Shown here piece after piece: positions 1 through 64,000 of a stretch of 64,000 bases of DNA. Both the position numbers and the translations under genes were made by a program. How positions within the stretch are numbered: the first letter of the stretch is position 1; each line of letters opens with the position of its first letter. Location: the IMG/VR virus record IMGVR_UViG_3300034272_002779; one strand, written 5' to 3'. The notes beneath the pieces are model-generated. The model was not told where the DNA came from. It saw only the letters and a list, made by a program, of their open reading frames with translations, and ran no database searches. This DNA comes from an uncultured virus (IMG/VR IMGVR_UViG_3300034272_002779) (taxonomy: Duplodnaviria > Heunggongvirae > Uroviricota > Caudoviricetes).

Positions 1-1
1 C

Positions 2-331
2 CAACAGGTTACCAAAGGCGGTGTGTTTGTTGGCAGCAACAAGCTTAAGCACAATACCACAGGTATGATGGAGCTCCGCCTATGTGCCGACAGCAATTCC
101 CCTTACATGGTCTTTGCTAAGAACCGTAGAGGTTCGGTTGGCAAGCGCATGTTCTACTCTCTATCAACAACTGGTGATGTTCACTATGACGTTAAGAGAT
201 TTAGCAATGACGAAAATGCTCGTGAAACTCTAGCTTCGGAAAGAGCTCAATTGGAGAACGAAGAAGGCTCTTTCGACGCATTATTCGGAATGGGCTTAGG
301 AGAAGATAATGAGATCGGTGGGGATATTTAA
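2..331 (+). CDS. C-terminal part of a RadA/Sms-like ATPase (begins before the window)
   Basis: Frame is open from base 2: QQVTKGGVFVGSNKLKH...AKNR resembles RadA HVTKEG..AGP.VLEH...KNR. Confidence 0.55.
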   Translation, partial: QQVTKGGVFVGSNKLKHNTTGMMELRLCADSNSPYMVFAKNRRGSVGKRMFYSLSTTGDVHYDVKRFSNDENARETLASERAQLENEEGSFDALFGMGLGEDNEIGGDI

Positions 332-396
332 TCCCCACTTTATTTTTTTTCCTCGGGACTAGTTGTTATTTTAGCTGGTAATCAAAACAAACGCAA

Positions 397-1491
397 ATGA
401 AAAAATTAGAAACAATCTCGCAGTCATTATTTGACGCGAAAGCAGCGGAAGCTGTAGCAAAGAACCCAATCAGAAAGGAGGTTCCTTTAAAAAACATCGA
501 AATACTAAAAGACGACCAGATGCTGGTCGATGGTGTTAAGATCAAAATGAACAGGGACGCTTTTAAGTCCATATGTAAAATAGTCGGTCTTCCGGTTGGC
601 TTTGACAAAACCTTCTCCTCCGCATTTGGGGATAAAGCTCGTCAGGCTTTAGTTAATCGTCTGAAGACAGCGAAGCAGGCTAATGGTTCAACACACGTAT
701 CACTCGTGGTAAACCCGGATACACGTCAAATCATTTCAGTTCAGAAAGATCCACGTGACCTTATCAGCAACTCTTCTTTTCTTAAGACAACCACGGAGAT
801 TATAGACCGTTACAATTTGGACGTAAAGGATTTCTCAATCGGAGAAAATGGATCAGTCGTTATTAATACGGTGTCTCCTAAGAACGTCTGGGGCTTTGAA
901 GGTCTAAAGGACGAGGATCATTTTGGAGGTGCAACCTTTATCAATAGTCCAGACGGCGGATTTAGAGTATCAAGCTTCCTTCACCGACTGGTATGCGCCA
1001 ACGGTATGATAGGTACTGGCTTCGACGAAACACTCGCTTTAAATCCTTCAGATCCACTCAGCTTCGAAAAGTTCTACAGCAGTCTTAATGAGTTGGCAAT
1101 GGTTGGATTTAGACCTAAGGGATATGAAAACCGCATCCGTCTGGCAATGCACACCAGAGCATCACTCAACGAGTTAGAGACAGCGCACTCAGCAATTCGT
1201 TCTTTATCCGACGGTATCCACAGAGAGTTGGAAGCTTGGGTTCCTTACCATAGCACAATGGAAGCTTTTTATAAAGCTGGTATCGATGCGGTATTCCTTA
1301 ACACCAACCAAAAGAAGTCATCCCGTACAGGAACGACGGTGTGGGATTTGGTTAACGGAATTACTCACTTTGCAACTCACGATAATGGATTTACGATATC
1401 GGACTATGATCGTCGTAGACTTCAGGTAGAAGCATCACGTATCTTAACCAAAGATTTCGACATGATGAACATCGTGAAGAGTCCTTTCTAA
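397..1491 (+). CDS. DUF932-like phage protein
   Basis: 364 aa ORF with RLVCANGM motif and TVWDLVNGIT near the C-terminus. Confidence 0.55.
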   Translation: MKKLETISQSLFDAKAAEAVAKNPIRKEVPLKNIEILKDDQMLVDGVKIKMNRDAFKSICKIVGLPVGFDKTFSSAFGDKARQALVNRLKTAKQANGSTHVSLVVNPDTRQIISVQKDPRDLISNSSFLKTTTEIIDRYNLDVKDFSIGENGSVVINTVSPKNVWGFEGLKDEDHFGGATFINSPDGGFRVSSFLHRLVCANGMIGTGFDETLALNPSDPLSFEKFYSSLNELAMVGFRPKGYENRIRLAMHTRASLNELETAHSAIRSLSDGIHRELEAWVPYHSTMEAFYKAGIDAVFLNTNQKKSSRTGTTVWDLVNGITHFATHDNGFTISDYDRRRLQVEASRILTKDFDMMNIVKSPF

Positions 1492-1667
1492 TGCCTATAG
1501 AAAGACAAGATAATAAAGAGCTAAGAGAAACCCTCTTAGCTCTTTTTCGTAAGGTATACCCAAAGGGTAAACCAGAGAAGCAAAAACAAATGTGTGAGGA
1601 TTTACCCGAGGAGAGAATAAAGTATTACGTAAAGCTTCTAGAAGATTCTAAGAAGGCCCAAAGATAG
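1491..1667 (+). CDS. possible 58 aa hypothetical protein running through a terminator hairpin
   Basis: TAATG-coupled start, MPIERQDNKELRETLLALFRK...; overlaps hairpin at 1516-1548. Confidence 0.3.
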   Translation: MPIERQDNKELRETLLALFRKVYPKGKPEKQKQMCEDLPEERIKYYVKLLEDSKKAQR

Positions 1668-1719
1668 TATGATCGTAACATACTCTTGGACGCGGGCCTC
1701 GCACGTATAAATTCTCGAT

Positions 1720-1775
1720 TTAATTTTTTTTCCTGAAACCAAATCCTTATATTTAAGATAACCAATTAAAAAAAG
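1720..1775 (+). promoter_or_regulatory. repeated early promoter (representative copy; about 25 copies in 1-17 kb, more at ~38310, 39600, 41620, 42210, 44580)
   Basis: T-tract-(A/T)TCC, ~12 nt, TAnnTT(T)(G/A) matching the Bacteroidota -7 element TAnnTTTG, then ATAACCAATTAAAA and ATG. Confidence 0.8.
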
Positions 1776-1778
1776 AAC

Positions 1779-2207
1779 ATGGCAACAAGAAGCAGAATCG
1801 CAATTGAAACTCCGGCAGGAAAGGTAAGATCTATTTACTGCCACTGGGATGGATATCCAGAACGCAACGGTAAAATCCTCTTTGAGCATTACTCAGATCC
1901 AGAAAAGCTAACTAAGCTAATTGAGCTTGGAGCTATCAGTAGCTTAGCTCCCGAGGTGAGCACGGATAAGCCACACACATTCGATTCACCTGCAAAAGGT
2001 GTGGTTGTAGCTTATAGAAGAGACCGGGGTGAAAAGGATGTTGACTTCGACTACCATCTAAACGCAGACCATTTCTTTGGAGGAGATATTCAAGAGTGGG
2101 GATACCTACTTACAAAAGAAGGAGTTTGGAAAGTTAAGTATTGCGAAGAGGAAATTCGGGATTTGGAAGATGTTCTTAAAGAAATAGAAGAGATGGAATT
2201 GGAATAG
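1779..2207 (+). CDS. conserved phage hypothetical protein
   Basis: MATRSRI...SIYCHWDGYP motif; promoter upstream, terminator downstream. Confidence 0.8.
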   Translation: MATRSRIAIETPAGKVRSIYCHWDGYPERNGKILFEHYSDPEKLTKLIELGAISSLAPEVSTDKPHTFDSPAKGVVVAYRRDRGEKDVDFDYHLNADHFFGGDIQEWGYLLTKEGVWKVKYCEEEIRDLEDVLKEIEEMELE

Positions 2208-2231
2208 GTTAGGTTGGATTGGTTATAACGG

Positions 2232-2259
2232 AGTCCGGGCATTTGCTCGGACTTTTTTG
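2232..2259 (+). terminator. intrinsic terminator (representative; similar ones end most early cassettes)
   Basis: AGTCCGGGCA-tt-TGCTCGGACT hairpin followed by a T-run. Confidence 0.8.
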
Positions 2260-2393
2260 TTGTTAACAGGCGGATGCTAATGTCTCCACCCAAACACCGT
2301 GGAAGAGTTGGCCGGAGAAAAATATTTGGGATTATTTTTTTATCCCAAACTAGATTCTTACTTTTATCTCATAACCAATTAAAACAAAAAGAT

Positions 2394-2828
2394 ATGGGCT
2401 TCTTCAGCTGGAACACATGCGATACCGGAGAGAGTATCGCAAACGCTTACTCAACTCGACCAACATTCCCGGTCCACATGATTACTCCCGATGGAAGAGT
2501 ATTTACCGAGGAGAATTATGAAGGGTACGGAGAGTTTGGAGGTAAGGATTTTCACGAACTTCTTGCAGAGTTAAATGGATTGGAATCTGATCGTGATGCG
2601 GGGATAGATCTAACATTTAAGAATAATCCAAGCGGGGACAATACTCCAGGTGTGATTTATCCAAAGCTCGTTGAATGTTTGGAGGATGATGTTGTTACAC
2701 AATACAACAACTTACCTAATCCAGAATCATGCGAAGCTCAAGGATACTTCTACGGTGATGATGAAGAAGAGGAGGAAGATGAGTGGGAAGAAGAGGAGTG
2801 GGAAGAGGAAGAAGATGATGAAGAATAA
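2394..2828 (+). CDS. hypothetical protein with acidic tail
   Basis: Start moved to the ATG after the promoter/leader (MGFFSW...); D/E-rich C-terminus. Confidence 0.8.
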   Translation: MGFFSWNTCDTGESIANAYSTRPTFPVHMITPDGRVFTEENYEGYGEFGGKDFHELLAELNGLESDRDAGIDLTFKNNPSGDNTPGVIYPKLVECLEDDVVTQYNNLPNPESCEAQGYFYGDDEEEEEDEWEEEEWEEEEDDEE

Positions 2829-2913
2829 ACATTAACATGACTAGATAACAAGGGATGGACTTAGGTCTGTCCCTTTTTTGTTGTGCTCGGTTTCCGATCA
2901 ATCTCCCTTGAAA

Positions 2914-2930
2914 CACCGTCGCCGACGGTG
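2914..2930. repeat. 17-bp palindrome CACCGT-N5-ACGGTG
   Basis: CACCGTCGCCGACGGTG; repeated between terminators and promoters across 2-17 kb. Confidence 0.85.
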
Positions 2931-3027
2931 GACGAATCCAGATCGAATCCAGGAAAAAGTTTTCGATTTTATTTTTTTTCCTAACCCTATTTCTTATTTT
3001 TATATCTAACCAATTAAAATAATAAAT

Positions 3028-3219
3028 ATGACAAATCTAGAGTTAGAAAAAGAGCTAAGAGAAGAATGGAAAAAATGGCAGGCAAATGCCCATCCAGATG
3101 ATCGCATGTCATTCATGGACTATGTTGATGAAGTGGGGATATTCAAGAATCACCGAATAATTGTTAACAGAGATCGATATGGTGATGTTGAAGCGATCAC
3201 ATTTTATTCTTTAGGTTAA
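3028..3219 (+). CDS. hypothetical protein
   Basis: ORF behind repeated promoter. Confidence 0.7.
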   Translation: MTNLELEKELREEWKKWQANAHPDDRMSFMDYVDEVGIFKNHRIIVNRDRYGDVEAITFYSLG

Positions 3220-3297
3220 TTAAAAAAAGCCCGGGTTAATTTTTTATCCCGGGCTTTTTGTGTTATTTTTACTTCATAACCAATTAAAACAGAACAA

Positions 3298-3621
3298 ATG
3301 GAAAATGAAAAAAAATTATTCGTTGCCCAGGGATACGTACTAGGCAACTTATGGGGAGGAGGCCTAGGTGCCTACCCTACCATCACCATCTCAGGAGAAT
3401 CAGAAGAGATTGTACTTGAGCAAGCAGAGAAAGAACTAAAGACAGGAGGATTAGACCGAGGTATGGGATTCGAAAGCCTTACAGGAGCTTTGCTCAATAT
3501 TGAAAGAATCATTCATATAGAGATCGACGGTATGCCTTTCACCAACCGAACAACAACTCAGAAAACCATTGGGAACTTGGATGAAATGGATATTGAATTT
3601 CTAAAAGATCTGATCCCATGA
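3298..3621 (+). CDS. hypothetical protein
   Basis: ORF behind repeated promoter. Confidence 0.75.
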   Translation: MENEKKLFVAQGYVLGNLWGGGLGAYPTITISGESEEIVLEQAEKELKTGGLDRGMGFESLTGALLNIERIIHIEIDGMPFTNRTTTQKTIGNLDEMDIEFLKDLIP

Positions 3622-3929
3622 GAGTTTATCACGCAACAGCAGTATCCAATGTTGAGTCTATCAGAGAGAAAGGACTCCTGAAAGTTTGGGAAGGTGTTTA
3701 CCTAACAGATTCCGAGGAGTCTGCACAGAGATGGATAGGATTCAGATTGAAAGCAATGGGACATGATAAGATGGCAATCATCGAGGCCGAGGTGAATCCA
3801 CGCAGCCTGATCGAGGGCACAGATCACTCTCCTATCATGGAACTCATCTTCGGTGTGGGCAAGAGCTTGCTCAGTCCTAAAGCGATTCCAGTATCCAAGA
3901 TTAAAAACATAAAGATTGTTTCTATTTAA
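3618..3929 (+). CDS. small ADP-ribosyltransferase/KptA-like fold protein
   Basis: YHAT...SI...GL...GVYL...IP..KI pattern typical of NAD-binding ART-fold domains. Confidence 0.5.
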   Translation: MRVYHATAVSNVESIREKGLLKVWEGVYLTDSEESAQRWIGFRLKAMGHDKMAIIEAEVNPRSLIEGTDHSPIMELIFGVGKSLLSPKAIPVSKIKNIKIVSI

Positions 3930-3939
3930 ATTCAAGGTC

Positions 3940-4200
3940 ATGACTAATAAAAAAGTTCTAGAAAGATATCCCACTGCAATAGCTGTAGAATACAAAACCA
4001 AATTTGATGTTGGGTTTGTTGGGAAAGGTGTGAAATTCTACATCATCCAGGAGAGCAAGGATTCTGAGTATGCTTTGGGATTTGCCCACTCAGAGAGAGG
4101 TGCATGGCAAATGGCAGAATCGTGGTTAGGGAATGATATGTCGATGTTCAAAGATTACAAAGGGTATCCGATTGAAGATGCCAAATTAGAAATGGAATAG
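3940..4200 (+). CDS. hypothetical protein
   Basis: ATG start after the previous stop. Confidence 0.65.
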   Translation: MTNKKVLERYPTAIAVEYKTKFDVGFVGKGVKFYIIQESKDSEYALGFAHSERGAWQMAESWLGNDMSMFKDYKGYPIEDAKLEME

Positions 4201-4269
4201 CCTCTGGTTTATTTTTTTATCCCAGTCTGGATTATTACTTTTATCTCATAACCAATTAAAACAAAGAGT

Positions 4270-4614
4270 ATGCCTTTGAATTTTGATCTAAGAAAAATCA
4301 GTCATCACAAAAGACTGTACAGAAAGAATCCGAACGGAACTTTCAAACTCAACCAAATTGCTGAAACGATTATCCTATCCACAATGAGCGTGGGTATGCG
4401 TTCGATTACAGAAAAGAACTGGGAGAAGTTCTACAACCGTTTACATCTACTGGAGACGATCCACGGTAGCTTCTTCTATTCCCGAAAGAGAGGCAAGATG
4501 GTTCAGAGATACATTACCAAGGATGAGGTGAAGAGAATGATTGGGCTGGAAGTGAATGCCTCTGAGCTAACATCAAAACAATTCTTAAAAAGATTTGAAA
4601 AACATCAGTTCTGA
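4270..4614 (+). CDS. hypothetical basic protein
   Basis: ORF behind repeated promoter. Confidence 0.75.
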   Translation: MPLNFDLRKISHHKRLYRKNPNGTFKLNQIAETIILSTMSVGMRSITEKNWEKFYNRLHLLETIHGSFFYSRKRGKMVQRYITKDEVKRMIGLEVNASELTSKQFLKRFEKHQF

Positions 4615-4800
4615 TCCTGCTTTAGGAACTGATGAAAAGGTCTCGGTTAATCCGGGACCTTTTTTGTGTGTGCTGAATTCGCAGCAGCTGGTAACACCGT
4701 CGGCAGTGCTGAGGAAACTTTAACGAAATTACAGCGTAAATATTTTTTTATACCTGTGCTAAATGCTTATATTTGATCAAACATAAAAATAAAAAGAAGC

Positions 4801-5202
4801 ATGAATCAAGTTAAAGTATTCGAGTTCTTTCAAGAAGGGGAAGGAGGAACACCAGTATCCAATTTGTCTAGTACATCCTATTGGGCAGAGTTTGATGAGA
4901 ACGACGGAAAAACAGCAGATGACTGGGCCAACGATCCAGGATTTCAAAATCTAGAGAAGAATCTGGGTATTAGTCCAGATTATCTTTTAGCTCTCAATAG
5001 CGAGGGTGATGATGTTGAAAAATTCAAAGGTGTGATTGCCAATTCATTACCAGAGAAAACTGTTAAGAGCACTCAGGAATATGTGACCAGTTGGGAGTAC
5101 TACACAGATTTAGGTATTGCAGTTGCCTGTGGTAATGGAGGTGCACCAGATTGGTTTTTCGTATTGAAGACTCCAGAAGTAGAATTAGTAGAGGCTATCT
5201 AA
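4801..5202 (+). CDS. hypothetical protein
   Basis: Promoter TATATTTG upstream, terminator downstream. Confidence 0.75.
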   Translation: MNQVKVFEFFQEGEGGTPVSNLSSTSYWAEFDENDGKTADDWANDPGFQNLEKNLGISPDYLLALNSEGDDVEKFKGVIANSLPEKTVKSTQEYVTSWEYYTDLGIAVACGNGGAPDWFFVLKTPEVELVEAI

Positions 5203-5412
5203 AACTATTTCACAAAAAATCCTCAGACTATCTGGGGATTTTTTGTGGCCAAATGGTTCGTCATCTTCTTTCTCTTTGAGTAACACCGTCGACGGTATAC
5301 ACACATTCACGTTTAACTTATTTGCTAAAAGATTAAACAAAAATAATCCGGGTTTATTTTTTATCCTGGGTTAGAATGGTTAAATTAGCTATAACCAATT
5401 AATAACAAAACA

Positions 5413-5856
5413 ATGCTAACCTTAAAAGTAGGAGACAATCTCCACATCTCAGGAAACCAAGTTATCAGCTATGATACTGTAGTTGCAGAGATATCAGGCA
5501 ACAGTCTTATAGAGTTAGGTAAATACTCTAGAACAACAACCAAGCACATCCATAAGATCACAGATCTATTTGGACTCAACCTCATCAGATCCAACAAGAG
5601 GAGAGATGACTTCCACTGGTATGAATATGGTGTCAAAACAAAATTTGACTCAGCCCTCGGTGTCAAGGCAACCGAACAGATAGCTGAAATAGTTAGGGAG
5701 GGGGCCTCGATAGAGAATGCAATCTACCTTGTTGATCTCACTAAGCTTCGTAAGAAGGACAGAGAGGAGTTAGAGTATTTGTTATCCAAGAAAGGAATCT
5801 CAGATGAGAAGATAGCAGCTCTAAAGTCATGGTACTCCATTCGAAATATGCTGTAG
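5413..5856 (+). CDS. hypothetical phage protein
   Basis: SYDTVVA...YSRTTTKH motif; promoter upstream. Confidence 0.75.
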   Translation: MLTLKVGDNLHISGNQVISYDTVVAEISGNSLIELGKYSRTTTKHIHKITDLFGLNLIRSNKRRDDFHWYEYGVKTKFDSALGVKATEQIAEIVREGASIENAIYLVDLTKLRKKDREELEYLLSKKGISDEKIAALKSWYSIRNML

Positions 5857-5916
5857 GTAATTTTTTTATCCCGGGCTAAATTCTTATATTTAAGTTAACC
5901 AATTAAAACGAATCTT

Positions 5917-6129
5917 ATGGAAGATGTAATCATCGACAAGCTAACTAAGATGAAGAGAGACAAGAAGTACGCTGCTCTATCACTTCATCCACCATTCGGG
6001 TCTAAAGTTATCCAAAGAGAAAATAACAGGCTATTTATCAACGAGGGAAGGGACGGTAAGTTCGAAGGGGTTTCCGAGGAGTTATACGATGAGTTGGTTG
6101 GCAAATTTGATTCACGATATAGAAGATAG
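5917..6129 (+). CDS. hypothetical protein
   Basis: ORF behind repeated promoter. Confidence 0.7.
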   Translation: MEDVIIDKLTKMKRDKKYAALSLHPPFGSKVIQRENNRLFINEGRDGKFEGVSEELYDELVGKFDSRYRR

Positions 6130-6133
6130 AAAC

Positions 6134-6382
6134 ATGGAAAAAGATTTAGTTTTTAGAGCAATCGTTACTGGGCCTAAGGAATACCTTCCTGAGGGTACAC
6201 TTATAGAGAACTTTGTAATCTCACCTTATGATGTTGATGAGGTGAGAGAGGACGGAGAGACCGAGGATGATGCTATTGCATATCTGAAGGAAGAGTACAT
6301 AGCCGAGTGGGAACAACGGTGGTGCAAGGTGCAGCTGTTTACCGAAGAAGAGTATCAACAAATCAAAAACCAAATACCATGA
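6134..6382 (+). CDS. hypothetical protein
   Basis: Start reassigned to MEKDLVF. Confidence 0.7.
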   Translation: MEKDLVFRAIVTGPKEYLPEGTLIENFVISPYDVDEVREDGETEDDAIAYLKEEYIAEWEQRWCKVQLFTEEEYQQIKNQIP

Positions 6383-6606
6383 CAAGAAAAATTGACATTA
6401 GAATCTGTGGGAGAAAGATTGAGGGTTATCCAACGGTGAGCCGAACGATCACGTTTGACACGATAGAAGAACTTATCAGGAAGGCAGACAATGCTATAGA
6501 AGAAACATGCTTCGGTAAGGTGGATTGCTATGTAGATAACTTCAGGGATATTTTGAATTCGGAAGAAGTTAAAATTTTAGAAGCTGATTATTTTATTGTG
6601 GATTAA
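6379..6606 (+). CDS. hypothetical protein
   Basis: ATGA overlap with the previous gene. Confidence 0.7.
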   Translation: MTRKIDIRICGRKIEGYPTVSRTITFDTIEELIRKADNAIEETCFGKVDCYVDNFRDILNSEEVKILEADYFIVD

Positions 6607-6662
6607 TTTTTTTTCCTGGATAGTGATTCTTATATTTAAGATAACCAATTAAAACAAAGAAC

Positions 6663-6827
6663 ATGAATTCAGACGATGAAAAAGAAAGAGAGGAGTTCTT
6701 CAAAGCTCTGTCAGAGCATATCTCCCGAGTAGAAAGAGAGGTTGCAAAAATGCTATTCCTCGCACACAACCCACACGTTCAGGTTTTAGAGAGCAAAAAT
6801 TATGAATTGATTGTTTGTCTAAACTAA
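6663..6827 (+). CDS. 54 aa hypothetical protein (not in ORF track)
   Basis: ATG directly after promoter/leader; MNSDDEKERE... Confidence 0.65.
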   Translation: MNSDDEKEREEFFKALSEHISRVEREVAKMLFLAHNPHVQVLESKNYELIVCLN

Positions 6828-6833
6828 GAAGCC

Positions 6834-7103
6834 ATGGAAGAAAAGATTCAAACCATCTTAGAAAGATTTGACTTCCAGAAGGTGAGAGATTATATGATCC
6901 TCACCAACTGGACTTGGGTCAATCAACACGGACAATCAGTTCCCTCGGTGGATGAGATAAGATCAACTGCGTCTAGATTATTAAGAGCTGTTGCTTCTGA
7001 TGAGAAGGAATACTCAAGCACTGGAACTGGTGGATTAGTTGCTCACAAATTCCCTTGGGGATTAGATCTTCATTTCGCTTTGGAAAGAAGATCATCCTAC
7101 TGA
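6834..7103 (+). CDS. hypothetical phage protein
   Basis: FDFQKV..M....W.W...P....TGG motif. Confidence 0.75.
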   Translation: MEEKIQTILERFDFQKVRDYMILTNWTWVNQHGQSVPSVDEIRSTASRLLRAVASDEKEYSSTGTGGLVAHKFPWGLDLHFALERRSSY

Positions 7104-7160
7104 TCCCATACATAGTATGGTGGTAAGATACTCTCGCTCGCGCACATAAAAACCAAAAAA

Positions 7161-7487
7161 ATGAAAACAGTTTCAAGAGAAGAAGCAGCAAAGACGAGTC
7201 CTGACTATGCAGAGATCATGAGAAAGGAATCGCACCATGACCACGAAATCATCGAGGATGAGCAAGGTACATGGAGATGGAAGTCTCAGCCAACGGTGAA
7301 GACGATTCTAGATCGAATCAACTTCAATGATGTATGGATGTTATTTCATCACATGGGCTTAGGTAAGAATGATGAGAGTGTCAGAAAGCTTTATCGTGAT
7401 ATGGGTTATTCATTGAGCGGGTACTGGGAGATATTCTACTGGGAGATGAACAACGAGGATGCGGATCAATACCGTCCCGAGGTGTAA
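7161..7487 (+). CDS. hypothetical phage protein
   Basis: GYSLSGY motif; terminator downstream. Confidence 0.75.
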   Translation: MKTVSREEAAKTSPDYAEIMRKESHHDHEIIEDEQGTWRWKSQPTVKTILDRINFNDVWMLFHHMGLGKNDESVRKLYRDMGYSLSGYWEIFYWEMNNEDADQYRPEV

Positions 7488-7603
7488 CCTCCATAGAGCA
7501 ACAACAAAAAAGTCTCAGAATTTCTGAGACTTTTTTTGTGAGTTATGGATTCGTGCATGGAGGAAATACCGTTGGCGACGGTGTAATCTACTAGACGATC
7601 GGA

Positions 7604-8005
7604 TTAATCATATGTCATTATTCGAGGAACACAGATGTCAGTGGATGTTATTTCAACTCCAGGAATAGCTTTACCAAATAAATTAGACTTAGCAGATGAT
7701 GATGCTTTGTATTTACCTGAGAAATATAATTTGTTATTGTAACCCATTTTGAATTTAGGAAATAGGCTAGCTTCCCATCTTCCGTCAGGATAGAAATCTA
7801 CGGTAAAAGTTTTGTAGGCGGAGAAAGATGTGCTCATAGTATTCTTTATTTCGACCTCCCAGTGATTTGCAATCGGATTCTTATTCCAAGGACCACCGTG
7901 AGGTGTTGCAGTTTTAGCACCGATCTTTTTAAGGAATTCTGGCATTTTGGGTAATGCTGCTGCTTCATTAATTTCTTCTCCGTAAGATTTGATGTTGTTT
8001 AGCAT
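7604..8005 (-). CDS. N-terminally tagged putative virion internal protein
   Basis: MLNNIKSYGEEINEA; GATATATA upstream on the minus strand. Confidence 0.65.
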   Translation of the reverse strand: MLNNIKSYGEEINEAAALPKMPEFLKKIGAKTATPHGGPWNKNPIANHWEVEIKNTMSTSFSAYKTFTVDFYPDGRWEASLFPKFKMGYNNKLYFSGKYKASSSAKSNLFGKAIPGVEITSTDICVPRIMTYD

Positions 8006-8152
8006 GATTTATTCTTTATTTGATGTATATATCTGCTTTCAGTCGTCAAGCTGTAGACAGTTGATTACACCTCGGAAACTTTTTTATCCCGGTTAATCTT
8101 TTTTATCCTGTAGTAGTTATGTATATTAGCTACATTAACCAATTTAGATGTT

Positions 8153-8467
8153 ATGGGATTTGTAAAGATAACTTGTATAACGGAAAATCCGGTATATTAT
8201 ACTAACAAGAGGAGATCGAACGTAGCACTCGTTTCAGTATTTGATAAGAACAATCCGCTGGGAACTCTAAAGAAAATCGGTGGAAATCACCCTTTCATGT
8301 TTATTGATCTCAAGGAGTATTTGGAAGATTTACATGAAATTTCAGAGGAGTTCAATATTGAGGATTGGGAGTTTCAACTTGATTATTCTAATACCGAAAG
8401 CGATAGCTATTTAGTTGCAAAGGAAGAAGAGATTAGTGAGGAGGAATACACAAATCTCATCAGGTAG
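8153..8467 (+). CDS. hypothetical protein
   Basis: ORF behind promoter variant. Confidence 0.7.
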   Translation: MGFVKITCITENPVYYTNKRRSNVALVSVFDKNNPLGTLKKIGGNHPFMFIDLKEYLEDLHEISEEFNIEDWEFQLDYSNTESDSYLVAKEEEISEEEYTNLIR

Positions 8468-8552
8468 AAAGTGAGATAATTTTATCCCGGTTAATTTTTT
8501 TATCCTAGGTCTAATTGTTATATTTGTATCATAACCAATTAAAGCAATCCTC

Positions 8553-8708
8553 ATGTACTCATTGAACTGTGATTATTATACCCGAGAGTTTTCTACTGTT
8601 GATGAACTCATCTCTGATATCATGTCCTCTGGCATGGATCCCAACTATGAAATAACTTTCAACGGTGTTTCCACTGGAGAACTCGCCGCTGACTTACTCC
8701 AATACTAA
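8553..8708 (+). CDS. 51 aa hypothetical protein (not in ORF track)
   Basis: MYSLNCDYY...GMDPNYEIT directly after promoter. Confidence 0.7.
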   Translation: MYSLNCDYYTREFSTVDELISDIMSSGMDPNYEITFNGVSTGELAADLLQY

Positions 8709-8710
8709 CC

Positions 8711-8824
8711 ATGGAAAAGATTGAGGTTACCATACAGGAAATCCAGATGGTCACAAGGCCTAATGTGTACAAGAATCGGAAGAAATACACCCGTAAAAAA
8801 AAGCATAAAAAAGACCCGGAATAA
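8711..8824 (+). CDS. 37 aa basic peptide
   Basis: MEKIEVTIQEIQMVTRPNVYKNRKKYTRKKKHKKDPE. Confidence 0.6.
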   Translation: MEKIEVTIQEIQMVTRPNVYKNRKKYTRKKKHKKDPE

Positions 8825-8882
8825 TTTTTTTATCCCGGGTTAGAACCTTACTTTTACTTTATAACCAATTAAAAAATATCCT

Positions 8883-9134
8883 ATGTCAGCTTCATTAGTT
8901 ACAATCACACACGAGGTTCTTAAGGAAAGACTTCGCAGAGGAACAGTTCGTTTCTACTTCAGAAAAACAGACGGATCCCTTCGCATCGCAATGGGAACAT
9001 TGGACCTCACAAGAGTTCCTACATCAGGTCAGCCTAAGGGTGGCAACGCACCACAAGGGGTAACCACTTTCTTCGACCTGGAGAAGAACGCTTGGAGATC
9101 GGTTTCCCACACTCAGCAAATTTGGATTGATTAA
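8883..9134 (+). CDS. WYL_2/SH3 beta-barrel (DUF2693-like) protein
   Basis: V.FYFRK.DGSLR.A.GTL ... FFDLEKNAWRS. Confidence 0.7.
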   Translation: MSASLVTITHEVLKERLRRGTVRFYFRKTDGSLRIAMGTLDLTRVPTSGQPKGGNAPQGVTTFFDLEKNAWRSVSHTQQIWID

Positions 9135-9158
9135 GTCTAACCACAAAAACACAAAGTC

Positions 9159-9395
9159 ATGTACATAGTAATCACGACACACCCCGACGGGGATTCATAC
9201 ATGGTAACGGCAGACCAAGGGAAAGCAAAGGCTCATTTCGATTCCGAGGTGGAACGATCCAGCGATTCAGTATTCTCAGATTCACAATGTCCGATATACC
9301 TGGCCGAGGTGAAAGACGGAGAGCGATTCGGATTTGGCGGTTGGGGAGAAATACATGGGTGCGAGATCCTCGAAGAGCATTATCCAGAGGATTAA
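9159..9395 (+). CDS. hypothetical protein
   Basis: ORF in operon. Confidence 0.65.
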   Translation: MYIVITTHPDGDSYMVTADQGKAKAHFDSEVERSSDSVFSDSQCPIYLAEVKDGERFGFGGWGEIHGCEILEEHYPED

Positions 9396-9452
9396 TTTTT
9401 TATCCCGAACTAAGTTCTTATATTTGATTCACAAACCAATTAAATTCACGAT

Positions 9453-9740
9453 ATGAACAAAAATCGAGATCCAAAGACTGGACGTTTTATTTCCTCAAAA
9501 GGAACAGGTCCACAAGCATCTTCAATGACAGTAGGTCAGAAGATTCACAAAGTCCTTACAGCAGGCATCAAGGTGTTTGGCAAAAAGGACATCTCAGGAA
9601 CACCAACCACAATGGCTCAAGGATCCTCGGTGATTCTAGAGAAGACATCCGAGATTGGTCCAACAGGAACAGCCGTTGTTCGAGTTAAGAAAGAAAACTC
9701 AACCCGCACGTTCTACACAGTAGAAGAGAACATTTCATAA
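9453..9740 (+). CDS. hypothetical basic protein
   Basis: RDPKTGRF motif; promoter upstream, terminator downstream. Confidence 0.7.
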   Translation: MNKNRDPKTGRFISSKGTGPQASSMTVGQKIHKVLTAGIKVFGKKDISGTPTTMAQGSSVILEKTSEIGPTGTAVVRVKKENSTRTFYTVEENIS

Positions 9741-9814
9741 ATCTCCTCAACTCCATATATAGAAAAGAGAGACCTTCGGGTCTCTTTTTTTGTGCAGCTG
9801 GATTTGCAGCTGTT

Positions 9815-9862
9815 GCAGCTGGAAACACCGTCGCCAACGGTGGACGAATCCAGATCGATTCC
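9815..9862. repeat. extended cassette repeat GCAGCTGGAAA-CACCGTCGCCAACGGTG-GA
   Basis: Near-identical to 2911-2950, 10378-10400, 11124-11155, 14575-14605. Confidence 0.85.
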
Positions 9863-9941
9863 GGCCAAAAAGTTTTAGATTTTATTTTTTTCCCCAGCCT
9901 TAAATTCTTATATTTGTATCATAACCAATCAAAAAACAACC

Positions 9942-10304
9942 ATGAAATTAAAAAGATTTAGCTTAGACATTGCATTTGACGGACCTTGCAATGACACTGG
10001 AAAATTCCTAACCTATCTTCAAGAGGTATGCGAGGTATTCAATCTGCAAATTGTTGGTCTTATTCCAGTTGGTCCGGGAGGAGCTTGGCCAGAGGTTACC
10101 TTCCGAGGTACTGAAGAGGATCTCACCAAATTTTCAATTGCATTTCATGATGATCCAGAATTGGGTCGGGAAATGATTGATGATTATCTTGAAGAAGATG
10201 ATGAGCAGGCATTTTCAGTTTTTGTCGATGAGAGATATACGACCAAGGGTAATCGTCAATTCATCAATGAGGATGGGACATTATCATTCAAGGAATGGGA
10301 ATAG
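9942..10304 (+). CDS. hypothetical protein
   Basis: GPGGAWPEV motif; promoter and terminator. Confidence 0.75.
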   Translation: MKLKRFSLDIAFDGPCNDTGKFLTYLQEVCEVFNLQIVGLIPVGPGGAWPEVTFRGTEEDLTKFSIAFHDDPELGREMIDDYLEEDDEQAFSVFVDERYTTKGNRQFINEDGTLSFKEWE

Positions 10305-10497
10305 ATCAAATCACAAATTATTAAAAGGATCTTCGGATCCTTTTTTTGTGGGCATAAGTTTGCAGCTTATCTACCTTGAAACACCGTCGCCAACGGTGGA
10401 CGGATACAGACCGATCGGATTTAATCCTTATGGTTTTATTTTTTTATCCTATTCCAAATTCTTATATTTATACTATAACCAATTAAAAGAATACCAA

Positions 10498-11034
10498 ATG
10501 AAAAATTTATCGTTAGAAGGACTAACACCAGAGCAAATAAAATTGCTAGAATCTGTAGCTGATGGATTTAGAGTAGCAAAAAAAGAAGAACCGGTAGTGG
10601 TAGAATCACCGAAGGACGAACCACCTAAATTCTATAGGATAATTAGTATGAAATCCTGGCTGGAAGAGGAAGATGATTATGGTTACACTACAGAGATAGA
10701 TTTTATAGCTAAGGTAAGATCCAACGACCCGGATAGTTTAGAACGTGTCTTATATGATGATTACTTTCCACTCTTAAAAAAACATGTTGACAAAAATAAA
10801 GAAAAAGAAGGATTTGATTTGATTAGGCTAATAAGCGAATATGATTTTTTTGAAGATGCTAATTATTCTAAAGATGGATTTAGTAGGGGAATAGGTTTTA
10901 CAATATACGTCGACGAAATTACAGAGGAAGAATATAATGATTCCGATAAATGGAAAGATGCTGATGTGGAGTGTATACCAGCGAAATTCAATATCGTATC
11001 TAGCGGGTTTACTAAAATACTCAAAGAATACTAG
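10498..11034 (+). CDS. hypothetical acidic protein
   Basis: Start reassigned to MKNLSLE after the promoter. Confidence 0.75.
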   Translation: MKNLSLEGLTPEQIKLLESVADGFRVAKKEEPVVVESPKDEPPKFYRIISMKSWLEEEDDYGYTTEIDFIAKVRSNDPDSLERVLYDDYFPLLKKHVDKNKEKEGFDLIRLISEYDFFEDANYSKDGFSRGIGFTIYVDEITEEEYNDSDKWKDADVECIPAKFNIVSSGFTKILKEY

Positions 11035-11248
11035 AAGACGAGGATTAAAAAATAAACAATTACACTAAAGGGGCTTATGCTCCTTTTTTTGTGTCCATAG
11101 GTTTAGTATAGGTTTGCATCCTTTGCAGCTGGAAACACCGTCGCCAACGGTGGATGGATACAGACCGATTGGATTTAATCCTTATGATTTTATTTTTTAT
11201 CCTATTTGGAATACTTATATTTATGCTATAACCAATTAAAATTTAACT

Positions 11249-11554
11249 ATGGAAAGAAAAAAAATAATCACTAGCAAAGATATCAAATTTGAGGCTGGGT
11301 CCAATGAGAACTCTTATCATTTGAGACACCGGGCAAAACCGAATATTAAGATTAAAATACAAGGTATAAAAAGCGGGTCTACTAAGATACTATTGAAGCC
11401 ACATTGGCATTTTGCTAATCTTTCGGAGGCTGAACGTATTCAGTGTGATATATTTGATCTTATTCGTAAAGAATTTCTGGAATTAGATTCCACCAAAGAA
11501 AAGATAGCTGAGATCATTAATAAAAGATGTTCTAAATATGACGACATAAAGTAA
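11249..11554 (+). CDS. hypothetical protein
   Basis: ORF behind repeated promoter. Confidence 0.7.
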   Translation: MERKKIITSKDIKFEAGSNENSYHLRHRAKPNIKIKIQGIKSGSTKILLKPHWHFANLSEAERIQCDIFDLIRKEFLELDSTKEKIAEIINKRCSKYDDIK

Positions 11555-11571
11555 CCAATAAAGACTCGAAG

Positions 11572-11859
11572 ATGAAGGCATTTAAAATAGTACTAAATCA
11601 CCTGCAGGTAGATTATTGGGATCAACTAGAAGTAGTGGTCGTCATACTTATCGTTGGGGCTAAAAACAAAACCTCTGCGAAAGAGATTGTCTCGAAAAAA
11701 TATAAGATAGTTAACAATCTAGCTAAGAGCGAAACGGGTTCTTTTCAAATTATGAGCTCTAATATTATAAACGAATGTACTGCTAAATCTGAATTTATAG
11801 AGGAAGTGTATTCAAGCGGAGATCCAGTCCTAAATAAATTACCTAATAGATCTTATTAA
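11572..11859 (+). CDS. hypothetical protein
   Basis: ORF track. Confidence 0.55.
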   Translation: MKAFKIVLNHLQVDYWDQLEVVVVILIVGAKNKTSAKEIVSKKYKIVNNLAKSETGSFQIMSSNIINECTAKSEFIEEVYSSGDPVLNKLPNRSY

Positions 11860-11995
11860 TTTCAAAAATCATTTTTTCTTTAAATAGAATCTTGTGCATT
11901 TGCATTTAAAAAAAATTCCAAATCTGTCCCGGGTTAATTTTTTATCCTGGGCCTAATTGTGTACTTTTATACTATAACCAATTAAAAACAAACCA

Positions 11996-12295
11996 ATGAA
12001 AAAACTATTGATTGTCTATCGACTATTTGACCCAACTTACGGTCCACAGGGAAATGCTAAAACATTAGCTGTTCGATTGAATGAGGACAACACTCTATCC
12101 TATTCATACTACGGTGGTTGGCAACCTAGCGGAATGGGATTTGCAATTTCAAACATGCAACTCAAACGTTCATTACCTTTGGGAGCCAGAAATTTCAAAA
12201 CGGTCGAAGACCTACATCAGGAAATCGTTTCAATCCTGGCAACCGGGGTAGGTTCAAGGAAAATCAGCACGTTTGAAATCCTGAACGACCTATAA
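11996..12295 (+). CDS. hypothetical protein
   Basis: ORF behind repeated promoter. Confidence 0.7.
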   Translation: MKKLLIVYRLFDPTYGPQGNAKTLAVRLNEDNTLSYSYYGGWQPSGMGFAISNMQLKRSLPLGARNFKTVEDLHQEIVSILATGVGSRKISTFEILNDL

Positions 12296-12379
12296 AAAAC
12301 ATTTGGAATTTGGCCCAGGTTAATTTTTTATCCTGGGCCTAATTGTGTACTTTTATATTAACCAATTAAAAGAAACCAA

Positions 12380-12565
12380 ATGAGAAATTGTCAAAGATGC
12401 GGAAAGGAAGCTAACCCTACCATTATGTCCATGTTTAATACCCAAATGATATGTATGGGTTGCAAGGATGAAGAGAAGAAGAATCCGAGGTATGACGAAG
12501 CGGTAAGGAGAGAAGCTGAAGAGGTAAAAAAAGGAAATTATAATTTTGAAGGAATAGGGTTATAA
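12380..12565 (+). CDS. small zinc-finger protein
   Basis: CQRC...SMFNTQMICMGC. Confidence 0.7.
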   Translation: MRNCQRCGKEANPTIMSMFNTQMICMGCKDEEKKNPRYDEAVRREAEEVKKGNYNFEGIGL

Positions 12566-12623
12566 TATTTTTTTATCCCAACTCTAATCGTTACTTTTAT
12601 CTTACAACCAATTAAAAAACAAA

Positions 12624-12782
12624 ATGAAAACAAGAACAACAATACATTGGACATTATACATTATACTAGTCATTACAATACTAAGCTTTATGGTTACACC
12701 TAAAGCTTGGATGGTTGTTCTGGCAATAGGCATTGTACTTTATGTAAGACATGCACTAAATACAAAAACTGAGGGGGATTAG
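12624..12782 (+). CDS. small membrane protein (not in ORF track)
   Basis: 52 aa with two hydrophobic segments, after promoter. Confidence 0.65.
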   Translation: MKTRTTIHWTLYIILVITILSFMVTPKAWMVVLAIGIVLYVRHALNTKTEGD

Positions 12783-12964
12783 ATTTTAGGTTGGTTGGTT
12801 ATAAATGAAAAGGGCCTCGTACACACGAGGTCTTTTTTGTTGGGCAAACGCTAAGCTCTCCTCCGACACACCGTCGCCAACGGTGTTGTGGATGTGAAGT
12901 AAAAATTAGATGTGAAGTAGATATATAAGTTCAATACACGACAAAACAAAAAAAAACAAAAATT

Positions 12965-13549
12965 ATGAGTAGAAACATTATTGATTTTGATAATTTCTCT
13001 TCAAGCGATTATGAAGCGGGATATTCAGAAGAAGGTCTTAGCATCGAAGAAGCATTGGACTTCGTAAATGGTGCGGAACTGGAAGAACTATTAGCTATCA
13101 ATCTTGACGAGGCAGAGGGAGCAGCACCAGGGGAAGGTATAGCTTCTGTTATAGCTGGAGGATCACAAGGCATGGCGAAGATTGTACAACAAGGTCTAGA
13201 AAAAGCAGGAGTTATCGGTAAAGATAAAAAACCTATGAAATTGAATCCAAAGGAAGCTTTCGGTAAAGTTACCAGCGGTATTTTGAATCAGGTAGCAGAT
13301 CCAACTAAGGCAGCTTTATTACTTAGAAACTATTATTCACGCTTTCTAAACATGAATAAGGTTCCTTGTAATATGATTAACATCGACAGCAAGAAAGAAA
13401 TGAAGTTTGCTGACTATCAGAAAATGATGCAGGATAAAGCAATTAAATCTAAAGGTGGTGTAAAACCAGGAGCACCGGGAGCTAAACCAGGAGCACCGGG
13501 AGCTAAACCAGGAGCACCAGCTGCAGGAGCAAAACCTGAAGGTAAGTAA
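12965..13549 (+). CDS. tagged putative internal protein with PGAPGAK repeats
   Basis: MSRNIIDFDNF; GATATATA at ~12920; 21-nt tandem repeats at the 3' end. Confidence 0.7.
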   Translation: MSRNIIDFDNFSSSDYEAGYSEEGLSIEEALDFVNGAELEELLAINLDEAEGAAPGEGIASVIAGGSQGMAKIVQQGLEKAGVIGKDKKPMKLNPKEAFGKVTSGILNQVADPTKAALLLRNYYSRFLNMNKVPCNMINIDSKKEMKFADYQKMMQDKAIKSKGGVKPGAPGAKPGAPGAKPGAPAAGAKPEGK

Positions 13550-13758
13550 TAAACAACCAAACCTAAATATGAAAAGACTCTTCGGAGTCTTTTTTTGTGG
13601 GATCTGGATTGCCTCCTATAAACACCCCGGAACATAGTATGGTGGTAACATACTCCGCACGCACGTCCGTAATTAACATTAGACTGCTAATAATTTTTTT
13701 ATTCGTGCTAAAGGACTTATATTTGCTATGTTTAACACTTTAACTAAAGATAAACAAA

Positions 13759-14043
13759 ATGAATAGAGAAACTAGATTTGAATCCGGATTAATCGTTTAC
13801 AAGGGAGACTGGGCTGGTTCACAATGGACTATCACAGGCAACATGAAGCGATCATTCACCATTAAGGAGTTTGAATCAGCTCATGACTTCGAGGACTTCA
13901 TTAAAGAAAGGATCGATTGCCGAGGTATAGAGTTTGATAGTGAGTTCTGTCAATTCTTTGCCTACACCAAGACTCCTGAAAGAGCAATCAGGTTTGCCCG
14001 GGATATAGAGGCTTACTTCGCTAAGGTCCGAAGACTTCTATAA
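13759..14043 (+). CDS. hypothetical protein
   Basis: TATATTTG promoter upstream. Confidence 0.7.
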   Translation: MNRETRFESGLIVYKGDWAGSQWTITGNMKRSFTIKEFESAHDFEDFIKERIDCRGIEFDSEFCQFFAYTKTPERAIRFARDIEAYFAKVRRLL

Positions 14044-14166
14044 ACAACGGTGAATCCAACTGGCAATCTAGCCCGACAAAATCGGGCTGGAATTTTTTGT
14101 GGTTTATTTTTTTTCCTGGACCCTAATGATTACTTTAGCTTTATAACCAATTAAAACCAAATAATT

Positions 14167-14505
14167 ATGTTCAATCAACTTTGTGTATGGCCAGGAGTTA
14201 TCGTAGGATCTACTCCACAAGAACAAGAAGAGTTAGTAAAGTTCATGAAGAACGAAATGGGAGTTAGAGTTAAGTATCATACCGAGGTGCAAACTCTGCC
14301 TGATCTGAACCCATCGGGAAATCCTATTCCAGAGACCGGAGGTCGTAATGATCTTTTCTTCTTCGTCCACGATGAGGATGTTTCAAAGTTTGCAGTTCCA
14401 AGACTTCACTTAGGCATCCGATGGTGGGAGGATGTGATTGTGTACAACGACAACTCACACCTATACACTCAAGAGTTCATTCAAGCCAATCCTCCCAAAT
14501 GGTAG
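14167..14505 (+). CDS. conserved phage hypothetical protein
   Basis: TGGRNDLFF...GIRWWEDV. Confidence 0.75.
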   Translation: MFNQLCVWPGVIVGSTPQEQEELVKFMKNEMGVRVKYHTEVQTLPDLNPSGNPIPETGGRNDLFFFVHDEDVSKFAVPRLHLGIRWWEDVIVYNDNSHLYTQEFIQANPPKW

Positions 14506-14703
14506 GATCTGGTCTCTGAATAATCTAAATCCTCAGTTTCCCCGCTGAGGATTTTTTGTGTGCGCTGAATTCGCAGCAGCTGGTAACACCGTTGCCAACG
14601 GTGGATGGGCGGAGAGCTGGAGGGAACTTATTTTCCCCTGAATCGGATTTTCCCCGTAATAGGATGTTACTTTTGAATTATACTTATACATAAAAAGAAT
14701 TAA

Positions 14704-15120
14704 ATGACAACGGTATTCTTCTTACTCACAATCCTCTTCCTTCTATACGAGGTGTATGGGATAATCAACACTCGAAGCTTATACGAGTTTAAAAAGTCAG
14801 TTGCTGATAAGTCAAAGTTTAATTCCGAGGAGGATAGATCTGCAGGTTGTCTTTATCTATTCATTATACTACCATACTTCTTCTGGGGTGTCCTCGGTGT
14901 TGCCCTTAGCGATCAATGGATTTCTTTCGTTATACTCTTTGCAATCGGAATCGTTACTTCAATAATTTCTAATGGGCTTAAAAGAATAGGTCACCCCGAC
15001 GGTGTGGTCAAGATGCTCTGGCTAAAGATAGATGCTTTAGCTTCTGCAATCATGTTGGTTGATATCTTCATGGTTCACTTCAGAGGCGATGTGTACACTT
15101 CAATTCTGGTTTTGTTTTAG
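14704..15120 (+). CDS. multi-pass membrane protein
   Basis: About four hydrophobic segments. Confidence 0.75.
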   Translation: MTTVFFLLTILFLLYEVYGIINTRSLYEFKKSVADKSKFNSEEDRSAGCLYLFIILPYFFWGVLGVALSDQWISFVILFAIGIVTSIISNGLKRIGHPDGVVKMLWLKIDALASAIMLVDIFMVHFRGDVYTSILVLF

Positions 15121-15300
15121 GTTTGGTTTTTTAAATTGGTAAATCTGGGTCAGCATACGTCCCAGATTTTTTTGTGGGAAAAGCTTGGATGTCCATGCAG
15201 AACACCGTTGGTAAACTTTTTTCAATTTTATCCCGGGTTAATTTTTTTTCCCGGTTAAGATCCCTTACTTTTATATCATAACCAATTAAAACAAAACAAA

Positions 15301-15444
15301 ATGAAAACAGCAGGAAAAATCGCAACAGTTACTTTGCAAGTTTGGTCAGCAGCATTAGCTTTAACTTTAGTAGTAGCAATCGTATTTGCAATCGTTCAGG
15401 TTGTGACAGGCAACTACCACGGTACTGCATCTAGAGAATTCTAA
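15301..15444 (+). CDS. 47 aa membrane peptide (not in ORF track)
   Basis: MKTAGKIATVTLQVWSAALALTLVV... after promoter. Confidence 0.65.
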   Translation: MKTAGKIATVTLQVWSAALALTLVVAIVFAIVQVVTGNYHGTASREF

Positions 15445-15520
15445 AGCAAAAACATTTTCTTGAATCAATCTGAGAGCCTGGTCCACACCAGGCTTTTTTG
15501 TGTCCATAGGTTTCCCATAG

Positions 15521-15560
15521 GTTTTCAGAGGTTTTCAGAGGTTTTCAGAGGTTTTCAGAT
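15521..15560. repeat. 10-bp tandem repeat
   Basis: (GTTTTCAGAG)x4, last copy ends in T. Confidence 0.9.
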
Positions 15561-15598
15561 GTTACAGCTGGATTCACCGTCGGCAACGGTGTTACCAG

Positions 15599-15862
15599 TT
15601 ATAGCATAGGATTCGATGTTGCAGAATCAGGAACTCTGATGATGATTGAATCTCCAAATCGGTCAACACCAAATCCAGTTGGAGATAGATTTCTGTAATA
15701 ATCTAGGTAATAATCTGTACGATCAAAGCCCTCGGTGTTCTCACTCTCTCTTACGCAATTAGGAACTATACGTCCATTCTTTTTCTTAGTACCAATCTGC
15801 TTGTATCCTTTCCAACAAGGATTGGCTTTTTCTTTTAGAAAATCTGAATAAGTTAGAATCAT
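15599..15862 (-). CDS. tagged protein with CWKGY...VPNCV motif
   Basis: MILTYSDFLKE; ATATATA upstream; motif recurrent in T4-like phage proteins. Confidence 0.7.
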   Translation of the reverse strand: MILTYSDFLKEKANPCWKGYKQIGTKKKNGRIVPNCVRESENTEGFDRTDYYLDYYRNLSPTGFGVDRFGDSIIIRVPDSATSNPML

Positions 15863-15962
15863 GCTCTATATATTTACCCCGGCCGAAAATAATCACGGGT
15901 TAATTTTTTTTCCCGGGCTAGATGGATTATATTTACTTCATAACCAATTAAAACAAAAAACC

Positions 15963-16139
15963 ATGAAAACATTAGCTTTCAGAATCAATCTAGTTATTGC
16001 AACACTTTGCATGTTAGTATCAGCAGCAGGTTTCTTTGGAGCAATCCTAACCGGTCATCTGTTTCAAGGAGTCTTTTTTGGATTTCTCACGGTGATTGCC
16101 ATAGGCATACTTAAACTCACTATAGAAGAATCCGCATAA
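15963..16139 (+). CDS. small membrane protein
   Basis: Start reassigned (MKTLAFR); two TM segments. Confidence 0.7.
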   Translation: MKTLAFRINLVIATLCMLVSAAGFFGAILTGHLFQGVFFGFLTVIAIGILKLTIEESA

Positions 16140-16303
16140 AAAATTAGGTTAGGTTGGTTAAGTGAGTAAGAAGTCCCGGAGCAATCTGGGACTTTTTTGT
16201 GGTGTGTGGATATGCAGCATCCGATCAGATCTGCACATTCACCTCGGTCAACGGTGAAAGGATGTTGAATCTTGTAGAGTTATATACAATAAAAAGAGAA
16301 GCT

Positions 16304-16474
16304 ATGAGAAAGAAAGGATTAAAACTCAGAAACTCATGGGGCAGAGGTTTGCAATGGGACAAACTTCACATTTACCTCAGAGTTGGCCCGTTGGTACTAT
16401 TCCAACTAGACACTGACTGGTCAAACCGCCGGTTTACATTAGCTGTACTGAACTTTAAGATCACTAATAAGTAG
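16304..16474 (+). CDS. hypothetical protein
   Basis: ATG start MRKKGLK; terminator downstream. Confidence 0.55.
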   Translation: MRKKGLKLRNSWGRGLQWDKLHIYLRVGPLVLFQLDTDWSNRRFTLAVLNFKITNK

Positions 16475-16570
16475 AGATATGGTTTAGTAAGAGAAAGCTC
16501 CTTATGGAGCTTTTTTTGTCCGAGGTGTTTCCCATTTAAAATGATATATATAAAAAAATAAAAAACTCAC

Positions 16571-16852
16571 ATGAACGCGAACATTCTTGAATTTGATGAT
16601 TTCTCTAATGAATCGATTATGCCTAGACCTGATGGAAGAAAAGTACCTGCACCACACTTTCCGCTAACACCCGAGGAGAAAGTGGTGATAGATGATTTTA
16701 AGGCAGAAGTTGAAAGAGCTCTTGTACAGGAGATTGTTAGGCCAAACTTTGGAGCCAACAAATACAGTTCTAGACCTAAGACACTAAAAGAGCTGATTGA
16801 AGATTTACAATCAGTAATAACAGATTTTGCTCCGAAAGCTAAATCAAGATAA
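16571..16852 (+). CDS. tagged putative internal protein
   Basis: MNANILEFDDFSNES; GATATATA upstream. Confidence 0.7.
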   Translation: MNANILEFDDFSNESIMPRPDGRKVPAPHFPLTPEEKVVIDDFKAEVERALVQEIVRPNFGANKYSSRPKTLKELIEDLQSVITDFAPKAKSR

Positions 16853-16962
16853 TCACATTGCAGCACATGCATTACACCGAGGGCTAGAAAAAATCTAGTC
16901 CTTTATTTTTTTTCCTGGACATGAATACTTATATTTACTTATAACCAATTAAACAAATCATT

Positions 16963-17061
16963 ATGTCAAAGCAAACAAAAAAGGGAAAGAAATCAATTAA
17001 ATCTGCAAACATTCAGGCTCAGGAATGGGATAACGATTCTTGGGCAACTCAGAGAGGATAA
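16963..17061 (+). CDS. 32 aa peptide
   Basis: After the last early promoter; MSKQTKKGKK... Confidence 0.5.
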   Translation: MSKQTKKGKKSIKSANIQAQEWDNDSWATQRG

Positions 17062-17329
17062 GTTTGGAGTCAGATCCCAAGCAGGCGAAGAACCGGGGTA
17101 GTGCCCGGTTTTTTTTGTGGACCAGGTTTTCCTATGGGAAGAATAGATTCAACACCGCTGGCCGAGGTGAATTGAGGGAGGCATCCAAGGGTCCCAAAAG
17201 GACCCCAGATGGGATCCAGATAGGACCAGGAGAGCTCATGAGATTCACCCCGGCCAATTCATCCACGGTGAAAAAGAAGATAGCTATGGGAATCCAGGAA
17301 ATCTTCTTCTTTCACATCCCGGGGTGTTA

Positions 17330-17700
17330 CTCATAAGCAAGCATAAAAACTTTAAGCTTGCTTCTTGTCTTCTTAGATGTACCCGCGGTGAAACTCTTAT
17401 AGTTCTGCGAAAAGCTATGCTTTCTGCTTTCTCTAAAAAAAGGCCCCCTTGCCCATATGGTGGAGGGGGGTAAAATTAGGGTCCTCTCTATAGGGTACTA
17501 GGCCCCCTCGTATACAGGGCCTTTTTAGGGGGTGGGGAAGGCTAAGGGGAAGGGTCCCTTATTTAGGGGTCCCCAGAAAGAGTCTAATTAGGGGTCCCTC
17601 AGCAGGGTCCATTTGAGGGGGCCTCGTATACAGGGAGAAGCAGCCCGTGCAAAACGCTGAGGACCGAGTTCTATTAAATGAGCTTCCATGACAACAAGCT
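17330..17700. other. GC-rich non-coding island with G/C tracts and repeats
   Basis: CCTCGTATACAGGG twice, repeated TAGGGGTCC, no credible ORF. Confidence 0.6.
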
Positions 17701-17726
17701 CCATCCAGTCAACCGATATATAGCAC

Positions 17727-18356
17727 ATGAAACACATAAAAGGATTTGGATTGTTTGAAGCAGTTATCATGCCATCCAAGATAGAAGATGATGCTCCTGT
17801 GAATTCTTTTGAATCAGCGGTAGAGTTCGGTCGGAGAAATGGATTTGAAGTTGTTGACTATGACGAGTTCTATAACTCTCTAGGAGAAGCAGATAAGAGA
17901 ACTGCACCACCAAGAAGAGGCACGCCTTTCTTTGCTCTCTTCCATCCCATCAGAAAAATCCCTATGTTTGTTCTTGCTGATCCGAATGCTACAAGGATCA
18001 TTCCCAACTTCAAAGAGATCATGCTAGATATCATCGGTCATGAGATGGTACACTCGGAGCAATTAAGAAGAAGAGGAGGTATAGAATTTGCTCTTCCAGA
18101 TCCTTTAGATAAAAAAGCTTACTTCTCCAACAAGGAGGAGATCATGGCATTCTCGTTCACTATCGCCAATGATCTAGCTAAAACACAAAGCAATCCAGAG
18201 GAGGCCATGAAAGAATTGGATAGGGTAACTCCATTCTCGCCAAGAGGTCCACAGTATAAGATGGTCTGGGATTCTATTAGAAGAAACTGTGACGAAAAGA
18301 CAATCAGAAAATACCGTAAGTACATCTACATGTATTTGACCAAAATGCTGAACTAG
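17727..18356 (+). CDS. tagged protein with HExxH zincin-like motif
   Basis: MKHIKGFGLFEA; IGHEMVH...EEIMAF. Confidence 0.7.
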   Translation: MKHIKGFGLFEAVIMPSKIEDDAPVNSFESAVEFGRRNGFEVVDYDEFYNSLGEADKRTAPPRRGTPFFALFHPIRKIPMFVLADPNATRIIPNFKEIMLDIIGHEMVHSEQLRRRGGIEFALPDPLDKKAYFSNKEEIMAFSFTIANDLAKTQSNPEEAMKELDRVTPFSPRGPQYKMVWDSIRRNCDEKTIRKYRKYIYMYLTKMLN

Positions 18357-18380
18357 AGAAGAAAGAAAATATATACATTC

Positions 18381-19934
18381 ATGGAAAGGATAAAACTATT
18401 TGAAGCATTCGAGGGAAGATCTCCAGAGATTAGATCTTATCTGAATATGTTCGGTTCTCTAAGCGAGAACATAGCAGCTGCAAAGTCATTCATGCAGAGG
18501 GAGTACGCAAAGAAAAAGAAAATAGATCCCAAGGATCTAACTCCGGAAGAAAGAGAGCAGGCTTTAGATAATAGAGGCTACAAGGAGATACTGAAGCTCA
18601 TTGGGGACAAGCACGGATACGCATCTGCATTTGTCAAGTTTCACTTTGAGCAGGGTGTGCCTATTAATCTTCCGGGTAGAGCAGATGGGGATGGAGAGAT
18701 TAGAGATCTCGCCTCTCTATTCAATCTGATGATCACCAAGAAACACGTGGTGTCCAGAATACCTATGAATATCGATCAGTATGCTGCATCCGATGAGATA
18801 AACGGGGTTAGTGGATTTGAGGCTCTAACTGATGCTATCAGAACCATAGAGAGAGCCGATGGTGCTAAATGGTTTACGGATAGACTACCTAAGAAATCAA
18901 GAGATGGCTTCAGAAGCATGTCCCCCGAGGACAAGAACAGGGTGATCAATGCAGCTTATGCTCTAGAGGATCTCGGAAAGGAGGTCACCGAGAGATTGCT
19001 TTCCAAGATTAAAGCCATGGATTCTTGGACTATAGATCAGGTGATGGATTACACCAACAACTACCTCTCTGGATACAGTAATCTTGAGATGAAGAAGAAA
19101 ATGGACGAGATAGCAGAGCTAGAACCAGGTGCTGGTGTACTCTACTTTGATGACAAGTATCTAGCTATTACGGTTAGAACAGATAAGGCTCAAAGAGCTC
19201 TTTGCTCCATAGCTAACTGGTGCATTAACCGTGGATCCTTTAACAACTATGCAGGAGAAGGAAGCCGAGGAAAGGGAATCCAGGTCAACATCTTCGATTA
19301 CACCAAAGATCCCACAGATCCATATTTCCTAACAGGCACAACAATCAGCAATGACGGTAGAGTTACTGACTCTCACGACATCAACGACAGAAGCATCAAA
19401 AAAGGTACAGAACCAGGAGTTCATTTTAAAGGTCTAGGTTATCCTCAGGACATGGTGGATGATCTAGTAAAAGGTATTCCCATAGAGATAGCAACCAAGA
19501 AGATTCTAGATTCTTTAGGTACAGCCAATGCACTGGAGATGATTAAGAACCTTATCCAATTAAGAAAGGGATTGATCGCTGGAAGAGTGTCTGATGACAT
19601 CTGGGGAAAAGCACTTCAGATCTCTTCGGATATAATCAAGGAAGATTCAGATATAAAGGTAAGCACTATAATACAGCGTTTCAAAGAAAGCGGTATTGTA
19701 ACCGAGAATGGTCTCGTGGTCTTTAAAGCTCTGGCTGGTGACGCCTACACAAGAGAGGATGCTAAAGCCATTATCGAGATGAGCGAGAGAAACTTTAACA
19801 ATATGGTGTACCTTTTAGAGCTTTATGATGAAGGACTCATATCTAATAAAAGTAGTGACATCAATCAAGATGCCATTAGAGAAACCATTAAAAACAAAGA
19901 CGAAGTGCTAGCTAAGCTGAAAGAGGAGCTATAG
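18381..19934 (+). CDS. large tagged hypothetical protein
   Basis: 517 aa; MERIKLFEAFE; NWCI motif. Confidence 0.8.
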   Translation: MERIKLFEAFEGRSPEIRSYLNMFGSLSENIAAAKSFMQREYAKKKKIDPKDLTPEEREQALDNRGYKEILKLIGDKHGYASAFVKFHFEQGVPINLPGRADGDGEIRDLASLFNLMITKKHVVSRIPMNIDQYAASDEINGVSGFEALTDAIRTIERADGAKWFTDRLPKKSRDGFRSMSPEDKNRVINAAYALEDLGKEVTERLLSKIKAMDSWTIDQVMDYTNNYLSGYSNLEMKKKMDEIAELEPGAGVLYFDDKYLAITVRTDKAQRALCSIANWCINRGSFNNYAGEGSRGKGIQVNIFDYTKDPTDPYFLTGTTISNDGRVTDSHDINDRSIKKGTEPGVHFKGLGYPQDMVDDLVKGIPIEIATKKILDSLGTANALEMIKNLIQLRKGLIAGRVSDDIWGKALQISSDIIKEDSDIKVSTIIQRFKESGIVTENGLVVFKALAGDAYTREDAKAIIEMSERNFNNMVYLLELYDEGLISNKSSDINQDAIRETIKNKDEVLAKLKEEL

Positions 19935-19984
19935 AATCTCAGAAACTTTTCGTCGTTTGAGTGTATAAAGGTTAAACCCTGTTC

Positions 19985-20191
19985 ATGACAAAGTCCCGTA
20001 TTAGATTTCATAGATTCTTCACCTTCATGTTGATGTTAATCATGCTCATCATCCTGGTAGACACACTGCCTCAGATGATCATGTATGGCATCGCAGGTTG
20101 GCAACTAGGGGCCTGGGGCAATCTTCTGTATGCTCGGCTAATGGAGATAACAGTGGATCCCTATGATGAGTCTAAGGGAGTGGATGAGTAG
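19985..20191 (+). CDS. small membrane protein
   Basis: Hydrophobic ORF. Confidence 0.6.
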   Translation: MTKSRIRFHRFFTFMLMLIMLIILVDTLPQMIMYGIAGWQLGAWGNLLYARLMEITVDPYDESKGVDE

Positions 20192-20242
20192 GATCGGATT
20201 ATGTTCCGTCTCTCGTGATACATAAGATAAAATAGATAAGCT

Positions 20243-20446
20243 ATGACAGATTCAAATTCAAATCCAGGTAATCCTTTCTCTTTCATGGTGACTTTGCTTT
20301 TTGCTTTGATCGCTTATGTCAGCATCATGTTAATGTCTTCTTGTAAGTCTTCCAAGACACACTGTGATGCCTATGGAGATCTTAAGAGACAGCATGATGC
20401 GTATCACGGTAAAGAAGTGACTGTGGTTAAAGAAGTAACCAAATAG
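20243..20446 (+). CDS. putative lipoprotein
   Basis: Hydrophobic stretch then MSSC (Bacteroidota-style lipobox), CDAY motif. Confidence 0.6.
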   Translation: MTDSNSNPGNPFSFMVTLLFALIAYVSIMLMSSCKSSKTHCDAYGDLKRQHDAYHGKEVTVVKEVTK

Positions 20447-20448
20447 GC

Positions 20449-20673
20449 ATGGGAGATCACAGACACACCACTACCCAATGCACCTCAGTGCCTGTGAGCA
20501 CCCCGCATGGAGACGGAGAGCTACAGGCTCTTTACATATCTGAGCTTGGCTTCCTGATGGCCAAGGTCTACTTCAAAGAGACTGGGGTCTGGACCACATG
20601 GAATCTCGGACCTCATGACATTCGTAAATCACCACTCTCTAAGGCTATCCACGATCAGGAGTGGGTTTTATAA
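20449..20673 (+). CDS. hypothetical protein
   Basis: YISELGFLM motif. Confidence 0.65.
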   Translation: MGDHRHTTTQCTSVPVSTPHGDGELQALYISELGFLMAKVYFKETGVWTTWNLGPHDIRKSPLSKAIHDQEWVL

Positions 20674-20682
20674 TACACCTCT

Positions 20683-20814
20683 ATGCTACGTAAACTCTGG
20701 AGAACTATAGACAGAAAAGTGATGGATACATCTGACTACACCTTAGCTATGCTTTTGATAGGTTTGGTTATAGGTACATTTGCTGCTCTCTGTCTACTAA
20801 CTCTTCTACCATAA
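20683..20814 (+). CDS. 43 aa membrane peptide (not in ORF track)
   Basis: MLRKLW...LLIGLVIGTFAALCLL. Confidence 0.5.
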   Translation: MLRKLWRTIDRKVMDTSDYTLAMLLIGLVIGTFAALCLLTLLP

Positions 20815-20827
20815 CAATATATAGTTT

Positions 20828-21220
20828 ATGAAACATCTTAGAAGATTTAATGAGAGCGCAAACACAAACCTAGAGGAGATTACTCCAGGTAGATTTGTGT
20901 ATCACTTGTCTGCACCAGTATACAGAGACCAGATAGAAAGAATCGGGTTACTTCCTAAAAGAGGGGAACAGTGGTTAACCAATACTCCAATTGAGGGAGA
21001 AGCTATATTTGCAACTGATAGTGATAACGAGGAAGATTGGTACGATTCCTCTTATGATGACGATGTTTATGAGATAGACACGGATAAAATTAGTAATAAG
21101 TGGTACGTGGATCCTAATTTCCAAGTTCAAGACTACTCCAAACACATAGTTACCTTTGATAAAATACCTTCATCTGCAATCTCTCTAATACATAGAGGAA
21201 CTGGGGATTCTAAATACTAG
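20828..21220 (+). CDS. tagged ART-fold-like protein
   Basis: MKHLRRFNES; VYH.S....I...GL.P ... IP.SAI. Confidence 0.6.
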   Translation: MKHLRRFNESANTNLEEITPGRFVYHLSAPVYRDQIERIGLLPKRGEQWLTNTPIEGEAIFATDSDNEEDWYDSSYDDDVYEIDTDKISNKWYVDPNFQVQDYSKHIVTFDKIPSSAISLIHRGTGDSKY

Positions 21221-21224
21221 ACTA

Positions 21225-21470
21225 TACCCACTTTGCATATTTAGACGGTTTCACTTTGCATATTTAGACCGTTTTGCTACTCACTTTTAGACTCATATAA
21301 CATAGACATATCCCTGGAGGCCGGCCCTCCTGGAGCACCCACCCCAAATTTTGGCCCCCGGCCAAATCTGGAACCCCCAGTTTTAGACCCGGGGGATGCA
21401 GGTCCTTTCTATGGGGGACCCAAACCGCGTTTTCACGCACGCGAAAGGACGGAGAGTACGGGGATGATGG
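21225..21470. other. non-coding island with direct repeat and GC-rich hairpins
   Basis: CACTTTGCATATTTAGAC twice; several inverted repeats (TTTGGCC/GGCCAAA, CGCG/CGCG). Confidence 0.6.
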
Positions 21471-21496
21471 CGGGATATATAGACGAGGATATGCCT

Positions 21497-22240
21497 ATGA
21501 AGAATCTAAAGACCTATAAGATGTTTGAGAGTGTGGGTGAGCTTACACCGGAGCAGATCGAGTGGCTTGATGAGTGCACTGATGGTACCTGGACACTCAA
21601 TCCACAAACAGGACTGGTTGATGTGAAGAGGGATTTCTATTGTACTGGAGAGAACCTGACAGATTTCAAAGGAGTTAGGTTTGGGGTGGTCGAAGGAGAT
21701 TTCAATTGCCATAACAATCAGCTCACCACACTGGAGGGAGCACCTCATGAGGTTGGTGGAAATTTCGATTGCGACAACAATCAGCTCACCACACTGGAGG
21801 GAGCACCGCGGAAGGTTGGAGATATTTTCGGTTGTAGAGGAAACCAGCTCACCTCACTGGTGGGAGCACCTCATGAGGTTGGTAGTGATTTCTATTGCCA
21901 TAACAATCAGCTCACCACACTGGAGGGAGCACCACAACGGGTTGGAAGGAATTTCAGATGTGACAACAACCAGCTCACTTCTCTAGTGGGAGCACCACAG
22001 GATGTTGAAGGGGATTTCTATTGTGGGGACAACCCAGTTTCTGAAGAGACACTCGATAACATATTCTACCGCATGACGGAAGGAGAGAGTTATATCAAGG
22101 CTGTAGAGTCTCTCTGGAGCAAGATTCCGTTAGAAGATCAGGTGCTGCTATACAGACCTGAGTTTGAGTGGGTAAGTCCAGAGGAGAGAAGAAAGCTGGA
22201 AGCGTTAAAGGCTTACCATGGATTTAAAGGTATGATATAA
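21497..22240 (+). CDS. LRR-like 22-aa repeat protein, tagged
   Basis: NNQLT(T/S)L(E/V)GAPxxVGxxFxC repeated about 5 times; MKNLKTYKMFES. Confidence 0.85.
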   Translation: MKNLKTYKMFESVGELTPEQIEWLDECTDGTWTLNPQTGLVDVKRDFYCTGENLTDFKGVRFGVVEGDFNCHNNQLTTLEGAPHEVGGNFDCDNNQLTTLEGAPRKVGDIFGCRGNQLTSLVGAPHEVGSDFYCHNNQLTTLEGAPQRVGRNFRCDNNQLTSLVGAPQDVEGDFYCGDNPVSEETLDNIFYRMTEGESYIKAVESLWSKIPLEDQVLLYRPEFEWVSPEERRKLEALKAYHGFKGMI

Positions 22241-22987
22241 ATGAAGAATCTAAAGACCTATAAGATGTTTGAGAGTGTGGGTGAGCTTACACCGGAACAG
22301 ATGAACTTTATGAACATGTGTGCACCGGAGGGAAATTGGCAATTTAATCCAGAGACTGGAGAGGTTGACGTGGATGGAAATTTTGGCTGCTCTCGTATGG
22401 ATCTGCCAGATTTTAAAGGGATACGATTCGGTGAGGTCACAGGAGATTTCCTATGCAGAACGAATAGACTCACTTCGTTAGAAGGAGCACCCCGTGAAGT
22501 TGGTGGTGAATTTGATTGCAGGGATAATCAGATCACTTCACTAGAGGGAGCACCACAGAAAGTGGGCACCGATTTTGACTGCGGAAGAAATCAGCTCACT
22601 TCACTGGTAGGAGCACCACAGGAGATAGCTGGAACTTTCGGCTGCGAGGAGAACAATCTAGAAAACCTAATTGGAGCACCTAGAAGAGTTGGTGAAGACT
22701 TCTGGTGCAGACGAAATCAACTCACCTCACTGGAGGGTGTTCCAGAGAGAATTGGAGACACACTCTATTCTGGTAAGAATCCAGTTTCTGAGGACGCATT
22801 CTTAAGCATCTATGATATGATGAACAAAGGCGAATCTTACATAGGAGCTGTTGAAGCTGTTTGGCCGGAACTTGGTGGCGAAGACAAGATGCTCCTATAT
22901 CGTCCCGAATTCTCTTGGGTTAGTGGAGATGAGCTTAAAGGAATCAAGGCAATGCTTGCCTACAAGGGGATTAAATTTATGCTGTGA
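22241..22987 (+). CDS. LRR-like repeat protein, paralog
   Basis: Same repeats; first 56 nt identical to the previous gene. Confidence 0.85.
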   Translation: MKNLKTYKMFESVGELTPEQMNFMNMCAPEGNWQFNPETGEVDVDGNFGCSRMDLPDFKGIRFGEVTGDFLCRTNRLTSLEGAPREVGGEFDCRDNQITSLEGAPQKVGTDFDCGRNQLTSLVGAPQEIAGTFGCEENNLENLIGAPRRVGEDFWCRRNQLTSLEGVPERIGDTLYSGKNPVSEDAFLSIYDMMNKGESYIGAVEAVWPELGGEDKMLLYRPEFSWVSGDELKGIKAMLAYKGIKFML

Positions 22988-23015
22988 TCCCAGTCAAAAC
23001 AAATAATTTCAGAGA

Positions 23016-23729
23016 ATGAAAAAAATATCCGAGTTAATTACCATAGTTATTCCGTGCAAAAACGAGGAGAAGTACATAGGCAAAACTCTAAGCAGCATCT
23101 CGGGCCAATTAGGGGTTGATGGGATTAGAGTAATTGTAGCAGATGCCAATTCAACGGACCGAACTAGAGAGATCATAGGGGAATGTCAGAAGAAGCTAAA
23201 CAAGCTTAACATAGAAATCATAGAGGGAGGTCCGGTTTCTGTTGGTAGAAATAGAGGAGCATCTCTGGTAGAAACCCCGTATGTACTATTCATAGATGCT
23301 GATACCGAATTGATAGAGCACGACATTATTAGCCAAGCTGCTTTCTTTACAGCCAGCTACCATCTCATAACATGCAAAACAGTAAGCTCCTCAACATCCA
23401 TAAAATCTAAGGTGATTTTTCGAGCATTCAATTTTATGAGAGCCTGTCTAATGGTTAAGCCTTTCTGCACAGGCGTGTTCTTTTTGACCAGCATGGACAG
23501 ATTTGTTCACCTGGGAGGATTTGATGAAACAGTAACAAATAGCGAGGATTACTTGCTAAGCAAAAAATATAGGGGATTTGAATTCCTAATCATGAACAGA
23601 AGAGTCACTCAGGATGACCGCAGATTTAAAAATATGGGATATTTCAAATTTCTAAAAATGCTCTGTCTCAACTATCTGAATAGAAACGATCTGAACCATT
23701 TTCGTAAAAACATAAACTATTGGCAATGA
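23016..23729 (+). CDS. glycosyltransferase family 2
   Basis: IVIPCKNEE...DANSTD...FIDAD...GGFDE...SED. Confidence 0.9.
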   Translation: MKKISELITIVIPCKNEEKYIGKTLSSISGQLGVDGIRVIVADANSTDRTREIIGECQKKLNKLNIEIIEGGPVSVGRNRGASLVETPYVLFIDADTELIEHDIISQAAFFTASYHLITCKTVSSSTSIKSKVIFRAFNFMRACLMVKPFCTGVFFLTSMDRFVHLGGFDETVTNSEDYLLSKKYRGFEFLIMNRRVTQDDRRFKNMGYFKFLKMLCLNYLNRNDLNHFRKNINYWQ

Positions 23730-24418
23730 AAAAAGTAGAAGCTTTATTTATATCGGATGTTCACCTTGGATCAAAGGGCAGCAATTCCGAAAAGTTATTA
23801 TCCATATTAAAAGAACACGATCCGGAATATCTCTTTATTGTTGGTGATTTTATCGATGGCTGGTTGCTGAAGAAGAGACATTACTGGACACAAGACTTCA
23901 CCAACGTTATTCGTAAAATATTGTCATATAGTAAAAATGGAACCAAAGTGGTTTATGTGACAGGAAATCATGACGAATTTCTACGAAGTTATACCCCGCT
24001 AACATTCTCTGAGAACATTCAGATAGTCGACGAATACACCTGGAACAACTACTACATAGTTCACGGAGATCAATTTGACGGAATTGTGAAGATGAAATGG
24101 CTGGGCATGCTAGGATCTTGGGGTTATGAGTTTGCAATTTGGATAGATCGGATTCTGAAAAAATTCGGTAACAAAAAATCTCTAAGCAAATTTCTTAAGA
24201 AGAACGTTAAGGATGCCATCAAATTCATTACCAATTTCGAAAAACAAGCAGCTTATCAGGCAAGGATAAGAGGATGCGAGGGTGTAATATGTGGACACAT
24301 CCACACACCATGCGATTCTAAAATAGGTGATATTCGATATTTGAACTGTGGAGATTGGATAGAGAACAACAGCTATATTGTGTTCAAGAATGGTAAATTC
24401 GCCATTAAATTCTATTGA
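23726..24418 (+). CDS. LpxH-like metallophosphoesterase (UDP-2,3-diacylglucosamine hydrolase family)
   Basis: SDVHLG, GDFID, GNHD, HGD, GHIH, NCGDW. Confidence 0.85.
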   Translation: MKKVEALFISDVHLGSKGSNSEKLLSILKEHDPEYLFIVGDFIDGWLLKKRHYWTQDFTNVIRKILSYSKNGTKVVYVTGNHDEFLRSYTPLTFSENIQIVDEYTWNNYYIVHGDQFDGIVKMKWLGMLGSWGYEFAIWIDRILKKFGNKKSLSKFLKKNVKDAIKFITNFEKQAAYQARIRGCEGVICGHIHTPCDSKIGDIRYLNCGDWIENNSYIVFKNGKFAIKFY

Positions 24419-24448
24419 TGTCAGCAATATATAGAATATCGAATAAAT

Positions 24449-25084
24449 ATGAAGAATCTAAAAACATATCAGCAACTTTTCGAATCCGCCAAGGATGATC
24501 TAGGATACGGACTCGATGACGTAAGAAAACTTACACTATACAAGGCTTTACTTGCTTTGGGGTGGGAAGACATCTCTACCGATAGAGGCGAGAATGATCT
24601 GACTATTAAGCTTAAACACCCAAAACATGGGGATTATAAGTATCTGACGGTTCAGGCTAACGGCCAAGTCAGAACATACTACAGGGGAAACTACTACCCG
24701 TGGATCACTTATAAAATGAGACCAAAGGTCAAGAGAGAGTATGGAGATCGTTATAAAAATGCTGCAGACTGGAACGATTCCCTTCTTTACCTTTTAAACT
24801 GGACTTACAAGACAATGGGAATGGGCCTTAATCTTAAAGGAGTAGGGAAAAAGATTGGCGGTTGGAAAAGTGGTTCCGAGTATTCTATTCCCGACGATAT
24901 TCTGATCGATCTTCTGGAGCATATGTTCAGAGAGGGAGACCCTGAGATATTTCTTTCTGTTTACTCCAACTCTGACGATGACGTAAGAGAGAAATTAGTC
25001 AAAAGACTGAATATTGACGACGACAGGATAAATAAGATCATGAATGCCAAGATCAATGTCGGGTCAGCTATGAAATTTACATAA
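24449..25084 (+). CDS. tagged hypothetical protein
   Basis: MKNLKTYQQLFES; AATATATA upstream. Confidence 0.75.
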   Translation: MKNLKTYQQLFESAKDDLGYGLDDVRKLTLYKALLALGWEDISTDRGENDLTIKLKHPKHGDYKYLTVQANGQVRTYYRGNYYPWITYKMRPKVKREYGDRYKNAADWNDSLLYLLNWTYKTMGMGLNLKGVGKKIGGWKSGSEYSIPDDILIDLLEHMFREGDPEIFLSVYSNSDDDVREKLVKRLNIDDDRINKIMNAKINVGSAMKFT

Positions 25085-25086
25085 AT

Positions 25087-25707
25087 ATGAAACACCTTAA
25101 TAACTGGAAACTATTCGAATCTGAAGAGGAACAAGGGCAAGGACAAGAACCGGAAATCGGATCTAAAAATAGGTACCAAGGATTCTGTCTAACCGCTTCC
25201 TGGTCATATGATCGTAGTGACGCAGCCACTCTAATGGTTGCAGCTAGCTGTCTAACTCTTCAGGAATTCTTTAATCATGTTTGGACAGAATTTAGCGGAG
25301 ACGAGGACGAGTACGAGGACTTATCCGATATTCAGGATATTAGCGATTTAATAGATCATATTGCTGATTCCATGGAGATTTATCCGGATTGGGAATTATG
25401 GTGTGGTTTGGAGCCTAAACGACAGGAAAGCGATATGGATTCTTCATCTTTAGCCAATCCAATAATATCAGCCAACATACTAAATTCAATGTTCAGTAAT
25501 GTTCAGGAAATCATGGGCAGCAATAGCAAGAGCACCAAAGACGACGAGAATATGGCTATAGCTAGATCCATAGAGAACTCACCAGAGCTTATATCAATGT
25601 ACATTAACTACCCTAAATTTGATGAGATTAAAAAATTCATCAATTTGGATAATAAAAAAATAGATCTGCTCATCAACTACTATCAGAATATAAAGGGAAT
25701 GATCTAA
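25087..25707 (+). CDS. tagged acidic hypothetical protein
   Basis: MKHLNNWKLFES; ends IKGMI. Confidence 0.75.
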   Translation: MKHLNNWKLFESEEEQGQGQEPEIGSKNRYQGFCLTASWSYDRSDAATLMVAASCLTLQEFFNHVWTEFSGDEDEYEDLSDIQDISDLIDHIADSMEIYPDWELWCGLEPKRQESDMDSSSLANPIISANILNSMFSNVQEIMGSNSKSTKDDENMAIARSIENSPELISMYINYPKFDEIKKFINLDNKKIDLLINYYQNIKGMI

Positions 25708-26219
25708 TGAAGCATCTAAAGCCATACGACGTATTTTCTGATTTATCCCACATAGACGAGGCTATATCATGGTCTGATGTTAAATCAGCATATAAAAGAG
25801 CTAAACATGTGGCTATGAATGTTATTAGAGCTTTTAAACACGAGGGCAAAGAAACTGCTGATATGATGAGGGTTTTTAATTATCAGCTAAGAAAGAAATT
25901 AAATCTAGAAACTAGAAGAGATGCTCCGAGTCCAGAAGAAATTACTAGCGCTCTCGAACAGCTAAAGGATATTCCAAAACTTGCTCCTTATGCGGTTATT
26001 CTACTTACATCCCCAATTCCATTTTCATCTACCATGTACACTGGAGCTGCTATCTACCTCAAGAAAGTGACCAGGGGATATCTTAACTTACTACCTGATT
26101 CGTTCTCTGATGTGTTTAAAGGAATAGAAGACAGCGAGGTTGAGATAGAAAGGGATAGAAAGGAAATTGAATTCAAAGAGGATCCGCAAGATCCAGCAAA
26201 GTGGATAGATGTTAAATAG
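25707..26219 (+). CDS. tagged hypothetical protein with hydrophobic segment
   Basis: MKHLKPYDVF..IDEA. Confidence 0.75.
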   Translation: MKHLKPYDVFSDLSHIDEAISWSDVKSAYKRAKHVAMNVIRAFKHEGKETADMMRVFNYQLRKKLNLETRRDAPSPEEITSALEQLKDIPKLAPYAVILLTSPIPFSSTMYTGAAIYLKKVTRGYLNLLPDSFSDVFKGIEDSEVEIERDRKEIEFKEDPQDPAKWIDVK

Positions 26220-26221
26220 TT

Positions 26222-26533
26222 CTATCTGAACTTACCTGGATAAATCATTCTCCATTCGTGCCCAGCAGGTACATCACTTACTTTAACGCCAAAGATCTTT
26301 TTTTCCGGACATGGAGATTTTCCATCTATTAGAAATCCGTTATTACAAGCCCATGTTTCAATATTTCTTGTATAGTGCTGACCGGGGGAATATGGAAAAT
26401 TTACACCAGAGTTATTTTCTATGGAAGTTATTCTCCCTCCCAGAACGATAAGATTGATCTTTCTTCCAGATCTTGATGTCAGCTCAATCTCCCTTTCCTG
26501 GGAGAAGTTCTCGTATAATTCTATGTTTTCCAT
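26222..26533 (-). CDS. tagged hypothetical protein
   Basis: MENIELYENF; divergent GATATATA. Confidence 0.7.
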   Translation of the reverse strand: MENIELYENFSQEREIELTSRSGRKINLIVLGGRITSIENNSGVNFPYSPGQHYTRNIETWACNNGFLIDGKSPCPEKKIFGVKVSDVPAGHEWRMIYPGKFR

Positions 26534-26539
26534 GATACT

Positions 26540-26568
26540 CTATATATCCAAAATTTTAGATATATAAG
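26540..26568. promoter_or_regulatory. back-to-back GATATATA late-type promoters (representative; >20 copies in window)
   Basis: TATATATC (minus) and GATATATA (plus) serve divergent tagged genes. Confidence 0.7.
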
Positions 26569-26573
26569 GGAGA

Positions 26574-27470
26574 ATGAAAAACCTGGTCACATATAGGGTA
26601 TTTGAAAACGAAGCAGAGCCGATCCGGAAGGTGTTTAATAGGGAACAGCTTTCTTGGTTAGATAAGTGTACGGAGGGATCTTGGAAGTATAATCCGGCAA
26701 CGGGAAAAATAGACGTTAATGGATCTTTCGATTGTTCTAATCAAGGATTAACTGATTTTAAAGGTATCGAATTTGGAGACGTTAAGGAACAATTCAGATG
26801 CAATGGAAATAAACTGACCTCCTTAGATGGTTCTCCGGAAAGAGTAAAAGACTTCGTTTGCAGTAAAAACTTATTAAAGAATCTTATAGGTGGACCAAAA
26901 GAGGTTAATACCTATCACGCGGGTGGAAATGAATTAGTTAGTATGGAAGGATCTCCCGCTAGAGTAAACGGTCCTATGTCGGTAAGAGACAACCTGCTGG
27001 AATCTTTAGTCGGTTCACCCGAATATATCGGAGGAGATTTTAGTTGTCCTGATAACAGACTAGAGACAATGGTGGGTGCACCTAGAAAAATAGAAGGGGA
27101 TTTTAACTGTGCTGATAACTATCTAAAAGATTTAACTGGAATCCCAAATGAAATTGGAGGGAGCATTAGCCTATACGGTAACAATATATCATCTCTCAAG
27201 GGAATAGATGATCTGGTATCACTTGGATACTTAAGGTACCATTCATCGTGGTTTTCAGAAAATCCGTTGTCCAAAGATACCGCTGTTCTCATAGTGGATG
27301 AGATGAGCGAGAAAGATCTTGAATATGGTGAAGTTTTAAGAAAAGTATGGGAAGATATACCCGATGAGGACAAGGTTCTTCTTTATAAAGATCTACCCGG
27401 ATTAACCGACGAAGAAGCTAAAGCTTATAGAGCTCTAGCAGGATTTCTTGGTATGAGACACCTACTATGA
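26574..27470 (+). CDS. LRR-like repeat protein, third paralog
   Basis: N.L.SL.GSP..V...F.C repeats; MKNLVTYRVFE. Confidence 0.85.
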   Translation: MKNLVTYRVFENEAEPIRKVFNREQLSWLDKCTEGSWKYNPATGKIDVNGSFDCSNQGLTDFKGIEFGDVKEQFRCNGNKLTSLDGSPERVKDFVCSKNLLKNLIGGPKEVNTYHAGGNELVSMEGSPARVNGPMSVRDNLLESLVGSPEYIGGDFSCPDNRLETMVGAPRKIEGDFNCADNYLKDLTGIPNEIGGSISLYGNNISSLKGIDDLVSLGYLRYHSSWFSENPLSKDTAVLIVDEMSEKDLEYGEVLRKVWEDIPDEDKVLLYKDLPGLTDEEAKAYRALAGFLGMRHLL

Positions 27471-27594
27471 TTCGCAATTAATCCTATGAGCAAGAATCCA
27501 TCTTGCTATCTTGAAATCTTTAGCCCTATTTATAATAAGACCGTGTTGATAACATATCTCTTTAAGCAGAGGCATCATTATCGAAATTTTCTGT

Positions 27595-28053
27595 TTACCT
27601 AATTCCATTTTTCTTTCTAATTTTCTCTAATGTGCTATCCAGAGAATGGTTGATCCTAGACAGGACCTCATTCTTGAAAGCGTTTCTTCTAATTGCCATC
27701 TCCCTAATGAACTTCTCCGACATATAATGTTCTAGAGCCATGCTAATGTGAACATCATACCCAAAAACGGAATTGATGATCTTAACATTTCTGCTCTCTA
27801 GAAAGATGAATATCTTTTTATCAGGCGATGATATGTAGCACTCCTGAGTAGTAATATCATAATATAATTTACTCTCTCTATCGTGAAGTATCTCTAAAAA
27901 TATCTGCAGTGCGGTATCCTCTGATTTAGATAGCTTCTGTGGTCTTTTTAACTTCCTATTATTTGAGCCAGATCTTACTATTCTTCCCCATCTTGTAAAG
28001 ATAATTCTTCTGAGTCTTCTTAATCCAGATCTGAATTTCTCGCTCCAAGCCAT
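27595..28053 (-). CDS. hypothetical basic protein
   Basis: ORF downstream of the sigma gene. Confidence 0.7.
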   Translation of the reverse strand: MAWSEKFRSGLRRLRRIIFTRWGRIVRSGSNNRKLKRPQKLSKSEDTALQIFLEILHDRESKLYYDITTQECYISSPDKKIFIFLESRNVKIINSVFGYDVHISMALEHYMSEKFIREMAIRRNAFKNEVLSRINHSLDSTLEKIRKKNGIR

Positions 28054-28078
28054 TGTTTATGTTTTAAAAGTTAACAAA

Positions 28079-28981
28079 TTACATCACATCGTAAATACGA
28101 ATTCCAACCCTTCTAGCATAAGCCCACATTTTTCTAAGAGACTTATTGTATTTCTGTCTAATGCTCTCCGGAGTTCTTTCTAATCGGATAGCGATTTCTC
28201 CGAAGCTTTCCTCAAAACAGTAGATATTGTCATCTGAGATGCCGTGTTTTTTAAATACTATATCTCTTTCTGTCTCGGTTAGAGCTTTAGATAGGATTTT
28301 GATGATCTTCTTAAAATCCCCTCCTTTTAATCCTTCATCACTGTGGTCTACCCCCGAATCAAGAATATCTATTAAGGATCCAGAGTCTGAGTCTGACGTG
28401 AGAGGATTTGTCAGGGATGCTAATTTATGATCGGCCTGAGTTGATAGTAATAGGGATTCTTTCTTGGTACTTGCGTATTTTTCATTCTTGGAAACTAGTT
28501 CTTCGAAAGACTCGTCAAAAGTAGCTTCCCTACCCTCTCTCATAGAAATCTCATTGCCGGTTTTCATCATATCCCGGAGTATAGCACCTTGGTTAATAGG
28601 AACTCTGATAGTTCTAGAATTATCGTTTAGATAATTAATCATTTCTTTTCTAATGTACCATACGGCAAACGATATAAATTTGAATCCTCTCGTTGGATCA
28701 AATTTTTCCGCGGCCTCTATTAGTCCCATGTTTCCAGCTGCAACAACGTCAGCGAAATCTTCAGGGTTGCTAGCGTACATCTTAGCAACAGAGACCACGA
28801 ATCTAAGATTGGCCGTAACTAGCTCGTTTCTGGCGTCTTCATCGCCACTAGCTGCTAGTCTAGCCAACTCAACTTCTCTTTCAGGAGAGATGAGCTTTGT
28901 TTTCTCCAGATCCCCCAAATAAGACCCAGCTGCCTTAGTCATTCTGGGAGTTAACTTGTCGGAGATTTTAAACTGTCTCAT
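28079..28981 (-). CDS. sigma-70 family factor, Bacteroidota primary-sigma-like
   Basis: MRQFKIS N-terminus; ANLRFVVSVAK, GLIEAAEKFDPTRGFKFISFAVWYIR, SRTIRVP; region 4 HTH. Confidence 0.92.
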   Translation of the reverse strand: MRQFKISDKLTPRMTKAAGSYLGDLEKTKLISPEREVELARLAASGDEDARNELVTANLRFVVSVAKMYASNPEDFADVVAAGNMGLIEAAEKFDPTRGFKFISFAVWYIRKEMINYLNDNSRTIRVPINQGAILRDMMKTGNEISMREGREATFDESFEELVSKNEKYASTKKESLLLSTQADHKLASLTNPLTSDSDSGSLIDILDSGVDHSDEGLKGGDFKKIIKILSKALTETERDIVFKKHGISDDNIYCFEESFGEIAIRLERTPESIRQKYNKSLRKMWAYARRVGIRIYDVM

Positions 28982-29200
28982 GGTCTTTTATTTTTTTTAC
29001 TCGATGTTAATAACTTCACAAAGTTATGCCATCTAAACGGAACAAAAAAATTTTATATAAAAAAATTGTATTGAACCTCATATTATATATTTATTTTTTA
29101 ATAATTTATGCGGATGTGTGTATCGATATATAGAAGGAAGCATTAGAGTGACGAAAAGGAATCATTTTAAGCTCGTATAGGAACTTAAGATCATTAAACA

Positions 29201-29785
29201 ATGAAACACATCAGAACATTCGAATCGCTCTCCTACGGCAAAGAAAAAGGCCAAATAAGTGAGGGCTTGGGATATCATCTAGATAGGAATTTACCGCTAA
29301 TGGAAAGTGTCTATCGTATAGAGTCAGAAGCTTGGCTGGATCTAGTAAACGAAGCTAGGATTCTATGGGAAAGAGGAGACATAGAACTGGAGGAGGATGA
29401 TTTATTTCTGATAGGAACAGATGCAGGAAGAACCGGCATCTATGAGGGAGAGGAAGTATTATTAGATGTTCCTTTTTATCTATGGGATGATATCGACGAA
29501 GCAGAGTACAGAGGTAGAAAGGTTGATCTAAATAAACCATTTAGAACTCCAGGAGGTCCTAGAAAATTTGCAGTTTACACCAAGAATGAATCAGGAAACA
29601 TTGTAAAGGTTGGGTTTGGCCAGCCAGGAATGAGAGTAAATAATGACGATCCAGCTAAAGCAAGATCATTCAGAAAGAGAATGAGATGTGATAATCCCGG
29701 ACCTAGATGGAAAGCTAAATGGTGGTCTTGTAATGTTGCGAGATATAGAAAACTATTAGGTATTAAATCTAGCAGACCGTGGTAA
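29201..29785 (+). CDS. tagged conserved phage protein
   Basis: MKHIRTFES; EAEYRGRKV.LNKPFR...KF.VY...VGFG...RSFR.RM.C...WWSC. Confidence 0.8.
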   Translation: MKHIRTFESLSYGKEKGQISEGLGYHLDRNLPLMESVYRIESEAWLDLVNEARILWERGDIELEEDDLFLIGTDAGRTGIYEGEEVLLDVPFYLWDDIDEAEYRGRKVDLNKPFRTPGGPRKFAVYTKNESGNIVKVGFGQPGMRVNNDDPAKARSFRKRMRCDNPGPRWKAKWWSCNVARYRKLLGIKSSRPW

Positions 29786-30063
29786 AGAATGCAGCATACA
29801 ATGAAACGGTAATTTCTACCGGTCAGATTGAAAAGGTTATAAGAAAATTTTCACAGGACACTGATTCGGAAGAATTTAAGTGGCATTGGGACGAGGAAGA
29901 TAGAATAATACACAGGGTCCATGAAACGGACTGGCTAATACAGTTGGATAACAAGTTACCTCAGAAAATAGAGAACAGGATCAAAATATCTAAGGGTGAA
30001 TGGCACAGATTAATAAAAGGATCTGGTGATCTAGAGCTAGTAGTAGAAAAGATATATAAATAA
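29779..30063 (+). CDS. cupin-like small protein
   Basis: WHWDEEDR...QLDN.LP...WHRLIKG. Confidence 0.7.
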   Translation: MVKNAAYNETVISTGQIEKVIRKFSQDTDSEEFKWHWDEEDRIIHRVHETDWLIQLDNKLPQKIENRIKISKGEWHRLIKGSGDLELVVEKIYK

Positions 30064-30075
30064 AAAAATCAAAAA

Positions 30076-30285
30076 ATGGAAAACCTTAAAGAGTATAACG
30101 ATTTTCTTTTTGAAAAAAGAGGGGTAAGCCCAGTTATTTACAATGATTTAGAATTCTTCTTTAGCAGCGTGAAATATCCTGCTTACGAGGAGGCTAAAAA
30201 ATTCATAGCTAAATCTCATGATGGTTGGGATCTTTCTAAAGAGGATTATGAAGAGGCTAAGAAAATGTTCAGAAAAGGAAATTAA
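30076..30285 (+). CDS. tagged small protein
   Basis: MENLKEYNDFLFE. Confidence 0.7.
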   Translation: MENLKEYNDFLFEKRGVSPVIYNDLEFFFSSVKYPAYEEAKKFIAKSHDGWDLSKEDYEEAKKMFRKGN

Positions 30286-30869
30286 TGAAACACGTTAGAC
30301 TGTACGAGAATTTCGACCTGGATGCTTTTATGAAAGATCCTGAGTCTTATTTTCATGATGACAGCTCACCCGAGATAGTAGAGGGGGACTACGTTAACTC
30401 ATATAGAGGGGTTGGTCAGGTTTTATCTATAGATAATGATTTTATTAGGGTACAGCTTATAGATGGACCAAAATCAATAGTTAAAGTTCCAAGAGAATTG
30501 GTAACCAAGATAGCAAAAGCCGATGCTATGCAAATAGCACAATTACTAACAAACACAAGAAAAGATCTGGAGGAGATATCTTCGGATCTACAGGATTATC
30601 TAGATACAATGATTTCTACGGATGATGATGAAACCAAAGAGATTATATCAGGGGATATAGAATCATCAGTAAACTACTTAGAAAGCATTTTAATAGATGT
30701 GATAGGATTACAGAAGAAAGACTCATATGCAACTTCATATCCTCAATATTCTCATCTGGTATCTATAATTGCTACTTTTGCTCATCTTATTCTGGAAACC
30801 ACCGAAGATGACGAAATTCAAAAAAGGGTGGATACCATACTAGATAAGTTTTACGAAATTTCAAATTGA
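30285..30869 (+). CDS. tagged protein, possible SH3/KOW-like domain plus helical region
   Basis: MKHVRLYENF; EGDYV...GVGQVL. Confidence 0.7.
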   Translation: MKHVRLYENFDLDAFMKDPESYFHDDSSPEIVEGDYVNSYRGVGQVLSIDNDFIRVQLIDGPKSIVKVPRELVTKIAKADAMQIAQLLTNTRKDLEEISSDLQDYLDTMISTDDDETKEIISGDIESSVNYLESILIDVIGLQKKDSYATSYPQYSHLVSIIATFAHLILETTEDDEIQKRVDTILDKFYEISN

Positions 30870-30912
30870 TTGGAATAAATCACCAAAGTCATACTAAAAC
30901 AAATAAAAAGTT

Positions 30913-31542
30913 ATGGCTAATGGTGTTTATAAAATAACGGAAGATTTCGAAAAGGCTCTTTGCGATTATACAGGAGCACCTTATGCAGTTACTGTAGACA
31001 ATCAATCCAACGCTTTATTCTTAGCTATGATGTTTGAAGGGGTCAAAGGAAAGTCGATAACAATTCCATCCAGAACTTATCCATCAGTTCCCTGCGAGAT
31101 CATACACGCTGGGGGTAAGGTAAAATTCAAAGAGGTAAGAGGTAAAACAATAAAGGGAGCATATCAGCTAGAGCCAACCAATATCTGGGACTCTGCTCTA
31201 AGATTTACCGCTGATATGTATATTCCACGTACTCACATGTGTCTATCTTTCACTGGGCCATATAAGCACTTTAAGTTAAGTAAGGGTGGAGCAATTCTAA
31301 CCGATAATTTAGAGGCTTATCATTGGTTTAAGAGAGCTCGATATAGCGGAAGAAGAGAATGCTCTTATCACGACGACCACTTTGATATGTTAGGATGGAA
31401 CTTCTATATGATGCCGGAATTATCAGCTAGAGGTCTCCTGATGATGAATCAGTTTTATAACATGGATGGGACTAAGAAGAACATGGAAGATTTAGAGCTT
31501 CCTTATCCGGATTTAAGTAAATATGAAATTTATAAATCATAA
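30913..31542 (+). CDS. short DegT/DnrJ/EryC1/StrS-like PLP enzyme
   Basis: FEKALCDYTGAPYAV, DSA, LSF...K....GGAIL, GWNFYM. Confidence 0.8.
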   Translation: MANGVYKITEDFEKALCDYTGAPYAVTVDNQSNALFLAMMFEGVKGKSITIPSRTYPSVPCEIIHAGGKVKFKEVRGKTIKGAYQLEPTNIWDSALRFTADMYIPRTHMCLSFTGPYKHFKLSKGGAILTDNLEAYHWFKRARYSGRRECSYHDDHFDMLGWNFYMMPELSARGLLMMNQFYNMDGTKKNMEDLELPYPDLSKYEIYKS

Positions 31543-31545
31543 AAT

Positions 31546-32883
31546 ATGGATCCATTTCTTTGGATAGACAATCAGAGATCGGCTCAGAGCAAATTTATCG
31601 AAGAGCCATTTAATGGGGTTATTAGAAAATTCGATCTCATCATAGAGATAGGAACATTTACTGGGGTTTTCACTAAATGGTTATCCCAAAATGTAAAAGA
31701 CGGGTCTTTAATATTTTCCTATGATAATAATCCTTCCTATAGAATAGTGGAGGATCTAAGCAATGTTAGATTCAGAGTATGTGATTTCTTTAATCTAGAA
31801 ACATTAAGCGAGATAAAGAGTCTAATACAGACTTCGGGAAGGACCTTAATTCTATGCGATGGTGGAGACAAAGAAACCGAATTCAAGATACTCTCTAGGT
31901 TTATGAAAGATGGTGACGTTATCATGCTACACGATTACGAGCACGATCCCCTAGAATATCACGCAATTTCGGAATCAATAGGGTGGCTTACCAACTCTGA
32001 GTCTTTTTTTAGAAATCTCGAAAGATATCTACCAGAACTAAATTTAATCCCTTATAAGTATGAAGAATTTAAGGACGTTCTATGGGGAAGCTTTACAAAG
32101 AAATCAAATGAAATAATAGCTCTCTCGATAACGACTTCAAGGAGATTACCACTTTTTAAAACAACCATAGAAACTCTATCTAGGAATTGTAAGGATAAAC
32201 ATCTGATAAAATATTTTTTGCACTTTGATGACTCTTCTTCTAATGAGGATCGAGATGAAATGGAATCGATTATAAGAAAAAAATTCCCGTTAGCTAGAAT
32301 CTATAATTTTAGATTTGGAGCAGATACAATATCGGACAAGAAGAGACACAGAGAGATTATGGGCAAATGGAAATCCGAAGTAGAAGATATGTGCGATTTT
32401 GTTTTTCATACGGAGGACGATTGGAGATTCGATAAAGAATTCTATTTGTCCGAAATCATATCTTTTATTAAAAGGAAAGAAGATGTGGCTTATGTTGGGG
32501 TTTCCCAGGAGATCAGAGATTTTCCGGAAGACATGAAACCTAAAACCGATGGCATTTTTTGGGAATGGTATTTTGATAAGGAGAAAGAAATTCTGAGTAA
32601 TCTTTTCTTGGACTCTAAAATTATGGCAAAATCGGGAGACCCCGGTTTTTGGTGTTACTATATAAATTGGCCTTATTTCGGGTTCAGACCCGGAGTATGG
32701 GACACGAAGAGATTATCTGAATTTGATTGGTCGAGGATATACACTGATAACGATTCTCATTTCGAATTGGATTTCGCCAAGGGGCTATCAGAAAAGTATG
32801 TTTCGTATAGCATGATGGATAGTGTTTGTGAACACATAGGAACCGAGGAATCTGCTTATGATATAAATAACTCGTCAAGATGA
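31546..32883 (+). CDS. fused SAM-methyltransferase and GT-A glycosyltransferase
   Basis: IEIGT..G..T, CDGG.K, HDY; then DD.S ... HTEDDW ... HIG. Confidence 0.7.
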   Translation: MDPFLWIDNQRSAQSKFIEEPFNGVIRKFDLIIEIGTFTGVFTKWLSQNVKDGSLIFSYDNNPSYRIVEDLSNVRFRVCDFFNLETLSEIKSLIQTSGRTLILCDGGDKETEFKILSRFMKDGDVIMLHDYEHDPLEYHAISESIGWLTNSESFFRNLERYLPELNLIPYKYEEFKDVLWGSFTKKSNEIIALSITTSRRLPLFKTTIETLSRNCKDKHLIKYFLHFDDSSSNEDRDEMESIIRKKFPLARIYNFRFGADTISDKKRHREIMGKWKSEVEDMCDFVFHTEDDWRFDKEFYLSEIISFIKRKEDVAYVGVSQEIRDFPEDMKPKTDGIFWEWYFDKEKEILSNLFLDSKIMAKSGDPGFWCYYINWPYFGFRPGVWDTKRLSEFDWSRIYTDNDSHFELDFAKGLSEKYVSYSMMDSVCEHIGTEESAYDINNSSR

Positions 32884-33464
32884 TTAATATAGCTTTAATA
32901 GGTAACGGTGGACATGCCAGAGAGGTTGAGTTCCAAATGGGTATTAAAATAACCAAATTCGTAGACGATAGTTTCTATGTCCCCGGGGATAGCTATTTAA
33001 TGCCTCTTTCTAAATTCAACCCTCTCCACTGGGAGATTATGGTGGCAGTAGGCGATTCGAAAGATAGGGAGAGCATAATAAAAAAACTACCAAAAGAAAC
33101 ACAATACTTTTCATTTGTCCATCCCACTGTTATAGCATCGGATGATTTTCAAGTTGGACAAGGATCTTTCATTGGCGCTTATAGCATCATTACAACTAAT
33201 GTGAAAATAGGAGATCATTGTATTTTAAACCGAGGATGCCACATAGGACACGATTCAATCATAGGAGATTATTTCTCTGCCATGCCCGGATCAATAGTTT
33301 CGGGAGATGTTAAAATAGGAGATCGTGTATACTTGGGAACAAATTCGTCAATAAGGGAAAAGGTATCCATATGTGACGATGTTACCATAGGATTAAATAG
33401 TGGCGTATACAAATCAATCTCTGCTCCTGGTAAATACACCTCGATAAATCAATTAGATCTATAA
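32880..33464 (+). CDS. sugar O/N-acetyltransferase, NeuD/PglD family
   Basis: GNGGHAREV, HP, IGHDS, hexapeptide repeats. Confidence 0.88.
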   Translation: MINIALIGNGGHAREVEFQMGIKITKFVDDSFYVPGDSYLMPLSKFNPLHWEIMVAVGDSKDRESIIKKLPKETQYFSFVHPTVIASDDFQVGQGSFIGAYSIITTNVKIGDHCILNRGCHIGHDSIIGDYFSAMPGSIVSGDVKIGDRVYLGTNSSIREKVSICDDVTIGLNSGVYKSISAPGKYTSINQLDL

Positions 33465-35162
33465 ATGGAAATAAGTATAATAGTCACAGCATATAAATTC
33501 GAAAAATATATTAGTCAGTGTATCGAATCTATAATTTCACAGAATATAGAAGTAGATCACGAAATAATAATCAGGGACGACCATTCGGAGGATAATACTA
33601 ATTCTATTCTTAGGGAAAAATTCTCACATATAGAGAACCTTAAAATAGTGGAGAGCGAATCCAATATTGGCGCTTTTGAAAATCTGAAATTGCTAATATC
33701 GATGGCTAAGGGAAAATATATTGCTCATATAGATGGAGACGATTATTTTACCAATCCTGGACATATCATGATGAAGTATAATTTCCTTGCGGGAAATCGG
33801 GACTTCTCTATGATCTCATCCGGATATAAAACCATGGACGAGAACGGGAACTTTTCCGTTCACCATCACCCATTAAAAGATGTCGTTACTCAGGAGGATA
33901 TGATCGAAAACAATTGGGTAACTTTCGGGAGAATGTGGAGACGTGAATCTTCAGAGACATCAGAATGGCTTTCTAAAATACCCTATCTTGATTGGGCTTT
34001 CAATTATTCTATAGCTAAACATGGTAACATAAAATGTGAATATGATGAAGGTGGCGTATATAGGATATCCAACGACGGTATGTTTTCTAAAAAATCAAGA
34101 TCTGATAAAAGGATAAACTATCTGTCGATATCTAAGGCTCTTTCCAATATGTACCGTCTAGAAAACAAGGTGCTAACCATCACTGATTGTTTTGTTAGAA
34201 ACCAGCAGATAGAAGAAAAATTAAAGGATTCCATAATAAGGGCTAAGACTTTAAATAACGATATCCTTCTAGCTTCAAACACTACGGTCTCTAAGGATGT
34301 TATGGATCTTTGTAACTTCTTTATCTATGACAAAAGAAACCAGCTATTTGAGAAAGAATATCCAAATATAGATTACGTTGATTTCTATATCAGCACCGGA
34401 GATTTTGTTATTCATAACGTGACCAAGGGAATGCAAAGACACGGACTTTCCGTTCTGATTAATCTTTATAATTCTGTAGCGTATGCTAAAACACTAGGGT
34501 ATAAATATTTTCAGAGAATAGAGTGCGATGATATATTCGGTCCTCTTTCGCTTAAAAAGATAAAAGACATTCAGGAAGAATGTATAGCTCTAAATAAAAA
34601 AGGGGTTTTCTACGTAAATGATTCTGAGGCCAATATCTCCTTTCATTATTTTTTATGTGAAATTGATTACTTTTTAAATTCAGTAAAACAGATATCAAAA
34701 GAAGAGGACTACGAGAAATACGTGAATGTAAGAATGCCTTACCCAAAATTCATGATAGCGGAAGAATTTATTTACGAGAACATTATAGATAATTCGGCCG
34801 AGCTTCAATTAAAGGACGGCGGAAGAATGAATGAGGATTTTCCGGATACTGAATGGAATACAGAAACCTCGGACAGTAATATGGATTCCGAGTTCAGAGG
34901 ATGTATAACCGGAATCTACGCATCATCCAGAGGAGATATAGTTTGTACTTATAATTACTCCACTGCTAATATAAATAGAAGGATCGAGGTTCTTAAAGAA
35001 AACGGGGAGATAGATATTATATACCATAAATTAGAAGGTCGTGGCGGATGGATGTACAACCAGTTCGATTCTGTTCATAAAATATCTGTCTATAGCGAAG
35101 AAACAGGTAACCTTCTATATTCTCAGAAAAAAGAGGATTCTAAAAGCTATATAGATTTTTAA
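33465..35162 (+). CDS. GT2 glycosyltransferase with extra C-terminal domain
   Basis: SIIVTAY..E.YI..CIES, DDHSED, HIDGDD. Confidence 0.85.
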   Translation: MEISIIVTAYKFEKYISQCIESIISQNIEVDHEIIIRDDHSEDNTNSILREKFSHIENLKIVESESNIGAFENLKLLISMAKGKYIAHIDGDDYFTNPGHIMMKYNFLAGNRDFSMISSGYKTMDENGNFSVHHHPLKDVVTQEDMIENNWVTFGRMWRRESSETSEWLSKIPYLDWAFNYSIAKHGNIKCEYDEGGVYRISNDGMFSKKSRSDKRINYLSISKALSNMYRLENKVLTITDCFVRNQQIEEKLKDSIIRAKTLNNDILLASNTTVSKDVMDLCNFFIYDKRNQLFEKEYPNIDYVDFYISTGDFVIHNVTKGMQRHGLSVLINLYNSVAYAKTLGYKYFQRIECDDIFGPLSLKKIKDIQEECIALNKKGVFYVNDSEANISFHYFLCEIDYFLNSVKQISKEEDYEKYVNVRMPYPKFMIAEEFIYENIIDNSAELQLKDGGRMNEDFPDTEWNTETSDSNMDSEFRGCITGIYASSRGDIVCTYNYSTANINRRIEVLKENGEIDIIYHKLEGRGGWMYNQFDSVHKISVYSEETGNLLYSQKKEDSKSYIDF

Positions 35163-35167
35163 TAAGG

Positions 35168-35404
35168 ATGAATAAATTTTTCACAGCACTCTACGAAAAG
35201 GAGGGAAAAATAATAGTCGATATATCAGTTAAATCCGATTTCCAAAAAATATCAGAGATTGAATCTTTTATAGAAAAAAGAGAGATTATCAAATATGAGA
35301 GAAATCAGATGGGAGATATTATAACAATCCTAGTGTATTTCGATAAATCGGGCCAAAAAGAATCGCAATCCTTTCTAAATAATCTGTACCAATTTATAGA
35401 CTAA
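35168..35404 (+). CDS. hypothetical protein
   Basis: ORF in operon. Confidence 0.55.
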   Translation: MNKFFTALYEKEGKIIVDISVKSDFQKISEIESFIEKREIIKYERNQMGDIITILVYFDKSGQKESQSFLNNLYQFID

Positions 35405-35423
35405 TTTTTGTGATATATAAAGC

Positions 35424-36257
35424 ATGTTACAGATTAAATACGGACCAGAGATAGAGGATACTAGAAGATTCTTGGAGATATTATCCGAGCACAAAAAGGT
35501 AACCTTTATAACAACTTCTAGCAGAAGCCCATATGTTGAAAAATTTGGGGAAAGTCCTAAATCTTCCCAGCTAGCCAGAAATCTAGCAGAGAATCTAGAG
35601 AGAAGAGGGGTTAAGGTAAACATCATAGATGCGACCAAATTAGAGATTAAAAACTGTCTAGGTTGTGTTAGCGAGGTCCATGGTAATAACTGTGGAGCAA
35701 AAGAATCAAATCTTAAAGACAAGGAAAAGAATCCTAATGGTAAGCTTAGATGCTGGGCAAGCCACGATTTCAAGGACGATGAACTTTGGAAGATATCTAA
35801 ATCTATCTATGAAAGTCAGGCTGTTATTTTCTTTGGTTCCCAAAGATGGGGGAGCGTGAATGCAATGTATCAGAAGGTCATAGAAAGATTGGATTGGATC
35901 GAAAACATGCACACTTCCCTAGGAGAAGAGAACAGCGTAAAAGATATACAGGCGGGTCTGGTAATCATAGGACAAAACTGGAAAGTAGAAGAAAGCCTAG
36001 TTACTCAGAAAAAAGTACTTGAATTCTATGGGTTTAAAACTCCGGATTCCTTATTTATAGGATGGCAATATACCAGAGACTCAAATGACGAGACTCAGGA
36101 ATCCTACAGAAATGCGGTAGATACATTCGAGCAAGCGTGGAATATTAAATTGTTTAATTGGGAAAAACCAAAAGGAACAGAGCTCAGCATAGAAAAGTCT
36201 AATGAATCCCATTTCGTAACATTTAAGGACTTTCTCCATGAAATAAAAAATCTATAA
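35424..36257 (+). CDS. NADPH-dependent FMN reductase/iron-sulfur flavoprotein-like
   Basis: TSSR..S..LA, CLGC..C..C, DD, IFFGSQRWG..A..Q.VIERL. Confidence 0.75.
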   Translation: MLQIKYGPEIEDTRRFLEILSEHKKVTFITTSSRSPYVEKFGESPKSSQLARNLAENLERRGVKVNIIDATKLEIKNCLGCVSEVHGNNCGAKESNLKDKEKNPNGKLRCWASHDFKDDELWKISKSIYESQAVIFFGSQRWGSVNAMYQKVIERLDWIENMHTSLGEENSVKDIQAGLVIIGQNWKVEESLVTQKKVLEFYGFKTPDSLFIGWQYTRDSNDETQESYRNAVDTFEQAWNIKLFNWEKPKGTELSIEKSNESHFVTFKDFLHEIKNL

Positions 36258-36313
36258 ACATAAAAAAAACCGAATCCCTAAAGATTCGGTTTTTAGTTTT
36301 ATCTAATTCTTGA

Positions 36314-37717
36314 TTAAGCCATCTCGTATCCGAATTCGTCAGAATTGAAATCGAAATCCATGCTCCAATCTAAATCTTCAAATATGATATCTTCACCGAA
36401 GAAATCAGCGTATTCTTCAGACTCCCAGAAAGACTTACCTACGTTGTACAAGTAATTAAATCCATCGCTAACTGCTTTAGAAGCCGAATTGTAAGCAGAT
36501 GATACCGCATCTCCTGCACTCTTTAATAAAGATGCACCTGCTGCTAGTGCAGTTTTTGTTGCACTTACTGTAGCGTCCCATCCAGCTTTGATTGTTCTAG
36601 CAAAAGCCTGAGCACCATTCTTAACGTTTTTACCGATCCAGTCTAGTCCTCTTTTAACAAAAGCAGCTCCGTCTTTTGCAGCTTCTACTATACCTTTTAC
36701 TGCGGAAGAAAAAACGGATTTAATACCTCTCCATGCTGCAACAACTGCTCCAGTTAAAACATAAGCAGTAGTTTTTGCAGCAGCTTTAATACCGTCCAAA
36801 AATGCTGTGCATGCCTGAACTGAAGCCTTCATAACTTTTCCTGCTGATTCGGAAAACTTTGTCCATGCAGCATTAGACCATGCAGCAACTTTTTTATAAG
36901 CTGCTTTAGCCCCTTTAGCTGCCCAGTCCGTTACTGTAGCTAATCCCTGAGCTACTGCCCCTACTGCAGTCATTGCTCCTTTAGCTACCCAAGCACCTGC
37001 CGATACAACACCAGATATAATTGCGTTAGCTGTCTCTGCTGCTAATACGAATACTCCAGTAACAGTGTAGATAAGAGCCTTTCCTACTGCGCTAGCTGCA
37101 TTTTTCATCCATTCCCAGTTTGCTTTAAGAAGTCCCTTACCATCAAGTGTTTTAACAGTTTGAGCTGCATCTTTTTTAGGATAGCAAATAACGTAAGTTT
37201 TATCGCCGTTTTTAGTAACTACTACTCTATCAAATACCAATAGCAATTTAGGATCTATTCCAGCTGCCTTAGCTTGTGCTGTCGTTTTTACGATAAACTT
37301 TTGTACGATGATCTGATCTTGTTTCTTAACGTCGGTTACATTACCTTTTAGTGCCATCATCTTTCTTAAAGTCTGTACCCCGACTTTACCGTCGATCGTT
37401 AATTTATTTGCTTTTTGAAATTCTTTAACCTTAGCTTCAGTTGCAGGTCCAAAGATACCATCAGCCGGGTTAATACCTAAATACTTCTGTATCTCTACTA
37501 CTCTTGCTCCTTTTTCACCCTTTAATATCGGCTTATAAGTATTTATTTCACCTGCCTCGTTTGTTGCTCCAGCAGTTGCGAAAATCTCTGCAATCTCTTT
37601 CTTATTAGCTGTAGGGTTAGCAGGATTAAAAATTGAATTATCTTCGGCTTCATTTATAAAACCATAAGATTCATAAAGAGAATTGAATTCCCCGAATGAC
37701 ATTAATCTATTTTCCAT
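36314..37717 (-). CDS. tagged protein with peptidoglycan-binding domain and Ala-rich amphipathic repeats
   Basis: LKGEKG..V.EIQ.YLG...DGIFG..TE..VK.FQ....L.IDG.VG..T; W/A-rich helical repeats. Confidence 0.8.
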   Translation of the reverse strand: MENRLMSFGEFNSLYESYGFINEAEDNSIFNPANPTANKKEIAEIFATAGATNEAGEINTYKPILKGEKGARVVEIQKYLGINPADGIFGPATEAKVKEFQKANKLTIDGKVGVQTLRKMMALKGNVTDVKKQDQIIVQKFIVKTTAQAKAAGIDPKLLLVFDRVVVTKNGDKTYVICYPKKDAAQTVKTLDGKGLLKANWEWMKNAASAVGKALIYTVTGVFVLAAETANAIISGVVSAGAWVAKGAMTAVGAVAQGLATVTDWAAKGAKAAYKKVAAWSNAAWTKFSESAGKVMKASVQACTAFLDGIKAAAKTTAYVLTGAVVAAWRGIKSVFSSAVKGIVEAAKDGAAFVKRGLDWIGKNVKNGAQAFARTIKAGWDATVSATKTALAAGASLLKSAGDAVSSAYNSASKAVSDGFNYLYNVGKSFWESEEYADFFGEDIIFEDLDWSMDFDFNSDEFGYEMA

Positions 37718-37761
37718 TCTTTTACTTTTTTTTAGTTTTTATTATATATCTACTCAAAAAT

Positions 37762-38283
37762 CTAATTTTTTGAATATCTGTAATTTCCAGGATTTACCTG
37801 AAAGAAATTTTTAACACCATACAGGGAGCTTACCGTTTTCAAAGATGGAACTCCCGAAAGCTTAGGATTATCCCAGGTCCAGATTCTAAGAGTATCCTTG
37901 CTTGGCTTAAGGTGGAATAAATTTTTACCTTTTATCTCAATCACCTTGCTTTTACCCTCTTTACGGTATTGCCCCCATAGATCAAGAATAGATTCTGTAT
38001 ACCCTCTGATTCCTTTATAATCAAGAAATCTCTCCAGCATCATTTTTCTATCCATCATCTGTATATCAGAATCATCCGGTTTAATACCATCATATCGGGA
38101 GAAGCTTTTCTTAAGATCGCTCATAACTTCAATCGAGGGTTCACCCTTAAGGATAGAGAGAATATCTTTTTCGTAACCATAGATCTTTTCTCTTTCTAGA
38201 AATTCGGACAGGTCCTGGAGAAAATCTAGGTATTCCTCGTTAGATTCCAAAATTCCCCTAAAGTTATAGAATGAAAAGTCCAT
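37762..38283 (-). CDS. hypothetical protein (weak tag)
   Basis: GATATATA upstream. Confidence 0.65.
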   Translation of the reverse strand: MDFSFYNFRGILESNEEYLDFLQDLSEFLEREKIYGYEKDILSILKGEPSIEVMSDLKKSFSRYDGIKPDDSDIQMMDRKMMLERFLDYKGIRGYTESILDLWGQYRKEGKSKVIEIKGKNLFHLKPSKDTLRIWTWDNPKLSGVPSLKTVSSLYGVKNFFQVNPGNYRYSKN

Positions 38284-38347
38284 ATTCTATATATCAAAAT
38301 TCACTATTTTATTTTTTTTCTCCGGAGTATTTTAAGATATTTGAAAT

Positions 38348-39025
38348 ATGAAAAACAAGATATTTTTATTATTACTGCTCGTACCCCAGCTTATTCTGTG
38401 TCAGACTAAGAGTAAGCAATTCGACGAGATTATGGTAGATAGCCAGAATGTCCAATACATTTCTGATTTAAAATCTTATGTTGGGTTTGGTAGTAACAAG
38501 ATATTCAGAAATTCTGTTCTAGATTCGGTAGCCACAGTAAGGGCAGATTATTTTCTTGATGTGCTAGAAGAGACAGCTAAGACTTTTTGTCTATATGATC
38601 TAACATCGCTTATTCCTAAAAATAGTTCGGGACACACCAGATACTTCGGAACACCTAACATATTTAAAGAGCCCAGCGGATGTAAATTTCCAGAGAGATT
38701 ACCAGAACTTCCTAAATATGATCTAAAAGTTAGAGCTGAGGTTATGCAGCAGATTTCTTGGAGAAAAAGGAGCCAGTATGAATACACTACAAAAAAACTA
38801 GTGGAAATGGCAACAGCATCGATGATTAAAAATTTTGGTAAGAACTATATTTTAGATGGTTACAAGCTATCAACAGCTCACAGAAATGCTATTAAAGAAA
38901 ATGCCTCTGGAGATTTTGGTGTATGTACTAAAGCCCTAATTTCTAAGGAATGGGACAACTTGGAAAAAGAATGGGTATACGAGGTTGTGATTTACAACCT
39001 TACCGTTTTTTCTAGGGATCTATAA
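38348..39025 (+). CDS. exported protein, CAP/SCP-like
   Basis: Signal peptide; YKLSTAHRNAI resembles the CAP W..S.GH...I motif. Confidence 0.5.
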   Translation: MKNKIFLLLLLVPQLILCQTKSKQFDEIMVDSQNVQYISDLKSYVGFGSNKIFRNSVLDSVATVRADYFLDVLEETAKTFCLYDLTSLIPKNSSGHTRYFGTPNIFKEPSGCKFPERLPELPKYDLKVRAEVMQQISWRKRSQYEYTTKKLVEMATASMIKNFGKNYILDGYKLSTAHRNAIKENASGDFGVCTKALISKEWDNLEKEWVYEVVIYNLTVFSRDL

Positions 39026-39026
39026 A

Positions 39027-39503
39027 TTACCTTAAAGATACAAGGTACTTGGTCTGGTCAACCAAAGCAATAATCTCATCAACAATATTAAGAAGCTCTG
39101 GATCCCTTTCTGGATCCAGAAGAGATTTACAATCTATAGCATAGCACTTATGTAGATGCTCCATAAAATCTTTAAGATCACCCTTCTCTGGATTTTCGAA
39201 GTTTTTAATCTTTAAGCAACACTGATCATCATTAAGAACTGGCTTACCGTATTTACCCATAATGCTTTCTGCTAGGGTATCGGTTAAACCTATAAGTCCT
39301 TCAAATAAACCATCTAGTGCTTTATGTTGACCATAGAAGTTAGATTGCCAATGAAGCAATTTAGTTTGTGCAACATTCTGTAATGCCATCTTAAAGACAT
39401 GCGCGTACGCACCCGATTCACCCATGTCTTCAGTTTCTGTTTCTCTACCTTTTGGGTTTTTGATAACGTCACCAAATGCGCTTAGACTTATTACTTTATC
39501 CAT
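39027..39503 (-). CDS. ferritin/Dps-like protein (DUF5856-like)
   Basis: KLLHWQ...HKALD...D.LAE..MGKYG ... DEI...Q.KYL. Confidence 0.75.
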   Translation of the reverse strand: MDKVISLSAFGDVIKNPKGRETETEDMGESGAYAHVFKMALQNVAQTKLLHWQSNFYGQHKALDGLFEGLIGLTDTLAESIMGKYGKPVLNDDQCCLKIKNFENPEKGDLKDFMEHLHKCYAIDCKSLLDPERDPELLNIVDEIIALVDQTKYLVSLR

Positions 39504-39668
39504 TTTGTTCCTTTCTTTTCTATGTATATATCGCTAACTATATAAAAACCCATAGCCATTAATTTATGGGAGATTAGTAAAATTTTAATAAATTTCGTGT
39601 TTTTATTTTTTTCCCCGAGATACTGTTCTATATTTGATAATGTAAATCAATTAAAAAAAATAGAAATT

Positions 39669-40130
39669 ATGAAAACAAAAAACATCTTCAGCAAAGTAAC
39701 AGGATTGGTAATCGCTCTTACTTTAGTATTTTCTACAGCAGCTAAAGCTTCAGTAAATTCTAACCCGCAAAAGGACACCATTGAAATTGCGGTAAGGGAT
39801 CTAATCGCTAAAAATTACGGACAGATCAACGAGGATCCTAGATTAGGAAACGGGTTAAATAGCTATCTACACAAAAAAGTAACGGGGGAAGTGATTGAGG
39901 TTAAGGAGAATATCGCGGATGCTTACTACTCAGTATCTTTCGAAGGAACCGGTAGCTTGGATATGATTTTAGAAATTTTCCAAGAAAGATTCGATAAATT
40001 GAAAGCTGATGGATATCCTATTACCCCTGATAGATTCTTAATTAAGATCACAGAGGAGAATGGAAGAACATACGTAGCAGTTGCTTTAGATGAGACATAC
40101 GTCTATCCGCAGAGAATTGGAAATAAATAA
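39669..40130 (+). CDS. exported protein
   Basis: Signal peptide ending AKA; host-type promoter upstream. Confidence 0.7.
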   Translation: MKTKNIFSKVTGLVIALTLVFSTAAKASVNSNPQKDTIEIAVRDLIAKNYGQINEDPRLGNGLNSYLHKKVTGEVIEVKENIADAYYSVSFEGTGSLDMILEIFQERFDKLKADGYPITPDRFLIKITEENGRTYVAVALDETYVYPQRIGNK

Positions 40131-40197
40131 GGGGTAAATCTCAGTTCATAAAAAAAGCCCGATCTTAAGATTGGGCTTTTTTTATGGTTGGTTCTTT

Positions 40198-41526
40198 TTA
40201 TTTTTCTTTATCTTTAGGTAAATCGAATTCAAAAGTGATAGCATATTGGATGATCTCAACGCTATCTGCTTTGATCTCTCCATCAACAAGATATTCAATC
40301 TCCTTGTCTATTGTGTAAGAATCACCTAAAAGTACACCTTTAACGTCTAAATATACTTTTCTATATTTTTCATATTCTCCAGGAACGTCCTTAGCTTGAA
40401 TTTTACTGAAGTCGTCAGCTTTTACCGTAATTACACCTTTTAAGTCAGGATATAATGTTTCAAGATAAGTCTTAACCTCATTTGCACGATCAACAACTAA
40501 TTTTTTGTTGATTGGTCCTTGTCCATCAGGCTCATAAGAAGCACCACCAGTAATTACGATACTCTCAGGTTTACCTGCTAGAGGTGCAAGAGCAGCAGTA
40601 AGTAATTTGTCTATATTAGCTTTGTTTTTCAAATTAAGTTTAGCTGATCCCTTTTCAAACATAGCATCACCACCGTCAATTGGAACCTGATAAGCTTTAA
40701 CCTCTCCCTTAATTATATCCTTGGTAAAATCCTTCTTGATAAGGGTGTCAGGAATTGTGTCTCCTCCTCCCTGAACTACGTTACCTACTCCGTATATAAC
40801 AAATGTTGAATATGCTCTCGCATCGTCCTTTTTGTTGGCTGTCTTGTACGCGAATGTTAAATCTGGAATTACTTTTGAATCATTTCCAGGAGTTGCGGAG
40901 CTATTTCCGTTAAAATTTATTCCACTAGCAATACTAGCTATTAAAAATTGATCGTGGGCACCGCTGTTGTAAATATAGTCAGACTTACCACTATACCATT
41001 TTTTGTGCTTCTTGTCAGAACTCCCATAAGGAAAATCAACAGAATAATAAAGGTTACTTATATTAACTAATGTTAATAAGTCGTTGATATCTATCCATGC
41101 AGAATCCTTCATCATCTTTTCCAATTCTCCTCCATCTGCTCCCGTAGGAAGACCTATTGATGCAGCTAATTGAACCTTACCGTTGATTAAAGCTGGATAC
41201 ACAACTTTTTTTATCTCGGTTGTAGTTTTTTCTGTTATCTGTACTCTATCAGGATATACGACATTCTCATCTATCGCACTTTTAATTCCATTATTAAGGT
41301 CTCCTAATTGTTTTCCCATTAATGGTGCTATTTTACTATCTGATGCACTCGTAGGAGATTTATCATAAGCTAGTCTAGCTGCATCGAATCCCTTCTTAGC
41401 ATCTGCATCTAGAAAGGAACTATTTGAACTAAGGAAAGATTTAAAGTCCATGGGAGCCTCTTTTGCTTCATTAATGAACCTAACGAAAGAATTAAAACTT
41501 TCAAAAACTGGTCTGTTATTTTTCAT
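40198..41526 (-). CDS. tagged protein with C-terminal OmpA-like peptidoglycan-binding domain
   Basis: FEKGSA.L...ITGGAS...NKKL..DRANEVK.YL...YRKV. Confidence 0.65.
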   Translation of the reverse strand: MKNNRPVFESFNSFVRFINEAKEAPMDFKSFLSSNSSFLDADAKKGFDAARLAYDKSPTSASDSKIAPLMGKQLGDLNNGIKSAIDENVVYPDRVQITEKTTTEIKKVVYPALINGKVQLAASIGLPTGADGGELEKMMKDSAWIDINDLLTLVNISNLYYSVDFPYGSSDKKHKKWYSGKSDYIYNSGAHDQFLIASIASGINFNGNSSATPGNDSKVIPDLTFAYKTANKKDDARAYSTFVIYGVGNVVQGGGDTIPDTLIKKDFTKDIIKGEVKAYQVPIDGGDAMFEKGSAKLNLKNKANIDKLLTAALAPLAGKPESIVITGGASYEPDGQGPINKKLVVDRANEVKTYLETLYPDLKGVITVKADDFSKIQAKDVPGEYEKYRKVYLDVKGVLLGDSYTIDKEIEYLVDGEIKADSVEIIQYAITFEFDLPKDKEK

Positions 41527-41674
41527 GCTGTTTTATTTTTATTTTTCAAACTGTAAACTATATATCCAGACAAATTACATTTTTTTGGAATTTTAATCGG
41601 GATAGATCCGATAAAATTTTTTCCCAACGAGAAATATTATTATCTTTGTACTGTACAATTAATCACAACAAAAA

Positions 41675-41748
41675 GGTCCCGTAGCTCAGCTGGATAGAGC
41701 AACTGCCTTCTAAGCAGTAGGTCTCAGGTTCGAATCCTGACGGGATCA
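41675..41748 (+). tRNA. tRNA-Arg(UCU)
   Basis: Cloverleaf, anticodon loop CT-TCT-AA. Confidence 0.95.
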
Positions 41749-41774
41749 CTAAAGAGTTCTTTCAAATAACGAAT

Positions 41775-41856
41775 GCTTTCTTGGTGGAATTGGTAGCCCC
41801 GCTAGACTTAGGATCTAGTGCCGAGAGGTGTGAGAGTTCGAGTCTCTCAGGAAGTA
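41775..41856 (+). tRNA. tRNA-Leu(UAG), long variable arm
   Basis: Loop CT-TAG-GA. Confidence 0.9.
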
Positions 41857-41860
41857 CTCA

Positions 41861-41934
41861 GGTCCCTTAGCTCAGTTGGTTAGAGCAACTGACTCATAAT
41901 CAGTAGGTCCACGGTTCGAGCCCGTGAGGGACCA
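41861..41934 (+). tRNA. tRNA-CAU, probably Ile2
   Basis: Loop CT-CAT-AA; GGTCCCT acceptor resembles ileX-type tRNAs. Confidence 0.85.
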
Positions 41935-41948
41935 CAAAAATTAAAAAA

Positions 41949-42200
41949 ATGGAAACCCAGGAATCTTTAATAAAAAGAAACGAATCCAGAGACAAGCTAA
42001 TCCAAGAGCTTAATAATTTGGGTTATCTGGTCGTAACATATGACTACAATTATAGATTACCCGGGGATGAAAGAGTTTACCCCGATATAAGTGTTATGCA
42101 AAGTATTATTACAGATAAACACGGGGATTACATGGAATGCGAGATCGATAGTATAGTCGATGAAGAGGCTGATGACATGGATTTTTTGTGTAGGAAATAA
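41949..42200 (+). CDS. hypothetical protein
   Basis: ORF track. Confidence 0.65.
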   Translation: METQESLIKRNESRDKLIQELNNLGYLVVTYDYNYRLPGDERVYPDISVMQSIITDKHGDYMECEIDSIVDEEADDMDFLCRK

Positions 42201-42271
42201 CTATATGTTTATTTTTTTATCCCGTAATAGAACTTTACATTTAAGGATTATTAATTATTAAACCTTTAAAA

Positions 42272-42682
42272 ATGCAACTAGAAAATCTAAATCAGGTAAC
42301 TACTGAATTTAAGGATGGTCTAAACCGGGTAACTATCAAAGTTAAACACACAAATCCAGATGCGGAAGTTAATTTCACCGCTATTGGAATTGGTAGAGAC
42401 AAGAGAGAAGCCGCTATCTTTGGATTAGGTATGTTCTTTACCGTTATGGACGGACAAACTGAGGAGGGTGAGATAACGAGGGGAGAGGATGCAATTAGTA
42501 TTATTAACGAGTATTCTGGTATGGAAGACGTCGAAAAGATAATCTCAAACGATTTAGAAGTAAATCGACTTTTCAATTTCTATGAATCCACCGAGATAGA
42601 GTACCAATGGGACAAGACAGAAAACTCTAAACCAGGAGGATACATCTCAGAAATGGAAATATTGGAAGAAAGTTTTGAATAA
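42272..42682 (+). CDS. hypothetical acidic protein
   Basis: Early-type promoter upstream. Confidence 0.7.
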   Translation: MQLENLNQVTTEFKDGLNRVTIKVKHTNPDAEVNFTAIGIGRDKREAAIFGLGMFFTVMDGQTEEGEITRGEDAISIINEYSGMEDVEKIISNDLEVNRLFNFYESTEIEYQWDKTENSKPGGYISEMEILEESFE

Positions 42683-42751
42683 TTGAAAAAAATTATCTAA
42701 ATTAGCGAAACTAAAAATAGAGTCGATATATAAGACTCGAAACAAAGAAAA

Positions 42752-42874
42752 ATGAAAAACAAATTCGGAAATATCGTTAAACCGTTTATGCCTCAGGCTA
42801 ACGCACCGATTGCACAGGTGGGGTTTGCTAAGTGGTATAATGGCAACGCAAAAAATCCGGATTTGATTAGATGA
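42752..42874 (+). CDS. putative attenuator leader peptide 1 (40 aa)
   Basis: MKNKFGNIVKPFMPQANAPIAQVGFAKWYNGNAKNPDLIR; composition matches the downstream tRNAs. Confidence 0.75.
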   Translation: MKNKFGNIVKPFMPQANAPIAQVGFAKWYNGNAKNPDLIR

Positions 42875-42901
42875 TTAAATAAATAGATCACCATAACTAA
42901 G

Positions 42902-42936
42902 AAACTCCGGATCCACAAGATTCGGAGTTTTTTTTT
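42902..42936 (+). terminator. attenuator terminator 1
   Basis: AAACTCCGGATC-cacaa-GATTCGGAGTTT plus T-run, just before tRNA-Phe. Confidence 0.85.
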
Positions 42937-42938
42937 GC

Positions 42939-43011
42939 GGTGCGGTAGCTCAGTTGGTAGAGCACGGGACTGAAAATCCCGGTGTCGGCGGTTCGATCCC
43001 GCCCCGCACCA
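42939..43011 (+). tRNA. tRNA-Phe(GAA)
   Basis: Cloverleaf. Confidence 0.95.
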
Positions 43012-43041
43012 CTGAACTTTTAAGTTCTTTGAAATAAAAAT

Positions 43042-43119
43042 AGAGTAGTTGGCCAATTGGTAGGCCGCCTCATTTGGGATGAGGACATAGTGTCGGTTCG
43101 AGTCCGGTCTACTCTACCA
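43042..43119 (+). tRNA. tRNA-Pro(UGG), CCA encoded
   Basis: Cloverleaf, A1-U72. Confidence 0.9.
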
Positions 43120-43120
43120 C

Positions 43121-43194
43121 GGGGGGTTAGCTCAGTTGGCTAGAGCACTTGCCTTGCACGCAAGGGGTCATCGGTTCGAGTCCGATACTCTCCA
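43121..43194 (+). tRNA. tRNA-Ala(UGC)
   Basis: Cloverleaf, G3-U70. Confidence 0.95.
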
Positions 43195-43200
43195 CTAAAC

Positions 43201-43273
43201 ACGTCGGTAGCTCAGTTGGTAGAGCACTGGTCTCCAAAACCAGGTGTCGGAGGTTCGAGCCCTCCCCGGCGTG
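43201..43273 (+). tRNA. tRNA-Trp(CCA)
   Basis: Cloverleaf. Confidence 0.95.
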
Positions 43274-43283
43274 CAAACTACAG

Positions 43284-43354
43284 TGTCCTGTAGTGAAATG
43301 GCATCACACGGCGTTTTGGCCGCCGGGTTAGAGGTTCGAGTCCTCTCGGGACAA
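43284..43354 (+). tRNA. tRNA-Gln(UUG)
   Basis: Cloverleaf, U1-A72. Confidence 0.9.
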
Positions 43355-43384
43355 CTAAAGGTTCTTTGACATGTTGGCGTAAAT

Positions 43385-43458
43385 TGTCACGTAGCTCAGT
43401 TGGTTAGAGCATCTGACTGATACTCAGAAGGCCGGTGGTTCAAATCCACCCGTGACAA
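43385..43458 (+). tRNA. tRNA-Ile(GAU)
   Basis: Cloverleaf. Confidence 0.95.
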
Positions 43459-43518
43459 CTTAAAAATAAAGTAGTTAACTATGGAAAGTGACAAGAGCGA
43501 CAAGAGTCGCAAGAGAAT

Positions 43519-43593
43519 GATCTCGTAGCTCAGTTGGTTTAGAGCACCGCACTTTTAATGCGGGAGTCGTGGGTTCGAGTCCCACCGGGATCA
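43519..43593 (+). tRNA. tRNA-Lys(UUU)
   Basis: Cloverleaf. Confidence 0.95.
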
Positions 43594-43598
43594 CTTAA

Positions 43599-43712
43599 GG
43601 GCAGGACGCCTACTGGACCGATGCCGGGAGGTCGTTTGGAAGTGGTTAGAGGCCACAATTCATCTTTATCGGGGATGTCTGTTTGTAAAAGTCCAAGCGC
43701 TTGGTTCTGCCC
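43599..43712 (+). ncRNA. candidate rod-like structured RNA
   Basis: GGGCAGGAC/GTTCTGCCC closing stem, TGGAC/GTCCA, GTGG/CCAC. Confidence 0.5.
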
Positions 43713-43730
43713 CCGGTAACTAAACTATAA

Positions 43731-43805
43731 GGACTAGTAGCTCAGCTGGTTAGAAGCACATGACTGTTAATCATGGGGTCGTAGGTTCGAATCCTACCTA
43801 GTCCG
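43731..43805 (+). tRNA. tRNA-Asn(GUU)
   Basis: Cloverleaf. Confidence 0.93.
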
Positions 43806-43811
43806 CAATAA

Positions 43812-43883
43812 GCAGGTATCGTATAACGGTTATTACTTCTGACTTCCAATCAGAAGATTGGAGTTCGATTCTCCATACCTGCT
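43812..43883 (+). tRNA. tRNA-Gly(UCC)
   Basis: Cloverleaf, U73. Confidence 0.93.
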
Positions 43884-43958
43884 CACACGCAATTTCGTAC
43901 TTTGTTTAGATATACATGCCGGGTGATCCTCCCGTTGAATCACGGGAGCCGGCTCCAT

Positions 43959-44030
43959 AGCGAATTAGCTCAGAGGAAGAGCGTCCGGCTCATATCCGGA
44001 AGGTCGGGATCTCAGAATTCCCATTCGCTA
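43959..44030 (+). tRNA. tRNA-Met(CAU) with atypical T-loop
   Basis: Loop CT-CAT-AT; T arm GGGAT-CTCAGAA-TTCCC lacks TTC. Confidence 0.75.
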
Positions 44031-44052
44031 CTAAAAATAAAAAAATGATTTT

Positions 44053-44547
44053 TTATACCTGATTAAGAGTGGTGTCCCATTTACTTGTAGCTAGAAGCAT
44101 AAATCCCTGCAAGACGCTGCTAATTTCACCTAATATTGTGTCGTATGCTAGAAGACAAACATTTACTCTATCTTTTGCTATATCCTCCGGGGTTAATTCT
44201 TTGTCGTTTTTACACTGTGAGTGGACCATTAGCAAAACGCAAAGGACTAGGAATCTGTTTATTACTCGGGCCTCTCCTTTGAGTACAACTGCCTTCTCTC
44301 TTTTTATTTTAAAATCGATTAAGGCCTTTTCTAATGTTTTATAGTCTGGGTATTTGGCTTTGAACCTTAAATTTCCTCTCTTTGCTATTGCAGGATATAC
44401 TTTATCGCGGAGAAGCTCAGGGTATCTAAGTTCGTTTGAGTTCTCTTTAAATATAAAATCTAACATCATCGGAAATTCTGGAATTTGCTTACCCCAAACC
44501 CAGCTTTCATTGATAAAATCGTCGAATTCTAATAAATTTTTGTCCAT
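44053..44547 (-). CDS. tagged protein inserted antisense in the tRNA array
   Basis: MDKNLLEFDDFINES; ATATATA upstream. Confidence 0.75.
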   Translation of the reverse strand: MDKNLLEFDDFINESWVWGKQIPEFPMMLDFIFKENSNELRYPELLRDKVYPAIAKRGNLRFKAKYPDYKTLEKALIDFKIKREKAVVLKGEARVINRFLVLCVLLMVHSQCKNDKELTPEDIAKDRVNVCLLAYDTILGEISSVLQGFMLLATSKWDTTLNQV

Positions 44548-44627
44548 GACTATAATTTTGTTCGGATTATATATTTAATTATTTTTTTATCACGCATTTG
44601 ATACTTATCTTTGTATCAAATCAACTT

Positions 44628-44700
44628 AGTCTCTTAGCTCAGTTGGTAGAGCATCTGGTTTACATCCAGCGTGTCGCAGGTTCGATCCCTGCAGAGACTA
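44628..44700 (+). tRNA. tRNA-Val(UAC)
   Basis: Cloverleaf. Confidence 0.92.
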
Positions 44701-44713
44701 CGAATTTTAAAAA

Positions 44714-44796
44714 GGGTAGGTTGAGCAATTGGTTGGCTCGCCAGACTGTAAATCTGGTTCCTTCGGGGCGTGCAGGTTCGAATCCTGCCCTACCCA
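44714..44796 (+). tRNA. tRNA-Tyr(GUA)
   Basis: Cloverleaf with long variable arm. Confidence 0.93.
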
Positions 44797-44817
44797 CTAA
44801 CAATTAAAAACAAAAAA

Positions 44818-45204
44818 ATGAATCAAGAGAAAATCTCCGAGATGATTATGAAGCTGGAGCTCATCCCTTCAAGAATTGCAAAGCATTCAGTTGAGCTATT
44901 AGATCTCAACGAGAAACTGCAAGAATCCATAACTGAAATTAATCAATTAGAATCAGCGATTAAGTCTAGTGTTAATTCTGCAGAAGACGCCAACGGAAAA
45001 AAGCTTTACAGCAATGCGGAAGCTAGAGAGGCGGCTTTTTTACAGATCGCATTTGACGACGAGGATCTAAAGAGGTCTAAAGAGGTTCAGGCTGAGCTGC
45101 AGAGAAAAATATCATTGGAGCGTATCCAAATAGAAGCTCTTTCTAACGAGCAGAGGAATGCAAGAACAATAGTTCAATATTTTTCTTCCCTGCATGAAGT
45201 CTAA
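44818..45204 (+). CDS. coiled-coil protein
   Basis: Start MNQEKI; GKKLYSNAEAREA motif. Confidence 0.75.
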   Translation: MNQEKISEMIMKLELIPSRIAKHSVELLDLNEKLQESITEINQLESAIKSSVNSAEDANGKKLYSNAEAREAAFLQIAFDDEDLKRSKEVQAELQRKISLERIQIEALSNEQRNARTIVQYFSSLHEV

Positions 45205-45242
45205 TCGGAACATTAAGGTTTGTTCTAAATAAAAGATTGGTT

Positions 45243-45512
45243 ATGAATAAAATATATCTCCTTGCTTCATTTTTAGTGTGCATATATTCATGCAGCTCTA
45301 TTAAACCAGCTAAAGACAACATCTCGATAGAGTGGGAATATTCCGGAGCAGATAGTATCTCCCTGATGAAGGGAGATGAAGTACTGGTTCCCGGAATGCC
45401 GGTTGGGGAAACAAAACAGCTTCATCTGAACGGTTTCAGCAAGGGAAAATATAAGGTTGTAGTTTACGATAATTCTCAAGTGGTAGAACTTAAGACTTTT
45501 TCTCTCAGATAA
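45243..45512 (+). CDS. small lipoprotein, beta-sandwich-like
   Basis: Signal peptide ending YSC; GKYKVVV. Confidence 0.6.
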   Translation: MNKIYLLASFLVCIYSCSSIKPAKDNISIEWEYSGADSISLMKGDEVLVPGMPVGETKQLHLNGFSKGKYKVVVYDNSQVVELKTFSLR

Positions 45513-45513
45513 C

Positions 45514-45657
45514 ACTCTTTTAGTCTATATTGGTGCGGGAGTAAGTTCACCTTATCTAAATGGTAAGATCGGAGCTTGCTATTTCTACACTAAGGGTCTT
45601 AGCTCTGAAGAGGTAAGTCAGAATTTTAATGCAACAAAATCAAAATATTCTTTATAA
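45514..45657 (+). pseudogene. startless C-terminal fragment of a LamG/ConA-like domain
   Basis: VYIGAG..PYLNGKIGACYFYTKGLSSEEVSQNFNATKSKYSL*. Confidence 0.6.
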
Positions 45658-45730
45658 ATTTTTTTAATTCGAAACTTTTCTCTATTTTTGCATAGAAATT
45701 AAAAATCCGATAGGATATATAAAAACGCAA

Positions 45731-45826
45731 ATGAAAAATTTATTCCATATAGACCTAAGTTTACTCACATCGATATCGTCGTTGACATGTGATGAAACTA
45801 ACTGTGCTATGCTAAGGGATAAATAA
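45731..45826 (+). CDS. putative attenuator leader peptide 2 (31 aa)
   Basis: MKNLFHIDLSLLTSISSLTCDETNCAMLRDK; composition matches the downstream tRNAs. Confidence 0.75.
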   Translation: MKNLFHIDLSLLTSISSLTCDETNCAMLRDK

Positions 45827-45846
45827 CCATATTAATAATTAAATTT

Positions 45847-45879
45847 AAAAGGTCCCTTAGATTCTAAGGGACCTTTTTT
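45847..45879 (+). terminator. attenuator terminator 2
   Basis: AAAAGGTCCCTTAG-att-CTAAGGGACCTTTT plus T-run. Confidence 0.85.
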
Positions 45880-45914
45880 ATTTTGTGCGGTCTTTGACAT
45901 GTTGGAACTAGAAA

Positions 45915-45998
45915 GGGGGAGTAATTAAGCTGGCGCTTGACCTAGTCTTGAAAACTAGCGGTACCTTCGGGTATGGGGATCGATACCTCACTCCTCCG
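45915..45998 (+). tRNA. tRNA-Ser(UGA)
   Basis: Long variable arm, T-loop ATCGATA. Confidence 0.85.
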
Positions 45999-46003
45999 CA
46001 AAA

Positions 46004-46090
46004 GGAAAGTTGTCCGAGTGGTTTATGGAGCACGCTTGGAAAGCGTGTGCACCCGGAAGGGTGCCATAAGTTCGAATCCTATACTTTCCG
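46004..46090 (+). tRNA. tRNA-Ser(GGA)
   Basis: Long variable arm. Confidence 0.92.
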
Positions 46091-46095
46091 CAAAA

Positions 46096-46168
46096 GCCGG
46101 GGTAGCTCAATTGGTAGAGCTCTTGATTTGTAATCAAGTGGTTGTCAGTTCGATTCTGACCTCCGGAG
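46096..46168 (+). tRNA. tRNA-Thr(UGU)
   Basis: Cloverleaf with G1.A72 mismatch. Confidence 0.9.
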
Positions 46169-46175
46169 CAAATAC

Positions 46176-46248
46176 GTCACTGTGGCCGAGCCGGTTTAGG
46201 CGGGGGTCTGCAAAACCTCACACACAGGTTCGAATCCTGTCAGTGATT
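46176..46248 (+). tRNA. tRNA-Cys(GCA)
   Basis: Cloverleaf, U73. Confidence 0.92.
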
Positions 46249-46265
46249 CTAAAAAATAGGAAACT

Positions 46266-46688
46266 ATGGAAAAGGAAGAAAAGATCGAGAACATTAAAAA
46301 TGCGATCGCTGCCGAAAAGGCTGAAAGAGAGAGAAAAAGGAAAGAGTATTGGTGTAATCTTCCTAAATTTGAGAAGGCACATGATGTACCGACTATACCT
46401 AGAGTGGATGAAGAAGAATATAGAAATTTCTACGTACCAAAACTAATAGAGGCTGGTGCTATTCCAAAGAAAGATCTTGTTGACGGTCAGCTCTACTATG
46501 GTGATTATAGAAATGCAGAAGTTGGTAAATGGAATGCTAAAGAAAACGTTTTTGATCATTGGAGATACAAATTTGGATTCAGAAAGGATACGTGCAACCA
46601 CTTCGAAGATGATGACGGGTTTGCATTATTCGTTCCTATTAGATTAGCTAACGAAGAAGAGATAGAAGAATATCTCAATACAAAATAA
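46266..46688 (+). CDS. conserved phage hypothetical protein
   Basis: IPKKDL.DG..Y.G.YRNA...W....F...R.KFG......HFEDDDGFALFVP. Confidence 0.8.
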   Translation: MEKEEKIENIKNAIAAEKAERERKRKEYWCNLPKFEKAHDVPTIPRVDEEEYRNFYVPKLIEAGAIPKKDLVDGQLYYGDYRNAEVGKWNAKENVFDHWRYKFGFRKDTCNHFEDDDGFALFVPIRLANEEEIEEYLNTK

Positions 46689-46693
46689 TACAC

Positions 46694-46771
46694 GGTGTGC
46701 GTAGCTCAGTTGGTTAGAGCGTCTGATTGTGGTTCAGAAGGTCGGCAGTTCGATCCTGCTCGTGCACCCCA
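46694..46771 (+). tRNA. tRNA-His(GUG)
   Basis: G-1/C73, CCA encoded. Confidence 0.93.
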
Positions 46772-46772
46772 T

Positions 46773-46843
46773 GCCTCGATAGCTCAAGGGTAGAGCATCG
46801 CTTTGGTATAGCGGGGATATGGGTTCGATTCCCATTTGAGGAT
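46773..46843 (+). tRNA. tRNA-Thr(GGU)
   Basis: Cloverleaf with G1.A72 mismatch. Confidence 0.88.
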
Positions 46844-46853
46844 CTTGACCAAT

Positions 46854-46927
46854 GTTCCCGTAGCCCAACAGGCAGAGGCAATGGACTTAAAATCCATACA
46901 GTAACGGTTCGAATCCGTTCGGGAATA
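46854..46927 (+). tRNA. tRNA-Leu(UAA), short variable loop
   Basis: Loop CT-TAA-AA; variable region ACAGT. Confidence 0.88.
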
Positions 46928-46933
46928 CTAAAT

Positions 46934-47013
46934 AGGTGTGTATCCCCTCATGCTTATACCATGTAGAAAGGGTAGTTGGTTACACGAGGGTTCAAGTCCC
47001 TCCGCACCTACCA
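46934..47013 (+). ncRNA. non-canonical tRNA-like RNA with UAU anticodon
   Basis: Acceptor AGGTGTG/CGCACCT-A-CCA, normal T arm, no D arm in the usual place, loop CT-TAT-AC. Confidence 0.7.
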
Positions 47014-47022
47014 ATAAACAAT

Positions 47023-47096
47023 ACCTCGGTAGCCCAATTGGCAGAGGCGCTAGATTTAGGATCTAGTTAGTGTGGGTTCGAATCCCACTCGAGGTA
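47023..47096 (+). tRNA. tRNA-Leu(UAG), short variable loop
   Basis: Loop TT-TAG-GA. Confidence 0.88.
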
Positions 47097-47102
47097 CAGA
47101 AA

Positions 47103-47188
47103 GGAAAGTAATGCTCGATGGTGAGAGTGCCCGCCTGCTAAGCGAGGTGTCCGGGAAACCGGATGTGGTTCGATTCCACTGCTTTCCG
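47103..47188 (+). tRNA. tRNA-Ser(GCU)
   Basis: Long variable arm, G73. Confidence 0.82.
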
Positions 47189-47253
47189 CTTAATTTTTTT
47201 TTTAATTCGGGAAACAATATTAAATTTGGATCATAAATAATAAGAATAAACAT

Positions 47254-47328
47254 CGCGGGTTAGACTGGAGGTGGTTCCCAGCTCGGTCTCATAAGCCGAA
47301 GACACAGGTTCGAATCCTGTACCCGCTA
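47254..47328 (+). tRNA. initiator-type tRNA-fMet(CAU)
   Basis: CGCGGG start with unpaired C1; loop CT-CAT-AA. Confidence 0.85.
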
Positions 47329-47356
47329 CTTCTAGTAGTTCTTTGAACTAAAAATA

Positions 47357-47565
47357 TTGATAGTGGTCTTCCCCACCCAACGGATGTCGACAATCCAGGA
47401 GTGGAACCGGAATTCATCACCCTTTCTGCCGAGGCCTCGTAAAACTACGATTAAGCAGTTAAGATTGGAGCGAGATGGGTACTCCATCACTATCGATAAC
47501 ATTGGGCCAGATCAAGCCTCTTGCGAAAGCAACGTAATCTGCCTCCGTAACCACGCCGGAGGAAT
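47357..47565 (+). ncRNA. candidate structured RNA(s)
   Basis: GATAGTG/CACTATC closing stem, internal hairpins, GAAA tetraloop hairpin, CCTCCG/CGGAGG. Confidence 0.45.
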
Positions 47566-47569
47566 TTAA

Positions 47570-47643
47570 GGTCCGTTAGTAGAGTTGGTTACAACGCCGC
47601 CCTGTCACGGCGGAGGTCAGGGGTTCGAATCCCCTACGGACCG
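47570..47643 (+). tRNA. tRNA-Asp(GUC)
   Basis: Cloverleaf. Confidence 0.95.
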
Positions 47644-47647
47644 CAAC

Positions 47648-47920
47648 GAGTAAGAGGTACTCGCTTCGTTTTTGACTACGATAAAAGGTCACGGTTAATG
47701 TCCAGGTGGTAACCGGAATTGGTATTGAAGGGCTCCTATCTCTTAGGTAGGTATGGGTCAATATCATTAAAATACTGGAACTGAGATTAAAGGCAGGTAG
47801 CAGAGCCTCTCAGTAGCTTGACAGGTTTTTATGTGGTAAGACACTAATGAAAGTAATGGTTCTCGAAACAGCAAGAGAAACCCGTTAAAATCTAGCTTAG
47901 CAAATCTCACTAAGCGAAAC
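47648..47920 (+). ncRNA. candidate structured RNA(s)
   Basis: Stems CGGTTA/TAACCG, TGGTATTGA/TCAATATCA, ACTGAG/CTCAGT, GCTTAG/CTAAGC. Confidence 0.45.
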
Positions 47921-47922
47921 TT

Positions 47923-47994
47923 GGTCCCTTCGTCTATCGGTTAGGACGTTAGGTTTTCATCCTAGAAAGAGGGGTTCGATTCCCCTAGGGACTA
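47923..47994 (+). tRNA. tRNA-Glu(UUC)
   Basis: Cloverleaf. Confidence 0.93.
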
Positions 47995-48004
47995 CAAATT
48001 AAAT

Positions 48005-48118
48005 GGTGTAAAAGGACCAGACGATGACTCGGTATTACTGCCCGAGATACTAGTTCAGCAGCATGGTAGGTGACAGAGTACGTAGTCTGGTGAGACGGGT
48101 TCGATTCCCTCTACACCA
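48005..48118 (+). ncRNA. tRNA-like RNA with acceptor stem and T arm around a long insert
   Basis: GGTGTA/TACACC-A, GGG-TTCGATT-CCC, ACCAGAC/GTCTGGT stem. Confidence 0.6.
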
Positions 48119-48329
48119 CGATTCTCGGAGGAATGTTAGAGAAAAAACCCGATTATGAGGAAAGAGGGTTTGATTTCTATCTGGGAATTTTTTTAATTGT
48201 TTCTATAAAGCTGAGAATGTTTACGGTATTAGTTTACTGTAAACATTTTTGGTTTTTAGAGGTGTAGTTTTGGTTAATCCTGATATATAGATAGAGGTCT
48301 AAACACCTCATAAAAATAACCAAACAAAC

Positions 48330-48659
48330 ATGTTAAAATTTCTAAGAGATCTTTTCAATGACAACAACGACATCAATGAAAAATCAGTAGTTGGGTTTCT
48401 TTCTTTCCTTGCTATGGTTGCTGCTATGATAGTAGATCTAATCACTGGAGCTTTAGGAAAGGAGCTTTTAATTAACGAATTCATCTTCGATGGATTCCTT
48501 ATTATCACGCTGGGATCATTCGGTATTGCAGCAGTAGATAAATGGGTAACTAAAAGGGCAGATAATGTTAGACATAAATCTAACTTAGATGCTGGTTTGA
48601 ACCCTGAAGATCCATCTAATTCAGAAGACCCTATCGACTCTCCTACAGAGGATCAATAA
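48330..48659 (+). CDS. holin-like two-TM membrane protein
   Basis: Two TM segments, charged tail, late-type promoter. Confidence 0.55.
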   Translation: MLKFLRDLFNDNNDINEKSVVGFLSFLAMVAAMIVDLITGALGKELLINEFIFDGFLIITLGSFGIAAVDKWVTKRADNVRHKSNLDAGLNPEDPSNSEDPIDSPTEDQ

Positions 48660-48687
48660 GGATATATAGTTTAAAAATAAAGCTAAG

Positions 48688-49158
48688 ATGGCTTATAGAA
48701 TAATACTCAGAAGAGATGGTTCTACAAATTGGGAATCACAAAATCCAGTTCTTTTATTAGGAGAACCGGGATATGAAACAGATACTGGTAAATTTAAGAT
48801 TGGTGACGGATCTAGTATGTGGTCTGATTTGGACTACTATGTAGGAGCTACGGGAGGTACCGGTGCAACAGGAGCTGTTGGAATTACCGGTGCAACTGGA
48901 AGTGTCGGTGCAACTGGAGCTACCGGAGTAACTGGTCCAACCGGAGCTACCGGGGTTACTGGTCCAACCGGAGCTGCTGGTACTGGACCTAATACTTTCT
49001 ATGGTAATCAAACTATTGTTGGGGGAACATCAGGAACATTAATTCTCTCTGGTTATTCGGTTCTTAATTTTCCGGACGATCCTAGTGCTGCTACTGGCGG
49101 TGTACCTCTGGGAGGATTTTATCATAACGCTGGAGCTTTAAGAATCAGAATATCTTAA
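48688..49158 (+). CDS. collagen-like fibre protein
   Basis: LRR....W...[21 protein letters not shown]-terminal domain plus GxT repeats. Confidence 0.8.
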
Positions 49159-49240
49159 ACCGGCAATAAAAATTAAATAAGTCCGGCGTTAACACGTTGG
49201 ACTTATTTATGATATATAGATAAGAAAATAATAAGATAGG

Positions 49241-50278
<1,038 letters not shown>

Positions 50279-50346
50279 TTTTATCATTCACTTAATGGAA
50301 TTTTTCTATTACTTTACGATAGAATAATTACATTAAATATAGAAAG

Positions 50347-52404
50347 ATGAGCTACGACGACGAAATGGATGACATCCAACAAAACAAGAATAAAGTACCT
50401 GGAAAAACTCCAGTTCTGGATTCATATTCTAGAGATCTAACAGAGATGGCAGCTAAAGGGCAACTGGATCCAATTATAGGTAGAGACGAGGAGATCGAGA
50501 GAGTTTCTCAGATTCTATCTAGAAGAAAAAAGAATAATCCGGTTCTTATTGGAGAGCCCGGTGTAGGTAAATCTGCAATTGCAGAAGGTCTGGCTTTAAA
50601 GATTGTTCAGAGGAAAGTTTCGCGTACTCTACTAAATAAAAGAGTGCTAACTCTAGATCTAGGATCACTAGTTGCTGGAACTAAGTACAGAGGACAATTT
50701 GAGGAAAGAATTAAAGCAATTTTAGAAGAGCTTAAAGCAAACACTAATGTTATTATATTCATCGATGAGATCCACACTATGGTTGGCGCTGGTGGTGCTT
50801 CAGGTTCACTTGATGCTTCTAATATGTTTAAACCCCCACTAGCTAGAGGAGAGATACAGTGTATAGGTGCTACCACTCTTAATGAATACCGTCAGCACAT
50901 AGAGAAAGACGGTGCACTGGAAAGAAGGTTTCAGAAGGTACTAGTAAATCCACCAGATTCTGATACGACATTAGAAATTCTAGATAACATAAAAGCTAAA
51001 TATGAGGACCATCATAATGTTACTTATACGGAGGATGCGATAGTTAACTGTGTTAAGCTAACAGAAAGATACATTACCGATAGGAACTTCCCAGATAAAG
51101 CTCTAGACGCATTAGATGAAGCGGGGAGTAGAACACAACTTAGCGACGTGAAGGTTCCTGATTCGATAACAGCATTAGAAAAAAATCTGGAGCAAACTCA
51201 AAAAACAAAAAAAGAAGCAGTAGCTAAACAAGACTATGAGGGGGCTGCAAAATACCGTGACCAGGAAAGAAAAATTAAAATCTCACTTGATACTGAAATA
51301 AAAATCTGGGAAGAAAAACTAAAATCTAAAAGAAAGATAGTAGACGGGGAGAAGGTAGCTGAGGTCGTATCTATGATGTCAGGAATCCCCCTTAAGAAAG
51401 TTTCGGAAACCGAAAATGAAAGACTGGCCGTAATGTCTACCGAGTTAAAAGGTAAGGTAATAGGACAGGATCACGTAATAGAAAAAGTATCCCGAGCAAT
51501 ATTAAGAAACAGAATGGGATTAAAGGATCCAAATAAGCCAATCGGATCTTTCCTTTTTCTTGGTCCAACTGGAGTAGGTAAAACCCAACTAGCAAAAGAA
51601 TTAGCCGAATATATGTTTGGTGATAGGGATGCTATGATCAGAGTAGATATGAGTGAATACTCGGAAAAATTTGATGCTACTAAATTAATCGGAGCACCTC
51701 CGGGATATGTGGGCCACGATGAAGGTGGACAACTTACCGAGAAGGTAAGAAGAAAACCATATTCAATTGTTCTTTTTGACGAGATAGAAAAAGCACATCC
51801 GGAAATATTTAATTCTCTTCTCCAGATACTAGATGAAGGAAATATCACCGACAGCTTAGGTAGAAAAATAAACTTTAAGAACACTTTGATAATTCTTACC
51901 TCTAATGTTGGTCAGAGAAAACTTCAGGACTTTGGACCGGGTGTAGGATTTTCCACATCAACTAAAGCCAAATCTTCGGATCTGGAGAATGAAATGCTTT
52001 TAAAGAAAGAATTACAGAAAACATTTTCTCCAGAATTTATAAACAGACTGGATGATATTATTTACTTCAAAAATCTAGATAGAGAACATCTAATAAAAAT
52101 TCTAGACGTTGAACTATCTCGTGTTATACCTAGATTGGAATCATTGGGATACAAGATAAAGATTGCTGATGATTTAAAGAATAAAATATGTGAGGATGGA
52201 TTCGATCCTAAATTCGGTGCTAGACCACTTAAAAGAATCATGCAGAAGTACATAGAAGACACTCTAGCAGACTTAATGGTCCAGAATAAGATAGAGAATG
52301 GTTCTACCATAATTTTGTCCTATGACGTCAAAAAAGAAGGCGGAATAGAAAATCCAGTTAAGGTTAAAATAAATAATAAAAGAAAACCCAAGGACAATGA
52401 TTAA
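50347..52404 (+). CDS. clpC: ClpC-like AAA+ chaperone lacking the N-terminal Clp domain
   Basis: Two AAA modules ([16 protein letters not shown]), GYVG loop, UVR-type linker ([13 protein letters not shown]). Confidence 0.92.
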
Positions 52405-52594
52405 AATAGAAGTTTCTGGAAAAATGAGTATTGAAGCTGCTCTTAAAAAATACAGAGCAAAATACACTAAAATAGGAATTGCTAAAGAGCTTTTCGAAAG
52501 GAAAGAATTTAAGAAGCCTAGTGTAGAAAAAAGGGATGAGATATCCAGGGCCAAGTACCGGGAAACTCTCAATAGAAAATCAAACGAGGATTAG
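52397..52594 (+). CDS. rpsU: 30S ribosomal protein bS21
   Basis: IE.ALKKY..K....G...EL..RKEF.KPSV.KR. Confidence 0.85.
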   Translation: MIKIEVSGKMSIEAALKKYRAKYTKIGIAKELFERKEFKKPSVEKRDEISRAKYRETLNRKSNED

Positions 52595-53145
52595 AGATTC
52601 CAAGCTGGATTTGCTACTATAAGTTTTCCGTTCTCTATTCTTGGTATAGGCTTAGTTGAGTACACGTCATCATATTCTACCTGATCTGGATAAAATTTTT
52701 GACCATCGAACATAATGTAGTTACCCTCGTCCCTACCTCTGTGGCTAAATCCTTTACCCTTTAAAGAATCCCTAGCGGCATCATCGATAGAGGGTTTGCC
52801 AAAAATGGAACTCCAAAAACTCTCATTTACTGGAACCCCTGGTATTTCCATATCCTTGATTGATCTCAAAGCCTTATCCATAACACTGTTACTACCGTCA
52901 TTTGGCCAATTGGCTGCAAATGCTAACATGGAGGTTGCTTTTTTTCTAATATCCTTAGATGGAACTATTTTTGATTTCTTTACTGCTGTTAGTAAATCTT
53001 TAGCTAGTTCCTCTCCTGATTTATAAACATCAGTGATTTTTTTATCTGCTGGTATTTTAAGCAGCCTGTGCATGAGTCCTTTTTCCGCTTCGTTAATATT
53101 AGATACGAAAGATTCGAAAAGAAATAAATTATCTAAAGATTCCAT
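52591..53145 (-). CDS. tagged two-part hypothetical protein
   Basis: MESLDNLFLFESFVSNINEA, internal VNES. Confidence 0.7.
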   Translation of the reverse strand: MESLDNLFLFESFVSNINEAEKGLMHRLLKIPADKKITDVYKSGEELAKDLLTAVKKSKIVPSKDIRKKATSMLAFAANWPNDGSNSVMDKALRSIKDMEIPGVPVNESFWSSIFGKPSIDDAARDSLKGKGFSHRGRDEGNYIMFDGQKFYPDQVEYDDVYSTKPIPRIENGKLIVANPAWNL

Positions 53146-53195
53146 TTTTTGCAAGATTTTTTGATATGATTATATATCCTGTAATACAAATCAAA

Positions 53196-53402
53196 ATGGA
53201 TAAAGAAAAAGGAACAAGTACTAATACCAAGATCACTAAAGAAAACATCCTGCTCAAAAGCAAAATAGCGTATTCTATAGGATCACTAGAAACCATTAAC
53301 TATCTACTTAAAAATGACGACCCGGAAATTCTAGGAAAAAACCTTGACCATTTAAGAAATACAGTTTCTAGAGTTTTAGAGGATCTAAAGAAGGGGATTT
53401 AG
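53196..53402 (+). CDS. hypothetical protein
   Basis: ORF track. Confidence 0.55.
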   Translation: MDKEKGTSTNTKITKENILLKSKIAYSIGSLETINYLLKNDDPEILGKNLDHLRNTVSRVLEDLKKGI

Positions 53403-54055
53403 AGAATAACCGTAATTTTTCTAGAGCTATTTGAGAGTCTCACCTCTCCTTTTTTTGTATATTTCAAAGTAGATATACCATCCTTCATAATACTGTTTTC
53501 TGTAGGATTGGATTGGAAGGATCTTAGCTTATTTACATTTGTCCAATATGGAACAGAATCTATTTTTCTCTCATGTGATAGCGATCTGTATTTACAATCT
53601 TTCCTAAATGTAGGAACCCCCATTATTGAACATCTAAGAAGAACATCATCATCTTCGGCTCCCCATCCCCAGTATTCATTAGAGTATCCATTTATCTTAA
53701 CAAAACTTGCTTTGTCGAAAATGGTCACCCCTCCGAAATATCCATCGTATGGAAGTTTATAATCAAATTGTTCCGCTCTAGAAGCGAGATGTGTTGGTCC
53801 ATCAACATAACTATAGTCAGAATCTACCGGGAGCATATCAACATCATGGAAGGCATAATAGTCAAAATCAGGGAATTCCGCGTATCCAACATTGAGAAGT
53901 TTAGCACGGTTGAACTCCTTGTTATCACCTTGTTCGATTATCAGGATTTCAAAAGATATGTTCTCGTCTTTTAAAAATTTCTCCATATGAGGTATAAATT
54001 GGACGAGATGTTGCTCCCTGTTCCTGAACGGTACTATTATAGCTAATTTTTCCAT
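53399..54055 (-). CDS. beta-1,4-galactosyltransferase-like (GT7)
   Basis: IVPFRNR, FNRAKLLNVG, HDVD, YFGGV, NGYSN.YWGWG.EDDD. Confidence 0.93.
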   Translation of the reverse strand: MEKLAIIVPFRNREQHLVQFIPHMEKFLKDENISFEILIIEQGDNKEFNRAKLLNVGYAEFPDFDYYAFHDVDMLPVDSDYSYVDGPTHLASRAEQFDYKLPYDGYFGGVTIFDKASFVKINGYSNEYWGWGAEDDDVLLRCSIMGVPTFRKDCKYRSLSHERKIDSVPYWTNVNKLRSFQSNPTENSIMKDGISTLKYTKKGEVRLSNSSRKITVIL

Positions 54056-54138
54056 GGATCTTTTTATTTTCTATCCATATGGGACAAATTAGTTCCAATA
54101 AAGAGGAACTAATTCATTTTATTTTGATAGAATCAAAT

Positions 54139-54984
54139 ATGATTACGTTCGATCGGATAGGATATATGGGGAGACTTGGAAACCAAATGTTTCAGTTTGC
54201 TTCCACTATAGGTATATCTAAAGATTTACAACTCGATGCAAGATTTCCTATCGAAAATTGTTTTAACGTAACTCCCTCCGGTCCGTTTAATCAATCTTTA
54301 GGTTCTAACGAAATGGTTAAATGCGATTTACTAGAGTGCTTTGAAATAGATCAGTATTACTTTATCCCAAAGAGACATATATCATACACGGAAACATATA
54401 CTGAAACCGATTTTAAATACGATCCAGGAACCCGGAGAATAAAAGATTTCGTAAATATTGATGGATATTTTCAAACCGAAAAATACTTCTTAGAACATCG
54501 AGATCATATAATCTCTCAATTTAAATTCAAGGAAAATATTTTAGAATTAGCTAGATCCTTCGTAGAATCCAAAGGAAACCATGGGAATAGATTAGCTTCT
54601 ATCCATATTAGGAGAGGAGATTACGTAATGTATCCAAATCACCATCCCGTGTGTTCTATGGAATATTACATCGAATCGATATCAGATCTGGAATTTAAAT
54701 ATCCAGGAATCTCGTTCTTAATTTTCTCTGATGATCCTGATTGGTGTAGATTGAATTTCAAGGAGGATAAGTTTATAATCTGTGATATCGGCAATCCTTA
54801 TATAGAGATGTGCGCTATGTCTTTATGTGACGATAACATAATAGCAAACAGCTCGTTTAGTTGGTGGGGTGCTTGGTTAAATACCAAAGAAGATAAAACT
54901 GTCATAGCTCCGTCCAAGTGGTTTGGACATATGATACCCAAGGATACGTCCGATGTTTATTGTAATAAATGGATAAAAAAATAG
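54139..54984 (+). CDS. alpha-1,2-fucosyltransferase (GT11)
   Basis: GRLGNQMFQ, HIRRGDY, FSDD, NSSFSWWGAWL. Confidence 0.93.
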   Translation: MITFDRIGYMGRLGNQMFQFASTIGISKDLQLDARFPIENCFNVTPSGPFNQSLGSNEMVKCDLLECFEIDQYYFIPKRHISYTETYTETDFKYDPGTRRIKDFVNIDGYFQTEKYFLEHRDHIISQFKFKENILELARSFVESKGNHGNRLASIHIRRGDYVMYPNHHPVCSMEYYIESISDLEFKYPGISFLIFSDDPDWCRLNFKEDKFIICDIGNPYIEMCAMSLCDDNIIANSSFSWWGAWLNTKEDKTVIAPSKWFGHMIPKDTSDVYCNKWIKK

Positions 54985-54988
54985 ATTT

Positions 54989-55735
54989 ATGAAAACATTT
55001 TTTAGTATAACCATCAATACTTTTAATCATTCCGATTGGATAGAAAGATGTGTTAGAAGTTGTATTGAACAGGATTATGATAATTTTGAGGTTATACTTT
55101 TAGATGATATCTCAACCGATGGAACCTTTGAAATATGCGAGAAAATAAAATCAGAGGCAGGAGATAGATTAATAGTTTTACAAAATGAAAATAAGATCTA
55201 TTCTCAGGTAAAAAACATCTTGACCTTAACTCAAAAATCAAGACCTAATTCGGTGGTTGTTTCTGTTGATGGAGATGATTGGTTAAAGGATAATCAGGTT
55301 TTAAATAAGCTAGAAAGCGTTTACCGTCACGGAGATGTGTGGATGACATACGGGAGATATGAAGAGCACCCACATGGACATGCTCCAACCGAGTATCACG
55401 CATACCCATCAGATATTGTTGAAAGAAATGCTTTTAGGGAATATAATTGGTTAGCTTCACATTTAAGGACATATAAGAGAGAATTATTTCTCCTTATTAG
55501 TGATGCTGATTTTAAACTACCAGATGGTGAATGGCTAGATGTTACGGGGGATCAGGCTTTTATGCTACCTATGTTGGAAATGGCTGGAAATAAAAGCAGA
55601 TTTATAGACGAGATTCTGTATGTTTATAACGTGGCAAATCCCACAAGAGACGGAGCTACAAAGGTTGCTAGACAGATAGAGGTAGCCAACTACATTAGGG
55701 GAAAGGAAAGATATCAAAGGATAGAAACAATATAA
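54989..55735 (+). CDS. glycosyltransferase family 2
   Basis: DDISTD, VDGDDWL. Confidence 0.88.
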   Translation: MKTFFSITINTFNHSDWIERCVRSCIEQDYDNFEVILLDDISTDGTFEICEKIKSEAGDRLIVLQNENKIYSQVKNILTLTQKSRPNSVVVSVDGDDWLKDNQVLNKLESVYRHGDVWMTYGRYEEHPHGHAPTEYHAYPSDIVERNAFREYNWLASHLRTYKRELFLLISDADFKLPDGEWLDVTGDQAFMLPMLEMAGNKSRFIDEILYVYNVANPTRDGATKVARQIEVANYIRGKERYQRIETI

Positions 55736-55736
55736 G

Positions 55737-56366
55737 ATGAAAGAAAAATTCTTTATCGGGATAATATCCCACAGGAAAAGCACTAGAAGAGAAGAACAAA
55801 GGAAGATATGGGAAATGTATAATAATCCAGATCTTATTTATTATTACTTTGTTGGAGATCCCGATATAGAACAAGATTATTTAGTAGACGAGGCTACTAA
55901 GACAGTAACTTTAAAAGTCCAGGATAATTACGAATCACTTTCTAAAAAAACTAGAGGCATAGTAAAATTTTATCTAGATAACTTTTCCGATTCTACTAAG
56001 GGGATGTTAAAGACTGACGATGATATTCAGGTGGATCCCAATCTTATATACACTATGCTATCAGAAAATTCTCATAAGAACTATTATGGTGTTATGGTAA
56101 ATGTTGTTAACTACTATGAATCAACTTACCATTGGGGTAAGTGTGAATCCGAATATTGGAATCGTACTAGAGCTATAGTCCCGCAGGCAAAGTATTGTGC
56201 AGGAGGGGGGTATTATATAAGAAGAGAAATAGCCCAGCTTATGCCTGAGCGATTCGACATATACGGATCCATAATATTCGAGGATGTTGCCACTGGACTT
56301 CTCTTAAATAGACTGGATGTATATCCGGAAGATATCAATGTTAAAACGCAAGGATTAGTTTGGTAA
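55737..56366 (+). CDS. galactosyltransferase (GT31-like)
   Basis: DNYESL..KT, KTDDD, YC.GGGY, EDV.TG. Confidence 0.85.
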   Translation: MKEKFFIGIISHRKSTRREEQRKIWEMYNNPDLIYYYFVGDPDIEQDYLVDEATKTVTLKVQDNYESLSKKTRGIVKFYLDNFSDSTKGMLKTDDDIQVDPNLIYTMLSENSHKNYYGVMVNVVNYYESTYHWGKCESEYWNRTRAIVPQAKYCAGGGYYIRREIAQLMPERFDIYGSIIFEDVATGLLLNRLDVYPEDINVKTQGLVW

Positions 56367-56382
56367 TTTTCAAAAATAAAAA

Positions 56383-56916
56383 ATGGGATTCAGTAATACA
56401 AAAGATCAATTAACCCCCTTTATTTCCGACGTTTTCTTTGAAACCGGGACTTATCTTGGGTTTACCTCCAACGAAGCTAAGAGAATAGGTTATCCTCGGG
56501 TCGTAACTATAGAGCTTCAAGAACACCTTTATAACCAAGCGATTGAAAATAGTATAGGCGGAATAGAATACCATTTAGGAGATTCCCCGAAGGTAATGGC
56601 CGAACTCTTGCCTGGGATGGAAGGGAAAATAACCTTCTGGTTAGACGCACATATAGATTCCGGAAACTATATTCCGGAGATTACGCCTGAAATTAGGAAA
56701 TGTCCACTTTACGAGGAACTTCATTGCATAATGAATCTAAAAAGGAATGATCACACTATACTTATAGATGACATGGGCATCGTAGGTAATATTGGATGGG
56801 GGATAGGTACGGTAAGGGAGGAACTAATACGAATGATCCTTATGATTAATAAAGATTATAAAATTTACTATATAGAAGGAAAGGAACCTGATGATATACT
56901 GGTTGCCACAATCTAA
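56383..56916 (+). CDS. SAM-dependent methyltransferase-like
   Basis: FFETGT..G, GDS, FWLDAH, ILIDD. Confidence 0.75.
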   Translation: MGFSNTKDQLTPFISDVFFETGTYLGFTSNEAKRIGYPRVVTIELQEHLYNQAIENSIGGIEYHLGDSPKVMAELLPGMEGKITFWLDAHIDSGNYIPEITPEIRKCPLYEELHCIMNLKRNDHTILIDDMGIVGNIGWGIGTVREELIRMILMINKDYKIYYIEGKEPDDILVATI

Positions 56917-56928
56917 AAAATTTACGGT

Positions 56929-57627
56929 ATGAAAGTCTCTATTTGTATACCTTGTTATGAAATGAATAATCTGGGAGCAACTTTCCTTCATTTCAATTTA
57001 TCAAAGATATTATTTCAGACCTATGATAATATTGAGGTTATAATATCTGATCATAGTAAGGATGATTCAATCTTAAACATATGTAAAGATTTTTCCGACA
57101 GAGGTTTGGAAATATTACATATCAGAAATGAAAATATGGTAGGTAATTCATCAGCTAATTTAAATGAAGCAATTAAATTGGCAAAGGGTGATATTATTAA
57201 GGTTATTTTCCAGGACGATTTTCTGTATCACGATCGAAGTATAGAGGATATAGTTAGAGAATACCAAAAAGACAATAATGTTAAGTGGTTAGTTACCTCT
57301 TGTTGTCACACAGAAAATGGGTCTACATATTATAATTATATGGACCCTGAATACACCTTAAATATTCTGGAGGGGAATAACAGAATAAGCTCACCCAGTG
57401 TGCTTTCTTTTATTAATTCAGAGGATAAGTTATTATTCGATCCCGATTTTATCTGGTTAATGGACTGTGATTATTACTACAGAATGTACCAGAAGTACGG
57501 GGATCCGTTCTATCTAAAATCAACGAATGTAGTTAATCGGCACTGGGGAGGACAATTAACTAAAATCCTTCCTAAAGATATTATGGATAGGGAGCATTCA
57601 CTCATTCTAGAAAAAAACAAAAAATAA
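56929..57627 (+). CDS. glycosyltransferase family 2
   Basis: VSICIP.YE, SDHS, FQDD. Confidence 0.88.
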   Translation: MKVSICIPCYEMNNLGATFLHFNLSKILFQTYDNIEVIISDHSKDDSILNICKDFSDRGLEILHIRNENMVGNSSANLNEAIKLAKGDIIKVIFQDDFLYHDRSIEDIVREYQKDNNVKWLVTSCCHTENGSTYYNYMDPEYTLNILEGNNRISSPSVLSFINSEDKLLFDPDFIWLMDCDYYYRMYQKYGDPFYLKSTNVVNRHWGGQLTKILPKDIMDREHSLILEKNKK

Positions 57628-57630
57628 TAA

Positions 57631-58272
57631 ATGAAAATAAATTTACCCAACGTTACTCTAGTATCTATTACCTCGGTTAAGATAGAAGAGACGATAAAAT
57701 CAATAGAGAAATCTTGCTACGGTATAAACTTCGGAAGCGTTAAATTATTGACAAGCGAGGAGGTAAAATCTGGTTCTTTTGAAGTAATAAGAATACCTAA
57801 AATTGATTATGAAGGATATAGTAAATTTGTAGTTTATGACCTTCATAAATACATAGAAACTGAATTCGCACTAATAGTTCAGCACGATGGGTTTGTTACC
57901 TCACCTGATAAATGGGATCCTGATTTTTTAAAATATGACTATATCGGTGCACCTTTTCCGCTTCCTGAAGATGAATTTAGCTATCGGGATATGGAGGGTA
58001 ATATAGTAAGGGTCGGAAACGGTGGGTTCTCCTTGAGATCAAAAAAACTATTATCACTACCAACAAAACTTGATCTAGAATGGAAAAGCTATTTTGGGTA
58101 TCATAATGAGGATGGATTTTTCGTTTGTCATAATAGACACATTTTTGAAAAAGAGGGATGTATTTTTGCTCCTTTGGAAGTAGCTAAATATTTTTCCCAT
58201 GAGTCACAAATACCGGAAATAGAAAACATAATACCTTTTGGCTTTCATAAAAAAGGCTATATTCATCAGTAA
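57631..58272 (+). CDS. DUF5672-like glycosyltransferase
   Basis: Q.DG, YDYIGAP, VGNGGFSLRS, NED, PFGFH. Confidence 0.8.
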   Translation: MKINLPNVTLVSITSVKIEETIKSIEKSCYGINFGSVKLLTSEEVKSGSFEVIRIPKIDYEGYSKFVVYDLHKYIETEFALIVQHDGFVTSPDKWDPDFLKYDYIGAPFPLPEDEFSYRDMEGNIVRVGNGGFSLRSKKLLSLPTKLDLEWKSYFGYHNEDGFFVCHNRHIFEKEGCIFAPLEVAKYFSHESQIPEIENIIPFGFHKKGYIHQ

Positions 58273-58283
58273 TAAAAAAAATC

Positions 58284-58976
58284 ATGATAAAATACAACAA
58301 CTCACATTGGGAAACTCTTAAACATAAATTTCCCGGATCTGAATCAATAACCGAAAATTTCTCCCAAGCACACCAGGACTTATTTGTCCTTACTATGCTA
58401 GACGGTAAAAGAAATGGTACCTTTTTAGAAATAGGTGCTTTTGACGGTAAGTTTATAAGTAACACATTTCTTTTAGAAAAAGAATTCTCATGGAATGGGA
58501 TATCCATAGATATAGAAAGAAGCGCTCTAGATAGCTTTATCTCGCACGGAAGGAAAGCTGATTTTATATTACATGATGCTCTGGAATTGGATTATCAAAA
58601 AATACTGGAAGATAGATTCCCGGATGGACATATAGATTATCTGATGATCGATATAGAACCAACTGAGAATTCTTTAAAATGTCTTAAGAAAATTCCTCTC
58701 GATAAATTTAGATTCTCTGTCATAACCTACGAAACTGATTTTTATGATACCAACACTCCGGATGATCTAAAAATCTACATTAGGGATGAATCTAGGAGAA
58801 TATTGGAATCTAACGGGTATTTTCTAATGGCGGGTGACGTATCTAATACATCGGACGAATTCCCATTCGAAGATTGGTATGTCGATCCGGAATTGGTAAA
58901 TCCTGAGATCATCAAAAAATTCGAAATAAATAGGAATTATAATAAAACATCAGACAAGTATTTGATGCAAAAATAA
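58284..58976 (+). CDS. FkbM-like methyltransferase
   Basis: SQ..QD, FLEIGA, SNT..LE...W.G, IDYL.IDIE. Confidence 0.8.
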   Translation: MIKYNNSHWETLKHKFPGSESITENFSQAHQDLFVLTMLDGKRNGTFLEIGAFDGKFISNTFLLEKEFSWNGISIDIERSALDSFISHGRKADFILHDALELDYQKILEDRFPDGHIDYLMIDIEPTENSLKCLKKIPLDKFRFSVITYETDFYDTNTPDDLKIYIRDESRRILESNGYFLMAGDVSNTSDEFPFEDWYVDPELVNPEIIKKFEINRNYNKTSDKYLMQK

Positions 58977-59006
58977 GAAACACAACTATATTAAATAAAA
59001 TAAAAA

Positions 59007-59579
59007 ATGGAGCTAATTAATCAAATTTATCAAAACAAGTGTTACACGCCCTCTGATATAAACGAGCATCTTCCTGTATTAAAAAGATATGCGGAGGAGT
59101 GCGACATAGTAGTGGAAATGGGAGTAAGAAGCATAGTTTCTACCTGGGCTTTTCTTTCTGCAAGGCCAAAAAAACTGATATCCCTAGATATTGTACACCC
59201 CGGAGAATACATAAATCACGATCCGGAGGGATGTGATCTTGATCTAGTTAAAAAACTTTCGGACGAAAATGGAATAGATTTTACGTTTATCCTGGGTGAT
59301 AGCTTAAAGGGAAGTCCTATTGTATGTGATCTTCTTTTTATCGACACCCTACATGATTATGATCAATTAAAAGGGGAACTTGAGATCTATGCTTCTTCGT
59401 GTAGAAAGTATATAATTTTACACGATACTACACATTTTGCTGAGGAGGGAGAAACAAAAGGAAAGGCTGGGATATGGGGAGCTATAGTTGAGTTTCTTGA
59501 AAAAAACAAAGAGTGGGAAATAAAAGAAAGACTAACTAATAACAACGGCATGACTATTCTAAAAAATAAAGCATTATGA
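59007..59579 (+). CDS. class I SAM methyltransferase
   Basis: VEMGVR, DLLFIDT.H, ILHDT. Confidence 0.8.
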   Translation: MELINQIYQNKCYTPSDINEHLPVLKRYAEECDIVVEMGVRSIVSTWAFLSARPKKLISLDIVHPGEYINHDPEGCDLDLVKKLSDENGIDFTFILGDSLKGSPIVCDLLFIDTLHDYDQLKGELEIYASSCRKYIILHDTTHFAEEGETKGKAGIWGAIVEFLEKNKEWEIKERLTNNNGMTILKNKAL

Positions 59580-60361
59580 TAGAAAAAAATAAGGGCACTT
59601 TTGTTGTGCTACGCTCTGCTGGATTAGGCAACAGATTAAAATCGTACGTATCACATATGGCTAGATATGAAAATATTTTAGTCGAAAAACCAAGCGATGC
59701 AATCCTTTTTAAGAATTTTGGATTGGCTTCTGTAGATGATATCGAAAAATATCCACATACTGCAAGTGTTTGGCAATTGCTAGTTGATCCGGAAGAAGAA
59801 TCTTTTATACCAGAATATAAAACTATAGATTTCCTATATAACGATACACCAAAATATTTTATCGACAAATACCTACCTATTTGGCAATCACTTGAGTTTA
59901 GTGAAGACGTAATAAATACGGTAAATGCGGTATCAAAAAATTGGGATTTTGATAATTTAGTTGGGTTAAATATCCGAAGTGCAACACCTTGTTTTGGCAG
60001 AGATAAATTTGTTGATTATAATGGATTCGAAAGAGAAATAGATGATGAAAATGATATTTTTTTCATTGCGTCGGATAGTTTAGAAATTAAAAACTACTAT
60101 AAAGGAAAATATGGCGATAGATGTTTTATGTACGAAAGAGATAGAATAATAGATAGTGGTGTTACTGATGACTACGAGCAAAATCTACAGGCTTTAGTAG
60201 AAATGATATTATTATCTAAATGCAGTAAAAAATTAGTTGCATCGCTTGGTAGTTCATTTTCAGAATGTGCTTGGTGGTTAGGAAACTGTAAAGCAAAAGT
60301 TGTTTGCCCTGTTCATGAAATACCAGATGAATGGCGTAAACTACATATGATAAAAAAATAA
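59576..60361 (+). CDS. O-fucosyltransferase-like GT-B protein
   Basis: GLGNRL, GLNIR, FIASD, LSKC, SSFS. Confidence 0.7.
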   Translation: MIEKNKGTFVVLRSAGLGNRLKSYVSHMARYENILVEKPSDAILFKNFGLASVDDIEKYPHTASVWQLLVDPEEESFIPEYKTIDFLYNDTPKYFIDKYLPIWQSLEFSEDVINTVNAVSKNWDFDNLVGLNIRSATPCFGRDKFVDYNGFEREIDDENDIFFIASDSLEIKNYYKGKYGDRCFMYERDRIIDSGVTDDYEQNLQALVEMILLSKCSKKLVASLGSSFSECAWWLGNCKAKVVCPVHEIPDEWRKLHMIKK

Positions 60362-60376
60362 TAAATATAATCTAAA

Positions 60377-61318
60377 ATGATAGTAACAGAATTTTATAAC
60401 GGTCAGGGATTAGGAAACCAGCTATGGAATTACTTCGTTACTAAAATAGTTGCTCATAAGAAGGGATATGAGCATTCAGTAATGTCACCAGATAAATTTA
60501 AGGGTAATGAATTTCTACAAATCGATTTTGGAAAAGAAGTTTTAGGAGGTAACGGACCTGAAGGAGGTCCACCGTATTCATTACCTGATGGGATATCTCA
60601 TTATTATAAGGAGAAACACGTTAGTCACCCAAATGGACTAGACATTTCTAAAGCCGATGAAACTTTATTTAGGATAGCCGATAATACTAAAATAGACGGG
60701 AATCTCCAATCGTTTGAGTATATCAAGGATAGCAAAGAATTAATAAATTCCTGGATTAAAATAAAAGATGGGTTCTCGATATATGATTATTCAAAAGAAG
60801 ATGTTTGTATCATACATATTAGAGGGGGAGATTTTGCTGGTAGTACAGCTTTATTGAATTATGATTATTATCTAAAAGGAATGGAAAAAATGCTAGACCA
60901 TAATAAAAATATGGAGTTCTACATAATAACTGATGATGTCGGCTACTCTCGGTCAATGTTTCCTGATATAGAAATTATAGGAGGGTCTGCTTCCGGTAGA
61001 TCAGATCAAAATAAAGCATCACACCATATAGGAGGTCCAATATGGATGGATTGGTCTATTCTATATAATTGTAAAAATGCTATTATATCTGCTTCTAGTT
61101 TTAGCTTTTGGCCTGCTTGGTTAAATAAAAATGAAGCTAAAGTTGTAGCTCCTATGTACTGGGCAGATTATAAAAAAAGCGACGGATATTGGTCATGCTG
61201 GGATTCACTGATACCTGAATGGTCTTACGTAAACAGAGACGGGTCGGTTTATGAATACGAATATTGCAAAAAAGAAAGAGAAAAATACGAAAAAAACAAT
61301 CAATACCTTTGGGATTAA
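60377..61318 (+). CDS. alpha-1,2-fucosyltransferase (GT11)
   Basis: GLGNQL, HIRGGDF, TDD, SSFSFW.AWL. Confidence 0.88.
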   Translation: MIVTEFYNGQGLGNQLWNYFVTKIVAHKKGYEHSVMSPDKFKGNEFLQIDFGKEVLGGNGPEGGPPYSLPDGISHYYKEKHVSHPNGLDISKADETLFRIADNTKIDGNLQSFEYIKDSKELINSWIKIKDGFSIYDYSKEDVCIIHIRGGDFAGSTALLNYDYYLKGMEKMLDHNKNMEFYIITDDVGYSRSMFPDIEIIGGSASGRSDQNKASHHIGGPIWMDWSILYNCKNAIISASSFSFWPAWLNKNEAKVVAPMYWADYKKSDGYWSCWDSLIPEWSYVNRDGSVYEYEYCKKEREKYEKNNQYLWD

Positions 61319-61328
61319 AATTAAAAAT

Positions 61329-61937
61329 ATGAATTCATTTATTAATAACTACTTTTCTAGATTTATAGATACCCTTAATTCTATCGAAATTACGGATCGG
61401 GATAATAATTCTTTGCCACTAGAAAAATCAATAGAAACTATTCTAAATAAAATAGCGGATCTTTCGGATAAAGGAGGAAAGATAATGATGGTAGGAAACG
61501 GCGGAAGCGCTGGTATATGTGCTCACCAGACTACGGATTATCTAAAGAATGGGAAAATCAAATCCATGAATTTTAACGATCCATCCCTTCTAACATGTCT
61601 ATCTAATGATTTTTCTTTTCCTGAAGTCTTCTCTAAACCCATAGAGATTTTTTCAGAAAGAGATGATATTGTTTATTGTTTTAGCAGTTCCGGGAATTCT
61701 GAGAATATTCTGAATTCAGCTAAAGCTGCAAAGGAAAGAGGCTGCTTTGTTATTACCTTTTCTGGATTTGATCCTGATAATAAGCTCAAAAAACTAGGAG
61801 ACGTAAATTACTATCTAAATTCCCACTCGTATGGGCATGTAGAAATAATACACCTGTACATAAGTCATTTAATATTGGACTCTAAACTTTTCTTAAATGA
61901 TAAAATTGACGTATTTAATAAAAATTTGAATCTATAG
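61329..61937 (+). CDS. gmhA: sedoheptulose-7-phosphate isomerase (SIS)
   Basis: GNGGSA, ND, SSSGNS.NI, E..H. Confidence 0.85.
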   Translation: MNSFINNYFSRFIDTLNSIEITDRDNNSLPLEKSIETILNKIADLSDKGGKIMMVGNGGSAGICAHQTTDYLKNGKIKSMNFNDPSLLTCLSNDFSFPEVFSKPIEIFSERDDIVYCFSSSGNSENILNSAKAAKERGCFVITFSGFDPDNKLKKLGDVNYYLNSHSYGHVEIIHLYISHLILDSKLFLNDKIDVFNKNLNL

Positions 61938-61939
61938 GT

Positions 61940-62836
61940 ATGAAAATATACGACTGCTTTCCTTTCTTTTGTGAGCTTGATCTACTTGAGATAAGATTAA
62001 ATATACTGGATCCATACGTGGATTATTTTGTAATCAGAGAGTCCAATTTAGGTTTTGCTGGCAATCAGAAAAAATATTTCTTTGAAGAAAATAAACATCT
62101 CTTTAAAGATTTTTTACATAAAATTATCTACCTGAAGGTTGACAATAACCCAGATGATTTTTATAATCTTCCCTATGTGATTAATCCTCAGAATGAGGAT
62201 GAAATCTGTATGAATAAAATCTATGATTTTGTTAAGAATTCTAATAATTGGGAGAAACACGAAAAACATTGGGGCAGAGAATTTTTTCAAAGAGAATCCC
62301 TCCATCGGGGTCTATTAAAATGCGAAGATGATGATTTAATACTCTTTGGAGATCTGGACGAAATACCAAACCCTGAAATCTTAGAGAAAGTAATAAAATC
62401 ATACGAGTACGATAAAACTTATGTTTTTGAACAGAAAATGTATTACTATTATCTTAATCTCTTTAAGGAAGATCGGTGGAGAGGAACTATATTAACCTCA
62501 TATCGGTTTTTAAAGGATAAACCTCTTAATGATCTAAGATTACAAGGGAGAAGTTCAATCTCCGGGGTTTATCCCTTCGATGTATTGGAAAATTCAGGAT
62601 GGCACTTCAGTTATATGGGAGGGACAGATAGGGTAATATTTAAAATAGAATCCGGCGGACACCAGGAATTAAATACCACCCAAGTAAAAAGTAACGTTAG
62701 GGATAATATAGAAAATAAGAAAGATATATTTTTTAGAGGCTGTACTATGCAGGAAGTAGAAATAGACCAAACATATCCAGCATGGCTTTTGGCGAATATT
62801 CATAGATTTCCGCAATTACTAAATAACCAGGTATGA
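61940..62836 (+). CDS. GT17 (MGAT3-like) GlcNAc transferase
   Basis: YDCF.F..ELDLLEIRL, D.DEIP, GWHFSY. Confidence 0.88.
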   Translation: MKIYDCFPFFCELDLLEIRLNILDPYVDYFVIRESNLGFAGNQKKYFFEENKHLFKDFLHKIIYLKVDNNPDDFYNLPYVINPQNEDEICMNKIYDFVKNSNNWEKHEKHWGREFFQRESLHRGLLKCEDDDLILFGDLDEIPNPEILEKVIKSYEYDKTYVFEQKMYYYYLNLFKEDRWRGTILTSYRFLKDKPLNDLRLQGRSSISGVYPFDVLENSGWHFSYMGGTDRVIFKIESGGHQELNTTQVKSNVRDNIENKKDIFFRGCTMQEVEIDQTYPAWLLANIHRFPQLLNNQV

Positions 62837-63780
62837 TAATAAGTTCTTGTCCTCTAAGGATTTCTTTAGTTGGTGGATCTACCGATCATCCACACTTTTT
62901 AAAAAAATATAAAAGCGGGTCAGTTATAAGTTTTGCTTCCAGTTTAAAAGCATATACTATAGTACATAGGGATGTTATAGGTTATAACTCTTTATATAAC
63001 AAATATATTATTAATTATTCTGATAAGGAGTGTGTTAATAAAATATCAGACATTAAAAATGAGTTAGTTAGACACTGCTTCGAAGAGATGAATGTAAACG
63101 AGATTAATTGCTATCTCACTTCCGATGTTTTTTCCACAGGATCTGGACTGGCATCTTCCTCGTCTTATCTTATGTCCTTAATAAAATCTATATCGCATCT
63201 ACAGGGTAATGATTTGGATACGCATAGTATTTGTCAGCTGGCAAAAAAAATAGAAAAAAAATTTAACCCATTAGTAGGTGAACAGGATTTCTATGGAGGA
63301 TCATTAGGTAATTTAAAGCTTATTAATTTTTACGACGAAAAGCTTCCTCAAGTAGAAGAATTAAATGATGAGATATTTTCTTATTTTGATACCTATCTGT
63401 ACTACACTAACGTAAACAGGGAGTCGACCAATATATTAAAAACTATAGATATAGATAAAAGTTTACCCCTTTTGGAAGAGGTAAACAACCTAAATATAGC
63501 AATTAAAAATATCGACTTGGAACTCTTTTCTAAGACAATTAACAAATCCTGGGAGATTAAGAAAAAATTATCCCCTTTTATTTGTAAAGGAGATCTCGAA
63601 TCAATTGATATGGATATAATCTCTGACGAAAGAGTTTTAGCCCATAAATTATGCGGAGCTGGAGGGGGTGGATATTTTATAATGTTTACCGAAAAAAATC
63701 CTGTAAATATGGAAAGAGACTATCCAGGAATTAAAAAAATCAGCATATCAAAAGAAGGGATAGAATGCAAAGAAATATAG
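62833..63780 (+). CDS. GHMP heptose-7-phosphate kinase, HddA-like
   Basis: PLRISL.GG.TD, GSGLASSS, G.QD, GAGGGG. Confidence 0.88.
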   Translation: MIISSCPLRISLVGGSTDHPHFLKKYKSGSVISFASSLKAYTIVHRDVIGYNSLYNKYIINYSDKECVNKISDIKNELVRHCFEEMNVNEINCYLTSDVFSTGSGLASSSSYLMSLIKSISHLQGNDLDTHSICQLAKKIEKKFNPLVGEQDFYGGSLGNLKLINFYDEKLPQVEELNDEIFSYFDTYLYYTNVNRESTNILKTIDIDKSLPLLEEVNNLNIAIKNIDLELFSKTINKSWEIKKKLSPFICKGDLESIDMDIISDERVLAHKLCGAGGGGYFIMFTEKNPVNMERDYPGIKKISISKEGIECKEI

Positions 63781-63835
63781 ATAATATAGTGTTATCCAAC
63801 CAGATTTAAACTAATTAAGATCTAAATTCTTCGAT

Positions 63836-64000
63836 ATGATATACTGTTTCGATCTTGATAATACACTTTGCAAAACAATTGATAAGGACTATTCTGCATC
63901 AACCCCGATACAGGAAATGATCGACCGGGTAAATTATCTGTATGATAACGATCATGAAATTGTAATATTTACCGCTAGAGGAATGGGTAAATTTAAGGGC
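63836..64000 (+). CDS. HAD-family phosphatase, truncated at window end
   Basis: MIYCFDLDNTLC...IFTARG. Confidence 0.8.
   Translation, partial: MIYCFDLDNTLCKTIDKDYSASTPIQEMIDRVNYLYDNDHEIVIFTARGMGKFKG

Follow-up and report, generated by a model that had tools for sequence, protein, structure and literature searches.

A giant phage from lake water probably makes a tRNA set only while the codons of that set are decoded slowly

The window analysed here (the whole 64,000-nucleotide stretch of DNA, from an uncultured virus, IMG/VR record IMGVR_UViG_3300034272_002779) belongs to a giant phage of lake water that probably makes a tRNA set only while the codons read by that set are being decoded slowly. 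Its tRNA genes lie in blocks behind a leader ORF of matching composition and what appears to be a switchable transcription stop, and it is from this arrangement that such conditional synthesis is predicted. Our reading, to which we assign a probability of roughly 0.8, is that two ribosome-mediated attenuators of the trp/his type control the tRNA operons of the phage and sense the decoding of the whole tRNA set.

The order of elements is the same in both modules (Table 1): a promoter-like box, a short 5'UTR, and a leader whose central codons name the amino acids of the downstream tRNAs. Segment 1 (codons 3-7) is the predicted partner of segment 2 (the last codons). The terminator hairpin is made of segment 3 (its 5' arm) and segment 4, and segment 2 is complementary to segment 3 as well. 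If the leader were not translated, pairings 1:2 and 3:4 would form and transcription would end. A ribosome at the end of the leader would cover segment 2, so that 3:4 would form and transcription would again end. If a ribosome were slow at any of the sensing codons, with a trailing ribosome on segment 1, segment 2 would be left free; it could then take segment 3 before segment 4 exists, and RNA polymerase would enter the tRNA genes. Fresh tRNAs would speed up decoding and close the switch, giving a negative feedback on tRNA supply. We advance more tentatively, at slightly less than even odds, a wider proposal of a self-correcting supply: at least two attenuators would divide the amino acids between them, and each would follow in real time the decoding speed of the amino acids whose tRNAs it controls. 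They would replace just the tRNA classes that are lost, be it to host anticodon nucleases, phage-induced decay of host tRNAs or a mismatch in codon usage, and close after recovery, in a modular system whose codons are rewritten as tRNA genes move.

Table 1. Features of the two tRNA modules (positions in the window)
Feature	Position	Strand	Basis
Promoter-like box TAAATTAG, module 1	42698..42705	+	One mismatch to TAnnTTTG, predicted
Small 5'UTR hairpin GAGTC-GATATATAA-GACTC	42720..42738	+	Folding
Leader ORF 1, 40 codons	42752..42874	+	ORF listing and composition test
Segment 1, module 1, AAATTCGGA, codons 4-6	42761..42769	+	Pairs with segment 2 in MFE fold
Segment 2, module 1, AATCCGGATTT, codons 35-38	42854..42864	+	Alternative partners: segment 1 or terminator 5' arm
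Intrinsic terminator 1, 12-bp hairpin (42902-42930) and 9-T run ending at 42936	42902..42936	+	Fold, -15.3 kcal/mol
tRNA array 1: Phe, Pro, Ala, Trp, Gln, Ile(GAU), Lys, Asn, Gly, aberrant CAT tRNA	42939..44030	+	ARAGORN, Rfam
tRNA-Val(UAC) and tRNA-Tyr(GUA)	44628..44797	+	ARAGORN
Promoter-like box TATTTTTG, module 2	45683..45690	+	Consensus resemblance, predicted
Leader ORF 2, 31 codons, MKNLFHIDLSLLTSISSLTCDETNCAMLRDK	45731..45826	+	ORF listing, composition
Segment 1, module 2, ATTTATTCC, pairs with GGGATAAAT (45816-45824)	45738..45746	+	MFE fold
Segment 2, module 2, CTAAGGGA, against terminator 5' arm TCCCTTAG	45811..45824	+	Complementarity
Intrinsic terminator 2, 14-bp hairpin and T run	45847..45883	+	Consensus scan; fold, -18.9 kcal/mol
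Non-canonical tRNA-Ser(UGA), first gene past terminator 2	45915..45997	+	Rfam tRNA-Sec model, cloverleaf fold
tRNA array 2: Ser(GGA), Thr, Cys, 140-aa ORF, His, Thr, Leu, Leu, Ser(GCU), CAT tRNA, Asp, Glu	46004..47995	+	ARAGORN, Rfam

An earlier note, made from the sequence alone, had described leader ORF 1, the restricted alphabet of its first 36 residues and its ATC/ATT isoleucine codons, and each was found as described. The translation, MKNKFGNIVKPFMPQANAPIAQVGFAKWYNGNAKNPDLIR, draws in residues 1-36 on M, K, N, F, G, I, V, P, Q, A, W and Y alone, and each of the 12 is present; residues 37-40 are D, L, I and R, and the isoleucine codons are ATC, ATT and ATT. The comparison with a proteome background that the note had called for was run on the 49 long ORFs of the window, in which these 12 amino acids have a share of 0.58. 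Against this background, the probability that 35 further residues fall within the set is 5.7e-9 and the probability that all 12 then occur is 0.28, so that the composition has a chance of approximately 1e-9. Across six frames the 36-residue run is the window maximum for this alphabet, and the runner-up in-set prefix among 249 ATG ORFs of 25-80 aa is 11 residues. All 12 amino acids have been sampled by codon 30, which is 5' of anything that a ribosome positioned on segment 2 would cover. At the codon level there is a gap in the correspondence, in that GGC, GTT, CCT and GCT require a U34 that reads a whole four-codon box.

The 12 amino acids had been equated with the 12 tRNAs that follow. This is borne out by ARAGORN for 11 of them, but the remaining 'Met' (CAT) tRNA (43959-44030) was called by Rfam only (49.8 bits) and not by ARAGORN and has an odd T arm, and the Val and Tyr genes sit past a 164-aa minus-strand ORF (44053-44547) with a promoter-like TAtcTTTG box of their own (44608-44615). 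In relatives, the Val and Tyr tRNAs come directly after Gly in one array. When the CAT tRNAs were compared with those of E. coli, the one at 41861 was Ile2-like (81% identity to an E. coli tRNA-Ile), and those at 43959 and 47254 had no match among E. coli tRNAs.

The -7 consensus of Bacteroidota promoters is TAnnTTTG. Of 17 modules examined, 16 (10 of the first type and six of the seven of the second type) have a TAnnTT(T/A)G box whose end lies 38-53 nt 5' of the ATG. The stem of the 5'UTR hairpin is altered on both sides in relatives (GAGTT..AACTC, TAGAT..ATCTA), and the GATATATAA motif is common to both modules, being present upstream of leader 2 as well. The strong terminator that the earlier note had placed 2 nt 5' of tRNA-Phe was missed by a simple consensus scan and confirmed by folding. 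Its hairpin is AAACTCCGGATC-CACAA-GATTCGGAGTTT, with the 3' arm running into the T run, and tRNA-Phe begins at 42939, which leaves no room for a promoter between the two. Segment 2 is the best upstream complement of the terminator 5' arm, with a pairing energy of -11.3 kcal/mol and a position of -18 to -10 relative to the stop codon. It contains ATCCGGA (42855-42861), the proposed partner of TCCGGAT in that arm, and the complementarity of the two was confirmed.

Module 2 is a second, complementary module located 3 kb downstream. Codons 6-23 of its leader are enriched for H, D, L, S, T, C and E, and all seven have been sampled by codon 22, again 5' of the stretch that a ribosome on segment 2 would cover. 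The duplex between the head and tail of this leader has a predicted energy of -9.5 kcal/mol (shuffle fraction 0.047), and that between segment 2 and the terminator 5' arm has one of -13.5 kcal/mol, equalled by none of 300 shuffles. The tRNA-Ser(UGA) gene scores 43.8 bits with the Rfam tRNA-Sec model (gathering score 47; E 3.7e-8), has the anticodon loop CUUGAAA, and is kept in the related loci L042, L043, L057 and L058; this tRNA would decode TCG, which is used in leader 2. Leader 2 also has two ATA codons; its own array is without an Ile2-type tRNA, the Ile2-like tRNA of the window being that at 41861.

With an alignment of the database relatives of leader 1 as query, the leader was found in 36 related loci of uncultured jumbo phages, and its ATG, in an A-rich context, is kept in all of them. 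Across 28 lineage pairs the dN/dS ratio of the frame is 0.06-0.52 with dS near saturation, a substitution pattern which indicates that purifying selection acts on the reading frame. Within codons 2-31, 28 alternative residue types are in the 12-letter set and 10 are outside it (in-set expectation from single-base neighbours 0.446; p 2.7e-4), and D, E, L, H and C are absent before codon 32 of the variants and common afterwards. The earlier claim that the leader alphabet is exactly that of the operon holds for this phage and some relatives: the exact 12-only alphabet of codons 2-31 is kept by 9 of 34 distinct variants, but the other 25 have 1-4 Thr, Ser or Arg residues in this interval.

Other searches were less productive. 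The nearest record (G001) equals window positions 1-37942 and stops there, without the tRNA region. The neighbouring proteins encoded at 46266-46685, 40198-41526 and 44053-44547, used as bait, recovered no relatives in viral contigs. A degenerate pattern of the first eight leader codons gave four chance matches, none with tRNAs, and the pattern ATATATA..ATGAAAA was too loose, occurring at 25 places in five records with leaders at 5 of them. Cellulophaga phage phi4:1, whose tRNAs are the most similar among GenBank phages, has no such leader, and the small ORFs of its array do not match their tRNAs.

The match between leader and array extends to relatives and changes with array content, as the earlier note had proposed it should. 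Over 16 modules, the own-array match is 11.66, compared to 8.23 +/- 0.85 for permuted pairings (0 of 100,000 permutations equal). Seven second-type leaders (that of the window and six further ones) have unlike sequences, and each tracks its own array. When 19 amino acids are scored in each of these seven modules, leader and array agree on presence in 46 cases and on absence in another 46; in 41 cases an amino acid of the leader has no tRNA in the array, and the reverse is never seen (Fisher 1.5e-11); thus, in 46/46 cases an amino acid with a tRNA in a second-type array is also in its own leader. Among 5040 permutations, the true pairing of these seven leaders and arrays ranks in the top 12. 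In six of the seven modules the matched runs extend over 13-19 residues, a length reached by none of 200,000 random peptides; for leader 2 of the window the matched run is 8 (P 0.0097). Among second-type leaders, Q, P and R are confined to those with Gln, Pro or Arg tRNAs in the array, and W is confined to arrays with tRNA-Trp. In modules with Leu tRNAs the sensing block (the central codon run matched to the array) is Leu-rich; in L061 and L043 it has no Leu. The L061 leader has 17 consecutive codons readable by the anticodons of its own array. An unbiased scan for an ORF, a terminator and tRNAs in the tRNA regions of five relatives returned the seven leaders, one lipoprotein-like ORF and one overlapping ORF in another frame.

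One feature of leader 1 is not predicted by codon sampling alone. The block QVG(I/F)AKWYNG is invariant in 34 peptides, apart from one Asn-to-Ile and one Gly-to-Ser change in its last two residues, despite synonymous change at third codon positions; Val23 is encoded throughout by GTG, which accounts for few of the Val codons of this phage (81/680), and TGGTATAAT is fixed in 20 of 21 distinct leader 1 DNAs. Such constraint could mean that the terminator switch and the translated leader are real but that the signal is something other than tRNA supply, the leader acting as an arrest peptide or a small protein, or the switch reading general translation capacity (for example as an infection-stage timer). 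We consider this unlikely: second-type leaders have no such block and differ in sequence, yet match their own arrays, and a peptide-specific function leaves unexplained both the tracking of tRNAs by Q/P/R or W and the complementary alphabets that one phage has in its two leaders.

The tRNA regions of phages often contain small ORFs and terminators, and the single lipoprotein-like ORF recovered in the scan lies, with a terminator, ahead of a tRNA cluster. Together with a conserved TCTTTGACAT motif between terminator 2 and the first tRNA, this would fit an ordinary small gene and terminator of chance composition, with the tRNAs expressed by leaky readthrough or from other promoters. This explanation is very improbable and was rejected, given the ~1e-9 composition of leader 1, the random-peptide result for second-type runs and the covariation of leader match with array content; the 2-nt gap before tRNA-Phe and the copying of the terminator 3' arm by segment 2 in lineage after lineage also count against it.

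The attenuator reading makes predictions about RNA structure that were examined across modules. For the terminator, 95.5% of cells pair, with compensatory change at three pairs and 13 double-change cells (0/500 shuffles equal). In 22 leaders with segment 1 at codons 4-7, pairing 1:2 is present in 82.3% of cells vs 73.6% in shuffled sets, with 27 double-change cells (0/500 shuffles equal). In second-type modules, folds and duplexes show 1:2 in the window, L043 and G006, and the duplex test found no clear segment 1 in G002, G003, G004 and G005. In 18 of 20 modules the best complement of the terminator 5' arm falls within -27 to +1 of the stop codon, and in the other two, L048 and L057, it is found elsewhere; the placement in the last codons recurs with six unrelated arm sequences and beats 95% of shuffles in 12/20 modules. 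Pairing 2:3, tested in one fixed register over the 22 leaders, was not significant (69.5% vs 68.1% shuffled; 48/500 shuffles equal). Since the four segments covary as RNA, and tRNA precursors are processed beside such hairpins, the hairpins might instead direct the processing or stability of a tRNA precursor with an untranslated ORF, an idea that was rejected as scarcely credible in view of the selection on the frame, the sharp change of alphabet at codon 32, the conserved ATG, and a hairpin and 9-T run that make a textbook intrinsic terminator.

The layout of trp/his-type attenuation recognized in the earlier note is supported by the conserved terminator, the placement of segment 2 and the selection on the frame, and the addition of 1:2 completes the proposed 1:2 / 2:3 / 3:4 set. 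The triggers suggested in the note, host anticodon nucleases or starvation, are speculative, and stall-dependent readthrough is a prediction. Folding of the alternative structures, a check that the note had suggested, gave a divided result: in nascent RNA, the MFE structure of leader 2 is 2:3, but leader 1 keeps 1:2, and thermodynamic folds of leader 1 with ribosome sites masked always keep the terminator. The 2:3 helix of leader 1 is 7 bp (-11.3 kcal/mol vs -15.3 for the terminator). Antitermination in leader 1 would therefore have to be kinetic. With segment 1 at codons 4-7, segment 2 would be freed approximately 30 codons before it is covered, and the outcome would thus hinge on a race with RNA polymerase.

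These modules can be compared to several known systems. In trpL and hisL, a single amino acid is sensed, the regulatory codons are inside segment 1, and the leader has 14-16 codons. The phage modules would share with these the contrast between a ribosome over segment 2 at the stop codon and an upstream stall, as well as termination through 1:2 when the leader is untranslated; however, the amino acid produced under trpL/hisL control relieves the stall by charging tRNA, whereas the phage product would be the tRNA itself. The leaders of the enterobacterial amino-acid operons ilvGMEDA (Leu, Val and Ile codons) and thr (Thr and Ile codons) are multivalent. As in the phage modules under our reading, codons of more than one amino acid occur in a short leader ORF, pairings 1:2 / 2:3 / 3:4 are alternatives, a terminator precedes the first regulated gene, and the readout is of ribosome speed. 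They differ in that they regulate biosynthetic enzymes rather than tRNA genes and use runs of two to three kinds of codon, whereas in the phage leaders 12 (or 7) amino acids are sampled, most of them by one or a few codons. Further differences are the length of the phage leaders (31-45 codons), with segment 1 at their extreme 5' end, and the Bacteroidota-type promoter boxes. The pheST attenuator (pheM leader) resembles the proposed modules in being leader-peptide attenuation of a translation-apparatus gene, but that gene encodes a protein (a tRNA synthetase) and only Phe codons are used. T-boxes also couple the sensing of tRNA state to a choice between terminator and antiterminator, by direct binding of one uncharged tRNA and with no need for translation, unlike the proposed phage leaders; a T-box was rejected, as none was matched in an Rfam search of 41000-48500 (E up to 1). 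The Rfam leader families (His, Trp, Thr, Leu and others) likewise gave no match in this interval at E up to 1, except for a subthreshold PyrG_leader match over terminator 2 (33.3 bits; gathering score 65). To our knowledge, the genes regulated by all leader-peptide attenuators are for amino-acid biosynthesis or aminoacyl-tRNA synthetases. As the regulated genes here would be tRNAs, we class the modules as a variant of the leader-peptide attenuator, outside the curated leader families.

Public expression data bear little on these predictions. Four runs labelled as RNA were compared with 42600-46100; they consist of contigs only, without starts, ends or strand, three probably derive from DNA, and most pieces are tRNAs of relatives. 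The one true metatranscriptome has exact contig pieces at 44918-45065 and 45922-46100, which do not show transcription.

Phage tRNA arrays have been described as substitutes for host tRNAs lost to defence nucleases (eLife 2023, PMC10264068; Nature 2024, PMC11464382). These papers appear to deal with what phage tRNAs do, not with control of their transcription, and they give a reason for a supply matched to depletion. A search of openly accessible literature found no description of such leader-peptide attenuators of phage tRNA genes.

We know of no earlier case of leader-peptide attenuation of tRNA genes and of no attenuator more multivalent than one with 12 amino acids in a single leader. If our reading is true, these modules would be the first example of the former, and the most multivalent attenuator, known to us. 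The reason for phage tRNA genes has been argued over for decades, and control of their expression is almost unstudied. Again if true, phages would gauge decoding capacity and respond with the matching tRNAs, and the replacement and counter-defence ideas for phage tRNAs would become directly testable: the prediction is that loss of one charged tRNA opens one module and not the other. The leaders would also offer compact, programmable sensors of decoding speed at chosen codons.

The leader heading the first tRNA array (leader ORF 1 and terminator 1; coordinates are collected in the table) had been read in an earlier note as a tRNA-sensing attenuator of its own tRNA operon, with a peptide restricted to the amino acids of the 12 tRNAs that follow. 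The sequence confirms this restriction: residues 1-36 are drawn solely from M, K, N, F, G, I, V, P, Q, A, W and Y, and all 12 are present. The intrinsic terminator is likewise found where it was described, its T run ending 2 nt before tRNA-Phe. ARAGORN finds 11 of the 12 tRNAs; the gene taken for tRNA-Met, tenth in the array, is a CAT-anticodon tRNA called by Rfam alone (49.8 bits), with an odd T arm (T loop CTCAGAA). It has no E. coli match and may be a Met or an Ile tRNA. The tRNA-Val and tRNA-Tyr genes lie beyond a minus-strand ORF and have their own TAtcTTTG box. Comparison of the leader with the proteome background, proposed in the same note, bears out the unusual composition: because these 12 amino acids account for a fraction of 0.58 of all residues across 49 long window ORFs, the probability of 35 further in-set residues is 5.7e-9, with a further factor of 0.28 for the presence of all 12. 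This in-set run is the longest across all six window frames, and the runner-up prefix among 249 small ATG ORFs is 11 residues.

A protein search with the 40-aa leader 1 yielded two clusters (17 variants), the alignments of which were then used as queries. Relatives were found at 36 loci, 11 on viral contigs and 25 in metagenomes (contigs up to 434 kb); the public runs containing the window stretch are lake-water metagenomes. The start codon is ATG at all 36 loci and the ORF is complete at 35. A tRNA array lies downstream at 32, the remaining four ending within the ORF or no more than 130 nt past it. Arrays headed by these leaders resembling leader 1 (first-type) retain nearly the same tRNA set in varying order. 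In codons 2-31, dN/dS is 0.06-0.52 and dS 0.3-2.8 (28 pairs from eight lineages), so the frame is read as protein-coding. Among 34 ungapped peptide variants, 28 of the alternative residue types in these codons fall within the twelve-letter set and 10 outside it, an excess (p 2.7e-4) over the in-set expectation of 0.446 from single-base neighbours of the majority codons. The out-of-set residues are Thr, Ser and one Arg only; D, E, L, H and C are absent before codon 32 and frequent from there on, in the tail that overlaps segment 2 (the last leader codons). Some of the replacements, V/N, K/I, A/I and A/M among them, make little biochemical sense, yet are in-set. Leader 1 thus looks to be under selection for its alphabet, but there is more to it: QVG(I/F)AKWYNG is nearly invariant in the 34 variants despite synonymous change (the exceptions, one Asn-to-Ile and one Gly-to-Ser, affect the last two residues), which is not explained by codon sampling. 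In the Trp-Tyr-Asn codons of leader 1, TGGTATAAT resembles an extended -10 element and is invariant in 20 of 21 distinct leader DNAs, whereas other leader Asn codons change; it might be an RNA polymerase pause or an internal promoter.

A second module lies 3 kb downstream of the first. The central codons of leader 2 are enriched for exactly H, D, L, S, T, C and E, and in its last codons CTAAGGGA reproduces the 3' arm of the strong terminator 2, which allows these codons to pair with the 5' arm, TCCCTTAG. The first gene after this terminator is a non-canonical tRNA-Ser(UGA) that was missed by ARAGORN and the initial Rfam pass and is kept in relatives; it scores 43.8 bits with the Rfam tRNA-Sec model (E 3.7e-8) and has an anticodon loop of CUUGAAA and a Sec-like build with long acceptor and D stems. 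This gene explains the three TCG codons of leader 2. The motif GATATATAA is common to both leader types, 14-30 nt ahead of the ATG in the window and in relatives, and in leader 1 occupies the loop of a small hairpin; the motif and the TAnnTTTG box, taken together, suggest a shared origin or shared control of the two modules.

Further leaders of the kind seen in the second module (second-type) were sought in three ways: with the conserved tRNA-Ser-like element as query, by motif in the records of relatives, and by scanning the tRNA regions of five relatives, without bias, for an ORF, terminator and tRNA in combination. Six were found, with highly divergent peptides that each match their own array. 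Of the combinations of the seven second-type modules with 19 amino acids, 46 are shared by leader and array, 41 are confined to the leader, none to the array, and 46 are absent from both (Fisher 1.5e-11); among 5040 permutations, the true leader-array pairing is one of the 12 best-scoring. Six of the seven have matched runs of 13-19 residues, a length reached by none of 200,000 random peptides; in leader 2, two ATA codons interrupt the run and limit it to 8 residues (P 0.0097). The G002 leader also has two ATA codons, which the Ile2-like tRNA of its array would read, and 17 consecutive codons of the G006 leader are decoded by own-array anticodons. Over 16 modules of both types, the observed match was reached by none of 100,000 permutations; leader codons do, as the earlier note's key check supposed, change along with tRNA content. 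Besides the two leader types, the unbiased scan returned one small lipoprotein-like ORF (signal peptide with Cys; Thr/Ala/Val/Asp-rich tail) and a further ORF that overlaps it in a different frame. The composition of the lipoprotein-like ORF does not match the tRNAs downstream in G002, L022 or L045: in G002 it is followed by a terminator and precedes the upstream Arg/Leu tRNA cluster, and in L022 and L045 it precedes tRNA-Ser(UGA), with no terminator seen after it. At three loci in relatives (L037, L045 and L054), a terminator hairpin lies 6 nt ahead of a lone tRNA-Arg(UCG), with no obvious upstream leader ORF.

Features of the tRNA region and phage genome (window coordinates unless a related record, G00x, or locus, L0xx, is named)
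Feature	Coordinates	Strand	Details
GATATATAA	42726-42734; 45715-45723		
Leader ORF 1	42752-42874	+	product MKNKFGNIVKPFMPQANAPIAQVGFAKWYNGNAKNPDLIR
TGGTATAAT	42833-42841		
Terminator 1	42902-42930	+	12-bp hairpin, then 9-T run to 42936; tRNA-Phe from 42939
Array 1			Phe, Pro, Ala, Trp, Gln, Ile(GAU), Lys, Asn, Gly; then Val, Tyr (ARAGORN)
CAT tRNA, array 1	43959-44030		
ORF before tRNA-Val	44053-44547	-	
Leader ORF 2	45731-45826	+	product MKNLFHIDLSLLTSISSLTCDETNCAMLRDK
Terminator 2	45847-45877	+	
tRNA-Ser(UGA)	45915-45997	+	83 nt
Array 2			Ser, Thr, Cys, His, Thr, Leu, Leu, Ser, CAT tRNA, Asp, Glu (ARAGORN)
L043 leader			MKNLFHTSTSSSTSTTSCDEDNLRYTKG; Ser, Thr, Cys, His, Ser follow
G006 leader			MKNLFHTTTSSSTSTSSCDEDTRALLRDR; Ser, Ser, Thr, Cys, His, Thr, Ser, Glu, Asp follow
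G002 leader			MSQIQYILDTLHLDHTSSTCESSIVMRREY; Ser, Thr, Cys, His, Leu, Ser, Asp, Ile2-like CAT tRNA, Glu follow
G003 leader			MKQVQYTLSSLHLDTTSTSCELSLCVEKEKVLV; Ser, Thr, Cys, His, Leu, Leu, Ser, Asp, Glu follow
G004 leader			MKTLRQTSQLSLHTPSLSRPGGTGPVYEVKGS; His, Ser, Ser, Leu, Arg, Gln, Pro, Thr, Leu... follow
G005 leader			MKTLTTTSLSLWHSLSPSRCSVLVRDGKFFE; Cys, His, Trp, Arg, Pro, Thr, Leu, Leu follow
Lipoprotein-like ORF	L084 (G002) 10749-10928; L022 2928-3101; L045 1012-1197		
Hairpin before tRNA-Arg(UCG)	L037 ~10003-10037; L045 ~11040-11073; L054 ~6123-6157		
Recurrent motif	45889-45905; 43358-43375; after tRNAs ~41756, 43018, 47340		GGT(T)CTTTGACATGTTGG; shorter form GTTCTTTGA(A/C)A
Long array spacers	46934-47013; 43595-43730; 47330-47569; 47645-47922		no called genes
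TAtcTTTG box, upstream Arg-Leu cluster	41641-41648		no leader
CAT tRNA, same cluster	41861-41935		Ile2-like, 81% identity to an E. coli tRNA-Ile
Repeated stretch	21497-22737; G001 234-239 kb, 273-274 kb		
Genes directly past tRNA region	48688-50278; 50347-52404		two Mtd_N domain and collagen repeat proteins, ClpB/ClpC-like double AAA+ chaperone

Structural covariation was tested with alignment A4 (22 distinct first-type leaders) against 500 shuffles. In the terminator (segments 3 and 4, its 5' and 3' arms), 95.5% of cells pair, with compensatory change in three pairs and 13 double-change cells. Pairing 1:2, between codons 4-6 (AAATTCGGA) and the tail (TCCGGATTT), holds in 82.3% against 73.6%, with 27 double-change cells; no shuffle was as high in either case. 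Gly6-to-Arg (GGA to AGA) is found in lineages with the tail TCTGGA in place of TCCGGA. When a single fixed register is imposed on these leaders, the 2:3 antiterminator does no better than the shuffles (69.5% against 68.1%, 48 of 500 as high); its columns are nearly constant within a lineage, and one lineage has a shifted register. A register-free comparison is clearer: in 18 of 20 modules (all but L048 and L057), the best upstream complement of the terminator 5' arm falls between -27 and +1 relative to the stop codon, and in 12 of 20 it is stronger than in 95% of shuffled upstream regions. Six unrelated 5' arms show this placement (TCCGGATC, CTCCAGATC, CCGATTCT, TCCCTTAG, TCTCCT and CGGATC). 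Thermodynamic folding of the alternative structures, also proposed earlier, was carried out for both leaders. For leader 2, the 2:3 pairing forms in the nascent RNA, and the full-length RNA pairs ATTTATTCC (codons 3-6) with GGGATAAAT (last codons); leader 1 keeps 1:2 in the nascent RNA and retains the terminator under every ribosome mask, so its antitermination would have to be kinetic.

Several other features of the region were observed. The GGT(T)CTTTGACATGTTGG motif, right after terminator 2 and between tRNAs, is kept in relatives, has a weak likeness (13 bits) to the 5' end of Rfam's DUF2693 RNA model, and could be a processing site or promoter. Long array spacers may hide further non-canonical tRNAs or small RNAs; one, 46934-47013, weakly matches the tmRNA model (18.2 bits). 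Elsewhere in the phage genome, a 0.5-1.1 kb stretch occurs in many copies at 72-81% identity, as shown by a BLAST comparison of the window with G001, the nearest related record, which extends only to window base 37942 and so stops short of the tRNA region.

The locus has no match to any Rfam leader family or to the T-box, and a full-text search of the literature outside subscription-only journals turned up no account of tRNA genes, phage or other, being controlled by leader-peptide attenuation. Among known systems, the attenuators of ilvGMEDA and thr, both multivalent, and that of pheST come closest. By sequence, the anatomy of the modules is that of a trp-type attenuator, and the comparative evidence (covariation, the terminator and 1:2 structures, and the placement of segment 2) supports the attenuation reading of the earlier note, including its trp/his-type layout. 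In untranslated RNA, 1:2 and 3:4 would form and transcription would terminate; a ribosome at the stop codon would cover segment 2 and let the terminator form. The stop codon is 20-36 nt upstream of the terminator, too distant for a terminating ribosome to block it. A ribosome slowed on a sensing codon would leave segment 2 free to pair with segment 3. All 12 amino acids have been called for by codon 30 in leader 1 and all 7 by codon 22 in leader 2, 4-5 codons ahead of segment 2, a spacing that fits the reach of a ribosome footprint. Because segment 1 is so early, the decision would be a race over ~30 codons, and timing is one weak point of the mechanism. Since the output (tRNAs) would relieve the signal (slow decoding), the circuit would be a negative feedback on tRNA supply; possible causes of tRNA depletion are defence nucleases, phage-induced host tRNA decay and codon mismatch.

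Follow-up and report, generated by a model that had tools for sequence, protein, structure and literature searches.

Leader-peptide attenuators that respond to more than one amino acid are well known from enterobacteria, as in thrL (Thr and Ile) and ilvL of the ilvGMEDA operon (Ile, Leu and Val), and trpL, hisL and pheL follow the same principle. Here we describe a unit of related layout that stands before a tRNA array in a 64,000-nt stretch of DNA (the window) from an uncultured virus of the Caudoviricetes (IMG/VR record IMGVR_UViG_3300034272_002779). In common with the enterobacterial attenuators, it has a short leader with putative regulatory codons, the predicted alternative pairings 1:2 / 3:4 versus 2:3 and an intrinsic terminator with a U-run; in both, a ribosome on the stop codon would mask region 2, and more than one amino acid would be sensed. 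The enterobacterial attenuators, however, regulate biosynthetic enzymes and feed back on amino-acid supply, whereas the phage unit precedes phage tRNA genes and would feed back on tRNA supply. Their leaders repeat one to three amino acids in runs, whereas the phage leader samples 8 amino acids and 11 anticodons, one to three times each, and they have no sequence or Rfam family relationship to the phage unit.

Attenuation of an aminoacyl-tRNA synthetase operon is known from the pheM leader of E. coli pheST. There, too, a gene of the translation apparatus is under leader-peptide attenuation and charged tRNA is sensed through ribosome speed, but pheM concerns one amino acid, a protein product and a cellular rather than a viral setting. 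T-boxes likewise let the state of the tRNA pool decide between terminator and antiterminator before translation-related genes; unlike the present unit, they bind uncharged tRNA directly, work without a ribosome and use one specifier codon. Full-text searches outside the subscription journals listed no paper on attenuators or leader peptides that stand before tRNA genes.

An earlier note on this DNA had proposed a tRNA-sensing attenuator. The sequence predictions of a leader-peptide attenuator for ORF, codons, terminator and alternative helices hold at this locus and recur, with different sequences, in relatives. We consider it quite likely that a ribosome-mediated (leader-peptide) transcription attenuator gates the phage tRNA array and senses the decoding speed of the codons that the array serves, and when ribosomes are slow on the matching codons, this large phage would probably raise its output of the array tRNAs.

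Table 1. Features of the candidate attenuator unit, its tRNA array and the partner unit (positions in the window)
Feature	Position	Strand	Remarks
TATTTTTG	45683-45690	+	Fits Bacteroidota -7 promoter box TAnnTTTG; within block conserved in 373-kb relative
Gene-start motif GATATATA	45714-45721	+	Probable phage promoter
Leader ORF (leader 2)	45731-45826	+	31 codons + TAA; ATG start; encodes MKNLFHIDLSLLTSISSLTCDETNCAMLRDK
Region 1, ATTTATTCC	45738-45746	+	Codons 3-6; MFE folds; pairs with region 2 in the ribosome's absence
Putative sensing core, HIDLSLLTSISSLTCDET	45746-45799	+	Codons 6-23; from codon-anticodon comparison
Region 2, CTAAGGGATAAAT	45812-45824	+	Pairs with region 1 or terminator 5' arm; abuts stop codon 45824-45826
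Region 3, terminator 5' arm GGTCCCTTAG	45851-45860	+	
Region 4, terminator 3' arm CTAAGGGACC + T-run TTTTTTATTTT	45864-45884	+	
rrn-spacer boxA-type motif TCTTTGACATGTTGG	45891-45905	+	CTTTGACATGTTGG at 45892-45905
tRNA Ser(uga)-like	45915-45999	+	ARAGORN at lowered threshold only
tRNA-Ser(gga)	46004-46091	+	
tRNA-Thr(ugu)	46096-46169	+	
tRNA-Cys(gca)	46176-46249	+	
140-aa ORF within array	46266-46688	+	phrog_18490
tRNA-His	46695-46771	+	
tRNA-Thr(ggu)	46773-46844	+	
tRNA-Leu(uaa)	46854-46928	+	
UAU tRNA-like RNA	about 46934-47013	+	Non-canonical
tRNA-Leu(uag)	47023-47097	+	
tRNA-Ser(gcu)	47103-47189	+	
tRNA-Met(cau)	47254-47329	+	
tRNA-Asp	47570-47644	+	Structured stretches between Asp and Glu genes
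tRNA-Glu	47923-47995	+	
Partner unit 1	42725-42938	+	GATATATA 42725-42732; 40-codon leader 42752-42874; terminator 42905-42936; tRNA-Phe from 42939

Leader codons match the downstream anticodons

The leader ATG lies 9 nt 3' of GATATATA, a probable phage promoter. The window has 20 copies of this motif, where 5.4 would be expected, and none of 100 shuffles reached that number. All 20 have an ATG ORF of 30 aa or more 4-68 nt downstream. Further upstream, TATTTTTG fits TAnnTTTG, the Bacteroidota -7 box consensus, and may act as a promoter; the block around it, cgaaacttttc-ctatttttgcatagaaattaaaa, recurs in the related locus L010.

As the earlier note had claimed, codons 6-23 are restricted to the amino acids of the array: all 18 core codons fall within its set, and 17 of them are read by its anticodons under strict wobble rules. 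The exception, CTC, is matched by amino acid only and requires a U34 able to read all four codons, which counts against the fit. In turn, 11 of the 13 array anticodons are sampled by the core (all except gga and cau). Because the array amino-acid set has a frequency of 0.479 in the 49 long ORFs of the window, the iid probability of 18/18 is 1.7e-6. None of the 12,049 real-protein 18-mers of the window lies wholly inside the set, and when all 314 ATG ORFs of 20-60 aa from the six frames are ranked by in-set run, the leader comes first with 18, the runner-up reaching 11. Together with the derangements described below, these controls agree with the claim that chance is unlikely. Codons 2, 3 and 5 (Lys, Asn and Phe), whose tRNAs are in the other block, fall on region 1, so a stall there should also cause read-through, that is, cross-talk. 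This candidate leader is identical in L028 and L060, and variant forms exist in 9 more sequences.

Predicted folds contain competing terminator and antiterminator helices

The terminator hairpin, GGTCCCTTAG-att-CTAAGGGACC (45851-45873), is GC-rich, with 10 bp; AAAA precedes it and a T-run follows (45847-45879). The T-run TTTTTTATTTT is present in every A-D relative. Just upstream of the stop codon, CTAAGGGA (45812-45819) repeats the terminator 3' arm exactly. Leader, terminator, GATATATA, arm copy and boxA-like site are all located where the earlier note had placed them.

The MFE is predicted at -42.7 kcal/mol (z = -6.1), a value that none of 200 shuffles equalled, and the structure is made up of the terminator and helix 1:2. 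Helix 1:2, which the earlier description did not include, pairs ORF nt 8-16 with nt 86-94 in both MFE and centroid structures and is also predicted in types A2, A3, B and C as well as in leader 1; atgaaaaatttattccat of region 1 is invariant across all A, B and C type leaders. When the 3' arm was removed, region 2 was predicted to form 9 bp with the terminator 5' arm. This antiterminator 2:3 (CTAAGGGAT with GTCCCTTAG, 9 bp) ends 6 nt before the stop codon's end, and its duplex energy, -13.5 kcal/mol, was equalled by 0.44% of 11,608 control 40-mers. The proposed capture of the 5' arm by CTAAGGGA has its counterpart in the predicted folds as a competing 2:3 duplex. In these models the RNA folds as a four-region attenuator, with either 1:2 plus terminator 3:4 or antiterminator 2:3.

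An rrn-type boxA motif precedes the first tRNA

Antitermination at rrn boxA is NusB/NusE-dependent, and in E. coli boxA lies in the leader and in the 16S-23S spacer. Here, the spacer of 39 nt between hairpin and first tRNA gene contains a conserved motif, TCTTTGACATGTTGG, which occurs as two exact copies in the window and is invariant in all A-D relatives despite variable flanks. Motif position was determined at 20 Bacteroidota-named loci chosen among the 80 matches listed. At 12 of them it is on the same strand as the RNA genes, after 16S or the spacer tRNAs and ahead of the 23S 5' end; of the remaining 8, 4 have upstream tRNAs only, 1 is antisense in the 23S-5S spacer and 3 are without an RNA gene. 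TCTTTGACATRTTGG sits at the Bacteroidota spacer-boxA position, which is 3' of the spacer tRNAs and about 80-200 nt 5' of 23S, and resembles the E. coli boxA core, CTCTTTAACA. The boxA-like site of the earlier note is the same motif as that at the boxA position of Bacteroidota rrn spacers, and the position of the motif there supports the boxA-like call. It differs from rrn boxA in standing behind a putative attenuator in a phage tRNA array.

Neither TAnnTTTG nor GATATATA was seen in the 39-nt spacer, which may contain a promoter of some other type. TTGACA within the motif was considered as a -35 box and rejected, since neither the window nor L010 has a -10-like hexamer 17 nt further on and the motif is located in rrn spacers.

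Composition and transcripts of the tRNA array

The tRNA list of the earlier note stands for Ser(gga), Ser(gct), two Thr, Cys, His, two Leu, Met(cat), Asp and Glu, whereas its third Ser was called by ARAGORN only at lowered threshold and was not called by Rfam at E<=1. A 31-mer of this Ser(uga)-like gene is found exactly in 52 other loci. The UAU RNA is also present, as a non-canonical tRNA-like RNA whose only Rfam match is a weak one to the tmRNA clan. Of the lowered-threshold calls, only those for the Ser(uga)-like gene and, in L013, for Ser(gcu) were retained; others, within ORFs, such as Ser(cga) at 46573-46652, were dropped as false.

At the site of the 140-aa ORF, the A-D relatives have a gap of about 446 nt, and 46 pattern matches to this ORF in viral contigs contained no relative. 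Pfam and PHROGs searches with the small ORFs of the tRNA region assigned no function.

Four runs were compared as contigs. Two of them, true metatranscriptomes, contain exact pieces of the array (e.g. 46190-46340, 45922-46037 and 47692-47847). No piece in these two runs spans the terminator or ends there, and contigs show neither ends nor levels. Contigs that cross 45799-46000 in the two other runs are probably DNA.

A partner unit uses the complementary amino-acid set

In partner unit 1, the leader has an in-set run of 36 in the complementary amino-acid set (next best 12) and the same fold layout as leader 2 (z = -5.5). The two leaders split the amino acids as the tRNA blocks do, as had been noted before, and the partition extends to the codon level: Ile is encoded by ATC/ATT in leader 1 and by ATA only in leader 2, tRNA-Ile GAU lies in block 1 and the UAU RNA in block 2. 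There is no room for a promoter between the unit 1 terminator and its array, because the T-run ends 2 nt before tRNA-Phe. Against the attenuator reading, the Val and Tyr tRNAs of unit 1 lie behind an opposite-strand gene and have a -7 box of their own.

Leader content covaries with array content in relatives

Relatives were collected through a shared array tRNA and not through the leader, and their tRNA content was taken from ARAGORN calls. Of 53 loci sharing one array tRNA, 48 have a hairpin and T-run upstream, and in all 48 a short ATG ORF ends less than 90 nt before the hairpin; this set contains 24 distinct leader peptides. Leader content changes with array content. In the B type, Leu and Ile are missing from array and core alike, and in the E type Asp, Glu and Ile are lost and Trp, Pro and Arg gained in both. 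The amino-acid by type table of 120 cells (67 and 6; 6 and 41) gave a Fisher value of 3e-19. For 8 family representatives, the sum of z for matched leader-array pairs was 24.7 versus a maximum of 13.1 in 14,833 derangements, none of which matched the real pairing. It is these relatives, in which leader content tracks array content, that decide the case for the putative attenuator.

The antiterminator arms differ in sequence (AGGAGA/TCTCCT in D, GGTCCG/CGGATC in E), and analogous 2:3 helices with other sequences are found in types D, E, G and I as well as in the cultured phage phi4:1. In all 14 cases the 2:3 duplex was better than the mean of the controls, with a weak control fraction (0.14-0.15) in 3 of them, and Fisher over the 9 non-homologous cases gave 1.1e-8. 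Core length changes are multiples of 3 (-6, +3, +6 and +30 nt). In the B type, a net change of -5 nt shifts the frame at region 2, and the stop is still within GGGATAA. From the in-frame core indels and this frame change it follows that the 3' end is constrained as RNA and the middle in composition only.

Some loci fit less well. The 53-aa ORF of L035 is not enriched (P = 0.88), the in-set share is only 20-42% in L019, L007b and L008b, and leader 1 of the 373-kb relative has 4 Ile codons, yet ARAGORN calls no Ile tRNA in its array.

In the phage collection, no syntenic cultured relative was found (blastn, 45400-48300): the 221 records that matched did so via tRNA genes, over at most 5% of the query. 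In the nearest virus record (289,651 bp), neither 41500-48300 nor 50347-52404 finds a match. It has one 87% match to 39584-39741, with no tRNAs in the neighbouring 20 kb and one tRNA overall, and so does not inform on this locus.

A cultured phage carries two such units

Cellulophaga phage phi4:1 has two units of leader, terminator and tRNAs. In one, the leader core QRLHLQELEQP (11/11 strict) precedes Pro-Glu-Gln-His-Leu-Leu-Arg; in the other, the leader is composed of T, K, G, I, V, D, A, R and Y, and the array after it is Ala-Lys-Ile-Gly-Met-Asp-Thr-Val-Arg-Met-Tyr. The device is open to bench testing because it is present in a cultured pair, Cellulophaga baltica and phi4:1. The annotation can be corrected as well: a small 'hypothetical protein' of a phage tRNA region can turn out to be a leader, as with phi4:1 gp075, or a mis-called tRNA-like gene, as with gp076.

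Alternative explanations

The conserved rrn-type boxA motif would suit a factor-dependent switch, in which a boxA-recruited host Nus complex or a phage antiterminator protein overrides the terminator and the small ORF has no sensing role. This is unlikely: boxA is 3' of the terminator and, being transcribed downstream of it, comes too late to act on it. Moreover, E-type and Arg/Ser-type units lack boxA and retain ORF and terminator, and the codon-anticodon match and its covariation would be left unexplained. A translated leader might also serve without attenuation, either because its RNA or peptide acts in trans, as is reported for trans-acting attenuator RNAs and peptides of rhizobia, or because ribosome position governs RNase processing or stability of the precursor. 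The ORF is indeed intact in relatives, and the leader 1 peptides of two phages align along much of their length, but the middle of leader 2 is conserved in composition and not in sequence, the B type switches frame at its 3' end, and the 2:3 helix is retained with differing sequences. We regard such a role as quite unlikely.

Could the leader be an ordinary small gene with a constitutive terminator, its codons matching by chance and the tRNAs having a separate promoter in the 39-nt spacer? GATATATA also stands before ordinary genes and the spacer motif contains TTGACA, but that hexamer lacks its -10 partner, the motif occurs in rrn spacers and not in promoters, and the terminator-tRNA distance is just 2-17 nt in sister units (12-17 nt from hairpin to first tRNA in the Arg/Ser type). 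Chance is excluded by the run ranking, the derangements and the covariation table, which makes this reading very unlikely. Least probable of all, with hardly any likelihood, is a T-box-like riboswitch in which uncharged tRNA binds the leader RNA and stabilises the antiterminator. It would use the same terminator versus antiterminator logic before translation-related genes, yet the leader has many different codons instead of one specifier, as well as a conserved start codon and open frame. Rfam reported no T-box at E<=1 in 41000-49000, and no leader family (Trp, His, Thr, Leu, Phe and others) reached its cut-off there, the best matches being PyrG_leader (33.3 bits, cut-off 65) and GibS (28.6, cut-off 115). 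At gathering score, only tRNA rows were found in 20 related loci among the 150 matches listed.

Proposed mechanism and implications

Under ribosome-mediated attenuation, transcription would start from GATATATA and/or the host-type -7 box, and a ribosome would initiate on the 31-codon leader. With fast decoding of codons 6-23, the ribosome at the stop codon would cover region 2, 3:4 would form and polymerase would halt before the tRNAs. With scarce charged tRNA, it would wait at a core codon with region 1 held or passed and region 2 free; region 2 would then capture the newly made terminator 5' arm, and polymerase would read through. Beyond the terminator, the rrn-type boxA may make polymerase processive along the long untranslated array, and the array's output of tRNAs for Ser, Thr, Cys, His, Leu, Ile-AUA, Asp and Glu would rise. 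Because this output removes the stall signal, the circuit would be a negative feedback on tRNA supply. If translation were absent, 1:2 and 3:4 would form and transcription would end. Translation of the leader, the link between ribosome and polymerase, read-through upon stalling and the physiological trigger are steps that we infer, and we assume transcription-translation coupling in Bacteroidota as well as the choice of start site on a nearly leaderless mRNA. Such a sensor could not tell tRNA shortage from amino-acid starvation.

For the regulation of virus-encoded tRNAs, the attenuator would offer a concrete, testable logic, on-demand tRNA supply under negative feedback read by the ribosome. 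It bears on why phages carry tRNAs, whether for codon usage, against host tRNA decay or against tRNA-targeting defences, in that the sensor would respond to the very quantity on which these models differ. Natural multi-codon speed sensors of this kind are also possible reporters of decoding capacity. It is conceivable, if rather doubtful, that codon-sampling attenuators form a general class of controls over the tRNA arrays of Bacteroidota phages and serve as alarms for lost host decoding capacity: an anticodon nuclease (host defence) or phage-induced host shut-off would deplete any one tRNA species that an array serves, ribosomes would stall on the matching codon and that array would be switched on. 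If that were true, tRNA genes would be partitioned into blocks because leaders and arrays co-evolve, and this would be the first known cis-regulatory mechanism tying tRNA gene transcription to decoding demand.

Architecture of the leader unit preceding the second tRNA array

ARAGORN places 25 tRNA genes in the window between 41675 and 47995, and matches to the phage collection were confined to tRNA genes, the best being to Cellulophaga phages at 5% query cover. The earlier note had described the second array (block 2) as preceded by a short sequence motif, a 31-aa leader, a terminator and a boxA-like site, and we found these elements in that order; together with the array they form unit 2. Behind the Ser(uga)-like tRNA, block 2 continues with Ser(gga), Thr(ugu), Cys, a 140-aa ORF, His, Thr(ggu), Leu(uaa), the UAU RNA, Leu(uag), Ser(gcu), Met(cau), Asp and Glu.

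Features of the two leader units and their surroundings (window coordinates)
Feature	Position	Remarks
TATTTTTG box	45683-45690	first element of unit 2
GATATATA	45714-45721	5' of leader 2 ORF
Leader 2 ORF, MKNLFHIDLSLLTSISSLTCDETNCAMLRDK	45731-45826	ATG start, 31 codons
Terminator hairpin, GGTCCCTTAG-att-CTAAGGGACC	45851-45873	followed by TTTTTTATTTT
boxA-type motif, TCTTTGACATGTTGG	45891-45905	between terminator and tRNA array
Ser(uga)-like tRNA	45915-45999	ARAGORN at lowered threshold only
UAU RNA	about 46934-47013	non-canonical, tRNA-like; CUUAUAC anticodon loop
Leader 1 ORF	42752-42874	40 codons
Second boxA-type copy	43363-43377	exact; block 1, between tRNA-Gln and tRNA-Ile
Mini ORF, MESDKSDKSRKRMIS	43482-43529	four AAG Lys codons; GACAAGAG repeated threefold; overlaps 5' end of tRNA-Lys(uuu) (43519) without intervening terminator
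Arg-Leu-Met block	41641-41935	TATCTTTG (-7 box type) directly 5'; no leader ORF, no terminator
Val-Tyr pair	44608-44797	TATCTTTG directly 5'; no leader ORF, no terminator
164-aa ORF, opposite strand	44053-44547	between block 1 and Val-Tyr pair
Two ORFs with long Gly-X-Y (collagen-like) repeats	48688-49158, 49241-50278	N-terminal domain in common; GATATATA upstream of each
ClpB/ClpC-type double AAA+ ATPase	50347-52404	follows the Gly-X-Y ORFs
tRNA-block stretches lacking both an ORF and any Rfam or ARAGORN assignment	43595-43730, 43885-43958, 47330-47569, 47645-47922, 47996-48112	the last terminates in T-arm/acceptor-like sequence
Exact metatranscriptome contigs (two runs)	47692-47847, 47693-47816	public RNA data were contigs only

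The UAU RNA has a canonical T arm and acceptor and lacks a normal D arm; its core is identical in three related loci (L053, L056, L060), and it occurs only where the leader carries ATA codons. The Ser(uga)-like tRNA has an odd T region (GGGGATCGATACC), and a 31-mer of it recurs exactly in 52 further loci, among them the 630-640-kb phages. A similar element in Cellulophaga phage phi4:1 (L062 6100-6200) is annotated as CDS gp076, which is probably a false gene call.

Leader codons match the array

Codons 6-23 of leader 2 (the core) had been proposed to contain only amino acids of the array. This held for 18/18 codons by amino acid, and 17 are read by an array anticodon under strict rules (Watson-Crick plus standard wobble), the exception being CTC; the core samples 11 of the 13 array anticodons. 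The array amino-acid set makes up 0.479 of the 12,882 residues in the 49 long ORFs of the window, and the iid probability for 18 consecutive in-set residues is 1.7e-6. That chance is an unlikely source of the match was borne out, as none of 12,049 real 18-mers from window proteins stays inside the set and leader 2 has the longest in-set run (18; runner-up 11) among the 314 ATG ORFs of 20-60 aa in the six frames.

The partner, unit 1, has a like arrangement of leader and terminator, with the T-run ending 2 nt 5' of tRNA-Phe. Its leader holds an in-set run of 36 codons (next best 12; iid 3.3e-9) from the complementary set of Phe, Pro, Ala, Trp, Gln, Ile, Lys, Asn, Gly, Met, Val and Tyr. The two leaders indeed divide the amino acids as the two blocks do, and the division extends to Ile codons: ATC/ATT occur in leader 1, with tRNA-Ile(GAU) in block 1, and ATA in leader 2, with the UAU RNA in block 2. 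Val and Tyr codons are present in leader 1 even though the Val-Tyr pair stands apart. At the place matching the block 1 boxA copy, a 373-kb relative (L015, about 8712) has a boxA-type variant, and ORF 8813-9470 replaces tRNA-Ile. For comparison with the mini ORF before tRNA-Lys(uuu), Lys mini-leaders (MKTKRKYKR / MKTKLKYKR) with a hairpin occur in the 642-kb and 635-kb uncultured phages (L007, 1879-1908; L008, about 3289-3318).

Predicted RNA structures and direction of control

The leader 2-terminator RNA folds at -42.7 kcal/mol (z = -6.1), with 0/200 shuffles as good. The minimum free energy structure combines the terminator hairpin with a long-range pairing of ORF nt 8-16 (ATTTATTCC, codons 3-6) to nt 86-94 (GGGATAAAT, adjoining the stop codon). 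When the terminator 3' arm is left out of the fold, nt 82-90 (CTAAGGGAT) form 9 bp with the 5' arm. These predicted folds correspond to the four regions of a classical attenuator, 1:2 and 3:4 versus 2:3, with the terminator arms as regions 3 and 4. The non-cognate residues K2, N3 and F5 at the leader start are explained by their position in region 1. Leader 1 shows a like layout (z = -5.5).

The leader 2 stop codon lies about 24-25 nt 5' of the hairpin, and a ribosome at this codon would cover region 2. Because of this distance, a terminating ribosome would mask region 2 and be unable to melt the terminator hairpin, which sets the direction of control. Unit 2 is best read, and quite probably so, as ribosome-mediated attenuation exerting negative feedback on tRNA supply.

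Relatives show covariation of leader and array

Public contigs were searched for relatives with a 31-33-mer of the Ser(uga)-like tRNA, matched exactly, so that an array gene and not the leader served as the probe. The search returned 6 viral and 44 metagenome loci; adding the window and two uncultured phages of 630-640 kb brings the total to 53 loci. A hairpin with a T-run was present ≤450 nt upstream of the Ser(uga)-like tRNA in 48 of the 53, and all 48 have an ATG ORF of 24-53 codons ending <90 nt 5' of the hairpin; in two of the remaining five, the match falls right at the locus start. A manual count gives 24 distinct leader peptides. Besides type A (the window type), these include types B (MKNLFHTSTSSSTSTTSCDEDNLRYTKG), C (MKNLFHTVTSLTTLTSSLCDESTCALLRDR), D (MKQVQYTLSSLHLDTTSTSCELSLCVEKEKVLV, from the complete 373,485-bp phage) and E (MKTLTTTSLSLWHSLSPSRCSVLVRDGKFFE), a large Ser/Arg type (for example MKTIINTSKSSSRSSKMSEVRLYS) before Arg-Ser-Ser-Ser-Arg arrays, His/Phe/Trp/Lys types, and Lys mini-leaders (MKTKRKYKR) before three tRNA-Lys.

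Specialised leaders also occur in LR756502.1 (642-kb; L007 1219-1375, 3708-3840) and LR745206.1 (635-kb; L008 2533-2690, 3782-3910), where Ser/Arg-rich leaders precede Arg-Ser-Ser-Ser-Arg, His/Phe/Trp/Lys-rich leaders precede His-Phe-His-Phe-Trp, and the Lys mini-leader precedes tRNA-Lys arrays. The nearest virus record to the window (G001, 289,651 bp) reportedly has 73% of the window's sampled words in common with it; it has no match to the window tRNA region or to 50347-52404, and a single tRNA gene in the whole record.

Leader and array change together. Type B lacks Leu tRNAs and the UAU RNA in the array and Leu and Ile in the core; type D lacks the UAU RNA in the array and Ile in the leader. 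In type E (Ser, Cys, His, Trp, Arg, Pro, Ser, Thr, Leu, Leu), Asp, Glu and Ile have disappeared from the core, and Trp, Pro and Arg have been added to it. Across six A-E representatives and 20 amino acids, core versus array presence gave [[67,6],[6,41]] (Fisher 3e-19), some exceptions arising from two arrays truncated at the end of the locus. When leaders were scored against their own arrays in eight representatives, each of a different family, z summed to 24.7, against a mean of 2.4 and a maximum of 13.1 in 14,833 derangements of the pairs. The 53-aa ORF of one locus (L035) showed no enrichment for array amino acids (P = 0.88), the in-set fraction of His/Phe-type leaders was only 20-42%, and the 373-kb phage has four Ile codons in leader 1, yet no Ile tRNA was called by ARAGORN in the corresponding array.

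Across types A to D the mid-leader differs freely while keeping to the allowed amino acids, and its length differences are multiples of three (-6, +3, +6, +30 nt). At the leader start, in region 1, atgaaaaatttattccat is invariant across all A, B and C relatives. Types A and B differ in length by a net 5 nt, which puts region 2 into a different frame, and the stop is still inside GGGATAA. Type D retains the antiterminator with AGGAGA/TCTCCT and type E with GGTCCG/CGGATC, both different in sequence from type A. The duplex of leader end and 5' arm was stronger than the control mean in 14/14 units (control fractions 0.003-0.15, all 40-mers from the same source), and Fisher's method across nine non-homologous units gave 1.1e-8. 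By these comparisons it is RNA and composition that are constrained, and not the peptide.

A cultured example is phi4:1 (NC_021788.1), which has two leader units, at about 87,067-87,190 and 88,025-88,165, each behind an identical 38-nt block. In the first, MKIQRLHLQELEQPIISGGTGV and a terminator precede Pro-Glu-Gln-His-Leu-Leu-Arg, and the core is strictly read at 11/11 codons. In the second, the frame annotated gp075 (…TKTGITVIDKTKGARAYLGDTVIG; 23/26 codons in-set) and a terminator precede Ala-Lys-Ile-Gly-Met-Asp-Thr-Val-Arg-Met-Tyr. The ~38-nt block (aatttgttttatccaattatttgttgtatgtttgccaa; L062 3020-3067 and 3960-4007) is probably a duplicated promoter.

Promoter-type and boxA-type motifs

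TATTTTTG agrees with the consensus of the Bacteroidota -7 box. The window holds 20 copies of GATATATA (5.4 expected), and because every one of them precedes an ATG ORF (≥30 aa, beginning 4-68 nt after it), we regard it as a gene-start signal of this phage. If it is a promoter, leader 2 would be nearly leaderless.

3' of the terminator, TCTTTGACATRTTGG is invariant in all A-D relatives and its flanks are variable. The boxA-type pattern occurs in at least 121 loci of bacterial genomes, many of them Bacteroidota. Among 20 Bacteroidota-named loci hand-picked from the 80 matches listed, 12 carry the motif on the same strand as the RNA genes, downstream of 16S or spacer tRNAs and ahead of the 23S 5' end; in 4, spacer tRNAs are upstream and the 23S side is past the locus end; in 1 the motif is antisense in the 23S-5S spacer, and in 3 there is no RNA gene. 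A place between the spacer tRNAs and 23S is that of the rrn spacer boxA in E. coli, and it supports the boxA-like assignment. A boxA behind the attenuator would fit an order of decision first and polymerase processivity second.

Alternative explanations and known attenuators

Other explanations for unit 2 would be a factor-dependent switch at the terminator, a leader product acting in trans or control of processing, or a small gene unrelated to the tRNAs together with an internal promoter. These are unlikely, as is a T-box-like riboswitch; neither the Rfam leader families nor the T-box model matched unit 2. What stands against them jointly is chiefly the leader-array covariation, the late position of boxA, and the 2-17 nt that sister units leave from terminator to first tRNA.

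Unit 2 would work like the multivalent enterobacterial attenuators such as thr and ilvGMEDA, and among the structural defining features tested it appears to show theirs. The full-text literature search, in the parts of the sources it reached, returned no description of such a device. Unlike in thr and ilvGMEDA, the target is viral tRNA genes, many codons are sampled broadly, one-to-three-fold, and the proposed feedback would act on tRNA supply, and it is these features that are new in unit 2.

What the first reader, a model, noticed from the sequence alone, without database searches (positions are those of the whole stretch)
46934..47013. Rearranged tRNA-like RNA with UAU anticodon, matched by AUA codons in the leader
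Seen: normal acceptor stem, A73, encoded CCA and T arm, but no D arm after the acceptor strand. Instead an extended arm (TATCCC...AGGGTA) carries a CATG-CTTATAC-CATG anticodon-like hairpin, and a D-loop-like AGTTGGTTA lies 3' of it. Both Ile codons in leader 2 are ATA, whereas leader 1 uses ATC/ATT. Known: bacteria normally read AUA with lysidine-modified tRNA-Ile2(CAU). Inference: this may be a functional, TilS-independent AUA decoder with an altered fold, or a decoy.
Basis: partly seen in the sequence, partly recalled or inferred. Interest (0 to 1): 0.82.

Follow-up and report, generated by a model that had tools for sequence, protein, structure and literature searches.

The report
Rewired phage isoleucine tRNA (UAU)
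This is a real gene for an isoleucine tRNA whose D arm is wired in a different order from every textbook tRNA, one member of a large, almost unannotated class of phage tRNAs that standard tRNA finders mostly miss.

Summary
Window 46934-47013 (+), inside a 27-gene phage tRNA array, has a 7-bp acceptor stem, A73, CCA and a normal T arm. The strand after U8-A9 pairs across the anticodon hairpin (anticodon UAU), and a D-loop sequence follows that hairpin. It is not a one-off. An anticodon-blind pattern scan of viral contigs gave 106 of 117 loci with the same architecture, and 88 distinct copies show strong covariation in every helix (97.6% paired against 60.8% shuffled). They also show an R15-Y48 Levitt-type covariation. 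A covariance model scores the element at 96 bits, against 23.5 bits or less for ordinary tRNAs. Copies with U at D-loop position 20 carry UAU, GAU or CAU plus A73. Copies with A20 carry arginine anticodons (47 of 50). These are the known IleRS and ArgRS identity rules. Cultured Streptomyces, Rhodococcus and crAss-like phages carry copies, nearly all unannotated. AUA is the commonest Ile codon in the window (42.5%), and the array's canonical tRNA-Ile is GAU. Best reading: a working AUA-decoding tRNA-Ile whose D/anticodon domain is internally permuted. Expression and charging are not shown. The link to AUA codons in the "leader" is within chance. Eight literature searches found no description.

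The parts
46934..46940 (+). acceptor stem, 5' strand (AGGTGTG)
   Evidence: Pairs with 47003-47009. In 88 homologues all 7 pairs show changes on both sides and 97.2% of cells are paired.
46941..46942 (+). U8 A9
   Evidence: TA in 88 of 88 homologues, and not fixed by the search pattern.
46943..46946 (+). strand that plays the role of D-stem positions 22-25 (T + CCC)
   Evidence: CCC pairs with GGG at 46970-46972. 100% of cells are paired and 3 of 3 pairs covary on both sides. RNAalifold predicts the same helix independently. T opposite T in 87 of 88.
46947..46948 (+). C (26-like) and U (27-like)
   Evidence: C in 88 of 88. U opposite U (with 46964) in 84 of 88.
46949..46963 (+). anticodon hairpin: 4-bp stem and 7-nt loop CTTATAC; anticodon TAT at 46955-46957
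   Evidence: 4 of 4 stem pairs covary and 99.1% of cells are paired. C32 in 87 of 88; U33, A35 and A37 in 88 of 88.
46964..46969 (+). U (43-like), one variable base, GAAA linker
   Evidence: GAAA was fixed by the scan pattern, so its conservation is uninformative. Divergent members have other A-rich linkers.
46970..46973 (+). strand that plays the role of D-stem positions 10-13 (GGG + T)
   Evidence: Partner of 46944-46946.
46974..46985 (+). displaced D loop AGTTGGTTA (A14 G15 .. G18 G19 U20 .. A21), then CAC (46-48-like)
   Evidence: Identical to the D loop of the canonical tRNA-Ile(GAU) at 43385-43459. Column 15 covaries with the base just before the T stem: A-U 48, G-C 32, other 7. Mutual information is 0.64 bits against 0.09 or less for any other column. 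The base at position 20 tracks the anticodon class.
46986..47002 (+). T arm
   Evidence: 5-bp stem and loop TTCAAGT. 3 of 5 pairs covary, the other 2 are invariant G-C.
47003..47013 (+). acceptor 3' strand, discriminator A73 (47010), encoded CCA (47011-47013)
   Evidence: A73 in 88 of 88 distinct copies and 106 of 106 loci. CCA is encoded in only 11 of 88 homologues and in 3 of the 27 tRNA genes of the window.
43385..43459 (+). canonical tRNA-Ile(GAU) of the same array, the complementary isoacceptor
   Evidence: ARAGORN and Rfam at 77 bits. It has the same D-loop sequence and the same C38 as the element.

Best explanation
The element is a working gene for tRNA-Ile with anticodon UAU. It supplies the phage with a decoder for AUA, its commonest isoleucine codon, and does not need lysidine formation by TilS. 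Its secondary structure is a three-way junction rather than a cloverleaf. After U8-A9 comes the strand that normally forms positions 22-25, then 26 and the anticodon arm. A short A-rich linker follows, then the strand that normally forms positions 10-13, then the D loop (A14 to A21), three bases standing for 46-48, and the T arm. Positions 10-45 are therefore circularly permuted inside the molecule, with the new ends between 21 and 22. The three changed backbone joins are 9 to 22, 45 to 10, and 21 to 46. The stack of D stem on anticodon stem keeps 10 layers. The partners of the tertiary core are kept: U8/A14, R15/Y48, and G18 G19 with the T loop. The RNA should therefore still fold into the L shape and present anticodon, position 20, A73 and the acceptor end to IleRS, EF-Tu and the ribosome. 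What is shown: the helices, the 15-48 covariation, the restriction of anticodons, and the agreement with identity rules. What is inferred: the 3D fold, processing, charging with Ile, decoding of AUA, and origin by tandem duplication of the 10-45 segment followed by loss of the outer halves.
For: (1) Family. The exact 15-mer of the anticodon hairpin found copies with different acceptor, T and long-range stems.

(2) Covariation on 88 distinct copies. 97.6% of cells are paired against 60.8% in shuffles (0 of 500 shuffles reach it). The covariation score is 0.918 against 0.204, and against 0.11-0.17 when partners are slid by 1-3 columns. The long-range helix is 100% paired with 3 of 3 pairs changed on both sides. 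RNAalifold predicts the identical structure unaided.

(3) Tertiary signature. Column 15 pairs with the base before the T stem as A-U 48, G-C 32, other 7, and that base is its only strong mutual-information partner.

(4) Model R1 separates the class from ordinary tRNAs. The element scores 96 bits. In 46 virus records the re-found copies score 80.9-96.1 bits. Ordinary tRNAs score 25 bits or less.

(5) Identity rules. With U20, anticodons are UAU 64, GAU 31, CAU 10, UAC 1, and N73 is A in 106 of 106. With A20, 47 of 50 distinct copies have Arg anticodons (ACG 20, UCU 18, UCG 4, CCU 4, GCG 1), and N73 is G 23, A 20, U 7. Fisher p is 1e-33. This matches the bacterial identity sets in passages and Table 1 of PMC9976931: Ile has A73, U20, A35, U36, A37; Arg has A20, C35, U/G36, A/G/U73. 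With C or G at position 20, only 2 of 119 pattern hits have the architecture.

(6) Division of labour in 20-kb neighbourhoods of 46 records. Rewired UAU with canonical GAU occurs in 8 loci. Rewired GAU with canonical UAU occurs in 3. A rewired GAU plus UAU pair with no canonical Ile occurs in 5. Rewired CAU with canonical GAU occurs in 5. The same anticodon in both forms occurs in 3. In two arrays of 20-21 canonical tRNAs, Ile is missing and is supplied only by rewired genes (L322, L345). The same complementarity holds in this window (canonical GAU), in Streptomyces phage Coruscant (rewired GAU, canonical UAU) and in Kehishuvirus 'tikkala'.

(7) Demand. ATA is 551 of 1295 Ile codons in 86 ORFs of the window.

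(8) Context. The element lies 5 nt after tRNA-Leu(UAA) and 12 nt before tRNA-Leu(UAG) in the array.
Against: No expression, processing or charging data exist. Four metatranscriptome contig sets gave no cover of the element (uninformative, see Tried and rejected).

The abstract of PMC3575796 says E. coli IleRS charges a UAU tRNA-Ile poorly. It also says such a tRNA cannot tell AUA from AUG on E. coli ribosomes. A UAU decoder may therefore be inefficient or error-prone in an ordinary host.

The loop has C38. The abstract of PMC13276492 says t6A37 needs 36-UAA-38 and D-stem contacts. A passage of PMC9976931 calls t6A37 a strong determinant for bacterial-type IleRS. However, the canonical tRNA-Ile(GAU) of the same array also has C38.

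The anticodon stem has only 4 Watson-Crick pairs plus a U.U. The fold energy of the single sequence is not unusual (z -0.97).

The homologue sets were gathered with patterns that fix the GAAA linker, part of the D loop and GGTTCRA. Conservation of those letters is therefore not evidence, and near-duplicate contigs inflate the counts. The isoacceptor complementarity is from small numbers and was not tested for significance. The 3D claim rests on mapping to the textbook tRNA core from my own knowledge; no model was built.
Confidence: 0.78

Rival explanations
1. It is a tRNA mimic that is made but not used in translation. It could be a decoy for a host tRNA-targeting nuclease or defence sensor, a sponge or regulator for IleRS, or a primer.
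For: The core is non-standard, and standard detectors fail on it. Nothing shows charging. UAU tRNAs are poor substrates for E. coli IleRS (abstract of PMC3575796). Phage tRNA arrays are known to hold stable RNAs of unknown role (recalled: T4 species 1 and 2 RNAs; not checked here).
Against: A decoy would not need A73, a 12-bp acceptor/T branch, U33 and A37 all kept. It would not need position 20 and N73 to switch together with the anticodon between the Ile and Arg rule sets. It would not be expected to fill the isoacceptor missing from the canonical set.
Confidence: 0.1
2. It is a functional tRNA-Ile, but the segment after the long-range helix is only a floppy D-replacement connector, as in D-armless mitochondrial tRNAs. 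The canonical tertiary core is not kept.
For: Rfam aligns it as a tRNA with the D arm deleted. Review passages on mitochondrial tRNAs describe flexible connectors (PMC7609411).
Against: The connector keeps A14, R15, G18 G19 and a base at position 20 that follows aaRS identity rules. Column 15 covaries with the base before the T stem as a Levitt pair would. The D loop is letter-for-letter that of the canonical tRNA-Ile next door.
Confidence: 0.1
3. It is a decayed or rearranged tRNA pseudogene, or a chance look-alike.
For: It scores below Rfam's gathering score and is not called by ARAGORN.
Against: More than 100 independent viral loci and cultured phages of three host phyla keep the same architecture with compensatory changes. 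R1 gives E 1.1e-25.
Confidence: 0.01
4. The transcript is cut and religated into a normal cloverleaf tRNA, as happens with the permuted tRNA genes of a red alga (recalled).
For: The segment order is a permutation of the normal order.
Against: The 5' and 3' acceptor strands are already in the normal order, so three cuts and three joins would be needed. The covariation pattern supports the unprocessed fold. No ligase or splicing gene was seen in the window.
Confidence: 0.01

Closest known systems
Canonical tRNA-Ile(UAU) of bacteria and phages (e.g. Mycoplasma mobile tRNA-Ile2 UAU, PMC3575796, abstract read)
   Same: UAU anticodon reading AUA without lysidine, A73, and an ordinary acceptor/T branch. 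Canonical UAU genes sit in related phage arrays.
   Different: Those have a normal D arm between position 9 and the anticodon arm. Here the D stem is closed across the anticodon arm and the D loop comes after it.
D-armless mitochondrial tRNAs (mt-tRNA-Ser(AGY), nematode mt-tRNAs; review PMC7609411, passages read)
   Same: No D hairpin after the acceptor strand, and the secondary structure is not a four-arm cloverleaf.
   Different: Those lose the D stem and D loop and are described as flexible. Here both D-stem strands and a full D loop with G18 G19 are kept in a different order. The class is found in phages of bacteria, not in organelles.
allo-tRNAs and other 8/4 or 9/3 tRNAs (PMC5389517, abstract and passages read)
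   Same: Non-canonical tRNA shapes found in metagenomes and phages, some with a UAU anticodon.
   Different: Those change the split of the 12-bp acceptor/T branch and keep the D arm in place. Here the branch is the standard 7/5 and the D/anticodon domain is permuted.
Circularly permuted tRNA genes of Cyanidioschyzon merolae and two-piece tmRNA (recalled; Rfam's tmRNA_permuted model gave only 10.1 bits)
   Same: The gene order of RNA segments is a circular permutation of the usual order.
   Different: There the whole molecule is permuted at gene level and processing restores a normal mature tRNA. Here only positions 10-45 are permuted, the ends of the molecule are normal, and the mature RNA should stay permuted.
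Engineered non-canonical-fold tRNA in E. coli (PMC11551756, abstract only)
   Same: Asks whether bacterial translation can use a tRNA of non-cloverleaf structure.
   Different: That is a laboratory construct, and its abstract states that all known bacterial tRNAs are canonical. The class here is natural and widespread.

Membership tests
tRNA (Rfam RF00005 / ARAGORN definition) | score at or above the curated gathering threshold, or a call by a standard detector | tested here: not met
   27.7 bits against 29 and no ARAGORN call. Of 20 homologues, 7 pass Rfam at 30-35 bits. ARAGORN of 55.
tRNA (Rfam RF00005 / ARAGORN definition) | 7-bp acceptor stem, 5-bp T stem with T loop GTTCRA, discriminator, 3' CCA or a site for it | tested here: met
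tRNA (Rfam RF00005 / ARAGORN definition) | D hairpin (10-25) between position 9 and the anticodon arm | tested here: not met
   The strand after U8-A9 pairs with a strand 3' of the anticodon hairpin.
tRNA (Rfam RF00005 / ARAGORN definition) | anticodon arm with a 7-nt loop, U33 and purine 37 | tested here: met
   Loop CTTATAC. U33 and A37 in 88 of 88. The stem has 4 pairs plus a U.U.
tRNA (Rfam RF00005 / ARAGORN definition) | tertiary core: U8-A14, R15-Y48, G18 G19 with the T loop | tested here: inconclusive
   The letters are all present and 15-48 covaries. The contacts themselves cannot be shown with these tools.
bacterial tRNA-Ile (IleRS identity set, Table 1 of PMC9976931) | A73, A35, U36, A37 | tested here: met
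bacterial tRNA-Ile (IleRS identity set, Table 1 of PMC9976931) | U20 in the D loop | tested here: met
   The D loop AGTTGGTTA has U after G18 G19. The class with A there carries Arg anticodons instead.
bacterial tRNA-Ile (IleRS identity set, Table 1 of PMC9976931) | A38, G16, C4-G69, U12-A23, C29-G41 (minor elements) | tested here: not met
   C38, U16, T4-A69, and C-G in the 12-23-like pair. The canonical tRNA-Ile of the array also has C38.
bacterial tRNA-Ile (IleRS identity set, Table 1 of PMC9976931) | aminoacylation with isoleucine | not testable with these tools
   Needs an IleRS assay or in-vivo charging analysis.
D-armless mitochondrial-type tRNA | D stem and D loop absent, replaced by a short connector | tested here: not met
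   Both D-stem strands and a 9-nt D loop are present.
permuted tRNA gene (whole-molecule circular permutation) | 3' half of the tRNA encoded upstream of the 5' half | tested here: not met
   Acceptor 5' and 3' strands are in the normal order.

The most novel reading that the evidence does not exclude
Phages have evolved and spread a second tRNA architecture. It is an internal circular permutation of the D/anticodon domain that keeps the L shape and the aaRS identity contacts. It is used for the rare-codon decoders tRNA-Ile (AUA/AUY) and tRNA-Arg (AGR/CGN). It persists because the altered backbone path makes these tRNAs invisible or resistant to host tRNA-directed nucleases, defence sensors or modification enzymes that read the D arm, so the phage keeps decoding when host tRNAs are attacked.
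Probability: 0.2. Interest if true: 0.95.

Novelty: new variant of a known kind. Interest (0 to 1): 0.88.

Why it matters
The cloverleaf is treated as universal for bacterial translation; one abstract read here says that all known bacterial tRNAs are canonical (PMC11551756).

A natural, widespread class with a permuted D/anticodon domain that still obeys IleRS and ArgRS identity rules would have several consequences:
- It would show that the translation machinery reads the 3D shape, not the backbone path.
- It would be a natural example of internal circular permutation in a small RNA.
- It would expose a blind spot in tRNA annotation: about 40 cultured Streptomyces phages, crAss-like phages and a Rhodococcus phage carry unannotated or misnamed copies.
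- It would change counts of phage tRNA sets and estimates of codon adaptation.
- It would offer scaffolds for orthogonal tRNAs.

Cultured hosts make it directly testable.

Tried and rejected
- **Whole genome.** The window's own assembly is not held. The nearest virus record, G001 (289,651 bp), ends at window position 37,942 and lacks the tRNA region, so no whole-genome tRNA or tilS census was possible.
- **First phage search.** blastn of 46600-47400 hit only the neighbouring ordinary tRNAs.
- **Expression.** 20 public runs hold part of 46000-48000, 6 of them RNA. I laid four metatranscriptome contig sets. The element itself had no cover, except the end of one contig that matches only the T arm. 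Contigs of short structured RNAs are not expected, so this says nothing either way.
- **Proteins.** PHROGs and Pfam scans found no aaRS, TilS, ligase or tRNA-modifying gene. The scans covered 87 ORFs in total: 11 against PHROGs and 76 against Pfam.
- **Leaders.** The two upstream regions align at only 65% column identity, with no clear shared module. Promoter-like and terminator-like counts equal the shuffled expectation. The ATA pattern in the leaders is within chance.
- **Ile-only idea.** I held this until and then dropped it. A motif-free structural descriptor over 1.06 Mb of tRNA neighbourhoods found only UAU, GAU, CAU and one UAC. But those regions had been chosen through Ile-type copies, and Arg-type copies appeared once A20 was allowed.
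- **Region 47330-47569.** No Rfam match, no phage blastn match, and a fold z-score of -1.54.
- **Literature.** Eight searches, plus term look-ups in PMC7609411, PMC5389517 and PMC13092985, found no description of this fold. The library holds open-access papers and bioRxiv only, and I did not read supplements.
- **Earlier notes of this scan.** Nothing by place or by sequence. One note by words.

Full report
**What is there.** The window is part of a large freshwater phage genome. Its nearest held virus record is 289,651 bp, the public runs that hold it are lake-water metagenomes, and its proteins include tail-fibre, ClpB-like, sigma-factor and many glycosyltransferase genes. Between 41.6 and 48.0 kb lies an array of 25 tRNA genes called by ARAGORN, plus one more seen only by Rfam. 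The element, 46934-47013, sits 5 nt after tRNA-Leu(UAA) and 12 nt before tRNA-Leu(UAG). Neither tool reports it at threshold. With relaxed thresholds Rfam's tRNA model gives 27.7 bits (gathering score 29), deleting the D arm and inserting 18 nt in the variable region.

- acceptor 46934-46940 / 47003-47009
- A73 at 47010 and CCA at 47011-47013
- T arm 46986-47002
- hairpin CATG-CTTATAC-CATG at 46949-46963
- AGTTGGTTA at 46974-46982

**It is a family.** The exact 15-mer of the hairpin occurs in 63 viral-contig loci, about the number chance predicts. Thirteen of these (for example L006, L035, L042, L051, L055, L059) carry the whole architecture with different acceptor, T and long-range stems.

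I then scanned with a pattern over the 3' half only: linker, start of the D loop and start of the T arm, leaving the anticodon free. Of these, 106 have the full architecture. I aligned 88 distinct sequences, taken from both scans and the window.

On this alignment 97.6% of cells are paired, against 60.8% in column shuffles (0 of 500 shuffles reach the observed value). The covariation score is 0.918 against 0.204, and 0.11-0.17 when partners are slid by 1-3 columns. Of the 20 pairs counted, 18 show changes on both sides. The helix that replaces the D hairpin (columns 11-13 with 37-39; window 46944-46946 with 46970-46972) is 100% paired, with CG, GC, UA and AU all seen. RNAalifold, given only the alignment, predicts exactly the same four helices.

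A covariance model of the family (R1) scores the element at 96.0 bits (E 1.1e-25). The best ordinary tRNA of the window scores 23.5 bits.

**The core.** Letters that the scan pattern did not fix are nearly invariant:
- U8 A9: 88 of 88
- the C after the first long-range strand: 88 of 88
- U opposite U at the top of the anticodon stem: 84 of 88
- U opposite U at the outer end of the long-range helix: 87 of 88
- C32: 87 of 88; U33 and A37: 88 of 88
- the CA before the last connector base: 88 of 88
- A73: 88 of 88

The purine after A14 covaries with the base just before the T stem: A-U 48, G-C 32, other 7 of 87 distinct rows. Mutual information is 0.64 bits, against 0.09 or less for every other column. 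This is the behaviour of the Levitt pair 15-48.

Read against the standard numbering (my knowledge of the yeast tRNA-Phe core), the order of segments is:
- 1-7, U8, A9
- the 22-25 strand, then 26
- 27-43 (the anticodon arm)
- one base and GAAA
- the 10-13 strand
- A14 to A21
- three bases for 46-48
- 49-65 (the T arm), 66-72, 73

Positions 10-45 are therefore circularly permuted within the molecule. The stack of D stem on anticodon stem keeps ten layers: U.U, three pairs, C with G, U.U, and four pairs. In the canonical fold, base 9 lies on the 12-23 pair, base 46 on the 13-22 pair, and base 45 on the 10-25 pair. The three new joins (9 to 22, 21 to 46, 45 to 10) therefore connect residues that are already neighbours. 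This last step is inference; no 3D model was built.

The D loop of the element is letter-for-letter that of the canonical tRNA-Ile(GAU) at 43385-43459.

**Identity.** In the scan that required U after G18 G19, anticodons are UAU 64, GAU 31, CAU 10 and UAC 1, and the discriminator is A in 106 of 106 loci.

A copy in Streptomyces phage Braelyn (72.4 bits) has anticodon UCG and A after G18 G19. I therefore repeated the scan with A at that place. Of these, 55 have the architecture, giving 50 distinct sequences. Among the 50, 47 carry arginine anticodons (ACG 20, UCU 18, UCG 4, CCU 4, GCG 1), with discriminator G 23, A 20 and U 7.

With C or G at that place, only 2 of 119 pattern hits have the architecture. 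This also serves as a control that chance pattern hits do not pass the structural test.

The association of position 20 with anticodon class has Fisher p 1e-33 on distinct sequences. It reproduces the bacterial identity sets in passages and Table 1 of PMC9976931:
- Ile: A73, U20, A35, U36, A37
- Arg: A20 as the main determinant, C35, U/G36, and A, G or U at 73

The single UAC copy with A73 fits the valine set. This is the strongest argument I have that the displaced loop sits where a D loop sits and that these RNAs are charged by their cognate synthetases.

**Use in genomes.** R1 re-found the gene in 46 of 46 virus records searched (56-459 kb; 18 are at least 90% complete), with one to three copies each. 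I fetched 49 stretches of 20 kb around them.
- In these stretches ARAGORN of 55 rewired genes.
- Rewired UAU with canonical GAU: 8 loci. Rewired GAU with canonical UAU: 3. Rewired GAU plus UAU pair with no canonical Ile: 5. Rewired CAU with canonical GAU: 5. Same anticodon in both forms: 3 (L327, L330, L352). The rest have no canonical Ile gene within 20 kb.
- Two arrays with 20 and 21 canonical tRNAs lack Ile altogether and have rewired GAU plus UAU (L322, L345).
- Some records are near-duplicates (for example L340 and L363). I did not test the complementarity for significance.
- Three more divergent copies with other A-rich linkers also carry GAU or UAU.

In the bacterial genome collection, 12 of the 120 pattern hits listed are family members. 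They occur in Bacteroidota (Chryseolinea, Flammeovirgaceae, Bacteroides, Saprospiraceae), Saccharibacteria, Omnitrophota, Bacilli and a Clostridia MAG. Four of the eight I scanned with ARAGORN lie inside tRNA arrays that look like prophage.

**Cultured phages.**
- blastn with three members hit about 40 Streptomyces phages of 130-135 kb, Rhodococcus phage Peregrin, Microbacterium phage Magritte, crAss-like phage cr130_1, 'bajarodcaudo virus 1' and Kehishuvirus 'tikkala'.
- In nearly all rows the annotation under the match is 'none'.
- One record names the GAU copy tRNA-Leu (UUA). Another lists tRNA-Phe under an Arg-type place (not examined further).
- R1 confirms Coruscant at 88.0 bits (GAU), cr130_1 at 84.7 (UAU), Peregrin at 79.1 (UAU), Braelyn and EGole at 93.6 (GAU), 'tikkala' at 88.7 (GAU) and Braelyn's second copy at 72.4 (UCG).
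- Of 20 Ile-type homologues, Rfam's tRNA model passes 7 at 30-35 bits, while their canonical neighbours score mostly 40-76.

**Why AUA here.** In 86 ORFs of the window ATA is the commonest Ile codon: 551, against 409 ATT and 335 ATC, or 33 per thousand codons, more than ATG. The array has a canonical tRNA-Ile(GAU) and three CAU genes:
- 41861, elongator-like
- 43959, seen by Rfam only, with an odd T loop
- 47254, with a C1-U72 mismatch as in initiators

I cannot say whether one of these is a lysidine-dependent tRNA-Ile2. No tilS was seen in the window, and the rest of the genome is not held.

**The leader claim.** Each is followed by a hairpin and a T run ahead of a tRNA block. Given the window's codon usage these patterns have p 0.19 and 0.18, or 0.03 jointly, after the fact and among many small ORFs. 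I do not count this as a link.

**Caveats.**
- Nothing here shows that the RNA is made, trimmed, charged or used. The attempt with public RNA runs was uninformative.
- E. coli IleRS charges a UAU tRNA poorly, and such a tRNA misreads AUG on E. coli ribosomes (abstract of PMC3575796).
- C38 may prevent t6A37 (abstract of PMC13276492), although the canonical tRNA-Ile of the array shares C38.
- R1's E-values are rough.

**Known or new.** Eight full-text searches and look-ups in three papers found no description of this fold. The review of non-canonical tRNAs does not mention phages (0 occurrences). A 2024 abstract states that all known bacterial tRNAs are canonical. The library is open-access only, and I did not read supplements.

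An earlier AI note of this scan (e1-6065237) reports a like gene in marine T4-like phages as 'D-armless'. I reached the long-range helix independently. This report adds the retained D loop, the 15-48 covariation, the GAU, CAU and arginine forms, the identity-rule test and the cultured carriers.

I file it as a new variant of a known kind: a tRNA with a permuted core.

Noticed in passing
Viral-contig loci L369-L481 (e.g. L376, L400, L431); Streptomyces phage Braelyn MN096371 92044-92119 (L366:394-469): The same rewired architecture exists as arginine tRNAs (anticodons ACG, UCU, UCG, CCU, GCG) with A20 in the displaced D loop and G, A or U at position 73. L431 holds two such genes side by side.
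   Followed up: partly
window 43959-44030 (+): A tRNA seen by Rfam (49.8 bits) but not by ARAGORN. It has anticodon CAU and a T loop CTCAGAA without the usual TTC. It could be a tRNA-Ile2-type or a degenerate gene.
   Followed up: no
window 47254-47329 (+): A tRNA(CAU) with a C1-U72 mismatch, as in bacterial initiator tRNAs, and an abnormal long D region. Rfam gives only 41 bits.
   Followed up: no
window 47340-47540 and 47660-47852 (+): Intergenic stretches between tRNA genes that are covered by metatranscriptome contigs. The first reaches depth 97 in one run at 90-99% identity. The second has contigs identical to the window. There is no Rfam family, no match in cultured phages, and the fold z-score is -1.54. 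They may be unknown small RNAs of the array.
   Followed up: partly
window 42752-42925 and 45731-45885 (+): Two short ORFs, both starting MKN.F, each followed by a strong hairpin and a T run just ahead of a block of tRNA genes. The DNA of the two regions is only about 65% alike.
   Followed up: partly
L331:9971-10047 (same gene as L092) and L429: Two rewired copies carry anticodon UAC (valine) with A73. They are one base away from the Ile form and suggest identity switching within the class.
   Followed up: no
L345:9003-9081, L330:9875-9953, L321:17778-17854: Divergent rewired Ile-type genes (33-60 bits with R1) have linkers other than GAAA (AGTTAA, TCATTAACAA, ACCAA). The class is therefore wider than the patterns used here.
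   Followed up: no
Streptomyces phage EGole MK494112 75265-75341; Streptomyces phage Mildred21 about 91374-91439: GenBank annotates the rewired GAU gene of EGole as tRNA-Leu (codon UUA). In Mildred21 a tRNA-Phe feature lies under an Arg-type match. Both are likely misnamings by standard tRNA finders.
   Followed up: partly
window 48688-50278 and 50347-52404 (+); 53.4-63.8 kb: Two collagen-repeat tail-fibre-like proteins, a ClpB-like AAA+ chaperone (PHROG 4871, E 3e-245), and a run of at least nine glycosyltransferase genes.
   Followed up: no
L305:3575-3648 (crAss-like phage cr130_1): ARAGORN reads the gene annotated tRNA-Gln as anticodon CUA, an amber suppressor. This fits the stop-codon recoding known in some crAss-like phages (recalled).
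   Followed up: no
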